Of a DNA stretch of 64,000 nt, positions 1 through 64,000 are shown one piece after another. This DNA comes from Oikopleura dioica (Eukaryota; Animalia; Chordata). Below the pieces are notes generated by a model. That model was not told the DNA's origin. It saw only the letters and a program-made list of their open reading frames with translations, and did not search any database. The position numbers and the translations under genes are program-made. The stretch spans positions 7,130,001 through 7,194,000 of the forward strand of contig OU015567.1 in the NCBI GenBank assembly GCA_907165135.1. Reading direction: 5' to 3'. Position 1 is the first letter of the stretch; each line of letters begins with the position of its first letter.

Positions 1-684
1 GTAGTCCATTTGGTTCATCACGAAATCCTCGCAGAACTTCATCTTCTCTAAGAACAAGTTGTCACTTGGATTGTCCGGATCATTATAGGGCGAGGCAGTT
101 TGAATCCTATCGAAGAAATAGGGCTTTTGAAAGGACGAGAGGGTTTCTCCATTTTCTAGGCCTCTCGATCGCCGGTGAAGACGGTCGTGTTTTTCGTCGA
201 TTTCAGCTCTTATTATCAGTTTTTGCGTTTTCAGATAGGTGATCCGGCGTTTCAAATCATTGACGAATTTCTCTAGAGGTTTTTGTAAAAGCAAATTGTG
301 CTCCAATAAACTGTCGATTTTCTTTCTGTTGCTTTCTTCGGAGACGGGCGCGAGGTCTAGAGAATTTTTCTCAAGTCGTATTGAGAACTAGAACTTACCG
401 ATAAGCGTGTTGCTCAGATTATTCTTTGAGGGTCGAATTTTCATTGGAGAAGTGGGAGTGAGTTCTTCATCGTCATCTTCATCTTCCGGAAGTAAAATTT
501 CGTCCGGATTCGTTGGAAGATCAGGAGGTAGTTCGGGGTAAAAAAATTTGCCTTCTTCATTCGTCGGCATATTCTGGATGAGCTCATCAAGATCTGCCAG
601 GTCGCCCGCGTTGCTCGTTTGGATGGAGGGCTTCGTTGTCGACTCCATGATCTCAGAGAAGATCGAATCGAAGTCGTTCGTCAT
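1..684 (-). CDS. Unknown protein, 5' part (acidic/Pro-rich N-terminus, then coiled-coil-like exon); runs off the window
   Basis: ATG at 684 (MTNDFDSIFSEIM...), GTAAG donor at ~398, further open exon ...EKFVNDLKRRITYLK...FLEKMKFCEDFVMNQMDY to base 1. The middle splice junction is unresolved. Confidence 0.5.
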
Positions 685-781
685 TGTGCTTCTTGAATCA
701 AAGATGGGCGGATTTCGAGGAGGGAGAGGAGCGTTCCAGACTTCAGCTGACCGCGGGTCGAAAAAGTCGAATGGCTCATCA

Positions 782-3264
782 CTAGAAAGAAGATGCACTT
801 TCTGTTTCTTCCAATGTTAACAATCCACACCTGCTCTGGCCAAACTCGACATTGATTTTCGACATTCTAGCATCAGGCCTTCTTCTTTTTGCAGGAGGAT
901 TAACAAGGGTTTCATGGTCAGAAGCTTTCGAGGTAGAAGGTTTGTCTTTATTCATCGATTTCAAGAGTCTAAAAGCAAATAAAGAGTTAGAAGACAAAGA
1001 ACCGATTCCAGGGCAGTTAACGGTAACTGGAAGAAACTTGAGGGTCAGCAACTAATAATCAGTTAAATAAGAGGATATTACCAGTCCTCAAGATATTGAG
1101 CGCCTTTTGCCGGTCGCCCTTTTTCAAAAGAATATAAACAGCTAGCAGCACAGTTTTATGTGAAATGAGCTCGGGAGGAACTGCCTCGCGCACTTTAGCC
1201 AACTGGTCGCACGCTCGGTTGTAATCTCCATTTACACAGTAGGCTAAAATACAGTTTCTTTCTTTGACTGAAGACGAGGGAGGTACCTGCTGCAAGATTT
1301 GAACTAGCTAGAACTTTTGCTTGTTGAACTGAGGTTGGGCAAGTCATATTCATTGGATTCTGAGACCAGGAAAGGTCCATATTCATCCATTTCAGAGCGT
1401 CTTGTGCGTGAGAAATTGCTTGTTTGTAAACTTTGCAAGCTTCTGTTATTTCATTTAGTTCCATGAGTGCTTCGCCCTTTAGAAGATATTAAATTTTGAT
1501 TTAGAAGTTCAATTTCACCTTGTACATGTTCGCGAAGTAATTATACCCATGCTCTGGATATTTTTCAAGAGATTTGTTCGTAAAATTGACCGTTTCTGAA
1601 TATTTTCCAAGGCGCAGGCAAACAAAACCGAGTGTTACATAAATCATCGAATTCATTCGTTGCATCGCTTTCACTTCCTCCTGTGACATCCCAGGCGTTT
1701 TCATTGACGGACTGTAACTCAGCGCATTGTGCAAGCATTTGTAAGCGTAACAGTAGGAAAGCCGAGGGTTCGTATCTGGTTGATCGAGCTCGATTGTCTG
1801 TTGTTTGTGGTTTGCAATTGCTAAGCGGGCGCAACCTGAATTTTGAAGTTTTACACTGTAAAATTTACAGGGAAAGTAGAGGATGAACTGTACCTTCACC
1901 AATTTCTGTAATCACTTTTTCCTCTTCTTTAGCACTTTCGTGTTTATAAGCGATACAACATTCTGCCAATCTGTACCAGACTGAGGGTTGATCATACAAT
2001 GTTTCCGACGCCTTAATTTAATAGGACGAGGGTACTCTTCCATGATTTCCACGTACCTTCAAAAGAAGTCCAAAGGCCTCTTCACTTTTGCCATGATACA
2101 ATTTTGTTACCGCGATGTTCATAACTAGCCTCGCTCTCAGGTCCGTGCTGGGGCGGCCGTTCAGAAAGGGAAGTTGATGCTTACTAAATATTTTGTCCAA
2201 AAAGTCGACAAATTCGTCTTTACCAGAAGATTTCATCATGTTCTTCGAGTGCCTTTTGGAACGTCCCAGCGGCGAGAAGGTGTTTATGCATCCGATGGTA
2301 AATGATTCCAAGGTTGTTAAAATACATCGTTTTGCAGGACTCTCCAAGCTCCGAAGACTCCTGTCTTGATTCAACGATCGGCTCGGAGTTGAGTATCTTC
2401 ATCGCTTTTATGTCATTCCCGCGATTGATTTCGAACGCCGCTTTGGCAAAGATTGATAGATTTGTTGAAGACTTTGTAAGAGTCTTGATGTCTTTGGAAG
2501 ATGGCTGCTTTGGGCGCTCTTCTCCGATGCAACAGGGATAGAGATACGCTCGACAGTAACAGGCATTGATTCTTGTTCGCCATGTTTTTTGAAGTTCTGG
2601 TCTGAAGGAGTTAACACACATCTGATCTCAAAGTCAGAAACATGTACTTACGACCAGTTCTCTGCTCCGTTGACGATACTGCTCATATTCTCCAAAACAG
2701 TCAGTGCGGTCATCGGATCTCGTTGAGCTAGATGAGCGTCCGCAGCTAGATGGAGAATTTTCAGCTGAAATTCTTGAGACAAACTTGTCGAGTCAGATTC
2801 GACATCTTCTTCGAACAGCTCCAGTAAATTCTCAAGGATCAACAACGTGTCAGCGTATTTCTTTTGACGAAAAACCGTGACAGCTTTGTTGTACAAAAAG
2901 ACCGGGAACTTCTTGACAAGAGTTTTTTGATCGTAGCCGGACTCTTTCAAGCAAACAGAGTTCAACTAACATTGGATTGTCTTGATTCTTCCTTGATATC
3001 AATGATGAAAAATGATCAAATCCTTTCCTGTTTCATGTTGCTATCAAACTCGTCGCATTGTTCGAACCCTGCTTTTCTGAACTGGCAAAGCTGGATATTG
3101 CTAAGTATGCGCATATCGTTGGGTCGGAGTTTGGACAACTCATATAAATCATGCAGCGCTTTTTCTATGTCCCCAGCTTTGTAGTGTTTCCGACTGCTTT
3201 CTGCTAGCTCTTGCTCCTTTTCGGTATATACGATTGATTGGTTGTTGCTCGGCTTTTCGCCCAT
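782..3264 (-). CDS. CNOT10: CCR4-NOT complex subunit 10 (TPR-like), multi-exon
   Basis: Exons contain FLYNKAVTVFRQKKY, YFNNLGIIYHRMHKH, WYRLAECCI (~1960) and VLLAVYILLKKGDRQKAL, in CNOT10 order, separated by short GT-AG introns. Confidence 0.85.
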
Positions 3265-3617
3265 TCTGAACTTGTTTCAGAGGCAACAGTGATTTTCATT
3301 CATTAGTTTTATTTAGATATTTAATCAATATTAAGATATTAAAAAGGCAGGTTATCGAAGCAAAAGAATAGTAAAAAAGTCGTACACATGTTTGATTTGT
3401 TGAGAAATTGAAATTGAAGAAAAGCAAGCAAAAAGATAGAAGAAGTACGCTTGGCGAAGATAGAGAGAAAGGGATTCCAAGAGGAAGCGCGCGGGAAAAA
3501 GAGAGAAAGAGAGGGAGGGAGAGGGTTAAAGTTCAGTAGATTCGGCTATTTACGATACTTTGATAGAAGCGTTACTTTGCTTTGAGGTAATGAAAACAAG
3601 GGGACAGAAACAGGAGT

Positions 3618-6600
3618 TTATTGTTGTGAGCCAAAAACGTTAGCGATTTCGTCGTGCTCAACAATTGGCTCTTCATCATTATCCTCTCCGTTGACAGGAA
3701 TGTGATGAGGACGGACAAAAAGCTTTATCCTAGGCAATATGTATCGTTTTCCTGCAAAGACCAAGGCAATAATGAGGATTATGAAAATCAAGAAGGTAAA
3801 TAACATTCCGGCGCGACCAGTGGTTTCGTACGGCTCAAGGGTCCCGTCGTCTTCGGCGATATAAATAGAATGAATAATTAAGTGATTATCGTTGTGCGCT
3901 TTGATAAGGCCCTGTATCAGATCCTCGCGGAACTCGTCCTTGTCTCCCGTAAAGTCTTCCGATAGATGGGCGTAGATGTACATCAGTGTTAAGTTTCCCG
4001 AGAGTGAGTGGCTAACTGGCAAGATGTCGATGTCAGTTTCGAAATTGAAGTGGTATTTATTGACGAGCTCGTCGACCTTGTCATCCTCAAGCATTTTCGT
4101 CAGCAGCAACGTTTTGATGTATTCTTTGATTGCTTGGTACTCTTGATCGTGAGCGGGAGAAACTCTGAATGAAACACAGTCAATTGAATCCAAGGAAGGG
4201 AGGAACTTACATCGAGCTTTGAAAATGCACCTGAATCATCTGAAGATCAGGAGAAGTTTTCATTCGACACTGACTCGTCGTCGTCCCCAAAGTCGACCTT
4301 ACGCTTACTTGGACGTCTAATTGCAGATCCGCAGAGTAGCGATTAGGAAAAGTTACTAAATAATATTGAATCAGAGGAATACATGCATGACATACCATTA
4401 ATAAAAGGAGTGTTCTGCTCAGAAAAGCCTTCATTGTTTCTGAATCCATCTCCTGACCATGTGAAGGAAACAGGGCCACTAATCTGATCGAGTCCATGAA
4501 AATCCAACCAGTGACCATTTTCATCCGATACATGAACATTTAGCTCGTTGATAAATCCGACTTTTGTAAATCGAGGACAGTAGAGTAGCGCGTTCGAGAT
4601 TTTTTGCAAAACTAATGATTGAGCTTGCTTTTGGAAGATTAATTTCCTGATCACCTGTGAAAGATTCGGTGTTTTTGGATAACTCGTCGCTCACGTGGAT
4701 AGTGTATTTGCCAAAAGGGAGGTCTTTGTACACAAACTTGTCCGTCGTCTTATTAGCAATTACCTTCTGTTCGTCTTCGGAAAATAATGTCCACTGAAAC
4801 GGAGGAGTACCGCAGGAATCAAGCAGCTCTGCAGAAAATGCAAGTGGTCCCTCGAGGAAAACCTTCCCTCCAATATCTATTTTGGACTTTTTACAATCGT
4901 CGTTTCCTGAAACCGTTAGCATGAAATATCCATTCGTGTAATCTACCTGATGCCCACGAAAATTCCGTGCCGCATAGATTTCCAGGGGCTTTGATCGGCA
5001 GCAACGACGATTTACGAAGATAGCCGTTGTAGTCTTTCAAATAGCTGCAACGATGGTCCTCGACTACCTTGAGATTGTTTTGGCAGAAGTAATCATTCAT
5101 TGAACAAGATTTACAAGGCTTCTGCATTGATTTTTCTTTGGATGATTTCTCAAACGACTCAGAATTGTAGCAACTGTAATTGATTGACAAAATGCTCTAC
5201 AGACTGCGATATTGAGTCTTAAGACTAAAAGATAAGACTTAAGGGACCTGGGCGAGCAGCGCTGAGCCAAACTTCACGCGCTCGCCGTTCTTGTTAGAAA
5301 TAAGATTTTTGAAATTTCTTTTGTAAATTATATCTCCAAATCCTCAGCTTTCTGTTCCAATTCTTAGTTTTTCTCTATCATTCTTGGTTGATGAGCTAGC
5401 GAGAAAAGAGAAGCCCAACTTCAAAAGGCATCAAGTCTTGCAAACTTAATTTTTCTTCATAAAATTAGCACCATTGAAAAGCGCGTTAAATTCTGAACAG
5501 ATCCCACTCCATCAGCTTAACTAAATGGGTACTCATTGGCGTGTAAGGCCAGATAAACAAGATAACTTAGCGCCCGCCCAGCGGGAATCATGTCCAGGAA
5601 GCCCAAAATAGCTAAATCGGAGCGTCCAGCCGTGCCGCGACCAGCTGCCCGCGCTAAGTAGTTCTCTTTATCTGGCCTTACACGCCAATGAGTACCGATT
5701 TAGTTAAGCTGATGGAGTGGGATCTGTTCAGAATTGAACGCTCTTTTCAATGGTGCTAATTTTATGAAGAAAAAATTAAGTTTGCAAGACTTGATGCCTT
5801 TTGAAGTCGGGCTTCTCTTTTTTTCGCTAGCTCATCAACCAAGAATGATAGAGAAAAACTAAGAATTGGAACAGAAAGCTGAGGATTTGGAGATATAATT
5901 TACAAAAAGAAATTTCAAAAATCTTATTTCTATCAAGAACGGCGAGCGCGTGAAGTTTGGCTCAGCGCTGCTCGCCCAGGTCCCTTAAAACTAAAGTTTT
6001 TCAACCGTAACTTGACAAGGGTTTCTTTCTCCAGTATGAAATCTCCGCTCCAATCGTATTTTTATCATCGCAGTTTGAGTATACCCACGACTCGTAGTCG
6101 CTCTCCTTGCAGTACTCATACAAATGAGCAATGTTGATCGAAATCGTGACCCATTGATGATTACCGTTATGGGCAAATACGATAAATTCTTCAGCGCCTT
6201 CTCCTTTTGTCCAAATCGCATCTAACGAAGATTCGGAGATTTAGAGATAAACTCAAGAAAGAATCCTTACCAGAGACAATAGGCTCAGTCGACATTTGAA
6301 TCGTCTTCCAATTTTGTCCATCATCAACGGTATAATACAGCTCAATTGACTTCTCAGGAATCACGACTAAAATCGACCCATAATCGAGAAAAGCGTGAAG
6401 ACTTCGTGTATTCTCCAATTTTCCCGGAAAAGAAGGACTCTTCCATGTCTTCCCAGCATCGTTTGTTATAAACAAATTAAGCTTATCGCTCAGTTGCGGG
6501 CCCACAGAGCCCATAGCCAGGACAAATCCTGGCATGAGCTTTTTCGAAATGACTGTTGGAACATAAACTCCCGTGGATAGGTACGCATCTTCTAAGTGAA

Positions 6601-8035
6601 TGTTCAAAGTATCTCCCTCTGCTATTTCTTCAGTTGACAGAGGCTGGGAAAGTACTGACCAGCTTTTTCCTCCATTCCATGTGATCACCGATTGATAACG
6701 ATCATCATAGTAATGATTCGCCAAAAAGCACCCTCTCAACCCTTTCACTTGATGAATATCAGCGTTGAAAACATTTGGTTGGATCGAAACACTCATGCAA
6801 CCCGTCGCTACTCGATCAAAAAACTTCACGTCCGTCAATGACTCGCGGAACTGCACACCATTCTCGTCAGAAACGTACAAATTACAAATACCACTGGCGT
6901 GCTTGACAGCGAGAAGAATGAAGTTTTGGTCCGTGGAGATAATGTGAAAATCTTCATGAGAAACTTCAGCAGGAAAAGATGTGCGTTGGAAAGGCAGACG
7001 ATTTTGGGAGACATGGAGGAGAGAGACATAGTTCATCCGACTTTCAAAGAATAAGAAGCCATTCTCGCTTCTGAAAGATCCTTCCGCCATATCATTTTTC
7101 TTCGAATATTCTCGCAGCGCTTCATATTCTTCTCCAGCTGAAGAGCAATCTGGCACCAAGCACGAAACAACCTCGTAGTTTCGCAAATAGTTTTTGATCG
7201 AAAATCGCTCAAAATGAACAACTCGTTCCCAATTCTTCACCGATGCTTCTTCGCCAGTGATTGTTTCGTACTTTTCGTCGCCCCAGTAGACTTTTTGCGG
7301 ACTAACAGAGTCCGAAAGCTTATCCAGCGTCTCTCCGAAATCCCGAGATACCCACAGCGTCATTTTCGAAAAATCCTGCAATAGAAACCAATCAACTTGA
7401 CTTGGGTGAAAAGTGATGCTGCTCGCAGTAACTCCAGGAGGGAGAATTATCTCCTTCATCGTTTTCATTCCATCTTTAGAAACGAAAATAGCTCGTTCAT
7501 CCCTTTTCGTCTCCGGTGCTTCGAGAAAAACCAACCGGTCTCGATCGACATCGCTCCCTTGCATGAGACTTATGATCACATTTTCGCCAAATTTCGCGCT
7601 CTCGTCAGTCCAGGACTTTCCAGAATCAGTTGATGTCCAATACGAAAATTTCGTACTAACAGTTCCCTGCAACAAGATTATTCAAACAAGAAAACGCGGA
7701 AAAATTTACCTCGCAATTTCGAAAGAATAAATGAAAAGAATCAGAAGTGTCGCGAATAAAAGCCTGGTGCATGTCTTTTAGATGCGAGGGAAAGGTCTTT
7801 TGAGTGACATAATCGGGAATAGTGACAGTTTCGATACCCCTTCTACTTCTGATAACATTTTCAGCTGGGGAAAATGGCAATTTCTGAAGACAAAATTAGC
7901 CGAGTCTTCGATTGATAAATGTCTTACCTGAATAAGAGCACCAGAATCAGAATTTCCAGTCACAAAAAGAGCATTTTGGAAAGTCGTTTCGGCAAGAAGA
8001 AGCAACCAAGATATGTACAAAAACGGCGACGTCAT
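3618..8035 (-). CDS. VPS10P-domain sorting receptor (sortilin/SorCS-like), type I membrane protein, multi-exon
   Basis: Signal peptide at ATG 8035, furin-like RSRR site, BNR/Asp-box repeats (STDSGKSW, SRDFGET, TWNGGKSW, TNDAGKTW, TVDDGQNW), Cys-rich 10CC-like module (PCKSC..DYFC..GYLR..PGNLC), PKD-like beta domain, TM helix (MLFTFLIFIILIIALVFAG) and acidic tail ending at 3618. Confidence 0.85.
5243..5984. mobile_element. Non-autonomous foldback DNA transposon (~330-bp inverted arms, TTAA target duplication, GG...CC termini; Kolobok-like) inside an intron of the VPS10 gene
   Basis: TTAA at 5239-5242 and 5985-5988. Left arm GGGACCTGGGCGAGCAGCGCTGAGCC... is a near-perfect reverse complement of the right arm, around an ~80-bp spacer. 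Confidence 0.9.
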
Positions 8036-8198
8036 GATTCAGGTTCTTCTTTAGGATTTCAATAAATTCATCACAAATTTATTCTAAAAGGAACAATTTC
8101 AAGTGAACCCTCTGTTTCACCGTCTATAGATTAATGCTATAGCATCAGTAAATTTCAATCAGAACGAATCAAGAGCAGTCAGAGTTAGAATTAGTCTT

Positions 8199-8969
8199 TT
8201 AAATATCCATGGAGTCGTCATCAAGCTTGACAAGCGATGGCTTCTCTCCTGGCTTGAATGCCGGCTGGCCGAGGTAGGGGCAGCTAGCGCATCGGAAAGC
8301 ATCGCCAAGGTAGCAAGACCCACAGGCAGATTTGGGATTTTCACGCTGTTCCACTGATAAGGCGTCGTTTTTCGCGATTTCTTCCGCTACAAAAACTTTC
8401 TTTATTCCATTTTGAGAATCGCTACAGCCGTCTCTTCTTATAGCGAAAATTTTCCATCATGCCTTTCATTGGCTAGCTCATGATTATCCAATCATGAGGC
8501 TTGATGGAAATATGCGCTAAAGAGAAAAGCCTCTGTAGAAAACTCAAATTTACCTAATCCACAAGTGCAATTCGCGCAAGCTCTCTTTTCTTATCTTTTC
8601 CAGTTCCGCAATCTGCCTTCAAGTCCTTCTCATCCGGCTTCGCCAAATCTTCAGATCGTAAAAGAGACGCTCCATCGATCGTATTCTTATCATCGAGCGT
8701 CACTGCACTTCCCAAATTGTACTAATCGTAATAATAATTGAATAAAGCAATCAGAAATTAATTCTTACGTTTGGTTTCGAGGCAGTTATTTGATTTCCGC
8801 CGCTTTCGCTAATTTTTACGAAGCCACTCAATGTCAGATTTAGTGTCAAAGTGGCCGCGGCGCCGTCGGGAATGTTGGTGATGGTGACGGATTCGCCTGA
8901 GGCGAGTGTTTTGAAGACGGACGAGAGGGATTCGATCGTGTTGTTGGTGGAATAATCGAGGGAGGACAT
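8199..8969 (-). CDS. CIAPIN1: Anamorsin / Dre2 Fe-S assembly protein (3 exons; apparent 1-nt frameshift near 8586-8589)
   Basis: [28 protein letters not shown] and [32 protein letters not shown] signature motifs. Not recovered by the ORF track. Confidence 0.9.
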
Positions 8970-10168
8970 TTTCTTTCTGAAATAAAATGAGGTTAGTCTT
9001 GTAATTTGTGATTAATTTGGGGCACCATAACTTATGGTCCATAAGTAAACAGATATTTGGAGTTTTACATTGATCTCGAATCTCTAACTTTCACTAAATA
9101 AAATGAATCGATACTGAAAAAATTAGGACGAGGTATGCCGAAGCAGTTACAGTTTATGACAACTACAGCGAACCTATGGAAAATTCAAATCCCTTCTAAT
9201 ACTTATCTGTTTTAATAATTATTCTGTTCAAAAAATAAAAATGATAGCATGTCTATCATATACAGTTTACTCGCACATTTTGGACCTTTTTTGTTTTGCA
9301 GATTTCTCGAAAAAGGGCCGAATTGTGCGGGTCCGAAATTCGGATTAACTTGCTGCTCCTTCAAAAAAGATGAATTTTGGAGCCCTAAAATGTTAAAATC
9401 TCACTATTTTCGTCAATTATCCCCGTAAATTCTACGTGTTAATCAAAAAGAGTAAGAAATAGCATTTCTGTCGTAAATATATCTTACAAAATACGTTTGA
9501 GCAAGGAAAATTGAGTGAAATTCACATAGATGGCTAATTGAGCGATTTTCATTAATTTTCGCGAAATTCGAAAAAAGGGCCGAATTGTGCGGGTCCAAAT
9601 TGTGCGAGTCGTCTGTAACGTAAAATTCTAGAATAAAAAATATTGTTATCAAAGTGCAAATCAGATCCTCGTTTCTTCTCTCTTTCTTCAAAATTGATCT
9701 CTTTACTACGCGAGGTGAGTAATTTTCAAAAATGAGAAACGCGGTGACTCATATTTTCTCTCAATTCAGCTCGATTATAAATTGCACATTTCCTTCCAAT
9801 CGTTACGTAAAGACCATTTAATTCTAGAGATATGAGATCGAAAGAAAAACGATAGTTGCTGTGAAAACGAAGAAGAACGAAGAAGATGATTTTGAAACTT
9901 GGGAAATTCGCGGCGAAAAGAAGAAGTCTCCGAAATTTCGCGGTTTCAAGTGGCGATTTTGCGAGAGGAAGGGTTGAGAAGACGCCTGTTTATGTGGATA
10001 ATCCCTTTCTTCCGGCGAAGAAAACAGGTTTGTGCGAATTTTTGGTGAAAATTGAAATCGAATTTGGTCAAAAAATAGAATCAATTTTGAACGTATATTA
10101 GTCAAATTTCAGATTAAAAATTAAGTCAACATTTTCGTCTTTTTAGCCAGATTTTAGTCGCAATTTTG
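8970..10168. promoter_or_regulatory. Probable bidirectional promoter between two divergent gene clusters
   Basis: AT-rich, no convincing ORF, lies between the head-to-head starts of CIAPIN1 (8969, minus) and the ORF at 10169 (plus). Confidence 0.4.
9311..9596 (+). repeat. 24-bp perfect direct repeat, two copies
   Basis: AAAAGGGCCGAATTGTGCGGGTCC at 9311-9334 and 9573-9596. Confidence 0.85.
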
Positions 10169-11083
10169 ATGCGGATTTCAGATTCAACGCGAATAACGCC
10201 TTCGAACCGAGAAAAACTGAACCAATGGAGCGCGGAAGTCGACAAAATTGAGCTGAAAATGGCGAAGCTCCAGGCGGTAGAAGTTGCTCAACTGTTGAAC
10301 AAAGAAATCCTCCGCCAAGCAGCTGTTTCTTTCGAGCCCCCGAAAATGTCCGAAAAAGAGCTCAAACGAATCGCAGGTACAATTTCTACCCCTCTCCTTT
10401 TCCAAAAAATTAAAGAATTGACTTCAAGATGAGGCGAGAAGTTTGTATTTCTGGACAGTTGAGAAGCACTTTTTCGCGCTGCTAGAATCGACCGCGAGAA
10501 TCAGCGAAAAATGCTATCAATATCAGCTTACTGGAAATGGAAACAGCAACTTGGCGAACAAATATGCTTATTCTTCTAGCGTTGTCAGAGCAAGATGGAA
10601 TTATAAAGGTAATAATTTTTTTCAATCTATTTTTCTGGATCTTTATTATATTTTTCAGATCAAAGCACTCCCTTTTTCGGAAGCTATTTCGACAACGTCA
10701 TGATCCGTGTTACCTCAATTTGGATTTCTTCACAGTGTGGCTCTCTTTTCGTCCATTTCTGTCCGACCTTTCGCATTTCGCTTGTTCTACAAATAACCCA
10801 CGAAGCTTCTTCAATATGTCAAGTATCTTCAGGCGATCAAGAGTTTAACCAAAACCAGAATTTACCTTCATTCATTTCAAATCAGGATGTTTATCTTATC
10901 AAAGTTCCTCTCACCAAGTCCAGCTACCTAAGTTTATATGCACATGTAAGTCAGAAAAATAGGGTGGTTAAAAGCCCCCCCCTCCCTCGGGGTGGAAGCA
11001 AAGGAACCCCTCCCGACCCCGCTTTTTGCCTCCCTAGCCCCCCATCTTGTAAATATCTGAATAATTCAGGTCCGAAAAGATGA
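10169..11083 (+). CDS. Unknown protein (multi-exon; 3' end uncertain)
   Basis: ATG 10169. Phase-compatible introns ~10378-10428 and ~10610-10658 give ...KELKRIADEARSLYFWTVEKHFF...RWNYKDQSTPFFG... No recognised family. Confidence 0.45.
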
Positions 11084-11255
11084 TATTGAAAAAGATGAAC
11101 ATTCAATTTGGCAGTCGAATCCTGTAACACATTCTATTCTTACCTCTCTTTCTTCTTAAAACAATCATTTTTCAATTTTTTCTACTGAATTCAAAATCCT
11201 CAAAATTCATCGAACCCTATTCTAAAATCTCCCCCTTTTAGACCAAAAGGCAAAA

Positions 11256-11704
11256 ATGGCGGAGCACGGAGCCGCCCTGCAAACTTACAACAACGAGCTA
11301 GTGAAGTGCATCGAGGACTTGAATCAAAGACGGGATGAAGTTTCGAAGGAAATCAAACTTGACGAGAGCGAGAAGGAAAAACTCGAGCATGATATTGCGA
11401 TCCTCCACGAACGGCTTCAGAAAGTCAACACTTCGCTCGCCAGGAAGATTCAAATTAGAGATGAATACGGAACGGCTTTCAAGTTATAATTACGAGGCCG
11501 AGAAAAGAGGGGGCTTCTCCCCCTACCCCCTTCCTCGGTCTTCAACCTCAGTTAGGCTCTAAAATTTGAAAGCCCTCGAAAGACCAGACAATTGCGGAAA
11601 CCGAAGGCGCCTACTCCAAAATCCTGGAAACATCTCAGACCCTGTTGAACAGCGTAAAAATGCAGATGACGCACAAATCGCCAAAGAAAGACTTCAAAGC
11701 ATAA
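11256..11704 (+). CDS. SSNA1: SSNA1 / NA14 centrosomal coiled-coil protein (2 exons, GA-AG intron 11470-11582)
   Basis: GAALQTYNNELVKCIEDL ... RDEY|DQTIAETEGAYSKILETSQTLL is colinear with SSNA1 as I recall it. Confidence 0.92.
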
Positions 11705-11865
11705 TTTCTATTACACAATCCATTCCTACTCCTTTCTCCTTGCGAATGTTTTATTTTCTCCTTCAAATTACATTTTTTCTATTTTATATAACTTACTACC
11801 AATTTTAATAAAATAAAAGATGATTTTTTATTTCTTTCCTTTCTTTCATTGTTTGCCGCGCTAGA

Positions 11866-14800
11866 ATGCCGAAAAAGGACGAGTCATCAGGGGACGAGTT
11901 CGTTCCATCCGGCGAGGAGGAAAATTCAGCGCCGGAGAATCAAGGATCTGACGAAGAAGAAGAGGCCGAGCAGGAAGATGACTTCGACCCTTATCAGCCG
12001 AGAAAGGCAAAATTGAATAGGAAGAATATTGTAGAATCTGAAGGTACTCCCCTTTCCCAAACTCCTTTACTCTATCTTCTTTTAGATTCGGATAAACTAT
12101 CGACAGATCCGGACAACTCGGATGAATACGACCCTGATGAAAAGAAGTCCAAAATGAAGCGATCGGCAAAGCACGCAGATTCGGACTCAGATGATCAGCC
12201 GAAATTCACACCATCACCTAAGAAGAAAAAAATTGTCCAGAGAAGAAGAAGGCCGCCACGCAGGAGGCCTGTTTCAGAGTCAGACACGGAAGATTCAGCA
12301 AGTACCGCGACAGAATCAGAAAGTGATGAAGCCGAAGCGTCTGATAAATCGCCCGCTGCTCCGACGGGAAATACAGTTGTCGATCAATTACAAGCGAAGT
12401 TTCCCGATGTTCCAAGATCTGATATCACTAGAGGTAGGTTCTTTTCAATATCCTTCCTTCCCTTATCATTCAGTTTACTATCAATCCTCCTGCCAAATGG
12501 ACAAGGCAATCGCGTACCTCACAAACGAATACAGTCCGAGCAAATTTTCAAAGCCAAAAGTTGAAAACGGAAGCAGAAGAGTCCCTGCTAACGGCCCTGA
12601 TTTGAGCGAAGAATCAGAAGAGAGCGAGGACGAGAACGAAAAAACAAACCTGCAATCTGAAGAAGACCAAGAGAGTGAAGACGAAAAACCTGTTGTAAAG
12701 AATAAACGAAAAGTAAGTGCCCTGAAGATATTACCCTTTCCCCCGCTTGAAGCCGTGTGAGTCTTGAAATCAAGGAAGAGAACCGATTTCCCCACGTGAT
12801 TACGTCATCAGACGTAATAACTAATCCAGAAGGTTCGATAGAACATTCTAGTAGATCATTGCGGGGTTTTTCGTCAGTAAAAAGAGGATTTTTCGAAACT
12901 TGCAAGTTTGATTTTTCAAGATGGTTATTGAGAAAATACGGAGTCAGAGTAAAGAGGCAAAGTTTATTCCCTATCACATGGTGGTAAAGCGGGCTAAATC
13001 GCCTGTACAGTGCTTGAAGACGAAACAGGTATTCATAGTAATTTTTCTTCTGCGGATTTCGAACTCTTTATGGAATTATATTCGTTGACCATCGAGAGAG
13101 GCACAGTGGTCCATATCATGTCGTTTCATTTCATATTGATATTTTCTTGATAATATCTTAGATTTCTTAAAATTTTATTCCAAAATTTTCACGGCGTCTT
13201 CATAGCGTTTGATAGTAAATGATTCGCGGTTTCATTTTTTTGTCTCTGATATCTTCAAAACCTTTCCTATTTTTATATACCAAAAAATCAATTAAAAAAC
13301 TGCCACGCAGCTTTAGAATTATAAATCGATCGATTTTCCAACGATTTTAGGCTCTAAATTCTTCCGATGAAGAATGGTGTCCCGCTGCGAAGAAGCAAAA
13401 GACAAAATCCTCCAAGAAAAAGCCAAGCGTCAACTCTCCAGCTCTGACGACGATGAGAGACCAACAGCCCGTCGCGACGAATCTGACATGTCCGATGGTG
13501 GTGTCGATGACGATTACTCCGAAGACGAAAAGCCGGCTAAAAGATCAGCGTCGGCGGAAAAGCCGCTGCTGAAATTTCTCAATTCGGCTTCTGCTCCGGA
13601 ACTCGCGATCTTGAAATCCTTTTCGGACAAAAAGATTGAAATTGTAATGGAGTTACGACCATTCTCGAGCTTTTTGGACATCAAAAAGAAGATCGAGGCT
13701 TATAAAAGTGATCTGAAGGTAGGGAGAACTGTTTAGAAAGAAAAATAACAGTTCATAGGACAAAAGAGCCACGGTTTTAAACAGCTTCAATATTGACTCC
13801 CTTGCCGATAGTGTGGAAGAGTTCCTGAAAGGCCGCGACATGGTCGTCAGTCTTCTTAAAAAATGCCAAAGCATGGGCAAAAACGTCACTCGTGGACTCC
13901 AACGAGAAGGTGGTGGACTCATGATTGAGAAGCCCTCCCTCATGGCTGATCACTTGGTCCTCAAAGACTACCAAAAGCGAGGACTGCATTGGTACACGCA
14001 GATCCACCAGTTGAAAATTGGTGGAATCTTGGCCGATGAAATGGGGCTCGGAAAGACTGTTCAGACAATCAGCTTCTTTGCTTGGTTGAAGGAACATTAT
14101 CCGAACTTCACGAAGCCGCATTTGGTTGTGTGCCCGTCTTCGACGATGGACAACTGGAAGAGGGAGTTTGAGTGCTGGTTACCAAGGTAGATTTCGAATC
14201 GAGAGGCGTAACTTTCATTTATTCGTTTTCAGCTTTAAGATCTTCATGTACCACGGCGAGGACCGGCGCCACCACCTCAAGCGCATCATCAAGGCAAAAT
14301 CGGAGCCGCACAAGGCGGAGGACTGCCATAAGGATATCGACGTTATCATCACGACCTACACCTCTAGCAACTCACACGAAGCCGATCGCGTTGGAATCAA
14401 AAAGCTGGGCGTCGGCTATGCGATCTTCGATGAGGGTCACATGTTGAAAAACATGAACACGAATCGTTATCAGCAACTGATGAGAATAGGCGCGCGGAGA
14501 AGAGTTTTGCTCACAGGAACGCCGCTTCAGAATAATCTGCTGGGTGAGCAATAAAATCATATTTATTGACTGATTGATTTTTTAGAGCTGATAAGTCTGA
14601 TCAAATTCCTGATGCCGGACTTGCTTCAGAAGTCGTCAAACACGCTGCAGCGGATTTTCAAACTACGGAATCAGGAATCTGAATTCGCTAAAAAGCAGGT
14701 CGCCGAGTGCCGAACTATTCTCCAGGTAGAATATCCTTCGATGTTCCCCTCTATCATGATCTTAGCCCTTCATCCTCAGAAGAGTAAAATCGGAAGTGCT

Positions 14801-16116
14801 CAAGGATCTTCCTCCAAAAACATCGGAAGAACTGTACGTTGATTTAACGTATCAGCAAAAGATGTTTTACATGGAGATCAAAGACCTTCTTCGTTGTAAA
14901 TTGTCGACTACGGAAAAGAAGGAGCAGGGAATCAGAGACATCAGGAACCATTTTATCCAGCTTCGAAAGGTAAGACTCGCTGAATCTAAATGCGGCCTCA
15001 TAATCAATTGAAGGTGGCAAACCATCCTCTTCTTCACCGAAATCACTACACTCCCGATATCCTCCGCAAAATGGCCCGCACCCTTTGCGATAAGGAACTG
15101 AAGAAAGAAGGAAATGTCGACTACGTCTACGAGGACCTCGAAGTGATGTCCGACTTCCAAATCCACGAGACGTGTGAAAAGTACGCGTCGCTGAAGAAGT
15201 ACCGGCTCAAGAAGGACGATATCCTGAACTCCGGCAAGTTCAAAGTCCTAGATGAATTATTGCCGAAGCTCTTTGATCAAGGCCATCGAGTGCTGCTCTT
15301 TTCTCAGTTTGTCATCATGATGGACATCATGGAACGATACTTGGTTAGTGAGACATTTTTCTTCTTTATCTAGTTTGTCTTCAGACCGCACGAAAGATCA
15401 AGTACATGCGCTTAGACGGATCGACTCCCGTGGAAGATCGTCTTGACATGATCGACACTTTCAATGCCGACTCGGACATCAATCTCTTCATGGTGTCAAC
15501 TCGCGCTGGTGGCCTTGGCATCAACTTGACATCAGCGGATACCGTCATTATTCACGACATCGATCCAAATCCCTACAACGACAAACAGGTAAACACTCCT
15601 CTTGCTCTTCAAAAAAAATTTTTCAAAGGCCGAGGATCGCTGCCACCGTGTCGGACAGACGAAACCGGTCAAGATCATCCGACTCATCGTCAAAGGTAAA
15701 GAAAGTCACTCATCTCCTTTGTTCTTATCCGAGTTTTTAGATACGATCGAGGTCCGTATGCGCAAATTGGCCGTCGACAAGCTTGCTCTGGAGTCGAAAA
15801 TGGACATGAATGACCGAATGGTCTACGGCGAGGGTGAGAAAGGCCCGGTTGAAGCTGAGGACGAGGATTCAAATGATGTGAGTCAGGCGGAAATGCTCGA
15901 TCTTCTCTCTGATAGCCCCAAGCCCGAGGCAGTGAAAGAAGAAGAATGTTCTGAGAACGAAGCGATGAAGGTAGACCAACTCACGCTGGATACACAGTCT
16001 CAGAGCTCGTCTATCAAAACCGAAGCAGAAGGTAGAACGATCATTTTTTGTGTGGTTTACCATCGTTTTTAGGTGAGAAGGAGCCGCTACGAGAGGTCCA
16101 ACCAAATGGTTCCTAA
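11866..16116 (+). CDS. SMARCAD1: SNF2-family chromatin remodeller SMARCAD1/Fun30, multi-exon
   Basis: Acidic N-terminus with CUE-like segment ([13 protein letters not shown]), [16 protein letters not shown] (Fun30-type DEGHMLKN), [35 protein letters not shown] and [11 protein letters not shown]. Confidence 0.9.
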
Positions 16117-16500
16117 AATATAGACTTTCATGTGTTCAACATGCGCAACATTCCAGTTTAACTGCCGTATACTCCCTCCATCCAACAATAAACTTTTAAA
16201 CAACCAACGTGTTCAAAACCACTCTGCCAGACCTAAACGAAGGTTAACTAGGAAAACTTTAACATGCTAGAAAGCTTCTTTTAATATGCTAGATTATTTT
16301 TCATTTTGACGATAACCGACTCTTACTGCTCTGAACAAGCGCAATACTGCCCTCATGTGTTATTTTTTCTTAAATTTTACTACCGATTTTATTCGACGAT
16401 GTCCTTAAATATTTCCTGCATCTCAAATCTCGCTGAAAATAGACCCACAAAGTAATTAAATACTAATGCCCTTCTACTCACGATTTCACTCTAGAATAAC

Positions 16501-17221
16501 ATGTGGGACATCGTCTTATCGTATACGAATGAACGAATCGACTTCAAAGTCGACCCAGAGTGGTCGCTAGAAACTCTATTTTCGAAAGTAGAGGACCTGC
16601 TTGATGTGCCAACGACGAATATGAAATTGATCGTCGCCGGAAAGGGGCTTCAGAATGTGGCGGATCAGAAAGTTGGAACTTCTGGCCGGGTTTCTAGAAG
16701 TAGTCTTTTGTGTTGTTGAGGGTAGGATTTGAGGAACCCAGTGAAGGATAAAAGAAGGAGGAAAACTCATGGTCTTGGGAAAAAAGTGTAGCGCCGCTGA
16801 GGATGCAATCATCAGTCAGCTCAGGCCGCTCAGAAAAGACTTCGACAACAAAGTGGCTAAATTGGACCAAACAGGTTATCCTGATGATTTGGCTTCCAGT
16901 AACTAATTCTATTTGTAGCCGGGTCTGTTGAAAACTATGAAAAGGGTTTCGTCCAGGAGAAGAAGCGTATCGACAAAGAAATCATCGCCATCAATGAGTT
17001 CTTCATGAAAACGCTAGAAAAACTCGATGGTGTGTCCATTGCAGCCGATTTGAAAGCAGCTCGGCAGTACCGAAAGACTATGGTCAAGGTAAGTCTCATA
17101 ATTCAAGATGAAGATACATTAAAGGCAAATCAAGGATATCCAGGCGCAAATGGACCGTGCTGATTCTCTGCGATCAAGACTATCCTTCAGTCCGATTGGC
17201 GAATTCGCCACAAAAGAGTAG
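16501..17221 (+). CDS. BAG1: BAG family co-chaperone (ubiquitin-like + BAG domain), BAG1-like
   Basis: UBL (VEDLLDVPTTNMKLIVAGK...KLMVLGKK) then BAG helix bundle (EFFMKTLEKLDGV...RQYRKTMVKDIQAQMDRAD). Stop at 17219-17221. Confidence 0.8.
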
Positions 17222-17332
17222 ACTTTTGACAATTTAGTTCACTTTTCCCTTGTTTTTCCTTTGCGCGTGACATGTTGAATAAATCTTTAACTTTAAAGTT
17301 TGATCCTCTTTCTTGACCGCCCCTGCGCTAGA

Positions 17333-18895
17333 ATGCCAAAAGAACGTAAGAAGAAAGGAGCACGAAAGAACAACGATCCTCTGATCAAAAAGCCAAAGCC
17401 ACTCGGGCAAGAGCCAGTTGAACACATGGGAGATGGAGTTTTGATCAAAGATGTTGATCCATCGAAAAGTATGGATGCTGATGCTTATTTATTTCTTACT
17501 TTTTTAAGTCGGACAATCAATCGGGCAGTCAGGACCTAATTTTGTCGACCCAAAAATCACTCGTGGAATTCTTGAGGCAGCTCGGGAACAGCAGAAGGAA
17601 GAAAACCCGATTGGACTTGACGATGAAGACGAATTTCCAGCTCTGGGGGCTATTACAGCGAAAAATCCATTGGAAGATGATGACGACGAAGAATATGAGG
17701 ATATCGATGAAGAGGGCGAAGATGTGGAAGAAGTTGTGATCGACGGAGATGATGAAGAAGCCCTCGCGATGTTCTCTAAGGGAGGAGAGGTAGGATCAGT
17801 TTAAGAGGCAGTTTGTCTAAGATGATTTTCAGCGGCAAAATTTGGCCGATTTGATCATGGCCAAAATTGAAGCAAAAAAGCAGGATGTTCAAGAAATTGT
17901 TGGCGAAGACGAGGTTGGCTCTAACTTGCCGGAAGAACTCGTTATTCACTACCAACAAATCGGCAATGCCTTGGCTAATTACAGAAGTGGAAAGATGCCA
18001 AAGGTAAAATACCTTCAATTTGCAACGTCAAATAAAATGAATGAAAGTTTCATGAATCCTTAAGTCTTTCAAACTCATCCCTCGCCTGACAAACTGGGAA
18101 GACATCCTTGACGTCATGGCTCCTGAAAAGTGGTCGGCCGCCGCGATGTACCAAGCCACACGAATGTTTGCATCGAACATGTCCGAGGGTCTTGTCCAGC
18201 GATTTTACAATGTGTACCTCTTGCCTCGAATCCGAGACGATATTGAATTTTACAAAAAGCTCAACTTCCATTTGATGAGCGCGCTGAAAAAGGCAATTTA
18301 CAAGCCCGCTGCGTTCTTCAAGGGAATTCTTCTTCCATTGGTAAAAAAAATCATTGGAATCAAGGAAGACTAACTTCACTTTTCTAGGCCATGGCAGCAG
18401 ATACTTGCACCCTTCGAGAAGCAACAATCATCTGCAGTTGCCTGAGAGAACATTCTATTCCAGTCATGCCAGCGGCCGCCGCCATGCTCAAAATTGCTGA
18501 AATGGAGTACAACGGAGTCAACTCGCTATTTTTACGAACGCTCATTGAAAAGAAATATGCCCTGGTAAACCGATCCTAAATATGGGATTTTGACAGTTGA
18601 AATATTTTAGCCTTTCCGAGTTATGGACGCTTTGGTTTTCCACTTTCTCCGATTCAAGAACGAGAAGCGCGTCCTCCCCGTCCTCTGGCATCAGTGTTTC
18701 CTATCGTTCGTGTCAATATACGCAGCGGATATTTCGGCGGAACAGAAAGAAGCGCTCATGGAACTAACGAAGTTCCAGAACCACCCGAAGATTGTGAATG
18801 AAATCAGACACCAAATTCAGAGGACTGAACCGAGAGATATTGAAATGGAACAGCCTCCAGAGCATATTTTGGAGGAAATGATGATGGCTAACTGA
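17333..18895 (+). CDS. BYSL: Bystin / Enp1 (40S biogenesis), multi-exon
   Basis: [54 protein letters not shown] and [10 protein letters not shown]. Confidence 0.93.
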
Positions 18896-19006
18896 ACGAA
18901 ATAAAACAGACACAATTGTGAACTTATTGTTGTTGTTTTCTTGCTGGTTATCTTTGTGTTTAATTGAATCTTTATCAAAAGAGGAGTAAAAAGATTCAAA
19001 TTTTAG

Positions 19007-22000
19007 ATGAAGCGAAGTCGAGACTATGGCGCGGGTGTGGAAGTAGATCCATCCGAAAAGCGCGGATGGAAGATCATCCACCAGTCTGTTGTCGTCACGC
19101 AAATCAGTCTCCGAATGCGCTCGCTCATGGCGTTTGTAGACTTGCGCATTCGCCCGCTCGATCGAAACTTGAAATGTAACTTTCTTCCTTATCAATTTTC
19201 AAAACTTAAAATTCACTAGCAATCAGATTGAACGCCCGTCAGTTGCGAATTTACTGGGTTCGTTGCGACGATATCGTCTGCAAGTTCGGCTACGTGGATC
19301 CCAGCTCAAAACTCGCCCGAACCGACTTTCCTCAAAAGAACCACACGTACATTCAGCATTGCTACGAGTCCGCGATCGCCGAATCCGATCCAGATCGAAA
19401 CCACGGTGAGCTGAAGATTGACCTACCACCTGAGATACTCGAGCGGATTCGAAACAATCCCGAATCTCCTCCAACGCTTTCTATTACAGTTGAATACACG
19501 CTTGAAAAGCCCCGTGGAGGTCTTCAATTTATCCAGGGTCCGAACGCCCATTGCTACAGCTATGGCGAAAGTAGACAGTGGTTTCCCTGCGTCGATACGA
19601 ATACTGAACTTTGCACTTGGACCCTCGACTTTACCGTTGATGCGAATTTAACAGCAGTTTCTTGTGGAGAACTGGTGGAGACTGTTTTGAGCGAAGACAG
19701 TAAAACGAAAACCTACCGCTACAAATTACTCGTCCCCACTAGCGCTCCGAACATAGGACTGGCCATTGGAAGCTTTGATATTCACGTGGATCGGGCAATG
19801 CCTGAAATGACGCATTTCTCCATCGCTGGACTGGTCGATTCCCTCGTGTTTTCAACCAATACAACTTACCAAGTCATTGAGTACTTTGAGGACCTTCTCT
19901 CCGCCAGATTCCCATACGCTCTCTACAAGCAGGTTTTTGTCGAGCGATTGCCAGACAAATTCAAGTCCTATAGTTCGATGACGCTGTATGATACTAATTT
20001 ACTTTATAATGAGCGAGTCTTGGACCAAGGAAAAGAGGATAATTTTTTATAATTTTTATTTACAATTTGAATGAAGGGTTTACAAGACCTCTTGGGAGAG
20101 GTTTAGGAGAATCAACATGTACAAAAGTAGAGCGGTCGATCGTAGCAAAAAGCGATGAATCGAAATGATGGTCGAAAGAGGGGTTGATAACTCCCTTCTT
20201 CGTCAAGCAAGGAGATGGGTAGTGGTAGAAAGAAGGAAGTTCCTTCTTAGTCGCTGATTCTTCGTTCGTTTTGCAAATGCAAAGAGACTCGAGGCAGAAA
20301 AGGAATCCAACGGTGGAGCAGTAGAAGCAAGATTCGGTGGTAGAGGTGTTCATGGATTTGATTGTTGTTTTTTGATTGATGAGTTCTATCGCTAAAATGA
20401 TCGCTTATATACCCGGAAGTAAGGCGCTATAATGAGCGATCGCTATCAGCGCGCAGCAGATTTCGCGGAAAGCAGCAGGCATCAATCGGCGAAATGAACA
20501 TTCGTGACATGACTGGAACAGCTGTGCGCTTTCATTTTTTGTTCATCCCGGCTGGATATCTTTGAGTCATTACTGTTCCTTACCCCTTTGAAGTTTTGTC
20601 GGAGACAAGTTTTTATCCTCATGAAAAGTCATTCCAACGCGGAAAATCATCGCTAGAGCAATTGCAGCTCAATTCTTTGGTTGCTTCATGGTCGCTGGAA
20701 AGGATGGAAACTGGTTGCCAGCGGCGATTGGTGGTTATTTGAACTCACTTTGGCTGAGGAAGACATTTGGAAACTCTGAATATCGGTATTTCATTTACGA
20801 TGAGACGCGGAAAGTCTGCGCGTATGAAGAGAAGGAAACTCCAATTGTTCTGGCCAACAGTTTCTCAAATCAAACAGTTCGGCACAAGAAAATGGTAGCA
20901 AAGAAAGGCCACCTAGTCCTCCGAATCCTTGAAAATCGTCTCACAACTTCACTTCTTCTCCAAGCCATCAACAAACTTCTTGCTATTTCTCGCGACTCAT
21001 ACCTCAGAACAGAAGGAAAGCTTCTTGCAAACAAATCTGGGAAGTTTGAGAAATCGCCGCAAATCATTTCTTCAGTCAGTTTTTTGAAGTTTGTCGCTTC
21101 TGTAACCGAAAAAGATGTGAAAGACTTGTTGGATCTGTGGGTCCGCCGTGGAGGAGTGGCGAATATTGTAGCGTCATTTTCTTTTCAGCGAAATAAGAAT
21201 ACGATAGAAATAGAATTGAAGCAGGATCGATCTGGGTCGGTCAGATACGTTGGTCCAATGACAGTGAGGGTTCAAGAACTCGATGGTACTTTTAACCACA
21301 CGATTCAAGTTGAAGACAAGACAAACAAGATCTCGATCAGTTGTCATTCCAGAGCGAGGAGAAATAAGCGAAAGAAGATACCCCTGCTGAACGGAGAAGA
21401 AGTTGACATTGATCTTTCCCAGAGCGACCAAGATTCACCAGTTCTTTGGATTCGACTCGATCCAGACTGTAATTTATTGAGAACAATCGAGCTCAGACAA
21501 CCAGACTACTGCTTACAGTACTTGGTAAAATACGAGCGAGAAATCATTGGCCAATTAGAAGGAATCGAACATCTCAAAGACTATCCAACAGACAATACAG
21601 TCAAGTCACTGAAAGAAGCCGTGGAAAGCTTAGATTTCTTCTGGAGAGTGCGAGTTCGTGCAGCAGAAATGATGGCTCGTGTGGCAGATCAAATGCCAGA
21701 TCCTGTTCCTGTAAAAGACGCTCTATTATCGGTGTTCAAAAGCTACTTCTGTTTGTCAGATACAGTTTCGAAAGAACGTCTGGTGCGGAGAAACGACTTT
21801 TCGAATTTTCAACAGTATTTCGTCCAGTGTGCAATTCCATTGGCCATGTCGAGAATACGACTCTCATCGGGGATGACTCCGGCTGGCGTTTTTACGTTCA
21901 TTGCGAATTTGATAAAGGTAAATTTTCTTTTAATTTTTCAATTCACATCCTTCGTTTCAGCACAATGACAACTCAAAAAACGCGTACCTTGATTGTCAAT

Positions 22001-22840
22001 GGAAGGCAAATCTGGTCACAGCTCTTTCTAACACACTTTGCCGCGCTGTTGTAGCACAGAAGCTTTCGTCTGTTTCAGAAGAGGCAAAAGAAGTTATCGA
22101 GGAAGTAATGAGAGTCATGAATACAGAATGGTTGCTGCCAACCTACAGACATGTGACTTTTATCGCTGCTATGACAGCGGTAAGAACCCTTCAACGACAG
22201 CAGCACATTCCACCTAGTCCAGAACTATTCAGGTTAGATTGATTTTGGTGTCATAGAAATTTAAGTCTTTTTCAGGCGTTTTTCGGAGAGCGACCAATAC
22301 AGTACAGTACGAGTAGCGGCGATAAAATGTCTGATAGACTACATCAAGACCGAGAAAAGCAACGCGCTGGATGATCTTACGAGACTTTTGCGCTTCGCTT
22401 CGAGTGATCCAGAAGCTAGAATTAGATACAAAGTCGTCCGTCTTCTCACCAAAACACCGCCTTTCAAACGAGGGTAAATCAGATTTCTCTTTCATAATTT
22501 CTATCGTGAGTCCTTCAGTGATTACAATAACAAATTGAATTGTCCATTGATCCGGCAACTCATCTGGCAGTTGATTTCTGAGGACTCTGCTTGCGACGCC
22601 AGAGTTAGACTTGCTGGAATACAGCTTTGGAGGGTTTTGTTCGGCGATGCCGAATTCGACAGGGATAATAAAGTCGTTGCTAATGTAAGACTATTAACTT
22701 CTCTACAAATTGCTTATTGGTTTCTTTAGTCGCAAGGGTCAGACGACGAAAGCAAGAAGAAAAAGAAAAAGAAGAAGAAAAAAGAGAAGAAGCTCAAAAA
22801 AGATCGCGAAAAGGGAGAGACAGATTTGAACTTCTTCTGA
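19007..22840 (+). CDS. TAF2: TFIID subunit 2 (aminopeptidase-like fold), multi-exon
   Basis: HQSVVVTQI, LNARQLRI, SRQWFPCVDTNTELCTWTLDFTV, PTSAPNIGLAIG, WIRLDPD, FWRVRVRAA and poly-Lys C-terminus. Confidence 0.92.
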
Positions 22841-22936
22841 TTGAAACTTACTCTGCATTCAAAATTTCTGCTGACGCTTCTTTTCACTACCATTCGATAA
22901 AAATATACTTTCAAATTATAATTCTTGGATTTTAGA

Positions 22937-24802
22937 ATGGAAGAGTTTGAAAGTTCAATACACAATTGTCTCGCGGGTGATGAAGAGTTGACAGCAATTT
23001 CTACGCGATTTTTTAACATTCTTCAAGACGAGGAAAACGAGCTCCTTGTTGAGAACTTCGACGATGAACAGATTTTTCAACAGATCGAGGTAGCCTAATC
23101 CAAGTTTTAGAGTCATTTTGATAAGTCTTTTTTAGCATTTGTATACAAAAGAAGTGATTGAAAATATGGAAGAATACAGATGCTTGGAAATCGAGTCGGA
23201 CTCGGAAGCAGAAGAAGAGCAAGAACTGATAAGTGACGAGCCTAAGCAACAGGGTTCTCTTTCAGATGGAACGGAGCTAGATCCTGAATTCGGATACAAC
23301 TCTGACGATAATGATGAAGGCGATGAAGACGATGATGGCGATGAAGAAGGCGGATTCAGCGATGCTGAGGGATCTGATGATGATCTCAAGGCTGCGCTGG
23401 AGCATTTTGATGATGATGAAGGAGAAACGAAAGGTAGTACTGTTGAAATTGATCCCAATCAACGATTGATTTAGGCAAGAGCTCCAGATCGGAAGATGAG
23501 TTCGAATCTCTCCGGGCTCAAAAGTCCGAAATCGACGATGAATTCTTCTCTCTCGCCCAGATGGAAAAGTACTGCGACGATATGGATCAGAAAGAAATGG
23601 ACGGAAACTTGGATGAACTGGACTCAGATCTGGAAGACGAGCTCTACGGCGATGGTACAGGGGCTGACGATGGCGAAGAAGAAGACGAGGACGACGATGA
23701 AGAGGCGGACAAGCCAATAATGTACGATTCTTTCTTCAAGTCTACATTTGAAAAGCGACAAGAAAAACTCGCAGAGGAGATCAAAAAGCTCGAGGACGAA
23801 GCTGTCTCCAAGAAAGCCTGGCACTTGCGAGGTGAAGCCACCGCTGAAGCTAGACATGAAGATGAACTACTTCAAATGGATCTTGACTTTGACGCTCAGG
23901 TTGATCTTATCTACATCCCAGATTAAAATTGTACTTTATACAGGCTCCTGCGGTAGCTCCGACAGCAGAAGCGACTGAAACCCTCGAGGCGATAATTATT
24001 CAAAGAATCAAAGACATGGGTACGCGACTACCAAAGATCGATAAGAAATTCAATTGAAATTCTAGCATTCGACGATGTCGAGCGAAAGTCACGTGCGATG
24101 ATTGAACCTGCTGAAGCTAAAGCGCGACTAGTTCCGGACGAAGAGCGAAAATCACTAGCCCAACTATATGAAAATGAATTTTTACAGGTTCAACTGTTTC
24201 CTGATTATTTTTTCTTATCAATGTTTCAGAAAGGACAAGATACAGACGAAGACCCAGTTCGAAAAGAAATCAAGAAGGACATGAACGACCTGTTTGCCGA
24301 ACTTGACTTTTTGACCTACGATACGACAGTGAACCAGAAAGAGGTGGAAATTAAGGTGATAAGCGATACTCCCGCCTTGCGCTCGGAGGAGATCGGCCCT
24401 TCGCTCGTCTCGACGTACTCTTCGATGGCGCCGGAGGAAATCGACGGAAAGGCCCGAGGCGCGTTTATGGACAAGAGCGAGCGATCTGCAACGGATATTA
24501 AAAGACACAGAAGAAAGGTCAAGGCAAAGATTAAAGCTAGAAAGGAAGCGGGCAAAGAAGTTACGTTTAAAAAGCCGAAAACAAAGGTACTCTTTTTCTT
24601 AGATTCAAATGCTAATTTTGATTAGTCGCAAGCGGACCTCAGACCCGTCGATGGTGCAAAGATCAAATGGACGAATTCGACAAAGGTCTTCAAAGCGCTG
24701 CAAGACGAAATCGACCACGGGACTCTTTCGAAAAAGGCCGCCTCGAAAGCGAAGAAGGAAAAAGTTTTGGAAATGCGAAAAGCAAAGAGTTTCAAACTGT
24801 GA
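22937..24802 (+). CDS. MPHOSPH10: U3 snoRNP protein MPP10, multi-exon
   Basis: Acidic blocks, KSTFEKRQEKL, KKAWHLRGEA, ETLEAIIIQRIKD..FDDVERK and MAPEEI...DKSERSATDIKRHRRKVK. Confidence 0.9.
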
Positions 24803-25061
24803 AAAATAATAAACTTCCTTTGAAAAACACACCTTTCACAAAAAATTGGAACATCATGTTAAGATTTCTCCAGTTTCGATTGGCCGGTACGCCAAATACA
24901 GCAATCTTATTGGTAATCTAAAAATGCACTTCCATAAATTGGTTTAGTCCTCAATTTATCACTCACAAGGGCCGTATTCTCTAGATTCTAGAAGTCACAT
25001 CTCAAAAATATTCTTTCTTCTCTATGCAAGTCAGACAAACTCGTAAGAAAATTAGGGAGGC

Positions 25062-26715
25062 ATGAACTGCGGGAGCTGTTGTGGTGGATGTATCAGGTAG
25101 TACTTTCTATTTTTACTTCATCAAAAAAGAAATTTCAAAAGAATATTATGCTGCTGCGGCAGAGCTTCTTGTCGAGACCAGGACTGTTTTGGAATAGAGA
25201 CAGCTATGGAGTGGGATGGGCTTTCAGTTTGCCATGCAGCCATTGTTGAGCTAAACTCTCCTCTCGACCGAATAACCATGACTGACGCCTGGTACAAGAC
25301 CATTCAGACTCATCCTTTTTTACGCGCGAAATGGAGCAGAGGGTTCATCGCGAAAGTTAAAGAAAATACAGAACCGACGTATCTGGAGATTCCTGGAAGT
25401 CAAGATATGGTTGATCAGCTGATTATTCACTCGAATAAAGATGCGAAATTTGCGGAACTGACTGTCTGCGAACAAGGATTGACTATTCAAATTCTAGGTA
25501 CAAATAATGCTTACTCCTCCGTTTTTCTATTTGAGTTCAGTGACGATTCCTCATTCCCTGGCAGATGGAACAGCAATGATGATAATTCTCAACGACCTTC
25601 TGAAATTCTACGAAAAACCGCATCAATCTGCGATTCTAAATGAAGACTATCCCGTTCAAGCCGAAAAACTCAAACCAAAATTGTCTAAAGAAGCTATTAA
25701 AAACTACAAGGTAATTGTCTGATGGCTTCAATACAGAGCTTCACCGAAAACACATTCCGTTTTAGAGGAAAATTCTAACCCAGCAGAAAGAATTCAAAAA
25801 CGTCGTTCCTCATCAGAAATTCAAAGAACGAGATCCCGAATACATGCCTACACATGTTACGATCCGAAAAGGAACTCCAGATGGGCTTCAAAAGCTTCTT
25901 CATTTTTGTCGAAATAATGGAATCACCGTTGGTACTTATTTGATGGCCGCTTTCAATTGTGCATTGGCTCAAGACAAGGTAACTCACACCTTGTGGTATA
26001 CTTTTCATCCAGTTAGATGGTAAAACTTGGAAACGAGCTGAAAATGGACATTGACTTCAATCTTCGAGATCGATTTCCTCAGAAGCTTGGAAATACTGTT
26101 GTAGCATGCTATATCGGTGTTGGAAGCATCGTTCCTAAAGGCTTGAGTTGAAATCATTAAAAACTACAGATTTTTCGAGCTGAAATTTTCGTGAGCTTTT
26201 TGTAAGCTTGATTTCAATCACGAAAAAAAGCGGAGCTTACCGAAACGCTCGTGGACGTAGCCAAACGGATCAAAAACGAAATCAACGAGCAACTTGAAAA
26301 CCAAGAGCCTTTTATGATGAGAGCGATGATGGATATTCTAGGATCTTCAGATGGCAAAGAATTCAATAAGCCGATTAATAATCACATCGGTGTGTTTTTC
26401 CTTTTGTTTCTAATAAAAATCGTGTTAGCCTCGAGCGTGAATTTCTCAAACATCGGAAAATACAAGTTCGAGACCCAGTTCAATTTTGGGAAAATTCGCG
26501 AGCTTTACTGCTCTGGCAACAAATGGACCAAGGCATACGAATACTGCCTGACCGTCCAAACGACTGATAAACTCTGCCTTACCATCACCCACCCGACGAT
26601 GCCTATATACGAACCGACCGCTAACATCTATGGCGAGTATCTCATGTTATTTGCTAATGATCCAGAAAGATTTGGAAATATGACCCTCAAAGATTATGAG
26701 AATTTTTTGAATTAG
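25062..26715 (+). CDS. CoA-dependent acyltransferase fold protein (condensation / Atf1 / PapA5-like) with Cys-rich N-terminus, multi-exon
   Basis: Spliced model MNCGSCCGGCIRILCCCGRASC...HPFLRA...VTIPHSLADGTAMMIILNDLLKFY (HxxxDG motif)...NLRDRF...DVAKRIKNEI...VNFSNIGKY. Confidence 0.7.
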
Positions 26716-27160
26716 TGAAAGCTATTTATTCTTTGTACTCTCTTGTAAAGTATTATTCAATAAAGTATATGTATATCTTTGAACAATATATAGGCTATAT
26801 ATAATATAGCGAAATAATATAGGCTATATTATATAGCTCATGCATCGTGAAAGAATACGAGAGAATGTTACGTAACTAAATCTGGGGCATCATTTCTAAA
26901 CAAGAGTCCCGTACATGGGTGACCCGTTTGCAGTGAAAATAAGCAGTTAGAAACGTCATTTGCAACAAAGAAAAACGTGGGCTCAGAGTTTAGACATGCG
27001 TGGTGCAGTTGGTGCCCTGCTGAGTGCCAATTATCGAGATTCGTTTTCATGAGATCATCCACTCGAATCGCTGCCGCTAGCGGTGCACCACGGCGCATAA
27101 AGGGAGCAGTTTTCTCCACCAGAACACGTTCAACGTCATAGAGAAAAAAAAAGTAAAAAG

Positions 27161-27842
27161 ATGAAGCTCAGTTTTGCTTTTGTTGCCCTCTCCTTCGCCC
27201 AAGACGACTCCAGTTTCTACACATCTACTGTTGCAGCGACTGAACGACCAGATCGGCCACAGTGGTATCCTTATGAAAGCGTAAGTGTCTTTATTTTCCA
27301 CATTTTCTGGATTCTTGTTCCTGATTTGGATGAAAATTTTATCGTAAAAATGTAGGAAGCAGAAAAACAAGCAGCCGAAGCCGCCGCCCAAGCCGCTGAT
27401 ATCGCCCGACGAGCCGACGAAGCTGCCCGCCACGCCGCCGAGATGCAAGCTCACCAGGAGGCTATGGCCGCTCACGACGCTCGAATGGCCTACGAACAAG
27501 AACAACGAGAAGCTGCTGCCGTAGCTGCCGCTGAAGCCCTTGCCGAAGAGATCGCATACAACATGACGCGACAAGAAGAAGCTGATGAAGCGCAGCGAGC
27601 GGCAGAAGCTGAGCAACGAGCTGCCGAAGCTGCCGAACGAGCTGCTGAACGAGCTTCTCATCGAGCCTGGCAACGAGAGCACGAGGCTGCTATGAGTGAG
27701 CATGAGTCCAGAATGGCTGGTTAGAAATTCCCAGCGAAAGGGAAACGGAATGAACTAACATTAATTTTTAGCCGCTCAAGCTGATGCTGCTGCTGATTCA
27801 TCTGCTTCAGACTCTTCATCCTCCACTACCGACGAATACTAA
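27161..27842 (+). CDS. Secreted Ala/Glu/Arg-rich helical protein (3 exons)
   Basis: Signal peptide MKLSFAFVALSFA, GTAAG intron after YES, repetitive EAEKQAAEAAAQAA...AAERAAERA exon, last exon ending SSSSTTDEY*, AATAAA at ~27908. Confidence 0.75.
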
Positions 27843-28842
27843 AGAATTTTCAAAGGAAATGCAGAGAAACCCGGAAGTCCGACCAATTCACTGTATTAAT
27901 TTCCCAACAATAAAAAATGCTTGTTTACAAGCTTGTTTGCATTTAGTCAGTAACTATGAAGCGGATTGAACAGATTTGGTTGTTTAATCTTCGCGTTAGA
28001 ACAATCTTCTCATGGTCCTCAATTTGCATTTCTAGGGAGATCGAGAAGTGTTTAACCGGAAGTCAGAGAAACGTGTGAATTTAAAATTACTAATGGAAAA
28101 CGAAGGGTTACAGATAACGGTCTTGAAATTGAGCTGACTAGTACTCTATTCATTATAAAAAAAAATGTAGTTTTTCAAGACGAAGACAGATTCGCGTGGA
28201 ATCCTTGCACTTGACAGGTGAGAGTTTCAAATTGCCTGTGAACCAAAATCTTGAATAAAGATGTTTACGCCGAGCTACTGGAGCAGAGGAGGTCAGAGTT
28301 GCGATGCATCGAGATCGTCAAAGTAAACAACGGTCGATTCGGGAGGTGCTCATCGTTGATTTCAGGAGGTTTCCGGAGAAATTGAAGATTTACGGAGTCA
28401 AATAGGAGAGATTCTTCAATGTTTTTCGACTTTTTTTCTTGAGAATTTGAAATTTGAATTTGAAAAGTCGACAAAAGACGAATTTCATTCAATGCTTCTT
28501 CAAAACCTGGCACCTGCTAACACCTGCTCATAATTAATAAATAGAAGACGACAACTATTTTTGGTATTTTTTTTTGTTCCTTGTTGTGTTGACTTAGAGG
28601 CAGTTATGAAGACAAAATGCAATACATTTGGCGCTAATTGGCGCACAGGTGAGCATTTTTTTCGCAATCGTTGAGCAGTTTGTTTATGTAAATATATGTA
28701 TAAATATATGTACGTATAAGTTAGCAGGAAGGGTGTTCTGTACAGATTCTTGTTTGGGCCACAGCTCGCTACGAAAATATGCAGATTATTTATCTTTCTT
28801 TTTTGTACAATTGGAGAGTTTGGAGCTACTTCATACATGGGG

Positions 28843-31800
28843 TCAGCATTTCTCGGGAAGGGCCACTACGGTCCGCTTTTCCGGCGTCTTTTCTTGGGCT
28901 TTTCGTTTCGTGGAGTAGCGATTTAGCTCGGCGCGGACGATCTCGTCCATTTTGTCGTCTGTAATTACGATTCTTCCAGGCTGGTGTTGTCGAAGGTCGT
29001 CTTTGGACAAGTCCAAGCTGGATCCACTTCGGGAGGAGTTCCACAAATAGCCGATGAGTCCCAAGACGACTAGAATAGCGACTCCGATGGCGAAGAGCAG
29101 AACAGTCGCTAAAAGAGTGTTAGAAAAAGGTTCAAACTGGTCAAAAATCAAAAAGGGGGTAATCGGCTAGTTTCGGATCGCGTGGAGCTGAGCGCCCGCA
29201 CGAGTGAAAATAAATTTCCACCACCCGCGAATCCGAAATCCGCGATTGCTGAAGTCCAACTGAATAAATACGCGAAAAGGGATGAGCCGCGAGAATGGTC
29301 GCTGAAAGTTGGACCTCTGCTATTTTGCTATTTGTGGTTATTCAGTTGAAACTTCCAGTGAGATTTTAACCTAAGGGGGGTTCTGTGGCCGTTTACTTAC
29401 CAACTGTGTAGGAATGATCCCTGGCGAGTTGCATGGACTCAGTCCTGTACTCAGTGTCGACTCGAATGATCTTATCGCGATTGACATAACTGTACTGGGA
29501 ATCGTAAGGGATGGAAAACTGCCGTCGTAGTTGGAGATCTTCAATGTGCGCTAAAAATAAAAATTGATTGAAAAGTTGTTGATTCTGCATTTCTGGGGAG
29601 AAAAAACGGTGTTCAGCTTTCAGGTGCACCGTTCGCCAAATCGTAAAATGAAGAATTAGCGTTAGAAAATGATTCAGGCCGCGGCCTGACAGTTATATTG
29701 CAGGCGGAATACATAAATGCGTTCGCCTCAAGGGCCAGCGGAAATACGCGCACTTGCGCCTTTTTGCGTTTTTACAATTTTGATTTATTAATTGAATGGC
29801 GATGGTGCTGGATACCGAAAAAATATGACAATTTCCGAGTCTCTCAAAATCTGAAATGATCCATCAGCCAATTTAACACGTGGCCCAGTTTCTTTTCACG
29901 CACTCGAAATTTTGCATAATTGCCTCTTGAACCGGTCGGCCATCTATCATCGACGGGGGCCGGCGTTTGAGCGGTTGACATTTCTTTTTCGAAAGTACGC
30001 GAAAAAAACTCATTTCGAAAATTCTCTGTCATGCGAGATATAATTTATTGCTGCTAGTTCCAAATTATTTCTGTCAATTTAGGAGTCTCGTTGTCTCAGG
30101 GCCCTTTTTTACTTACAAAAGCAAGGATTCGTGAAGTACTGGTTGCGGAAAGTGTTGCAGTGGAACACGTGCATGTTGACCTTGCTACTGGTGAACTGTA
30201 AGTCGTCAATGTCGCAGCTACAGTCACGTGGGAGGCAGTTGAGTTCGATGAGTTCTCGGCGGCCGCGCTCGCATTTTTCTAGCCTTTCCATTTCGTTCTC
30301 GTTCTGGCAAGTTGTTGGGGAATCGGGCGAGATGGTACAGTGATCGTTGATTGCTGAAGAGATACTGTGAGACTGGGAGAAGAGAAAAGGGCTTGGAGAT
30401 AGGGAAAAATATGTCGCAAAAGGGACGCGCATCAGGAAATCAAGCAACGATAATCGTCTGGAAACTCTTTCCCAAAGGAATTCTCCTACTACTAAGCCGG
30501 CCCTGCTCGAAGCCGGATACAGCCATTTTTTCACAGCCATTTGCTACTATGAAGAAGCAAAAATCTTTTGAACTTTCGCTCGAAGAGCGTTGAATGGGCC
30601 AAGCCGGAACTACGAGCGACTAATAACTCGTAAAAATACACAGAAATTTAGGCCCGGAGCGGAGCATATTAACCACTTATGCACGGTGCATGTAAAATCG
30701 CCGCGGAGGTATAAAACTGGCCGAATCTATTAAATCTAAAAACGAATCTGCGAAAAAAGAAATATTCGAAAATTGCGATTGATTAGGTGTACTAACTCAA
30801 TTAAGAAAAAGTGAGCTCTTTCACAGCGAATCGATCCCAAAATCGAAAAACCGAAAAAGGAGGATCACGTCAAAAAAATTAAGATTTGATTGAAGAGCCC
30901 AAATCCGGTACCGATTGTATTGATCCGGAACTTTTCAAGAGGCGCGAAAATTGGCGGCTTTGGAGGAAAAAATCATTGACCTTTGGGCGCTGGACTGTTT
31001 GGTTCTTCAAGATGTTACTTTAAGATTTTTATGTAAGATAAATTCAATGACCTTTTTGCGAGGAAAAAATAAGGCTGTCCTTTTTCTATTTAGATGAGTT
31101 TGAAGGGTCGGTCTGCTGACTTTTAATAAGTGTGGCACTCTTAACTCCTGCTATTTTCACAAGAAATTAGAGCTAAAGACCCTAAATCAACAAGATGGAA
31201 AGAAATATAAATGTGTTGTATGTTCCCAAAAGAAAGAGCTTGAACTGAAGATCTGGGCACACGCGCCGCCGTCCTTTGACAGGCGATCTCTACTATTCAT
31301 CAAAATCATCACGATTGTTGGTCCTAAGGAGTACGCGTGTTCCCAAGCTTTTTTGGCTACTCGATGAGAAAAAATGAAAAAAAGCGCTCTGGTTTCACTT
31401 TTTTCTTTCTTTCTCAGACCAGCAAAGTCAAGGGCAAACTCGAATAAGGGGACACCCCTGCGGGAACATTTTTCAAGATATTCGCTAAAAATTGATAGGG
31501 GTCAAGTTTTTCAAGGTCAAATGCAAAAACGATCCATGGGAAGATTATGTCAGACTGGGCACAGTCACGTTACGACTCACGTAAAACATTTTCCCGCACC
31601 ATCGCATCCGGCTAGCACAATCGACGAAAATTCCCACAACGACTACTTTTTTTCATTTTCGTCGACAAAACAGACAGAAAAATTGAAATAATTGGCCAGG
31701 TGCTGGATCATTATCCCATAAACTGAGGTCGAAAATGGAACTTCTACAAATCATCTTCTTTATAAGACTACCCCTAACTCCAACCCTAACCCCTGAACTC

Positions 31801-34149
31801 CCCCCAACTTTAACCCTAGCCAAATGGCAGACTCTGGATTCTAGCGCCCGATTAACCCGCTTCCGTACGAGAAATATAGGAAGATCCTCTGCTCAGTTAA
31901 CCTTGTACTGTGAACTTCAGAACCATGGCAAGTCCAAATCGAAAATAAATGACCTCTTCGTAAATCAACTGTTCTCACTGAACGATGTGTCAATATTTCA
32001 AGAGCACTTGTAAAATCGACAGAATTAAGAAGCCTTTTCCCTTATTCGCATTTTGAATTCCCTTTGGTTACTAATTCGTAATTCGTAATAATTTAAAATG
32101 CGTATACGTCGTTTTTCATGGGAAAGGGCGGGTTTTCCTACTCGACCGCATTTTATTCAAAATTCTGGCTTCTGCCCGATGTTGCTACAAATTGGCCAAG
32201 GCGGAAATGCCGCTTGTTTTGGAAGAAAAAAATTTACTAAAAAAAAAAACGAAAGATTTTTTCGAAAAAGGGGATATGCAAATCCCATCGATAAGGGGGT
32301 TTGTCGCGTGGCGCTAGAATTAGAGAAAGAGAGAGCTACTGGGGCGGAGAGATGTCTGGAAGACTTTTGCATAATCTTACTGTTTGAACATTGTTTTTGG
32401 ATAAATAGGAGGGCGAACATGGATCAGATCGAGGGATGACAAGGTCATTTTATACGCTTCGGTTGGGTTCAAATCCCGGTTTCTTAGTAGGGTTAGGGTA
32501 TATGTATACCTTCTTAGATAAATAGAACGCCTTTTCCTTTTTCACCGTCATTTTTGGAGCTCGCTTTTGAGTTCTTTTTTACGATAGTTCAGAATTATGT
32601 TGTTTTCCCAGAGGAAGTTGTTTTTGACGTGTAAAGACAATTACGGTTTAGAGTCGTTAAAAAGTCAAGGGAACCAAAAAGTCTGCGTTTGTCTATCCTG
32701 AGTCAGAAGTTCTGAGAAATATTAAAGGAAAGAGCTTGCTGTCCCCTTTCTAGCGTTTCTCAAGGCCCCCGAATCATCTTTTAAAAGTGTGATTAGGCGG
32801 AAGGGTCATCACAATCAGGTGGTCAGCGCCGCCTTTTTCTCCCCAAGTCTTTCGAAACCGCTTATCTCAGATTTCAGCCTCAAACGAGCGCCGAGTGTAA
32901 TAATTAAACGCACTTTAAATTGGCTGGCGAGGGGTCGCGCGCCGAGAATTTCGGAATGCCTCTCGCAAAAAAATTCAACGACAGGTCACATTGTTGAATA
33001 TAAAGCCATTCGAGCGAGCCCAAATTCTTCATTTTGAAATATTTATTCGAAAATCCGCCAGATCAGAGCCAAACGCGCAATGCACGAGCCTAACCGCCCG
33101 GTCAAAGATCCCAGACTTTGCGGCGCAAAGATATTTTTAGAGAAAAATTTTCGGTATTTTCAATATCAAATGATTATCTAACTGATTTTCCTAAAATTCT
33201 CCGACAACAATGATAATTTTTGCGAAGCCGCTTTGCGGCTTCGTTTTCGTAAAAGCCGCTACGCGGCTTTTTATTGAAGCTCTTTCAAATACTGACTCAG
33301 GTTGCCGATCTCAATTAGGGTGAAATTAAGGGAGATAGGGGCGATGGAAGAGGCCCGAAGATCGTTCGGAAACCAGATCTGATGTTTATTTCAAAAATCA
33401 AAGCGGATCAACATCGTATGTAAATTGGCTGTAACATGCGGGGGGAAATTGCATGCGCAGGCGCCAAAGCAAGCAGCTCATATAAATCACAGCATGCCGC
33501 CAATCCGCTGTTTACATAAAATATACTCCGTGTAAATGTTCAAATCCGCCAATTTAAAAATCGAAAAAATCCCGACCGTGGCGCGTAAGAGGATTTTGAA
33601 CTTCGCGCCGAAAGTCATTATTGGATAAGCGGCGGGATAATAATTCCTGGGCTGTGAAACGGAGGGGAGAAGGCAGGTGCGTCGTATACATAAAAACGAA
33701 ATAATCTGCGATCAATATTTACTATCTGCATGTTCTCACGAATCGCGAAAAGAATTATTCATCATTTCGTCAGCGTTTTTGGATCGACCTCGCTTTTTCC
33801 CTCCTTTAGAAAAAGACTTGTTTATCAACCTGTAGCTCCTTAAAATTCCTTCAATAAGAGAGACACCCCCTTAAATTTTAGGCAAAAGAAAAATGGGTAA
33901 AAAACATTTCGTTATATTTCTCCAACAAAAAATAGATAAGGGGACATCTTCAAAATATCTCCGAGCGCTTATGGTATCAATAAATTTTCCTTATCAGTGA
34001 TAAGGGGTGAGCCGAAAGATGTTCTTACCTATCAATGCCCTGTCGCAAAGACTTCTTTCTTTGACAATTTTCTTGTGATCAATGCAGCTCATTTCGACAG
34101 CATCAGCTCCATGGCCGAGAAAAAGGCCAGCTGTGATGATTTTCAGCAT
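28843..34149 (-). CDS. Single-pass membrane protein with one GDNF-receptor (GFRa/GAS1)-like Cys-rich domain, 257 aa, 4 exons
   Basis: Exons 34149-34029, 30353-30117, 29550-29401 and 29108-28843 (121+237+150+266 = 774 nt) join in frame through GT-AG phase-1 introns: signal peptide, 10-Cys domain, stalk, TM helix, tail. Confidence 0.7.
33222..33310. mobile_element. Right half of a hAT-type MITE (family also at 35111, 35859, 37697)
   Basis: AGCCGC-x-GCGGCT hairpins followed by CTGACTCAGGTTGCC end motif. Confidence 0.7.
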
Positions 34150-35110
34150 TGTTTTTTTATTGTTGATCTTCTGATTTTCTCTCTTTTTTTCCTCGACTTC
34201 TACGTGTTTTTCTTTTTCTTTCGTGTATCTCTTTTGCGGAAGTTCTTCTTCTTTCTGAAAATAAAAAAGGTGTGTTTTTTTCGTATTTATTCTTGATCTT
34301 TTTTTGGCGAAAATGAGTTTAGCGCTCTAGGAAGCTGCGGCGCGAGGATTTTTTTCTCCACCGAGCTCGGTGACTTGGGCGCTGCGGAGCCCCAAAAGAG
34401 GGCGCGCCGTGATGGCGAATTTCGCGAGGAGAAGGGGGAGGTCTTTGATTGAGGATTTTGAAGATTTCGAGGTTCAGGGGAAAGGGGACAGATGGGAGGA
34501 AGGGCACAAGATGGGGGAAGATAGATTTATTGATAGAAATTATGGATTAAAAGTGCTCAGTGGCGATATACAGGCTTTTCTGGGCTTTGCTGAATAGACA
34601 ACTCAGATTCAGTAAACTCCTTTTAGTCAGAAAAGACCAGTCTTAGCCTGCAAATAAAAGGGATGAGAATTGAAGAGTACATAATCGATTCAAAATGTAA
34701 AGTTGAAATGCCAGCTTTGGGAGTTCCAAATCTGCCAAATCTTTGTGGTGATATTTAACCCCAAATTGCACCTGAAAGTTCAAGAAAGGCGACCACAACT
34801 TTTCAATTTGACGACTTCCAAATGTAATTTCATTTTTCTTTTGTATTTTTTCATAAAATGAGTTGTGAAAATGTATATTCCCGGGAAGAACGCCAGGTGT
34901 TTCCGAATAGAAGGGGCTTGGGCACACGCCAGGACGAGAAACAGGAAGACATTAGAGGGGAAATTAAGAAAATTGACACGGTTTCCGGTTGCGAACGCGA
35001 AATTTAAAATTGGCTAACTAATTTTCGAAATTGTAAAACACGCAACTTTGTTTTTGTTGTTTCCTGTGTGTCATTATCAGACAGTCACTAAGGGCCTCTC
35101 TCAATTTATA

Positions 35111-35423
35111 TTCGGCTCGGCAACCTGTGGAGAGACCCTGAGTCAGGATTTGAAAACGTCTAAATAAATAGCCGCATAGCGGCTTTTGCAAAAACGAAGC
35201 CGCGAAGCGGCTTCACCAAAATTACTATCTGTTTATATTCCTTCAGGAGTCCTGAATCAGGACCTGTGTAGAAACCTGAGTCAGGGTCCTTAAAAAATAG
35301 ATTCAGATTGTAATTTTGGCGTAGCCGCGTTGGGGCTATTTTTTGCAAAAGCCGCTATGCGGCTTTATATTTATGCTTTTTCAAATCCTGACTCAGGTTT
35401 TTTTCACAGATTGCCGAGCTCAG
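35111..35423. mobile_element. hAT-type MITE, full length, degenerate ends
   Basis: GGCTCGGCAACCTG...CCTGAGTCAGG left end, ...TTGCCGAGCTCAG right end, four internal AGCCGC/GCGGCT-type hairpins (one degenerate). Confidence 0.8.
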
Positions 35424-35858
35424 GAAAAGAGTTTTTAAATTTGAAACTTACCTTTATTAATAAAAAAGCTCTCTGTTTTCTGATCCGGGCTGAGTCGAAT
35501 GACGAAAGTTTCGGGAAGTCGAACTCGTACGAGTTTTTTGACGCCTACTCAGTTTTAAACTTACTTTTATTTAGTCTTTAAAAAGGCAAAAATTGAAAGA
35601 ACAAACCTTGAAACCTTGGCTGAACTTGAATCCACAATCAATCACTAGAAAAAAGTGCTTTGTTTTTTTAACAACCAAACTCGCGTGTGGCTCTGATTGA
35701 TGATCTTCTGGAGCAGAAAAAGTAAGGCTCAATTTTCAATTCAGAATTGCTGAAGTCTCTCTTCTAGAAAAACGAATACGGAGAAAATTGCCCAAATAAG
35801 AATGGCTTTATTTTAGGAACACCAGAATTTTTCGAGAAAAATAATTCAAGAATGAACA

Positions 35859-35898
35859 CAGGGCTCGGCAACCTGTGTAAAAACCTGAGTCAGGATCC
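35859..35898. mobile_element. Isolated left end of the same MITE family
   Basis: CAGGGCTCGGCAACCTGTGTAAAAACCTGAGTCAGG. Confidence 0.65.
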
Positions 35899-36134
35899 TC
35901 CGAAGCGGTTTTGAAGAAATAACACAGATTTTATTTGCGATGAGTGGTTAATTTATTGAGCGTGATTCACGTTCAGAAGGATGAAAAGAAGAAGTGATTG
36001 TTGAGGAAAGAACCATTTCAAACAATTATTGTTACTGTAGTTTTAGCTCTCGGATTGTGATCGTGGTTTAACCAGATCTCTGGATAAAAGAGTTCCTTAC
36101 AATTTTTTTCAGAAGAATCTCGGGCCCATTTCGA

Positions 36135-37105
36135 CTATTCTAGTGATTTTAAGAACTCTTTCCTGAGAGAAGATCGCGCCCCAATAGCTTCTGATCTTCG
36201 TCGATTCTTGACTTTGGTTATTTGAAAATCGTCCTTGGCCTGTTCGAGTCCAGCGTTTGCTCGCTCGAGGCACTCCTCAAGCATCTGCGTCTTTTCATCC
36301 AGCTCGCGCTTTTTCGCTTCTGAAAATCAAAAACAGTCAGTTAGTTCATTTCGTTCTTTCAAGGAACCTGAGATGCGAAAGTTCTGTTCGACGATAGAAT
36401 GCTTCTCCATCAGCTGTTGGTTTTGCGCTTTGAGCTCTTCTTGCCACTTTTGCCACTCTGCGTATTTCTTATGGAAGAATAAGAAATTTCAGGGTTGGAT
36501 CATTTTTACCTGCTGAAGCTCGCTAAGCTTAGAATTATTGTTTTTCAAAGCTTGAAGTTTGGTGACTAAGTCGTGCTCGGCGACTCTGAGCTGGATGTGC
36601 ATATCCGTGTCTGCTTCTTCTCTTATTCTGCGAAGAGTCTCATTCAGCCCCCGAGGAGCTGCTTCTGACAGCGTATCTTCGAGCTGAGAGAGCTCTACTT
36701 TCTCAATTTCCATTTTGCTGCGCCTCGGAACTGGTGAAAATCGAAACTGGCGAATTTTTTGGAAATTCGCTTGCTATGGTTTCGGTTAGATCGCTTGATA
36801 AAAAGTAACGAAAGAAAAAAACTTGTTTTTGAATGTTTTTATTTTCACCCACCATAATTACTAACAAGGAGAAGAGCTGGACGAGGTGATGAAAATTTAT
36901 TGATTTCAGAATGGGTCCAATAACCGCCTTGGCGCAGATTTTCATATCCGGCGGATGAAAGACAGATCAAGAGCCATAAGAAATATGGTAACAAATTTAT
37001 GGCCCTTCCCATCCATCTGCCACTAATAAGCTCGCCCTTTCGCCTTGACCTTCCAGAAGAAAATCGACGAAGAGGAAGGAAGACCTCCTGTTCATAATCC
37101 AGTCT
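36135..37105 (-). CDS. Unknown coiled-coil protein, 3' exons (5' extent uncertain)
   Basis: Phase-consistent exons: ...MEIEKVELSQLED...SELQQ|KYAEWQKWQEELK...FRIS|EAKKRELDEK...EFLKSLE*. Confidence 0.5.
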
Positions 37106-37696
37106 AAGCACTTTTATGCTTATCTGCGATAAGAACCATGTGTTTTAGGTGTTTAAACTTCGGAAATGAAAAATCACTAGGGTAAGTTTATACAACATCA
37201 CGTGTTCTGTTGTGGTTGTGGTCGACTTAGAGGTGTCCGAGCGTGAAGACTAATCCAGCCGAGCTTAGTGCAAGTGCATCTTTTGAGCGATAATTTTCCA
37301 TTTTTTCATCCCCGGCGCGCGCGGAACCCGATAATCCCCTTATTGTATCCAGATCAGCCTAAATGCATAAAGTATACCTTTCTTCTCCAGCCAAAACCGA
37401 CATGGCAGGTTATGTGCACAAATGCATTAATAAATTTTAAACGATTTCAAACGCTGCAATTATGGTGCTGTTATCAGCCGCGCAGATTCACTGGAGCCAG
37501 AGGAAGAGGTTCCAAATTCCAAAATGTCTTATCCAACTTTTGGAAGCGCCAATTTACCGACCTCAAAAAAGGTGATTGATAAGGAGCAGCATTTTTATGG
37601 GGACTGACTCTACAGAACTATCGTTTCAACTAATTTCTTTATAAGCATGGTGACACCCTTAAATTTAATTCGAAATTACAAAAGATGAATATTTCG

Positions 37697-37942
37697 CTGT
37701 GCTCGGCAACCTGAGTAGAAAACCTGAGTGAGGGTCTGAAAGAACCGAAATGAAAAGCCGCGCAGCGGCTTTTTCTTAAACGAAGCCGCAAAGCGGCTTT
37801 GCCAAAATTTTTGATATATTGTAATTGTAATATTAGCGAAGCCGCTTTGCGGCTTCGATTTTATAAATAGCCGCTGGGCGGCTTCTCATTTCAGTTCTTT
37901 CAGACCCTGACTCAGGTTTTCTACTCAGGTTGCCAAGCCCAG
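37697..37942. mobile_element. hAT-type MITE with 8-bp target site duplication
   Basis: ATATTTCG at 37689-37696 and 37943-37950. TIR CTG(T/G)GCT(C/T)GGCAACCTGAGTAGAAAACCTGAGT. Four internal hairpins. Confidence 0.9.
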
Positions 37943-40664
37943 ATATTTCGATTCCTGGAGAAAAGTCTTCCCCCTTGAAGTTGACTTTTTTTGTGGAACA
38001 GGAGGTTTTTGACAGAAGAGCAAATTCTATTACAAGCGCCTGAAAGCCGAATCATCCTTTGTAGAAGCTCTTACAAGAGTAGCGGTCGTTAGAATCTCCA
38101 TTTCCCGCAGGTGCTGTCGGCGGTACCTTCGAGTAGACTTGGCGCTCCGGACATGTCGCTTTGATCGGTGAGCCAATCTGATCAGTAATCTCCCTAACAC
38201 GACGCGCAAATCTGATCCACCGAGAATCTGTCTCGGCTCAAGCGCATTCCCCTGCTGAGGATTACAAAAAATCTGCGGTTCGCGAACAAAAATATTTGAC
38301 AAGCTCGAAGCTTCAAGCGGAAACTTTCAAAAATTCACAACTTCTACAGTACTGTACCGCAAAATTCCACAGAAAAGCTCAAATACAAGTCCGCTCACCA
38401 TCAAGATCGTGGAGATCGACAGAAAATTGATGGGAAGATGGCCTTAGAAATTTCCCTTTTTTGTTATCAAGGGTAAAATTCAGAATCGTTTTTTATGGCC
38501 TCCCAAGGTCTTTGACCCCCTGTTGAATATTTGGCGCGGAAGTGGGGGCATCTGTACAAACGCCAGCCAAAAACTGGGCTTAGACAAAACAACTTTCGAC
38601 TTTCGTGTAATCAATGTGTATCTCGGGCAAAATGTATCTTCGCGTGTTTGAAAAGAATGTTCCGGGGATATCTAAAATACACCCTTCGTAGATTGGTGAT
38701 AACCGTCTTTCTGCTTATCACAGTTTTTCTCAGCGTTGTTCTTTTTTTTTTGCCTAAAGCTCAACACCAGGTGCTTTTTTGCCAAACTTTCAAGTACTGA
38801 TTTTTCTTACAGAAGGAGGTCATTTTAAGACCACCCTTGATCGACTTGCCCGGGCACTTAAATTTTTTAAAAACTTGAAACGAGCAATTTTCATGTCAAG
38901 GAAGCAACCAGCCCAGCTTGGAAATCAGTATCCAAGCATGTAAAAAATTTAACCTGGCCGGCTTTAATTATAGATTTTTCACCTGTGTGGATCATCGGCC
39001 ACGCGTAAAATCGCGCGCTCATTTCCGGAAACGGATCTGTCAGGAATCAGATCCGCTTGTGAACAATGACAAGTGTCGCGCTGAGAAATTATGCGTTTCA
39101 TCAGTACTTTTTTCGCTTTCCCTTGAAATTTGAAATTTGAAATTTGAAATTTTGTTTATCAAACTTGATCTTTGAAATTTCAACGAAAAAGTGAGAAATC
39201 AAACACTAAAAGTACCTGTTTCTCAAACATGATTTCCTGAGCCCCCTAAATAACACACGATGTCTCGAGATGACAGCGAGCTGTCAGATGTAAGACAAAC
39301 CGCCCCAACTCGAAATGTATTCAGTGACATTCACCGCCGATGTCCTATCCATACAACCAAACGAAAGGTCACGAAAGTCAACCTTTGGCACGTGACTGGT
39401 TTTTCTGAGAAATCAGACCTACAACGGAGGCCTGTTTTAAGACCACCGTTGAGCGAAAATGTGTAATGAAATAACCACCGTGTCTAATTTTTAGCTCTTC
39501 AATTGCATCTTTTAATTGAAAGCAGTAGGACTTTCTCTGGTCGATAATTTTTCCACCAAGTGGGGCATTGTTTCTGATCCTTGGATTACTGACTCGTGGC
39601 ACGTGCGTGGCACAATTTCGCCAAGACATTTCAAACAGGGAATTAATCCCAACCTTAAAATTCGCCAAGGCAGAAGACAATGGCTAGAAAGCAGTGCTTG
39701 AAATGTCTTTACGGCTGTTATTGGCGGCGGCATCAATGGCACTCCAGGCGAGGGATTAGCCAGAGTTGAAATGCGGGCAAGCACCGTAACAGATGCCCAG
39801 ATCAAGTAGGGCACACCCTCGAGTACTCGAGCCAGTGCTTTGTAGCCGCACGCGCGAATCTATTTACCGGATGGTTTTACCCGACCCCGCCCGAGATTTA
39901 TGCGAATATTTGGCGCTTTTCCGCGAAAGTCAAAAGAAAATTCCTTTCAACTGACATTGAGAGAAGAACCTTCTGTTGGAAGAGACAGAAATTGATCCGA
40001 TTAGAGTCTCCAAAAGGTCATCGGCATCTGAGAACTTTGAAGATGCCTCCTTTCCATTTCTCTCGGATGAATAAATTTTCGAAAAGGCCATCGCCTCTGA
40101 TCAACGCTTTCAAGCTGATTTTCAAAGATGCTTTTTTCGAAAATGGATGTTTTGAATTCACTCAATCGAAGAAGCGAAAATTTCTTCCGCTCAGATTCTC
40201 ATCAAGGTAATTTTTAAATTGAGGATAATTAACTGTTGACTCAAGGGGCCATAAATTCGTGTACCGACAGACGCGCACGTCCGGCGCTAACAACAAGCCG
40301 TTAAGTGTGGCCATCTTATTAAGGAGGCCCCTCACGGTCAACGAGCACGGCGTGACATCATCGCCAAGGATCATGGCACGTGTACAAAGCGATCCATCAA
40401 CATTTTAGTGGCTAAGAGAGCTCAACATCGAAAATACGAAAAATACCTTCCTTGACACCTTTGTTCATGAATCCTGGGTTCGAAAATAACAAAATTGCAA
40501 CCCATAAATCACCGTTAATCACCATTTTCCGACAGTAGTCGACGTAACACCCTAAAAATCATGACTTTCTTCGGAAACAATCTGCGTCAAGTTAGGCATT
40601 TATTGCACTCGGTAGTTAAAAAAGATTACACAGACTAGAATTATTCTAATGGACAGTTAATCAT

Positions 40665-42707
40665 TCAGAGCTCGTCATGTTGTCCCTCGTGCAGCTTCTT
40701 CTTGGCCTTTTCTTTTGTCCAATCGAAAAGGGTGTCGAAAACTAGAGGGCCTTCGTATTTGACCATGGTTTCCAAGCCTCTGAAGAGCCAAAACTCTCCA
40801 GCTTTGACTTCTTTGCCCCGGAGAACAGAGGTCGAAGAAGAGGCGATGATGTAGTTCTTCTTGATGTTGAATTCGGTGATTCTTGGGTAGCCTCGTTTCT
40901 TCTTTTTGTAAGTTTCAAGCGGGAAAGCTTCCGCAATTTGTTTTAGGAGTTCCATTTCTCGTTCATTTCCGCCGTGGTGGAACAGGACAAGGTGAGGTTT
41001 TTGCTGGGCGATGTTTTGCTCGAAGACGGCAGTTGTCTAAAATAATGTTCAAAGTGAGATAGAACGATTTCTTTACCAAATAGAGCGGTTCCATTTCGTA
41101 GAAGTTCTCCGGCGCTCCTTCGGCAAGTTGGAACTTCTCATTCCCAGCAAGTGCATTTTCGAACACTTCAAAAAGTCGATCTGGCTGCCACTCCTTCTTC
41201 TTCATGACTCGTCTTCCCCAGCGATTTCCCGTTGCCGTGTGGGAAATTCTGAGTGCGGATAATTATGGTTTATGCCAAAAATAAACGTGCGAAAGTGGCT
41301 CACCTGTAGGTAGGAAGCTCATCAGGCACGACATCGAAGAAGCCAACGAGTCGATAATTATCCGGGTTGTCGGCATCTGCCACCATGAAAAGCGTATCCT
41401 TCCCATGACCCGCTAACAAAAAACATGGTTACGTTGAGCTCAGCATACTCACTTCCACCTCTCATAAAATGCCTTGACAATAAATACACTTACTTTCAAT
41501 GGAAGAAAAACTCAACAAAAATGACTTAGAAAATTACCTTGTTCAACTTTTGCGGCGAATTCGATGAAGTTGTCCAAGATCTTAGCATATTTCGTTTCTT
41601 CTTCCTCATTTGTCGGATCAGGAAGGAGTAGGAAGATGTGATGAGCTTGATCTTTGTTAAAAATAACCATCGTGTGCTCCTTAATTTTCATTTTGAACAA
41701 ACCATCATGCGTTTTCATCAAACCTCTGTATAATCCTGCACAAGTGGCTTGCCAAAATTTTCAAGGAAAGAGCTCAGCGTCTCCTTGGTCATTTCTCCTT
41801 CCATTTCAACGATTCTTCCTGGCATGGACTGCTTGAAAATGTATGTTCCATGTCTCTCAATCTAAAAACTGAGATTCGATGGCAAGACAGATTTTCCTAC
41901 CCCAAAGACTTTCGCTACATCGGCATTAAAAGTAGCCGCCATTGTGACCAAATCGAAATCATCGCTTGCATATTCTAGCGTGGAGATATTCGCATCGCCT
42001 TCTGGGTAATATCCGAGGCAGAGCACTTGGGTGTCTTCATTGTACTTCTCTTTGAGTGCCTCAGCTGCATCAAGCGTTTCAACGTGACTGGGGTGAGATT
42101 TATTGCCAATTGAATTAATGGAAGGGACTCTCACCGAAAACTGTACAAAATTCGACGGGCCATAAATTTCACCAGTTTGGGAATGTGACGACGACCCTGG
42201 TATCGCGAAGCTCGTCCGTTTTTGTAAAAATTAATCCAAGGATAGCCTGAAATCAACAATGACAACTCCTCTTCTTTCTCTCTTACCCTCGATGTTGTAC
42301 ATCTCTTTGATTCTCTCTGTATCTGCGCCCATGTTGATCTGGACGAGTTCGATGTTCTGAGCCCATTCGAGATCCTCGAGAGCTTGGGGAAGCTCGTTGA
42401 AAGTTTCGGAAAACTCCATGCAAGGGATGCAAGCGGGATGAAAAAAATATGCAAGGACGTATTCATTCTCATCAATCATTTTTTGCAGCTCGCCAATGTC
42501 TTCCACATATTCGATGTATTCCTGAAAAAACCATACCGAGAATCGTTTTTTGTTGTAAAATACCTCTTGTTGTTCTTCCTTGATTTCAGTTGAATCTGTG
42601 GCCTCAATCTCAACATTTTCACTTTCGACCACGACATTTTCCTCGACGACCGTTTCTTCAGCAAAGGAAACGGCAAAAAGGGCAAAGGCCCAAAGTAATA
42701 ACCTCAT
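40665..42707 (-). CDS. ER protein disulfide isomerase-like protein (CIPC active site, HDEL), multi-exon
   Basis: Signal peptide, acidic stretch, thioredoxin domain FFHPACIPC...GYPWINFYKNG...YQGRR, further Trx-like exons, C-terminal HDEL*. Confidence 0.82.
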
Positions 42708-43003
42708 TTTCTTTTATTATTTGCGAGGAATTTCAAATTTTGGCGGCGATATTAGGAAGCACACATCTGTCCACTTTCCCAACTTTACGTGTAAGCCACG
42801 TTAGTATTTGTTTCTTTCGTCAATTTTAAGAAAGTTTCGGAATCGAACTTGAGTTTGATGTCGAGGATTTATTTGTTTATTTTCAAAAGGATTCGGAGCA
42901 GAGAAATAATTTTTAAAAATGTGATCAAATTTTCAGCTAATTTCTAACGCGGTCAGGGATAAGGAAAGGGTGTTAAAGTCTCAGTTTCAGCGCTGATCAG
43001 CTG

Positions 43004-45553
43004 CTAGTCGTTCCATTGTTCGGTGCCGAAGACGCTCGCGATGTTGTTATGCTCACAAGCATCCTCTTCATCGTTGTCGTTTTCGTTTGCTGGAGTGTAG
43101 TGTGGACAATCAAGCGCGTGTTGCAAATCATCATGTTCAATAAGTGGTTGATCTTCGTTGTCTTCTTCTTTTACGGGTTTGTATTGATGACGATTTTTAA
43201 TCTTCGGCAATATAACGCTTTTTATGACAAAGACAAGAGCAGATAGTAGCACCAAAGAAATGGAGGAGGAGTAGAATATATGATGAGTGATGATTGCAAG
43301 GAAGCGTTTGAACCATGTCTTTTTTAAAGAGTTTTTCTTCAAAGTAGTTGGATCATAATCTGCACAGGTCGGAAAATCTTTCGGCAAATAAGAATAGGGC
43401 TTGTTCTCTTCCTTGTCTTCAACATTCAATGCAACGGCCATTCCTTGGGCATTGTGGAAAAGTTGATGACAGTGCATAGGCCAGATTCCAGGATTAGTCG
43501 CCCGGAAGCGGACAATCGCGTAGCCCATTGCCGGGACTAGAATCGTATTCTTCGCGACGGTGTTCTTACTTCGCAATCTTCGAGTCTTCAAAATGTCTTC
43601 TCTGTATTCTACTCTTGGACAGCGGCTTCCACCAATACATGTCAACGCATCATCAAGTCCAATAATTTTTCTATGTTCATCAAGTCTCGGAAATCCAAGT
43701 TCCTGGACAAAAAACTCGTAGCCGTGCAAATGAAGCGCGTGATAAGTCCACTCGTACGGGGAGTTTTCGTTTGTGATTTCATGAGCAGCGGATATTCGTA
43801 TCTCAACAAGCTCGTCTTTTTGGACTGTGAAAATTTGCGTACAAGTTCTGTTCCCCTCATCTCCTAGAATTTCTTCAGTGCAAGGCGTTATATACTCGTC
43901 CTTGATTCCATCGAAAAAGGGTCGGTATGGATAGGCGAATTTGATCCCGTTGATTGACGATCCTCGAGCAAGATTCAAATTCAATTCAATGACTTGATCT
44001 GGCTCTTCATGAATCTCTGCTGGATCGTACTGATAAGCATCTGCTTCGATGCTTTCATCTCGAAGAAAATCCATTATTCCAACGCAATTGAAGCCACGGT
44101 AGTTGGCCAGCGGACAGTTGAGATAAGTGAAACTAGGATGATCCAAATTTCCGTCATAGTCCATAAATTCTGTAACATCCCTGCCTTCGTGAGGTCTTAG
44201 AGGAGGTGGCATGTCTTTCCAGGGCTCAAGAGCGACGAGATTCCGGATGCGTTCTCCGCGAAACGGGGCTGAAGATCGCTTAACAGAGACTCTTACAAAA
44301 GGTCGAGGGCTAAGCTGGTAGTCCGGGTCAACCACATGTCCGTATCCTTCGACCATGATTTCAGCAATGAACTCAATCTCGTCAAGTCCGTTTAATTCGC
44401 TTTCAATATTCCACGTCTCACCAACTCCGAAGATCAGTCCATGTCCAGCTGTTGACTTGATTCTTCTACCATCAGTTCCAGTCGCATAAATAGGCAAACT
44501 ATCAGCTCGTCGAACTAGAATTGGAACTTCGAAGCCGGCGTGGATTGCTTTCAACTCGACAGTTTCTGTTTCGTAAGGAAGGACAAACTGCTCGCCGATA
44601 GAAAACTCTGACGAATCATTTTTATGTCGGAATTGCCCATGGCCGTTGACCAAAATTGAATCGACGCAGTAGCTGCTCACTTTTGCCCCGTTGAGAAAAC
44701 CCTTCTCCGGAGTGGTGCATGTTCGCGCTCCAGTTCCAGTAAAGCGATCTCCACCAGAGAAGCCATAACGGTAGGGATCCGCAGCAGCGAGAAAGTCAGA
44801 ATCATCTCGATACCAGTCGGTCATAACAAATGGAATTTTGTTCGCGTGGTCTTTTTGTTCTTCTTCTTCAAGGACGATGAATGCTCCATGAAGTCCATCT
44901 GCCCGCTGCAGTCCTTTGTGCGAGTGATACCAGTGCGTTCCAGTGTTTTCAGCCTCGATGACGTATGTAAACTCATTGAAACTGTTTACTGGGCACTGAG
45001 AGAACATCGCTCCTCCATCCATCCAGTAGTTGTTCATCATATGTTGCCCATGCCAGTGGAGGGTAAATGCCTGATCATGAAGTGCGCTTTTTACATGGAT
45101 AATGACCTTCGCCCCCTTATTTACGATAACACTCGGACCGGGAAAATGACCGTTTGTTGTAATAACTCGGCGTTCTTCCTGGCCGTCGGTGAAGAAAAGG
45201 TTCTCTAGCTCGTTCAGGGGGTTGAGGGTGTTACCTTTTTGATCGACAAGAAATGGAGTATTGGCGGTAAGCCCGATCTGGACAATGTCTAGGTTATGGC
45301 GTGTGTGGTTCCAAGTCACCGAGAAATCACGAAGAGAACCCTTTGCTACATTTGTTCGCTGCCCGTAATCTCGCGTTCGCCAGGTGTTAGTTAGTCGATA
45401 CTCAATGTTCCAGAAGTACTCGCAGACATCAGCAGTACAAGCATCATTGCAGGGCTCATCGTAATGGCAGATAACTTGGCGAGTTTTGGTTTCTTGCTCC
45501 TCATTTGGTTTCGAAAAGGTTCGATGCAAAAATATCAGAAAAAGAAAGTTCAT
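43004..45553 (-). CDS. Laccase-like multicopper oxidase A, intronless, with C-terminal TM helix and cytoplasmic tail
   Basis: All four Cu-binding motifs: HWHG, WYHSH, HALHLHG and HCHQLFHNAQGM. Signal peptide and Cys-rich N-terminus. Confidence 0.93.
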   Translation of the reverse strand: MNFLFLIFLHRTFSKPNEEQETKTRQVICHYDEPCNDACTADVCEYFWNIEYRLTNTWRTRDYGQRTNVAKGSLRDFSVTWNHTRHNLDIVQIGLTANTPFLVDQKGNTLNPLNELENLFFTDGQEERRVITTNGHFPGPSVIVNKGAKVIIHVKSALHDQAFTLHWHGQHMMNNYWMDGGAMFSQCPVNSFNEFTYVIEAENTGTHWYHSHKGLQRADGLHGAFIVLEEEEQKDHANKIPFVMTDWYRDDSDFLAAADPYRYGFSGGDRFTGTGARTCTTPEKGFLNGAKVSSYCVDSILVNGHGQFRHKNDSSEFSIGEQFVLPYETETVELKAIHAGFEVPILVRRADSLPIYATGTDGRRIKSTAGHGLIFGVGETWNIESELNGLDEIEFIAEIMVEGYGHVVDPDYQLSPRPFVRVSVKRSSAPFRGERIRNLVALEPWKDMPPPLRPHEGRDVTEFMDYDGNLDHPSFTYLNCPLANYRGFNCVGIMDFLRDESIEADAYQYDPAEIHEEPDQVIELNLNLARGSSINGIKFAYPYRPFFDGIKDEYITPCTEEILGDEGNRTCTQIFTVQKDELVEIRISAAHEITNENSPYEWTYHALHLHGYEFFVQELGFPRLDEHRKIIGLDDALTCIGGSRCPRVEYREDILKTRRLRSKNTVAKNTILVPAMGYAIVRFRATNPGIWPMHCHQLFHNAQGMAVALNVEDKEENKPYSYLPKDFPTCADYDPTTLKKNSLKKTWFKRFLAIITHHIFYSSSISLVLLSALVFVIKSVILPKIKNRHQYKPVKEEDNEDQPLIEHDDLQHALDCPHYTPANENDNDEEDACEHNNIASVFGTEQWND

Positions 45554-45586
45554 TTTCTTTGTCAGCTTCTGGTGGTGAAGGTCAGC

Positions 45587-45593
45587 TTTTATA
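45587..45593 (-). promoter_or_regulatory. TATA box of laccase A
   Basis: TATAAAA on the minus strand ~35-40 nt upstream of the ATG, mirrored upstream of paralog B. Confidence 0.55.
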
Positions 45594-46265
45594 CTGTCAA
45601 TGGCGTCTTTGGGCGGAAGTTTGTCTGAGGAAGGGCGAAAGCGTGATTCCGCTTACCTATTATATTTTGAGATCTATTCTGCGCTGCTAACCGGCAACTA
45701 ATTATAATGAAAAAAAAGTTTACCATTTCGCACATTTGCGGTTTTTTTGTACCGCTCTCATTATTGAACCAATGATCTTTTATTCTTCAGCCCTCTATCT
45801 TGCCGGCGTCAAACAGAAAAGCTGATTACCTATTGTACTGTCAGACGTAATGGCGGGAAAAGAAGTTCAATGTTCCGAGTTTTTCGATCAAATGTGTGAT
45901 TATATTTGCTATATCTACAAAAAATATGTACATAAAATACTGTAAGCTGAACTAGAACAGAAGCTGAGCTGTAAGAATCACAAGGAGTATATTCAGTACA
46001 GTCGTTTTAGAAGAAGAGTCCTCCATCTTGGTTGGATCGTAATTTCCACATGTCGGGAAGTCAGTCGGGAGATACGAATACGGTTTGTTTTCCTCCTTGT
46101 CTTCAACATTCAACGCCACGGCCATGCCCTGGTAATTGTGAAAGAGTTGGTGGCAGTGCATCGGCCACACTCCTGGATTTGTCGCCTTGAATCGAACAAT
46201 CGCGTAGCCCATCGCGGGAACTAGAAGCGTATTCTTCGCGATCGTATTGTTACTTTGCATTCTTA

Positions 46266-47543
46266 ACATAGGTCATCCCCTTGTTACCAGGATAAACGTT
46301 GGCGAAAATCTGAATTTAGCAGGATAAACCCCAGGCAAACTTGCCCCCATGTTAGCAGGATAAACTTTGGCAAAAGGGCTCATTGTTAGCAGGGTAAACT
46401 TTGGCACTCAATTAACAGGGTTGCGTGAATCATCAGCGCTCGCCCAGGGCGTGACGTAACAGTTAGCCCGAGGAGGACTCAACCTGCTGGAAGAAAATGC
46501 CAATGAAAAATATCTTCATAAAATCTGCTTGAAAATTTCAATATATATTTATAAATTCAGTATTTAATACAAGTTAACGATTTTATCATTATTAATTTTA
46601 ATTTTGATATTTATTCATATTTTTAAATTATTTATTTTTAGGGCTTAGGAGGGTAGGCACCAGAGTTGCAAATTTGGCTTTATTTTCGCTGAGCTGAGTG
46701 AGCTGAGTTGAGCTATTTTTACTGTATTTTAGTAGTAAAATTGTGTTGAAATCATTGAGCTGAGCTGAATTATTATCGACGATAATTTATCGTCTGAGCT
46801 GAGGAGATCAGTTCACTTTTGAAAATCACTGAGCAGTCTCAGCTCACTTAACTCAGCAAATTTGAAACTCTGGTAGGCACATTATACAGTATTACTAATA
46901 CTGTATTAGAAAGCTCAGAAGCTGAGCTATTTTGACTATTGATAACGGGGTGATCTCGTACCTGGCCCTTTTCGGACTCTAACCATCTTTCAAGAAGAAA
47001 AATCTCCAAAGTTGATCCCGAGTGATCCCAGGTAACCCCAACTTGACCTCAGGTCAGCAATGATGCAGATATTATATCCAATATTAGATATATAAGATAT
47101 TAGTCCCTATATTCTATAATGATATGGGCTATACTTCACCGAAGTCGCTTGATCTAATGAATGGCCTCGGAATCCTGTAAACAGGAACAGAGACAGGAAC
47201 AGGGATTTTATTTTTTGGCCCATTTTAATTTAAAAAAAATTATATATTAAAATTAAAATTAATAACATAAAATTGTTCACTTGTATTTCAAGCAGATTTG
47301 CTTCATTCGCATTTTCTTCCAGCAGGTTGAGTCCTCCTCGGGCTAACAGTTACGTCACGCCCTGGGCGAGCGCTGATGATTCACGCAACCCTGTTAATTG
47401 AGTGCCAAAGTTTACCCTGCTAACAATGAGCCCTTTTGCCAAAGTTTATCCTGCTAACATGGGGGCAAGTTTGCCTGGGGTTTATCCTGCTAAATTCAGA
47501 TTTTCGCCAACGTTTATCCTGGTAACAAGGGGATGACCTATGT
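46266..47543. mobile_element. 1278-bp non-autonomous DNA transposon, ~235-bp near-perfect TIRs, TA target duplication (Tc1/mariner-like)
   Basis: ACATAGGTCATCCCCTTG... / ...CAAGGGGATGACCTATGT. TA at 46264-46265 and 47544-47545. Four subterminal (AG)CAGG(A/G)TAAAC repeats per arm. No internal ORF. Confidence 0.92.
46661..46872. mobile_element. Nested 212-bp hAT-type MITE
   Basis: 8-bp TSD GTAGGCAC (46653-46660, 46873-46880), TIR CAGAGTT(G/T)CAAATTT, internal CTGAG repeats. Confidence 0.9.
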
Positions 47544-49536
47544 TAGATTGTCCAAGATGCTTTCCGTGTATTGAACTCTCGGGCAGGAACTTCCGCCTTC
47601 GCAGGTCATTGCTCCATGAAGTCCAACAATCTTCCCATGATCATCGAGTCTGGGAAATCCAACGTCTTGGACAAAAAACTCGTAGCCATGCAAATGGAGA
47701 GCGTGATAGGTCCATTCATATGGAGAAAGTGGATTTGTTATTTCATGGGCAGCAGATATTCTGAGCTCAATGATCTGGTCTTTCTGGACTGTTATCATTT
47801 GAGTGCAGGTTTTGTTTCCATCTTCACCCAGAACTTCATCGGTACAAGGAGTTATGTTCTCCTCGTTGATTCCATCGAAAAACGGGCGGCTTGGATAAGC
47901 AAATTTGATTCCGTTGACAGATGATCCTCGAGCAAGATTGAAGTTCAATTCAATAATTTGATCAGGTTCTTGCTCAATTTCCGACGGGTTGTATTGATAA
48001 GAGTCAGCGTCGACGCTCTGATCTCGCTGGAAATCCATAATACCAATGCACTTGAAGCCGCGGTAGTTGACTACTGGGCAGTTGATGTAAGTAAAGTGTC
48101 GGTGGAGAGGGTCGTTGATGTCTACTCCTTCATGAGGTCTTCGAGGAGCAATCAAGTGCTGTCTTGGCTGAAGAGGAAGAAGTTTTCTGGTTCGTTCTCC
48201 CCGAAATTGCGTAGAAGATCGACGAACAGGAACTTTCACGTAGGGTCGATGGCTGTGATGATAGTCCGCATGAACGACATTTCCGATTCCTTCGAGCATG
48301 ATTTCAGCAATGAACTCAATATCATCAAGTCCATTGAATTCGCTTTCAATATTCCAAGTTTCGCCAACGCCGAAAATAAGTCCGTGACCGGCTGTGGACT
48401 TGATTCTCCTGCCATCAGTACCGGTTGCGTAAATCGGCATATTATCAGCTCGTCTGACCAAAATGGGAAATTCAAACCCGGCATGAATGGCCTTCAACTC
48501 TACTGTTTCTGTATCGTATGGTAAGATATACTCCTCGCCAATAGAAAATGCCATTGATCCGTTGTGTTGTCGAAATTGTCCATGGCCGTTTACAGTGATG
48601 GAATCGACGCAGTAGCTGCTCAGTTTAGCCCCATTGAGGAAGCCCTTTTCTGGCGTTGTGCATGTTCGCGCTCCTGTTCCAGTAAATCGATCTCCTCCAG
48701 AAAATCCGAAGCGATAAGGGTCTGCAGCGGCGAGAAAATCAGAATCGACTCGGTACGAATCAGTCATGACAAAAGGAATCTTATTACAGTGATCTTCTTG
48801 TTCTTCTTTTTCCAAAACGATGAATGCTCCATGAAGTCCATCAGCTCTTTGAAGTCCCTTGTGCGAGTGGTACCAGTGTGTTCCACTGTTATCAGCGTTG
48901 ATTACGTAAGTGAAGTCATTGAAACTGCTCACGGGGCATTGAGAAAACATCGCTCCTCCGTCGTTCCAGTAGTTGTCTTCCATGTGGAGCCCGTGCCAGT
49001 GGAGAGTAAAAGATTGATCGTGGAGGGCGCTTTTGACGTGGATGATGACTTTTGCTCCCTTGTTGACCATGATGCTGGGGCCAGGAAAGTGACCATTGAT
49101 GGAAATGACTCGGCGTTGATCTTGTCCGTCGGTGAAGAAGAGGTTTTCAAGCTCGTCCAGAGGTTCAAGTTTGTCGCCGTTTTCGTTGACGAGAAACGGT
49201 GTATTTGCTGCAAGGCCTTCTTGTATGATTTCTACGTTTTTGCTTGTCTCGTTCCAGGCGACAGAGAAATCGCGAAGAGATCCGCTTCGAACATTCGATC
49301 GCTGGCCATAGTCTCGCGTTCGCCAGGTGTTTGTTAGTCGATACTCGATGTTCCAGAAGTACTCGCAGACATCAGCAGTGCAAGCATCATTGCATGGCTC
49401 ATCGTAGTTGCAGATAATTTGCTGCGATTCTGCTTTTTCCTTCTCCGTTGGCTTGGAAAAGGTTTGATGTAAAAGTAAAACAAAAAGAAATTTCATTTTT
49501 GATTTTTTTTGATAACCGTGGGTTACGAGGACTACC

Positions 49537-49543
49537 TTTTATA
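49537..49543 (-). promoter_or_regulatory. TATA box of laccase B
   Basis: TATAAAA on the minus strand ~41-47 nt upstream of ATG 49496. Confidence 0.55.
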
Positions 49544-50603
49544 GCGTAAAGAGGGCGCTACGAAAAGGAAATTTTGCGTATTCATTTGATTTCCACGTAG
49601 GACTCGTGCAGTCATTTTATCGCTTTGCAAACTCTTTCCATAGAAACGTTCGAAGTAATGGTGTTAGAAATGATTATTGGAATCTATTATCTTTTATCGT
49701 CATGATCTTTTACTGTTGGCAAATGAATGTGATTGAGACTGGAATTTTCCCGTAGTTAGGTCCTTATGAAACGTGATAGGCTCTGCCGGAGCCTCAAAAT
49801 CAATGATTAAAAGTACTCTGATTAGTTGTCACTTAAATTTTAAATTATCTTTTCTTCGGCCCTCTCAACGGAAGAATTAGCCCCTAGTACCATATTGGCT
49901 GAGTCATCTGATAGCCTTCAACTAATTTTTTTTTTTGACTTTGACTTCGTGAATTTAACCGTATTCAGAATTTTGAACCCAGAATTTATGGGTATTAGAT
50001 GTAGGAAAGGAGGTCTTTTTCTGCAAATTTTCATTCAAGTTCCTACCTGTTCAAACACCAGCCGTTTTAAACTGAGGTTATGCAGGATATATAATATATT
50101 AATAAAATGCATCTTTTCCTACAAGCAATTGTATCAATTGAACTATTCCTATCAGCAGTATTCGGCGGTGCTGTTAAATTATTCTGTACTGGCATTTTTT
50201 CAAGGGCAAGGTGATTTGAACTCAAGTAGGATATTCCAATTGAAACCGACATGAGAACAGAATTATTAATTTGAACATATTTCATACTCTAAATAAGATT
50301 TCTTTATCTACAGGTTGGCTTATTCAGAAAGCTAAGGGCTCTTCTGAACGAATGTTGTATGTGAATTTCTTGTTGCAATTCAGAAAAACTCAAGTGGTGC
50401 AGATACATTTCAAAAACTTGACCCGTCATGCAAAAAGGAAAATTCACACCAATGGTATATTTTGCAATAAAAACCGTATTTGGTCTTCACAGAAGAAAGG
50501 AAAATTACCAACAACATCACACCTTCTGAAGGGAAAACATGTCCGTATTTATTCGACTGAATTATATTTTCGACACTAGAATTGAAAAAGAAAAGAACAG
50601 AGA

Positions 50604-51058
50604 ATGGCTTCAAATCTTATCGCCATTGATACAGAAGGTGGAACTGGGAATGGAAAAGTTACTGTTGCTCTGGTTTCTTGCTCCGAAGCCATACTTTACC
50701 ACAAGAGAGGTAAACTTATATTATCACGATAAGTTATCGTCGATAACCCTGAAAATATAGATATCGTTGAATACTCACCAGACTTTAATGCAATGAAAGC
50801 TGCTATTCTCCGACATACAAGCGGAAAAACACTTGTTGGACACAATGTGAATGCCGACATTTCTCGAATCGGCCTTAAACCTTCGGACTTCACAGACACT
50901 TTTGATACTCAGGGCAGTGGTGCAATCACACACACATCGAATCGAACACATGATGTTGTGGAAGATGCACGACAGAGCATGAAGATCGCGCTCAAACACT
51001 TCGGCTATCAGGTAGGACTCACATTCTTCTCTCGCCTCACATATTTTAGAAGCAGTAA
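50604..51058 (+). CDS. Minimal DEDDh 3'-5' exonuclease (REXO4/ISG20-like), 121 aa, 3 exons
   Basis: Exons 50604-50709, 50761-51011 and 51050-51058. ExoI IAIDTE, ExoII LVGHNVNAD, ExoIII THDVVEDA. Confidence 0.75.
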
Positions 51059-53648
51059 AATCTGAATAGAAACCCACGAAAATTTATCATCTTTCATTTT
51101 GAAAAATTTAACGGATGGCAAATCATGAAGCGTTATTTGCTGTTCAGCTCAATTTTCCTGACTGACAATAAACTACCATCACATCACTTATGAGCGATTT
51201 GAAACAGTATAACAGCTTTGGCGAGAATAAGCAGGGTCAATAACTTCGAGCAAACAACTCAAGTTTTCTCTTTTTGGCAAAAACGTTGTAAAAAAGTTTG
51301 AATAGAGGGATAGATCCTAGATGAAATCCGGTTGAAGAATAAAAAACCCACTTGATGCCTCTTCTATTCAACAACTTGCTTCAATTTGACACTTTTAACT
51401 TTTATATTCTTCGCGATCAAAAACAATCTCTTTCATTCGAACTAACTAAAGCTGCCTTACTGAAATTGAATAATGAATTACGACCAGCACGCAGAGAATA
51501 TGGAATATGTCAGAAATATTAGACCGGAGCCAGCGAGTCAGAATCAAAATGATGAAAATACGGTAATTTTCTGCAAATAACTGTTTATTTCATTTTTAAA
51601 AAGGATGATGATGGAGATATTTTGAAACAAGTCCTTTTACTTTCCACGCATTTGTCTAACAGATTCGGCGAGTTTTCAAAACAACCAATTTTAAAACGCC
51701 CTCTCTCAGCAATTTTGAAAACTAAGCTAAGACAACAACCTCAGTGATATATTCGGAATCGGGCTACTTCTTCTTTTCGTCGGGATTTTCTTTCTACTGA
51801 TGTGCTGTTGCTGCATTCTTGGCTTGCAAAACATCTCGTTGTTCCAGCAACTGCCATGTTTTCAATCACTTGCGACGCGGCACCATCAAAATCCTGCTCA
51901 GAATAACAACTTAAATATAAACGGCCATTTGGGGTGTCCGAATTTCAGAAGAGATCATAGACATTCAGGTTCGTTGAAAATTGCTCTTCGATTCTAAATT
52001 CTAGCTTTAGAAGGAGAGTATAGAATAAACATTGAAGATGACATGAACGAAAGCATAATTCTACCGCCTGCCGGGAGCACCAGCAGAGCCAGAGGACATC
52101 ATCCTTCAGCGCCAAGAAAATGGATTCAGAAAAACTTCTTTGGAAATAATCAAAAGATTTTGTAGTCCATCAAAGAGAAAGTTCTTTGCTCAAGCCGAGC
52201 AAGTAATTTCCAGCTACAAAAAACTGCGCGAAGAGCTTCGATCAACTGATAATAAGAACAATCATGTTTCTTGACAAATAAAATTTTTCTCCAAAAGTAG
52301 CAGCGAGTCGATCTTGGCGACTTTTTCTCCAGCATTAAACCTGCCAATCTAGACAGATTTCGAAAGAGACCGGCTTGAACCGGTCGGTAGCGAACGTGTC
52401 TATTTCTAAAATTGAAGGGGCGTTGTCCGAGCTATGACTACTCTAAAATCTCTTATTTCTACGATTCTAGCGCGCTTTGACCGGTGAACAAGGGGTTCTA
52501 ACGTATGACGAGTTGTTTGCAAAACATAGTTTCATCATAATTTCATCGAAAATGCCGTAAATACGGATCTCACGAGGTCATTTGTGACGTAAAAGGCTCC
52601 ATGCCCCGCGGTGTTTTGGTGGTGGTATAAAACGAGGCGCAGGACTGGTGTTCTTCAAAATCTTCGAAAAAGAGATTCTTTTTTTGCCAGCAGCAGATAA
52701 TGTTGTCCTCCACGACCAGCCGAGCCCTCTCCGTCACTGTCCGACGACCCTTGACAGTTTCCACCGCTTCCTCGCTCAAGAACTCGTCGAAGCAGCAAAT
52801 GATCCAGAAACTCGGGCAACGAGACCACTTCGGCAACGCCAAGCGATTCGAGGCACAGCTCACTTCCTCTGCCGGTAACAAAAAGTCCTTTCCCTTTTTC
52901 CGAAACAAAGTCGTTGCTTAATTACAAGCACGGCAAAACGAACCTACTAGGTATAGCAATTTGTCCTGATTTAATGTTCTGTTTGAATGAAAATGTGTTA
53001 TTTTTTGAATTCTGATTCTTATGTGTTCTGATTGTTATGACTCTCTGCTCTGATTTGTTTTGATGTTCTACCCCATTCAACAAGAACCCTACCCTTATCG
53101 ATGTATGCTCCACGACAAAAAGGAAGAAAACTGCTTCCGGAGCTCTATGACTATGACTCTGATTCTGATTGATACTGTATTACTTCTGATTTTTGATATT
53201 TTGTGTTATGTTCTGTTATGTTCTGATATGTTTGTTTGCCTGAAAGTTATGTTTGATTGAATAAATGTTTTTTTTTTCCTTAAAATTTGTTTTAATTTCG
53301 TTGTTCCTTTTTTTCAAGCGCAGGATTTTGGCATCGTATATTCTCAAGCAGTTTTTTGGAGATCGATGAGTTGATGTTCCGACTTATAACTGGAAAATTA
53401 CTGTAATATAAATGATAAATAGACTGATTGAAGGGCGGTGACGGTTCTGCCGTGATAAGTCTTCATCTTGACAGTTATTGAAGATTGTAGTCTAAAAATT
53501 TACCTTGGAAACTAACCTTGGAAAAGTCACATCAGGCAGCGCTTATACTTATCTCATATCATCGGCGATACTGTCGATATTACTGAATCTGTCGAACGGC
53601 GCTACTCAGCCTTATTAATATGCAGAACATATCTTAATCACTTTTTGA

Positions 53649-53655
53649 TATAAAA
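53649..53655 (+). promoter_or_regulatory. TATA box of the small peptide gene
   Basis: TATAAAA ~50 nt upstream of ATG 53702. Confidence 0.5.
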
Positions 53656-53701
53656 ACCAGAGCGGTCCTGCCCAAAAGATCACCGAAACAAAAAAAAAAC
53701 T

Positions 53702-53920
53702 ATGAAATTCTTGATTTTTTTCAGCGCATTTTTTCTCCATGGATCCGAGGCCAACCGGCTACGACCAAGTCAGATTCAAACAAAAAGTAAACTTCGAATC
53801 AAATAATTTTCAGGCGCGTTTTCGCCGTTTGGCATGATGAAACAGGACGCAGACTACTTCAAAAAAGCGAAAAGAGCTTACAAATCTCCATATGATTCCT
53901 GGCAACAGTATTTTCTCTGA
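53702..53920 (+). CDS. Small secreted peptide precursor (57 aa, 2 exons)
   Basis: MKFLIFFSAFFLHGSEANRLRP|SAFSPFGMMKQDADYFKKAKRAYKSPYDSWQQYFL* using a 45-nt GT-AG intron (53769-53813). TATA upstream, AATAAA at ~53928. Below the ORF track cutoff. Confidence 0.65.
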
Positions 53921-54015
53921 ATGATAAAATAAATTTTCTATTTACAAGTTCAAAAAGAGTATTCAATATTTATTTATTTACAGTTTTTCTACTACCGGTT
54001 TTGTACAGAAATAAA

Positions 54016-57000
54016 TCAATTCGCGCTCAGCTTTTTTATAAACCTCCCGACGTCCAAATGACCGTGGATCTTTTTAATCGAATTCGCCGTCTTGTTCAGC
54101 TCTTCTTCCGCGCTCGTCTTTTTGCCGTAGTAAGAGGAGAACTCGCGGTTGAACTCGAGGAGGATCATCGCGCGCGTTGGAACTTTTTCATTTTCCTTTG
54201 TTACAGTGTCTTTTACAGGCATTTGCCAGCCTTTGAACATGCTCTTTGCCTTGAAAGGGCTCCAGCTCATTGACATCTTCTTCTTGTTGTCCTTGCAAAT
54301 CCAAGCTCGTCGAGAAACAGCTTCAGCGCATGAACAAAAGCTTAGACGATTACTGTAACTGTGTTCAAAAACTACTCATTTATCTATAAAGCAGCCCAAA
54401 AAATCAGTCTTGAACCTTTCCTTTTATAGCTCGAAATTCCAGCCAACCCAAGTGGCTGATGCTTGCCGTCGTGCTTGTCCAAATGGCCGGCTTCTTTCAG
54501 ACAAATGGTGTGACAAACTGGACAGGTGGACGCGCATCTGGCCATAGAAGCCTCGGTGTCTCGCTTGAGGAGACATTTGCGCACCTCTGCTGATAGGTCG
54601 GAAGGGTTTGGCGCTTCGACAGTACTTATAAGGCGACGGCATTCTTTTTTGATGAGCTTTAATTCGTCTTCAAATGAAATGTTCGTTTCGGCGACTTTTT
54701 AGAGTTAGATTCGAGTTAATTATTTATGCCAAATCTAATTGATAATTGAATAATCAAAAAATCTACACTCATAAACTCTTGCCTTCTAATTTATCAGAAA
54801 ACCAGCTTGAAAGTAAATTCTTGCAAATCGGCCTCAGTCGAGCATCATCTGGATTCGCCACTGCGCTGGAAAGAAATTTCAGTTTCTCAAGAATTGAGTC
54901 CCTTTTCTCGCTCTCCTCGATAATTGAATCAAAATGCTTCTCAAGTTTGACTTCCAGGGAATTCTTCGTTTCGTTAATAGAAAAGTGAGCTTCTACTAGC
55001 CGCTCGAAAATTCGCCAGTAATGCGCGGCAGGGAAGGAAACATTTTTCAACAAGATCTTCGACACTTCCCCACGAAGATCTTTCACCGAGGAGGCGATCT
55101 TTTGGACAAATTCTTTGTCTTTCGAGAGACAGAGAGTTTTAGCGATTTCAGTGGCTAACAGTAGTTTTGTTTCATCATTGAAAGTGATGTTCGCCAGCTG
55201 CGAGGTCTTCATCAAGTCGATTTCCATCGTCTTCCACATTTTTTCAGCTTCCAAATCGTTGGAACTCGCTGTTTTAATACTCACCTCTTCAGCGGCAAAC
55301 TCTTGGAAGCCCTTAACAACCGCCGTTTTAATTTCATTCTTGAGCTGCTCCATCAGCATTTGAAACTCCGTCAGATCTTTACAGCTTGCTTCAAAATTCA
55401 GCCACATTTTCTCCTTGCTTTCTGCCGATCCAAATCGCTCGACGATATTATTTTCTTGTTCCCACTTTGAGTGAACTCTTTCGAGACTCTCGGTTGTGTA
55501 CTTTTTCGCGAAAATATAAAACAAAAGTGCTTCGCGATGCTTTTTGGTGACTTTGTTTACTTGCTGGTGGACTTTGTAGAGGATTTTGTCCACGACGCTT
55601 GTTGAAAATTTTTCACAGTTTTGGAGAATGTCGTCGATGGAATGCTTGATTCCTTTGGCGTAATAACTCAATGAAGATGATTCGTCAAGACCGGTTACCG
55701 ACTCTGTCGACCAGATCTGTTCTCCATCTGAAAAACGGTAGAATTTATCTTTTATTTAAAACTTACCTTCATCCGTTTTACATTTTCTGATTGTGGATGT
55801 CTTCTCTTTCAGCGGTTTCTTCCATGTCTCCAGAAACGCTTTGTCTTCTTTGCCATCTTTTTCGCCCACGATCATTTTCATCATTTTTCCCGAGATGTCC
55901 ATCTTTTCCCGCTTTGCTTTGTCGGATTCTAGCTGCACTTCAAAGTCCCGGAATCGTTCGTAAACCCGGGCTTGAACATCGATTTGCGGCGGTTGATCGG
56001 CTTTTAGCTCTTCATAGAAAGAATTGTACTCTTTATCGAAGAATTTTTGGTACTCTTCGGGTTTTTCTTTCATCGATGGGTTGTTTTCCCATGCTTTTCG
56101 AAGCTTGTTTCGGAACTGCTGCTCGTAGCGGGCAAGGATGGTGTTGAACTTGAGCGTGTTGGATGCAAAGCGTTTGAAAAGATATCCTTTTGTGTCGTTT
56201 ATTCTTGAAGCTTGACTTGTCCAGTGATTAACAAACGTGGGCTTGTTTCCGCCAAGCGAGGCAAAGTGTTTTTCTTTGAGTAAGTTTTCATGATTCTGGA
56301 TGAACTCCTCGACAATCACCCCACAATCGTGCCGATGATCCTCCACCAATTCGTCAATCGTCTCATCTATCTTTATTCAGAGTTCAATTACAGTAAAACC
56401 AAAAAAACACGCCTGACAAATCTGATTAAAACTCATTCTTTGAAATCTCACATTTAGCATCAAGCTCGGCCGCCTTCGTTGCGGTTAGTTTTTCCAACCG
56501 CTCGGTGGCGCTGGACATTTTTCGCTCAAGATCGCGCTTGAGCTTTTTTTCGGCATTCTTGAGCTGGTTGTATGCTCGGAGTTGGACGGCGTTTTTGAAG
56601 TTGAAATTGAAGTCCATTGTGGACATGGAGTTGGAAACATCTTTCATGAGACCCCACCATTCCGACAATCTCTGAAAAAAAAAACGTTCAGTCGGGCTCT
56701 GATCAGATGTTTACCTTCGGCTCGTATCTGGAATCGACAGTTTGGCTGTGAATATATTTTCGAAGCTCGCGAACTCGTTTTCCAAAACCGGGCTCAGGCT
56801 TGTCATCAGGAGGATTGGGAGAACTTTTGAGCTGCCCAATGAACTTAATATTGCCTTCGAGCTCGTTGTCGCCCGTGGAGATATTGATGAAAGAAATGCT
56901 CACGTCCCTGAAATAAGTAAGCGACAATTATCGGCAGAGGTCACCACCTGAGCTCGTTCTTCCCCTTTTCTTTCTTAGCTCCAGCCACGCTCATCACAGA

Positions 57001-60000
57001 ATTATACACCGCATCATCCATAGAATCTCCAATAACGCCACAATCATTCAAAATCTCGTTCGCAGATCGCAAGCTTTCAACGAGAGAAAGTCGCTCGTTC
57101 AAAGTCGCATTGAAAGAATGTCCATTCGCATTATTGACTTTGTATAAAACTGTCATTTTCGGACGGACTGTAAGACCCGATTCTTCAGCTTTCAATGCGG
57201 GTCAATAGTAAGTCTCAAGAAGGAAAAATCGTTATCAATAAAATTTTGACCAGAGCCTATGGAACTCGATTGATAAGCGCGAAGAACGATTGGTAAAATA
57301 TCCTTCACTGCTGAGTCGTCATCCCCAACCGTCATCATGATTGTAGAATCAGAAGGAATGATGCTCATTGTCGCCATTTTATTGTCTTTATTCTCGCTAA
57401 ATGCTCTTCCTGCAAACTCAGGAGCTCTGAATTACAATTTAATTCAACTCAAGAGGGCTTAGTAAGTTACTTACCTAATTCCTTTTGTATCGAGCACTAG
57501 AATGTAGTCAAATAACGGAGAAAACTTGGATTTGACCAGTTGCATATTGATTCCCCTAGAACACATTCCATCTCCGCAGCTAAACTGCGTCCCGAACATC
57601 GTATTCAAAAGAGTTGATTTGCCAGCAGATTGGACCCCAATAACTGACTGTACGAAGACCCGGACGTCTCCAATTTTCTCAATGACAGAATGAAAGACTG
57701 CATCGAGCCACTTCTCGTTCAAATGCCCTGTATCTCCGTCTTGTAATTCTAGAGGGAAACCATCCAAAAGATGTTGCGCAGCGATGGAAGGGAGGAATTT
57801 GATCTTGGTTCGTCGCGGATTTCCGACATAGACGTGGCTCATCTCCCGCCAGATTTGAGTCAGAGAAACAGATTGTTTTGTGTACTCAAGTTTAGCCTTG
57901 AAGAAATCTTTTCGTGCTTCTTCCCCTCCTTTTTGCTGCATATTGTTCGCCGCAGTCAAATAATTCTGATACGATTCGGCGGTGTATTGCCCCACGAGTC
58001 GTTCAAAAACATGCGAGAACGTCTTGAATCCGAGAATTCGTAGCTCGTCGTCCTCATTCTGAAGCACGCGTAGAAAAACGTCGATAATTCCACAAATTCG
58101 GCTCGTTTTAATCTGCTGCTGGTACGTCTCTCTAGCGCGTTTTAGCTCTTCCGTCTCTTCGGAAAGCGACAGATTCTTTTCGTCCAAAAGGTTGCAGTAG
58201 TTTTGGAAGAGTTCCTGGAGCCCTAGTTCATTTCTCAGAACATTTTTCGAAGCCAAACAGGACTTGACCGCGGCATCGAGTGCTTCGACCCCAGATGATG
58301 CGTAAAAATGCTCGACATTTTCCGCCCTCAGTTTTTGCAGCGAAACTCGTTCGTCAAACCACTTCCACTTTGATAGATGCTCGTTCAGCTCGTCCGCGAT
58401 TTCATCAAGCTCTTCTGACTCATTTTGCAAAGGAACAGTGCCGTTCTTACTGTGCATTGTGTAACTATCCCCGTCAGATACAATGACATCCGCAAATTTC
58501 TCGACAAAATCCATGAGCTTTTCTGATTTTCCTGAAACATTCAGGACTATCCAAGGATCCGGTTGGGACTTGTTTTCAACATCGATGAATCCGATGCCGA
58601 TTTCGACAAATGTTTCTTTGAAAACTCTTAATTTTGTGACATTCGATGTCCCTGATGTCACCGTGTGATGAAGAGCGAGTTCGATCAATTTTGGGTTGCG
58701 TTCTTTTTTGTCCTTGTCGGAAATAAACGCGACTCTTGGCAAAGAAACATCGTTCGCCAAATTGATCTTGCTTCCATCTCCAACGAATATTTCAAACAAA
58801 TCGAGGGCTTTTGAAAAGTTGTCAAAACCAGCTCCTTCCAGGGACTTCAAGATAATGGGCACAGATCCACGCTGCTCTAGAATCTTTTGAAAAAGAAAAT
58901 TATTTCGGGCAAGGCCATTTCCGCGAATGATCGAAACCAGGTTTTTGAAATTCTGACTTCGCATCTTGCCATCTGTGAATTTTTGCCGATGAACGATGTC
59001 GTGAATGACTGCTTCGGGCGTGTTCGACCCGAGTGCTTCGTGGTCAACGTCTTGGAACTCGATTCGATGGGTGAATCGTGGGACGAGGGTTGGATCGACC
59101 CAGCGAAAGACTGGTCGTGGCAAAATTATGTCCAGCATCGAGTCATTTTGCGACTGCGAGCTCGAACTCCGTTTGGAAGAAGAGTCCACTGTCATGCAAG
59201 ATTTCATCGATTTCAAATCGTCCAGCGTGTCACAACTCATTCGCCGTTCGTTCAAGCTTTCCTTGATGTTTGCTAGTTCAGCTTTTCTCTCATTCTTTGC
59301 CAGGTGCACCATCTTTACCATGTTCCCATTCTTGTCCATTGCTGCTTTCTGGACGAGTTTTACAGTATACGAGTTTCTGCGCTCGTGTTTGGCCAAGTCT
59401 TCGGGTGGCAGTTTTTTGACAGAATCGGACCAGCTCTTGTCGTGGATATCAAAGATGTTGGTGACTTTTACACTTTCTAATTTTGCTTGCTTCTTTTTCG
59501 ACTTCTTCGCCTTTCGTTTTTCTTCTTTTAGTTGTTTCTCGACTTCTTTTTGTTTTTCAACAAACTCTTCGTATTCCTTCTTCAACTTTTCGTCATCTTC
59601 CAGTGTCGATGATTCGGGTTTTTCGGCTGTTTCTTCTTTTGGAAGAGACTTCTCCTTGTTTTTGTCTTTTTTCTTCTTCCTTGATTTTTTCTCGGGCGCT
59701 TCAGAAATTGACGATTCGGCTTGAGAGATTTCAGATTTTTCCTCAGGTATTTGCTGAATGTTTACTCCTGGAGTTCCTTTTCTTGCCAGCGGCTTTCGCG
59801 ATTTTGTTGGTACTTTTTGATGGTTAGTCAAGTTCTTTTTTAGCTCTTCTTGGTGCACTTCGGAAACTTCGGAGACAGACACTTCATCGGCTTCAGTTTT
59901 GACCTCAATTTGCGGCGCAGAAACTGGCTCTTCTTTTGGCACTTCTTCTTGAAACTCGGGCTCTTCTTCGATGACCTTAGGAATATTGACAGATTCTTCC

Positions 60001-61105
60001 ACTTGATAAGAGACTGGCATGCTCTCTGCATCGTCGGATGTATTTTGATTGCCATCGCTCAGCGGATCTTCCACGATATTGTCCAATTTAGCATCTAATT
60101 TATTCGCTTCATTAATTTTTGCTCTATTTGCCAGCTTATTTTTCACCACATCTTTATATTTCTCCTTCCTGGGAAGAAACTCGGAGTCTGAATCTGTCGA
60201 AACATTTGAAGTTGTTCTTGGTACTTTTGGAGGAAATCGAACTACGGGAGGTGTTAGGCCACTTTCTACTGATTTTTCGGCGTCTGGAGCACTTTGCTCT
60301 TGAATTGATTGGATTTGCTTTGGCTTTGGGCGGACAGAAAGGCTGAATAGTGTTCTATATGAATTTTGCTTATTATGATATTGAAATGATGATGAAATGA
60401 ATTTGTTAGAACGCTCCTTAAACTCCCAACGCGACGTTTATATTGCCTCGCTGATTTTCCAGACTTGCTTCCTGAAGAATCATCCTTTTTACATTCAATT
60501 TGATCTTTCTGCGGTTCTTGGCCTTCTTTCGATAAATCTTCTATGTCAGGTTTTTCTTCTGGCTCTGTGGTCGAGATTGTTTCAGGCTTCACATTTCCTT
60601 CTATCTTTTCTGCTGGTTTTTCCAGAGCAGAGTCTGACGGAATTTCTTCAGGTGAGCTTGATGATTGAGACTCACAAGATGATTTGCTCACCGGTACCCA
60701 GGATTTTTCACGGCTGGGATGAGAGCTCGAGGTATTTTGGAACGAGTTTCCAGTGAGTCTTTTAACCATTCGGGCGAGCTCAGATTCATGCGATTCTTTC
60801 CCTCCATTGTTACCGGTAATCGGAGCGATGGTTTTAATATTCAATGTTTTGGGCTTTGAGATATCCTTCTTGTCAGCCTCTTCTTTCGGTGGTTCTTTTG
60901 TGACTTGTTCTTCTTTAGCAGAATTTTCAGAAGGCTTGGAATCTGTTGTTACAGATCCAACCGTGTCTCCATCGAAATCTTCTCCATTTGTATCTTGCGA
61001 GCTAAGACTCAAACCTGAGCTTACATCTGAGAAGTCCGATACTTCCTCCGATATTTTCTCCCTCACTAGGTTTTCGCTTTTTTCGTTTTTCGCCTCTACA
61101 GACAT
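54016..61105 (-). CDS. GVIN1: Very large inducible GTPase-like protein (VLIG/GVIN1/URGCP family) with long acidic and Lys-rich N-terminus, multi-exon
   Basis: LPRVAFIS, FPLELQDGD, G1 VIGVQSAGKSTLLNTMFG, CSRGINMQL, G3 LVLDTKGIRAPE, and C-terminal CPVCHTIC..H...H..KHQPLGLAG. Confidence 0.82.
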
Positions 61106-61896
61106 TTTTAATCAATAAAGATCTCTCTTTTTTGTTGTTTTAAAAAATATTCATTTTTAAAATAGTGTGACTTTGTCCTGAAAGATTTAGTTCTAATCCG
61201 ATTCTATGCTCGTTGAAAACAGCAGGCTATAAGGTCATCGTTTGATCTTGCTGGGGTTGAAACACCGCGCTGCCAAACCACATGTGGACTAGCGATTCGG
61301 AAAGTGCTCACGTTCCGCGTCAAGATACCGTAAGAAAGGGGACAATTAGAATGCCTAACTACTTGGAGACCTATTAATTGAGATTGTTAGACAGCTCCCC
61401 ACTGGCAGCTCTTTTGGCACGATGAATTTTCTGTTCGTTGGAATTCGGCCGAAGATAGTTAACTTTAAAATGCTAAATGCACTGTAAATCGCTGTATGTT
61501 TGAATAGTCAGAGACAAATCTACATCTGTAAACCAATTCGCCTGTCAATTATCGGTAGAAAACACTCTAACCGCTCATCGTTTGGGTAGACAAAGATTTA
61601 CGACTCGTTTTGAGACCTGCTCTAATGAAGAGGCTCTTCTGTATTCGAAGGGCGAATTTATTGAGGAAGATAAAACGCACGTTATGAATGAAGTACCCTG
61701 TAAATATCAAGCCCTGCGTATGTTCAAACACAGAAACGACCCCGAAACCGAATCACATTTTTCGTCCACCACGGAATTTATTTCTATTTCTTACAAAACA
61801 GAGACAAAGAAACCGAAGAAATAGGTGAAAAAGAAGGAAAATACGATGGGGAAAGGGTTCAGAAATCATGAAAGGAGGAGTTAAAGAGCTGATTCC

Positions 61897-62865
61897 TTGA
61901 ACCATTATGAAGGCTGCCGATATAAAGCTTCAAGAATCGCTGGAATTTCTGGTTTTGGACTGTTTCTTGGCCTTGTTTCTATTGCTACCGCGATCGTCAA
62001 TATAATTTTTATAAGTGACAGAACTAACCCTACCCCTAAATATAAAGGTTTGTTTCGTCTCATTTCTACAATAAACAATTGCTCATGCAAGAATGGATCC
62101 CGTTGGATAATATGCCGGGATATATTAGTGGATTTTTATCTGTTCTTTCTGGGGCTTTTGGTTTATCCTTGCTTTGTACGGTAAGAGCACACACAGCTTT
62201 CATGAGATCTACCTCTTGACTCGTAGTCGACCCCTGCCTCTTCCGCGTCCGGGATCGTAGCATCTGCCCTGGCGTTTTCAATTATTGCTATGGCTACTTC
62301 TGCAGCCGCGTTTCTTGTCAATATCAACTCGATTCTTCAACTCGACAATCAGGGTGGTAAGAGTCTCTTACTAAGAAAATTTCATTTCTTTAGAATCTAA
62401 CCTTTTTTTTCTTCAGATACTTATTTGTGGAAGATTAGTGTGGATGAAGAAGTAATGAACCTCTTTCAAGAAGAAACAAGACAAAAAGACATTGGCTTCA
62501 TTATGTTAGCTGTTTCTGCTTCAGTTAACATCACCAATTTCATTATTCAACGTAGTTATATAAACATTGTTATGAAGTACTAAGTATTTATTTCAGTATC
62601 CACGGCATTTGTCATTTGCTGTAGTGTCCCGGGTTTTTGCTGTGCCCCTTCCGCTACAGATGTATCTATGGAAAAGGGTGAGAAGAATTACGCCCTAGAC
62701 GAGGCTGGTTCTGTTGGAAATGTCGACGACCTAGCGTCATTTGTCTCTTCTGGCTCGATAGGAACATGTCTTCGATTGATTTTAATTAGCAAATTAGCAA
62801 GGTGGCAAAATTATCGCTTGAATTTCTCGGTGAAATTATACGAGATTATACAGCGTCAGAGATAA
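61897..62865 (+). CDS. Four-TM membrane protein (MS4A/CD20-like topology); start uncertain
   Basis: Spliced hydrophobic segments FGLFLGLVSIATAIVNIIFI, GYISGFLSVLSGAFGLSLL, ALAFSIIAMATSAAAFLV and GFIMLAVSASVNITNFII...TAFVICC. Confidence 0.5.
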
Positions 62866-63525
62866 TTCTTTAATCCTTGATTAAGTCTTACATAAACTTG
62901 AATAATCTTCAAATATGATGAGTATAGTTTTAATTAATCGAAAAAAGAACTTCCTTTCTACAACGGAATGTATGCTAATGGAATGCCTGCTATTCCAGAT
63001 GGCCAGGCACCAGCCCCAGAGTCTTATCAAGACATTCCAGCGCCAGACTACTCCAACAGCTGATGATGCTTGCCCTTCCCGCTGTTGATTTTCTAGCGCC
63101 CGCTCAAATAAACAAAGTGCTCGAGACAAAAATCGATTGCAAGCTAATCATTGACATTTATTTTTGACGAATATCACAAAGCATAAAAAGGGACTGTTAT
63201 AGCTTGAAAACATCAAAGGAAGTCGTAGCTAGCACCAGGGAATAAATTACATTAGGAGCAGGAAATAAGTTGATATGAATTCTTTCTGTGCCCGAGATAA
63301 AATAAAGTGAAAAGAAAAGCAATGAAGCTTGCTTATTTTTTTCGGAAGAAAAATGGAGAAGAGGACGAGCAGTTTTGAACTTTCGAGCAGTGAACTGTCG
63401 TAACACAGGAGGCTGTGTCGTATTCAAATAAATGTTAAAAATAGAAAATCATCTGTCGTTGGAAAAATATACAATCGGGTAATAGAAGTTCGATCAAGAA
63501 TCATCGCTGAACATGATTTTCATTT

Positions 63526-64000
63526 TCAGCCGGTCATGGACACTTTCTTGTTCTTTGTGTAGTCGACATAGAATGCCAACATTCGCTTGAGACGATCCAA
63601 TTCTTTCCTGAAAAGGGTCGTTATCTGGTCTTGAAAATGGGCTTTTGACGGCTGCGGTCTTCTGACATCATATTTACTTTCTCCTCAATGAGTTCATAAC
63701 GCACGCTCAAGGGCGATTTCAAACCGGAAAAGAGAGAATGATGTCAAAAGAGTCGGGAAACGCCAAAGAAAATTTAACTTACATATGAGTATCGAGGCGC
63801 ATCTTGAGCTTTGGATTTTCCTCTTCAAAGATTGAAATCTTCTTGAGTTTTTCTTCGATCATTTTTCGTTTCTTTACTCGTGATCGTTGCGCCGCTTCGT
63901 TGTTGATCTTTCGCTGAGCATTCATCTACGAAAGAAGTTAGGATTTGGTCAAGATAGAGATTACTTACTCTTTCTTCATATTCTAGCTGCGTTTGGATTG
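63526..64000 (-). CDS. bZIP transcription factor, 3' exons (PAR/NFIL3/CEBP-like basic region); 5' part outside the window
   Basis: Spliced ...EYEER|MNAQRKINNEAAQRSRVKKRKMIEEKLKKISIFEEENPKLKMRLDTH|MKELDRLKRML...MTG*. Confidence 0.75.

Follow-up and report, generated by a model that had tools for sequence, protein, structure and literature searches.

The window analysed here was a 64-kb stretch of chr2 of Oikopleura dioica OKI2018_I69. Laccase A (43004..45553, minus strand) is a single 849-aa open reading frame that runs from a signal-peptide-like N-terminus through a multicopper oxidase (MCO) body to a transmembrane (TM) helix and a cytoplasmic tail; 'laccase' is a label from the preliminary description only and carries no substrate meaning. 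Pfam searches recovered Cu-oxidase_3 (PF07732, 3e-33) and Cu-oxidase_2 (PF07731, 9e-22), and all four copper-ligand motifs (HxH, HxH, HxxHxH and HCHxxxHxxxxM) were present, as HWH at 166, HSH at 210, HALHLH at 605 (HLH 608) and HCHQLFHNAQGM at 694. The middle cupredoxin domain, PF00394, was undetected in laccase A and was found in more distant homologs. With both Cu-oxidase domains and copper ligands, laccase A is a multicopper oxidase.

No intron interrupts laccase A at the junction of body and tail: both are read in the one frame. The TM helix, SSSISLVLLSALVFVI (43223..43270, minus strand, as are all features of this gene), contains the most hydrophobic 19-aa windows in the whole protein. 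It is followed by a juxtamembrane box, KSVILPKIK (43196..43222), and by two acidic units: R1 (43109..43192), which contains EDQPLI at 43139-43156, and R2 (43007..43108), which ends in ...IASVFGTEQWND ahead of the stop codon at 43004-43006. In a pattern scan, two AATAAA signals in an overlapping region (42868..42881) lay 123 and 131 nt past the stop codon, and AATAAA was absent from the end of the oxidase body to that codon. One ATTAAA occurs within the juxtamembrane codons, at 43201.

The second gene, some 39 kb away on the same strand, encodes a receptor. Its beta-propeller exon (6191..7675, minus strand) matched Pfam Sortilin-Vps10 (PF15902) at 2e-63 over profile positions 3-441 of 446. The last exon (3618..4164, minus strand) encodes a 118-codon membrane-proximal ectodomain, a TM segment (3750-3809, a 20-aa hydrophobic helix), a juxtamembrane box KRYILPRIK (3723-3749) and one acidic unit (3621-3722), closed by a stop codon at 3618-3620. 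The product would have type I topology, a single TM and a cytoplasmic tail of 43 aa. A ten-bladed beta-propeller, a single TM and a short tail identify it as a Vps10-domain receptor, an assignment that rests on a partial exon chain; the upstream exons have the same strand and order as in the orthologous contig L008, and the splice acceptor of the last exon is kept in metagenome orthologs. Both the juxtamembrane box and DEEPIV in the tail are invariant across four lineages. Between the Vps10 domain and the TM, where SorCS proteins typically have PKD domains and a membrane-proximal domain, we found weak Ig/PKD-like matches (Y_Y_Y, 2.8e-4; K319L-like PKD, 0.033). The membrane-proximal part had no match to solved SorCS2 and chance-level matches only to solved structures, and the tail matched nothing among solved chains. 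The acidic block may resemble the SorLA acidic cluster.

The best solved relatives of the Vps10 domain were SorCS2 (4.6e-33) and SorLA (about 6e-27), with sortilin at only 1e-13. Because the receptor is nearest to SorCS2 and SorLA, the sortilin-type TGN/endosome/granule route proposed in the preliminary description is an extrapolation and was not borne out.

The preliminary description had reported a tail shared by these two proteins, and its translations of laccase A TM plus tail (43004-43255) and of the receptor tail (3618-3790), both on the minus strand, were correct. Searching the laccase A tail against six frames of the 64-kb window (tblastn, composition-based statistics) returned the receptor tail as its sole non-self match, with E 4.2e-9 and 36% identity over 75 aa; the match thus stays significant after composition correction. 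The Smith-Waterman score was 108, compared with a mean of 22.8 (sd 4.3) for whole-sequence shuffles and 26.8 (sd 5.3) for shuffles in which TM and cytoplasmic segments were kept separate. None of 5000 shuffles scored as high as the observed alignment (z 15-20), and the cytoplasmic part on its own gave z 14.6. The laccase A TM is homologous to that of the receptor and could be aligned to receptor TMs from four lineages; the juxtamembrane boxes are identical at 6 of 9 positions. As had been noted, the tails differ at many third positions: pS was 0.68-0.88, which is saturated, and pN 0.19-0.31. Saturation of the synonymous sites indicates that the copy is old. The ectodomains are unrelated, one a multicopper oxidase and the other a Vps10 beta-propeller. 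The TM and tail of laccase A, about 60-85 residues, are therefore homologous to those of a receptor with which the protein shares no ectodomain.

Purifying selection acts on both tails. Among the four receptor lineages, cytoplasmic dN was 0-0.088 versus 0.067-0.23 in the ectodomain part, with dS saturated. Between the OKI and L001 receptors, the 43 cytoplasmic codons carried 12 synonymous and no non-synonymous changes, and TM dN was 0.25. For laccase A, we compared 43004-43255 with X29, a set of DNA contigs that carries a different organism label: all seven listed differences fell at third positions (six synonymous, one D-to-E), with at most one further difference in 42775-43174 and at most eight in 43146-43427. 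Over the whole stretch compared, 224 differences stand outside the list. All 24 gapped letters in an X29 contig lay within the laccase A 3'UTR. The view that the similarity is old and held at the protein level in each gene was thus upheld.

That the laccase A tail is an artefact is very improbable, be it through similarity by chance or composition, an assembly error at the 3' end or a 3'UTR frame that is never translated; this reading was largely refuted. Chance and composition were rejected by the shuffles (0 of 5000-20000 reached the observed scores). Misassembly was rejected because X29 contigs bridge the junction independently: one of 283 nt runs ungapped from the oxidase body through the TM into the tail. 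Four further DNA runs contain 51-91% of the junction-spanning 31-mers, and the tail DNA of laccase A differs from that of the receptor and so is not a mis-joined copy. Confinement of listed substitutions to third positions and of indels to the UTR speaks against an untranslated frame. On the other side, laccase A had zero depth in the three RNA runs mapped, two of them bulk oligo-dT and the third single-cell, and no indexed RNA run contained the laccase A stretch; since the runs mapped are not assigned to a lineage, zero depth is absence of evidence and not evidence of absence. Three single-cell reads at 42584-42951 may come from the laccase A 3'UTR or from the 5' part of the gene that follows.

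The laccase A tail consists of two tandem copies of the receptor's acidic unit of about 30 aa, of which the receptor has one. R2 was identical to the receptor unit at 17 of 30 positions (score 99, z 18.3, 0 of 20000 shuffles), and R1 scored 69 against a shuffle mean of 21.7 (z 10.3, 0 of 20000); in a DNA alignment R1 was colinear with the receptor unit. The match seen in the earlier alignment of the two tails stands, but its 26-aa gap is not an unrelated insertion: these residues form a further copy of the acidic unit, the more diverged of the two.

R1 contains a candidate sorting motif. EDQPLI (residues 800-805), 23 residues past the TM, fits the acidic dileucine consensus [DE]XXXL[LI]. The corresponding receptor sequence, DEEPIV, is off consensus, with I-V in place of L-[LI], and R2 has lost the motif (EEDAC, also off consensus). 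Since DEEPIV is non-canonical and the R2 motif is lost, the conserved function may lie elsewhere in the unit, possibly in the EH[DN].[IL] or VFG blocks. It is motif resemblance that suggests a trafficking role for the tail.

The same observations bear on another reading, in which the tail is a selected cytosolic module other than a clathrin-adaptor signal, one that would dock a shared partner or keep oxidase and receptor together. Scaffolds, regulators and polarity or cytoskeletal factors are conceivable partners; alternatively, the two proteins would share a complex or membrane domain. The best-kept positions across units are the acidic run, EH[DN].[IL] and VFG rather than the dileucine pair, and DEEPIV is invariant in four lineages despite being off consensus. 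KRYIL, the first five residues past the receptor TM region, is invariant as well, and it sits nearer the membrane than adaptor signals typically do. Against this, the laccase A copy is a perfect [DE]XXXL[LI], and sorting tails classically combine an acidic cluster with a hydrophobic pair, both in Vps10 receptors (PMC8858569) and in tyrosinase (PMC3418312). We consider a module of this non-adaptor kind unlikely. For SorLA, the tail's acidic clusters are binding sites of AP-1, AP-2 and PACS1 (PMC8858569).

Paralogs of laccase A mark where the tail was added. Laccase B lies in the same window and is encoded by a 5' block (47538..49496, minus strand; 652 aa, 76% identical to laccase A) and a 3' block (45952..46272, minus strand; tblastn 68% to laccase A residues 654-761) that ends in a short hydrophobic C-terminus and is tailless. 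Laccase A and laccase B differ by dS 1.3 and dN 0.14, with pS 0.62. A further paralog, P0005, is named 'ferroxidase' in one source by automatic annotation. Laccase A keeps its colinearity with laccase B and P0005 as far as the point where these two stop, and is open beyond it: the codon at this position is TAG in laccase B and TAC in laccase A. The tail extension starts precisely at the stop position of the paralogs laccase B and g4438. By inspection only, the C-termini of these two paralogs comprise an SSS(K/G) run and a 15-17-aa hydrophobic end with a mean Kyte-Doolittle hydropathy of 2.4-2.5, a make-up compatible with a candidate GPI signal (small omega-site residues, a spacer and a hydrophobic terminus that leaves nothing in the cytosol). 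In laccase A, the segment WFKRFLAIITHHIFY (43271..43315, minus strand) is colinear with the hydrophobic C-termini of laccase B and P0005. It appears to be a relic of an ancestral GPI-signal-like C-terminus and has a mean hydropathy of 0.65, against 2.4-2.5 for the paralogs.

These paralogs also bear on the possibility that TM and tail are ancestral to the oxidase family and were lost twice, in laccase B and g4438, through premature stops. Some animal MCOs do have a TM and short tail, such as the sea urchin proteins P0017 and P0018, and the pS between tail and receptor is not below that between laccase A and laccase B. However, laccase B and g4438 share an aligned stop and have intact, strongly hydrophobic ends while the laccase A segment has decayed; the 3' flank of laccase B held no trace of a tail, and the tails of other MCOs are unrelated in sequence. 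An ancestral tail is therefore improbable.

Our preferred reading, which we hold somewhat more probable than its alternatives taken together, is that laccase A is a type I MCO whose TM and tail were copied from the SorCS-like receptor or a relative, the tail most likely being a sorting or interaction module that re-routes the oxidase. The ancestral oxidase, like laccase B and g4438, would have had a short hydrophobic, GPI-signal-like end. The laccase A frame would then have read past the paralog stop position into a captured segment. This segment, a TM and a cytoplasmic tail of 72 aa, would stem from the same-strand receptor at a distance of 39 kb or from a gene closely related to it. The old hydrophobic signal would have decayed after capture, and the acidic unit of about 30 aa would have been duplicated in tandem later. 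The tail is predicted to act as a cytosolic sorting or interaction module, most likely through an acidic-cluster/dileucine-type signal that clathrin adaptor complexes would read (EDQPLI, with DEEPIV as its receptor counterpart). In this way an oxidase formerly lipid-anchored at the surface would have come to cycle along the receptor's endosomal/TGN itinerary.

A direction from receptor to laccase is suggested because both paralogs are tailless and the other MCO homologs found end in unrelated sequences, because the receptor tail is nearly invariant in four diverged lineages, and because the receptor has one acidic unit where laccase A has two. Capture after the duplication of the oxidases rests on parsimony, since tail-versus-receptor pS (0.68-0.88, from few sites) is not below the pS of 0.62 between laccase A and laccase B. 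The preliminary description had called the tail a shuffled module. Classical exon shuffling was rejected: laccase A has no junction intron and the last exon of the receptor begins 118 codons before the TM, so that in neither gene do introns mark the edges of the shared segment, and this points to 3'-end capture instead.

A third gene could have supplied both tails, or the module could occur on further O. dioica membrane proteins. Saturated synonymous sites and the age of the copy leave room for such a donor; in addition, the translated search covered the 64-kb window, and the representative protein set missed the window's own proteins, which reveals gaps in that library. The searches run nevertheless gave receptor orthologs only. 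A profile built from the two tails and run on 1.84 billion representatives (the set that lacks the window's own two proteins) returned the receptor fragment P0002 only; a 7764-aa K/E-rich protein from this search was rejected as spurious. A word search of the laccase A tail region against 5.8 billion proteins found only itself, and with an alignment of three tails as query the only matches were receptor fragments (P0002, P0027 and P0028). A degenerate pattern scanned over JGI metagenome contigs matched 450 times, and the one match confirmed was the receptor ortholog L008. No third carrier of the tail was thus found in the representative, protein and metagenome searches or in the 64-kb window. 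A third-gene donor or a wider set of carriers seems to us quite unlikely. More tentatively, and with somewhat less than even confidence, we propose that TM and tail form a portable, lineage-specific trafficking cassette that re-routed a formerly GPI-anchored oxidase onto the endosomal/TGN or secretory-granule path of the receptor, its acidic unit being duplicated and one copy sharpened to E..PLI.

Tyrosinase and TYRP1, which AP-1 and AP-3 sort to melanosomes, are copper oxidases that have a TM and whose tails bear an acidic dileucine. In overall plan laccase A resembles tyrosinase: both are type I copper oxidases in which the catalytic domain is lumenal and a short cytosolic tail follows a single TM. 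The three-domain multicopper oxidase fold of laccase A differs from the type-3 copper fold of tyrosinase, the two tails are non-homologous, and laccase A, known from sequence alone, appears to have copied its tail from an unrelated receptor. Common to both is E..PL[LI], as EDQPLI in laccase A and EKQPLL in tyrosinase, where the -2 Gln and -1 Pro are important for AP binding (PMC3418312). The receptor, like SorLA, SorCS1-3 and sortilin, combines a Vps10 beta-propeller with one TM and a short acidic tail; unlike vertebrate Vps10 tails, it lacks FANSHY, DDxxM and a C-terminal VIA.

Yeast Fet3p, hephaestin and insect MCO1-type proteins also carry an MCO ectodomain on a C-terminal membrane anchor, but their anchors and tails are unrelated in sequence to those of laccase A. 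A short hydrophobic stretch closes the insect homologs P0011-P0015, as it does laccase B and g4438. In the literature searched, on Oikopleura laccases and multicopper oxidases and on sorting motifs in MCO tails, no membrane-anchored MCO was reported to share its tail with a sorting receptor, in agreement with the first impression that such sharing was undescribed. As in other cases of gene fusion or 3'-end capture, laccase A gained the C-terminal module of another gene while its paralogs retained the ancestral ending; unlike the usual chimeric capture, the piece is a TM helix with an unstructured-looking tail and not a folded domain.

Sorting signals in cytoplasmic tails are usually viewed as short motifs of convergent origin. 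If the tail is a sorting module, laccase A would document the transfer of a trafficking address between genes: a natural 'tail swap' by evolution, with a putative tail function and with built-in controls in two paralogous oxidases that have kept the old GPI-like ending. Laccase A and the receptor would be expected to co-localise, laccase B and g4438 to be at the cell surface and PI-PLC-releasable, and mutation of EDQPLI to move laccase A surfaceward. The scope is narrow, a single fast-evolving tunicate lineage as read from its sequence. The comparison also brought to light a conserved tail motif of Vps10 receptors in appendicularians.

Laccase A, so named in the preliminary description, is a multicopper oxidase (MCO) encoded on the minus strand by a continuous ORF of 849 aa (43004-45553, by ORF reading). 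Pfam searches detected both Cu-oxidase_3 and Cu-oxidase_2 domains, all four copper-ligand motifs were found, and the N-terminus was signal-peptide-like. Laccase B, a tandem paralog, shares 76% identity with it and has coding blocks at 47538-49496 and 45952-46272. A Vps10-domain receptor lies on the same strand as laccase A, ~39 kb off. Its propeller exon (6191-7675, minus strand) matched Sortilin-Vps10 at 2e-63, and the nearest relatives of the propeller were SorCS2 (4.6e-33), then SorLA (about 6e-27) and sortilin (1e-13). The splice acceptor of the receptor last exon (3618-4164, minus strand) was kept in metagenomic orthologs.

Re-reading confirmed the translations of the two tails previously reported as similar. 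When the 64-kb window was searched in six frames under composition-based statistics, the laccase A tail matched nothing but itself and the receptor tail (E 4.2e-9). Local alignment of the tails scored 108 compared to 23-27 ± 4-5 for shuffles, and 0 of 5000 shuffles scored as high; shuffling was performed both on the whole sequence and with TM and cytoplasmic segments kept separate. The cytoplasmic part by itself gave a z of 14.6. Between the tails, pN was 0.19-0.31 and pS was 0.68-0.88, which is saturated. Because synonymous sites were saturated, pN was low and the alignment was significant, the similarity is old and has been kept at the protein level, as the preliminary description had proposed. 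The analysis as a whole shows one homologous TM and tail module on two unrelated ectodomains, constrained in both.

A 26-residue gap in the earlier alignment was in fact a missed second copy of the ~30-aa acidic unit. DNA alignment placed the receptor unit colinear with laccase A residues 788-815 (first copy, R1), and protein alignment placed it on residues 816-849 (second copy, R2). Both copies were significantly similar to the receptor unit (R1, z 10.3; R2, z 18.3; 0 of 20000 shuffles as high for either), and the order of the laccase A tail is therefore TM, K..ILP.IK, R1, R2. R1 retained the P[LI][IV]EHD[DE][LI] core and contains EDQPLI, a canonical [D/E]xxxL[L/I] motif, at the position where the receptor reads DEEPIV. 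R2 retained the PH..P.N..DNDEE and IA.VFG..Q blocks and lost the hydrophobic pair.

Receptor sequences from three further lineages were obtained from marine metagenomes (P0002/L001-3; P0028/L004-7, which includes a Tara Oceans sample; and L008, in which synteny was conserved). Across the four lineages, synonymous sites of the last exon were at or near saturation, and dN was 0-0.088 in the cytoplasmic tail, 0.067-0.23 in the membrane-proximal ectodomain and 0.07-0.35 in the TM helix. Constraint within this exon is strongest on the cytoplasmic tail: between the window's lineage and L001, its 43 codons showed 12 synonymous and 0 non-synonymous changes. The TM helix (3750-3809) was much altered in L001-L003, the lineage nearest to that of the window (dN 0.25, ALVFAG to ALAVLG), and the other two lineages carried ALIF. 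The ALVF match noted earlier thus stands for the receptor in the window and is not conserved throughout receptor lineages.

Misassembly of the laccase A 3' end, raised earlier as an alternative, was not upheld. When 31-mers were sampled over 42850-43650, 51-91% of them were present in four DNA runs from this species. Contigs from X29, a DNA run labelled as another organism, spanned 42775-43174, 43146-43427 and 43427-43655, and the second ran gap-free from the oxidase body through the TM into the tail. Among the X29 differences listed (a few more exist in these contigs), all seven in 43004-43255 fell at third codon positions, six synonymous and one D-to-E, with a probability of (1/3)^7, about 5e-4, under equal codon-position use. 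In the 42775-43174 contig, 24 of 24 gapped letters lay in the 3'UTR (42905-42998); the substitutions listed numbered at least 12 in the 3'UTR part (229 nt) and at least 4 in the coding tail (171 nt).

Canonical AATAAA signals occur 123 and 131 nt past the laccase A stop codon. None of the indexed RNA runs contained the laccase A stretch, and depth over the gene was zero in one single-cell and two bulk oligo-dT runs of unspecified lineage and developmental stage. Three single-cell reads at 42584-42951 were ambiguous between the laccase A 3'UTR and the next gene, since that gene starts ~300 nt past the laccase A stop. This downstream gene (42231-42707, minus strand) opens with a signal-peptide-like MRLLLWAFALFAVSFA, and its N-terminus is very acidic.

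Laccase A, laccase B and g4438 (P0005), a third paralog elsewhere on chromosome 2, aligned past the last copper motif up to the paralogs' ends. Laccase B and g4438 stop after an SSS(K/G) run and a strongly hydrophobic stretch of 15-17 residues (mean hydropathy 2.4-2.5), an end that looks like a GPI-attachment signal; the matching laccase A segment, WFKRFLAIITHHIFY, had a hydropathy of 0.65. TTC TAG in laccase B corresponds to TTC TAC in laccase A, where the frame continues into the TM helix. The laccase B 3' flank showed no trace of the tail, and the other MCO homologs found had GPI-like or TM ends unrelated to it. With paralogs and other homologs lacking the tail, parsimony favours a gain in laccase A. 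No introns bound the shared segment in either gene, and classical exon shuffling, one sense of the "shuffled" module first suggested, was therefore rejected. The origin is 3'-end capture or fusion, possibly by local duplication of the receptor 3' end and subsequent stop-codon loss. Laccase A and B differed by a dS of 1.3; tail-versus-receptor values were no lower, but derive from just 6-17 synonymous sites.

No other tail carriers were found in protein databases, JGI metagenome contigs or elsewhere in the 64-kb window, searches in which divergent carriers would fall near threshold at these database sizes and the representative library missed the window's own two proteins. The last 35 residues of g4438 include HPKNIAIDEEPIRQNSSSG directly before the GPI-like signal, sharing the 5-mer DEEPI and P.N spacing with the receptor cytoplasmic unit. 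This segment would be extracellular, and the likeness is probably coincidental, given the acidic context.

Laccase A would have type I membrane topology, placing the oxidase domain on the lumenal or extracellular side and the 72-aa tail in the cytosol. The tail most likely works as a sorting signal of the acidic-cluster/dileucine type that clathrin adaptors recognise. Tyrosinase, likewise a copper oxidase, uses EKQPLL as an adaptor signal in which AP binding is influenced by Gln at -2 and Pro at -1 (PMC3418312); both residues are present in EDQPLI. SorLA likewise uses its acidic cluster to bind AP-1, AP-2 and PACS1 (PMC8858569). The receptor DEEPIV is invariant although off the dileucine consensus, and the selected function may instead sit in other conserved blocks, with a different partner. 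Separate precedents are well known for MCOs anchored in membranes, for copper enzymes that carry sorting tails and for the sorting tails of Vps10 receptors; in the literature searched, no Vps10 receptor was found to share a homologous tail with an MCO. The module is a clean, lineage-restricted natural tail swap with a putative sorting function.

In this assembly the laccase B coding sequence is interrupted by a 1281-nt element (46265-47545) whose ends are perfect inverted repeats of ~38 nt (ACATAGGTCATCCCC... and its reverse complement), adjoining TA. An X29 contig links 46264 and 47546 through one additional base and thereby restores one continuous ORF of 754 aa, colinear with laccase A. X29 depth reached about 10,000 over the element, indicating multiple copies. 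The element represents either a recent transposon insertion that breaks laccase B or an intron derived from a transposon. Bulk RNA reads (X4, X5) at 47162-47203 aligned over just ~40 nt (90-95% similarity), leaving long unmatched ends to either side, and look like transcripts of other element copies rather than laccase B. Elsewhere in the window, a long minus-strand ORF (57471-60149) combines an N-terminal half rich in Lys and Glu with a URGCP-like GTPase domain (4e-38) that extends beyond the end of its exon.
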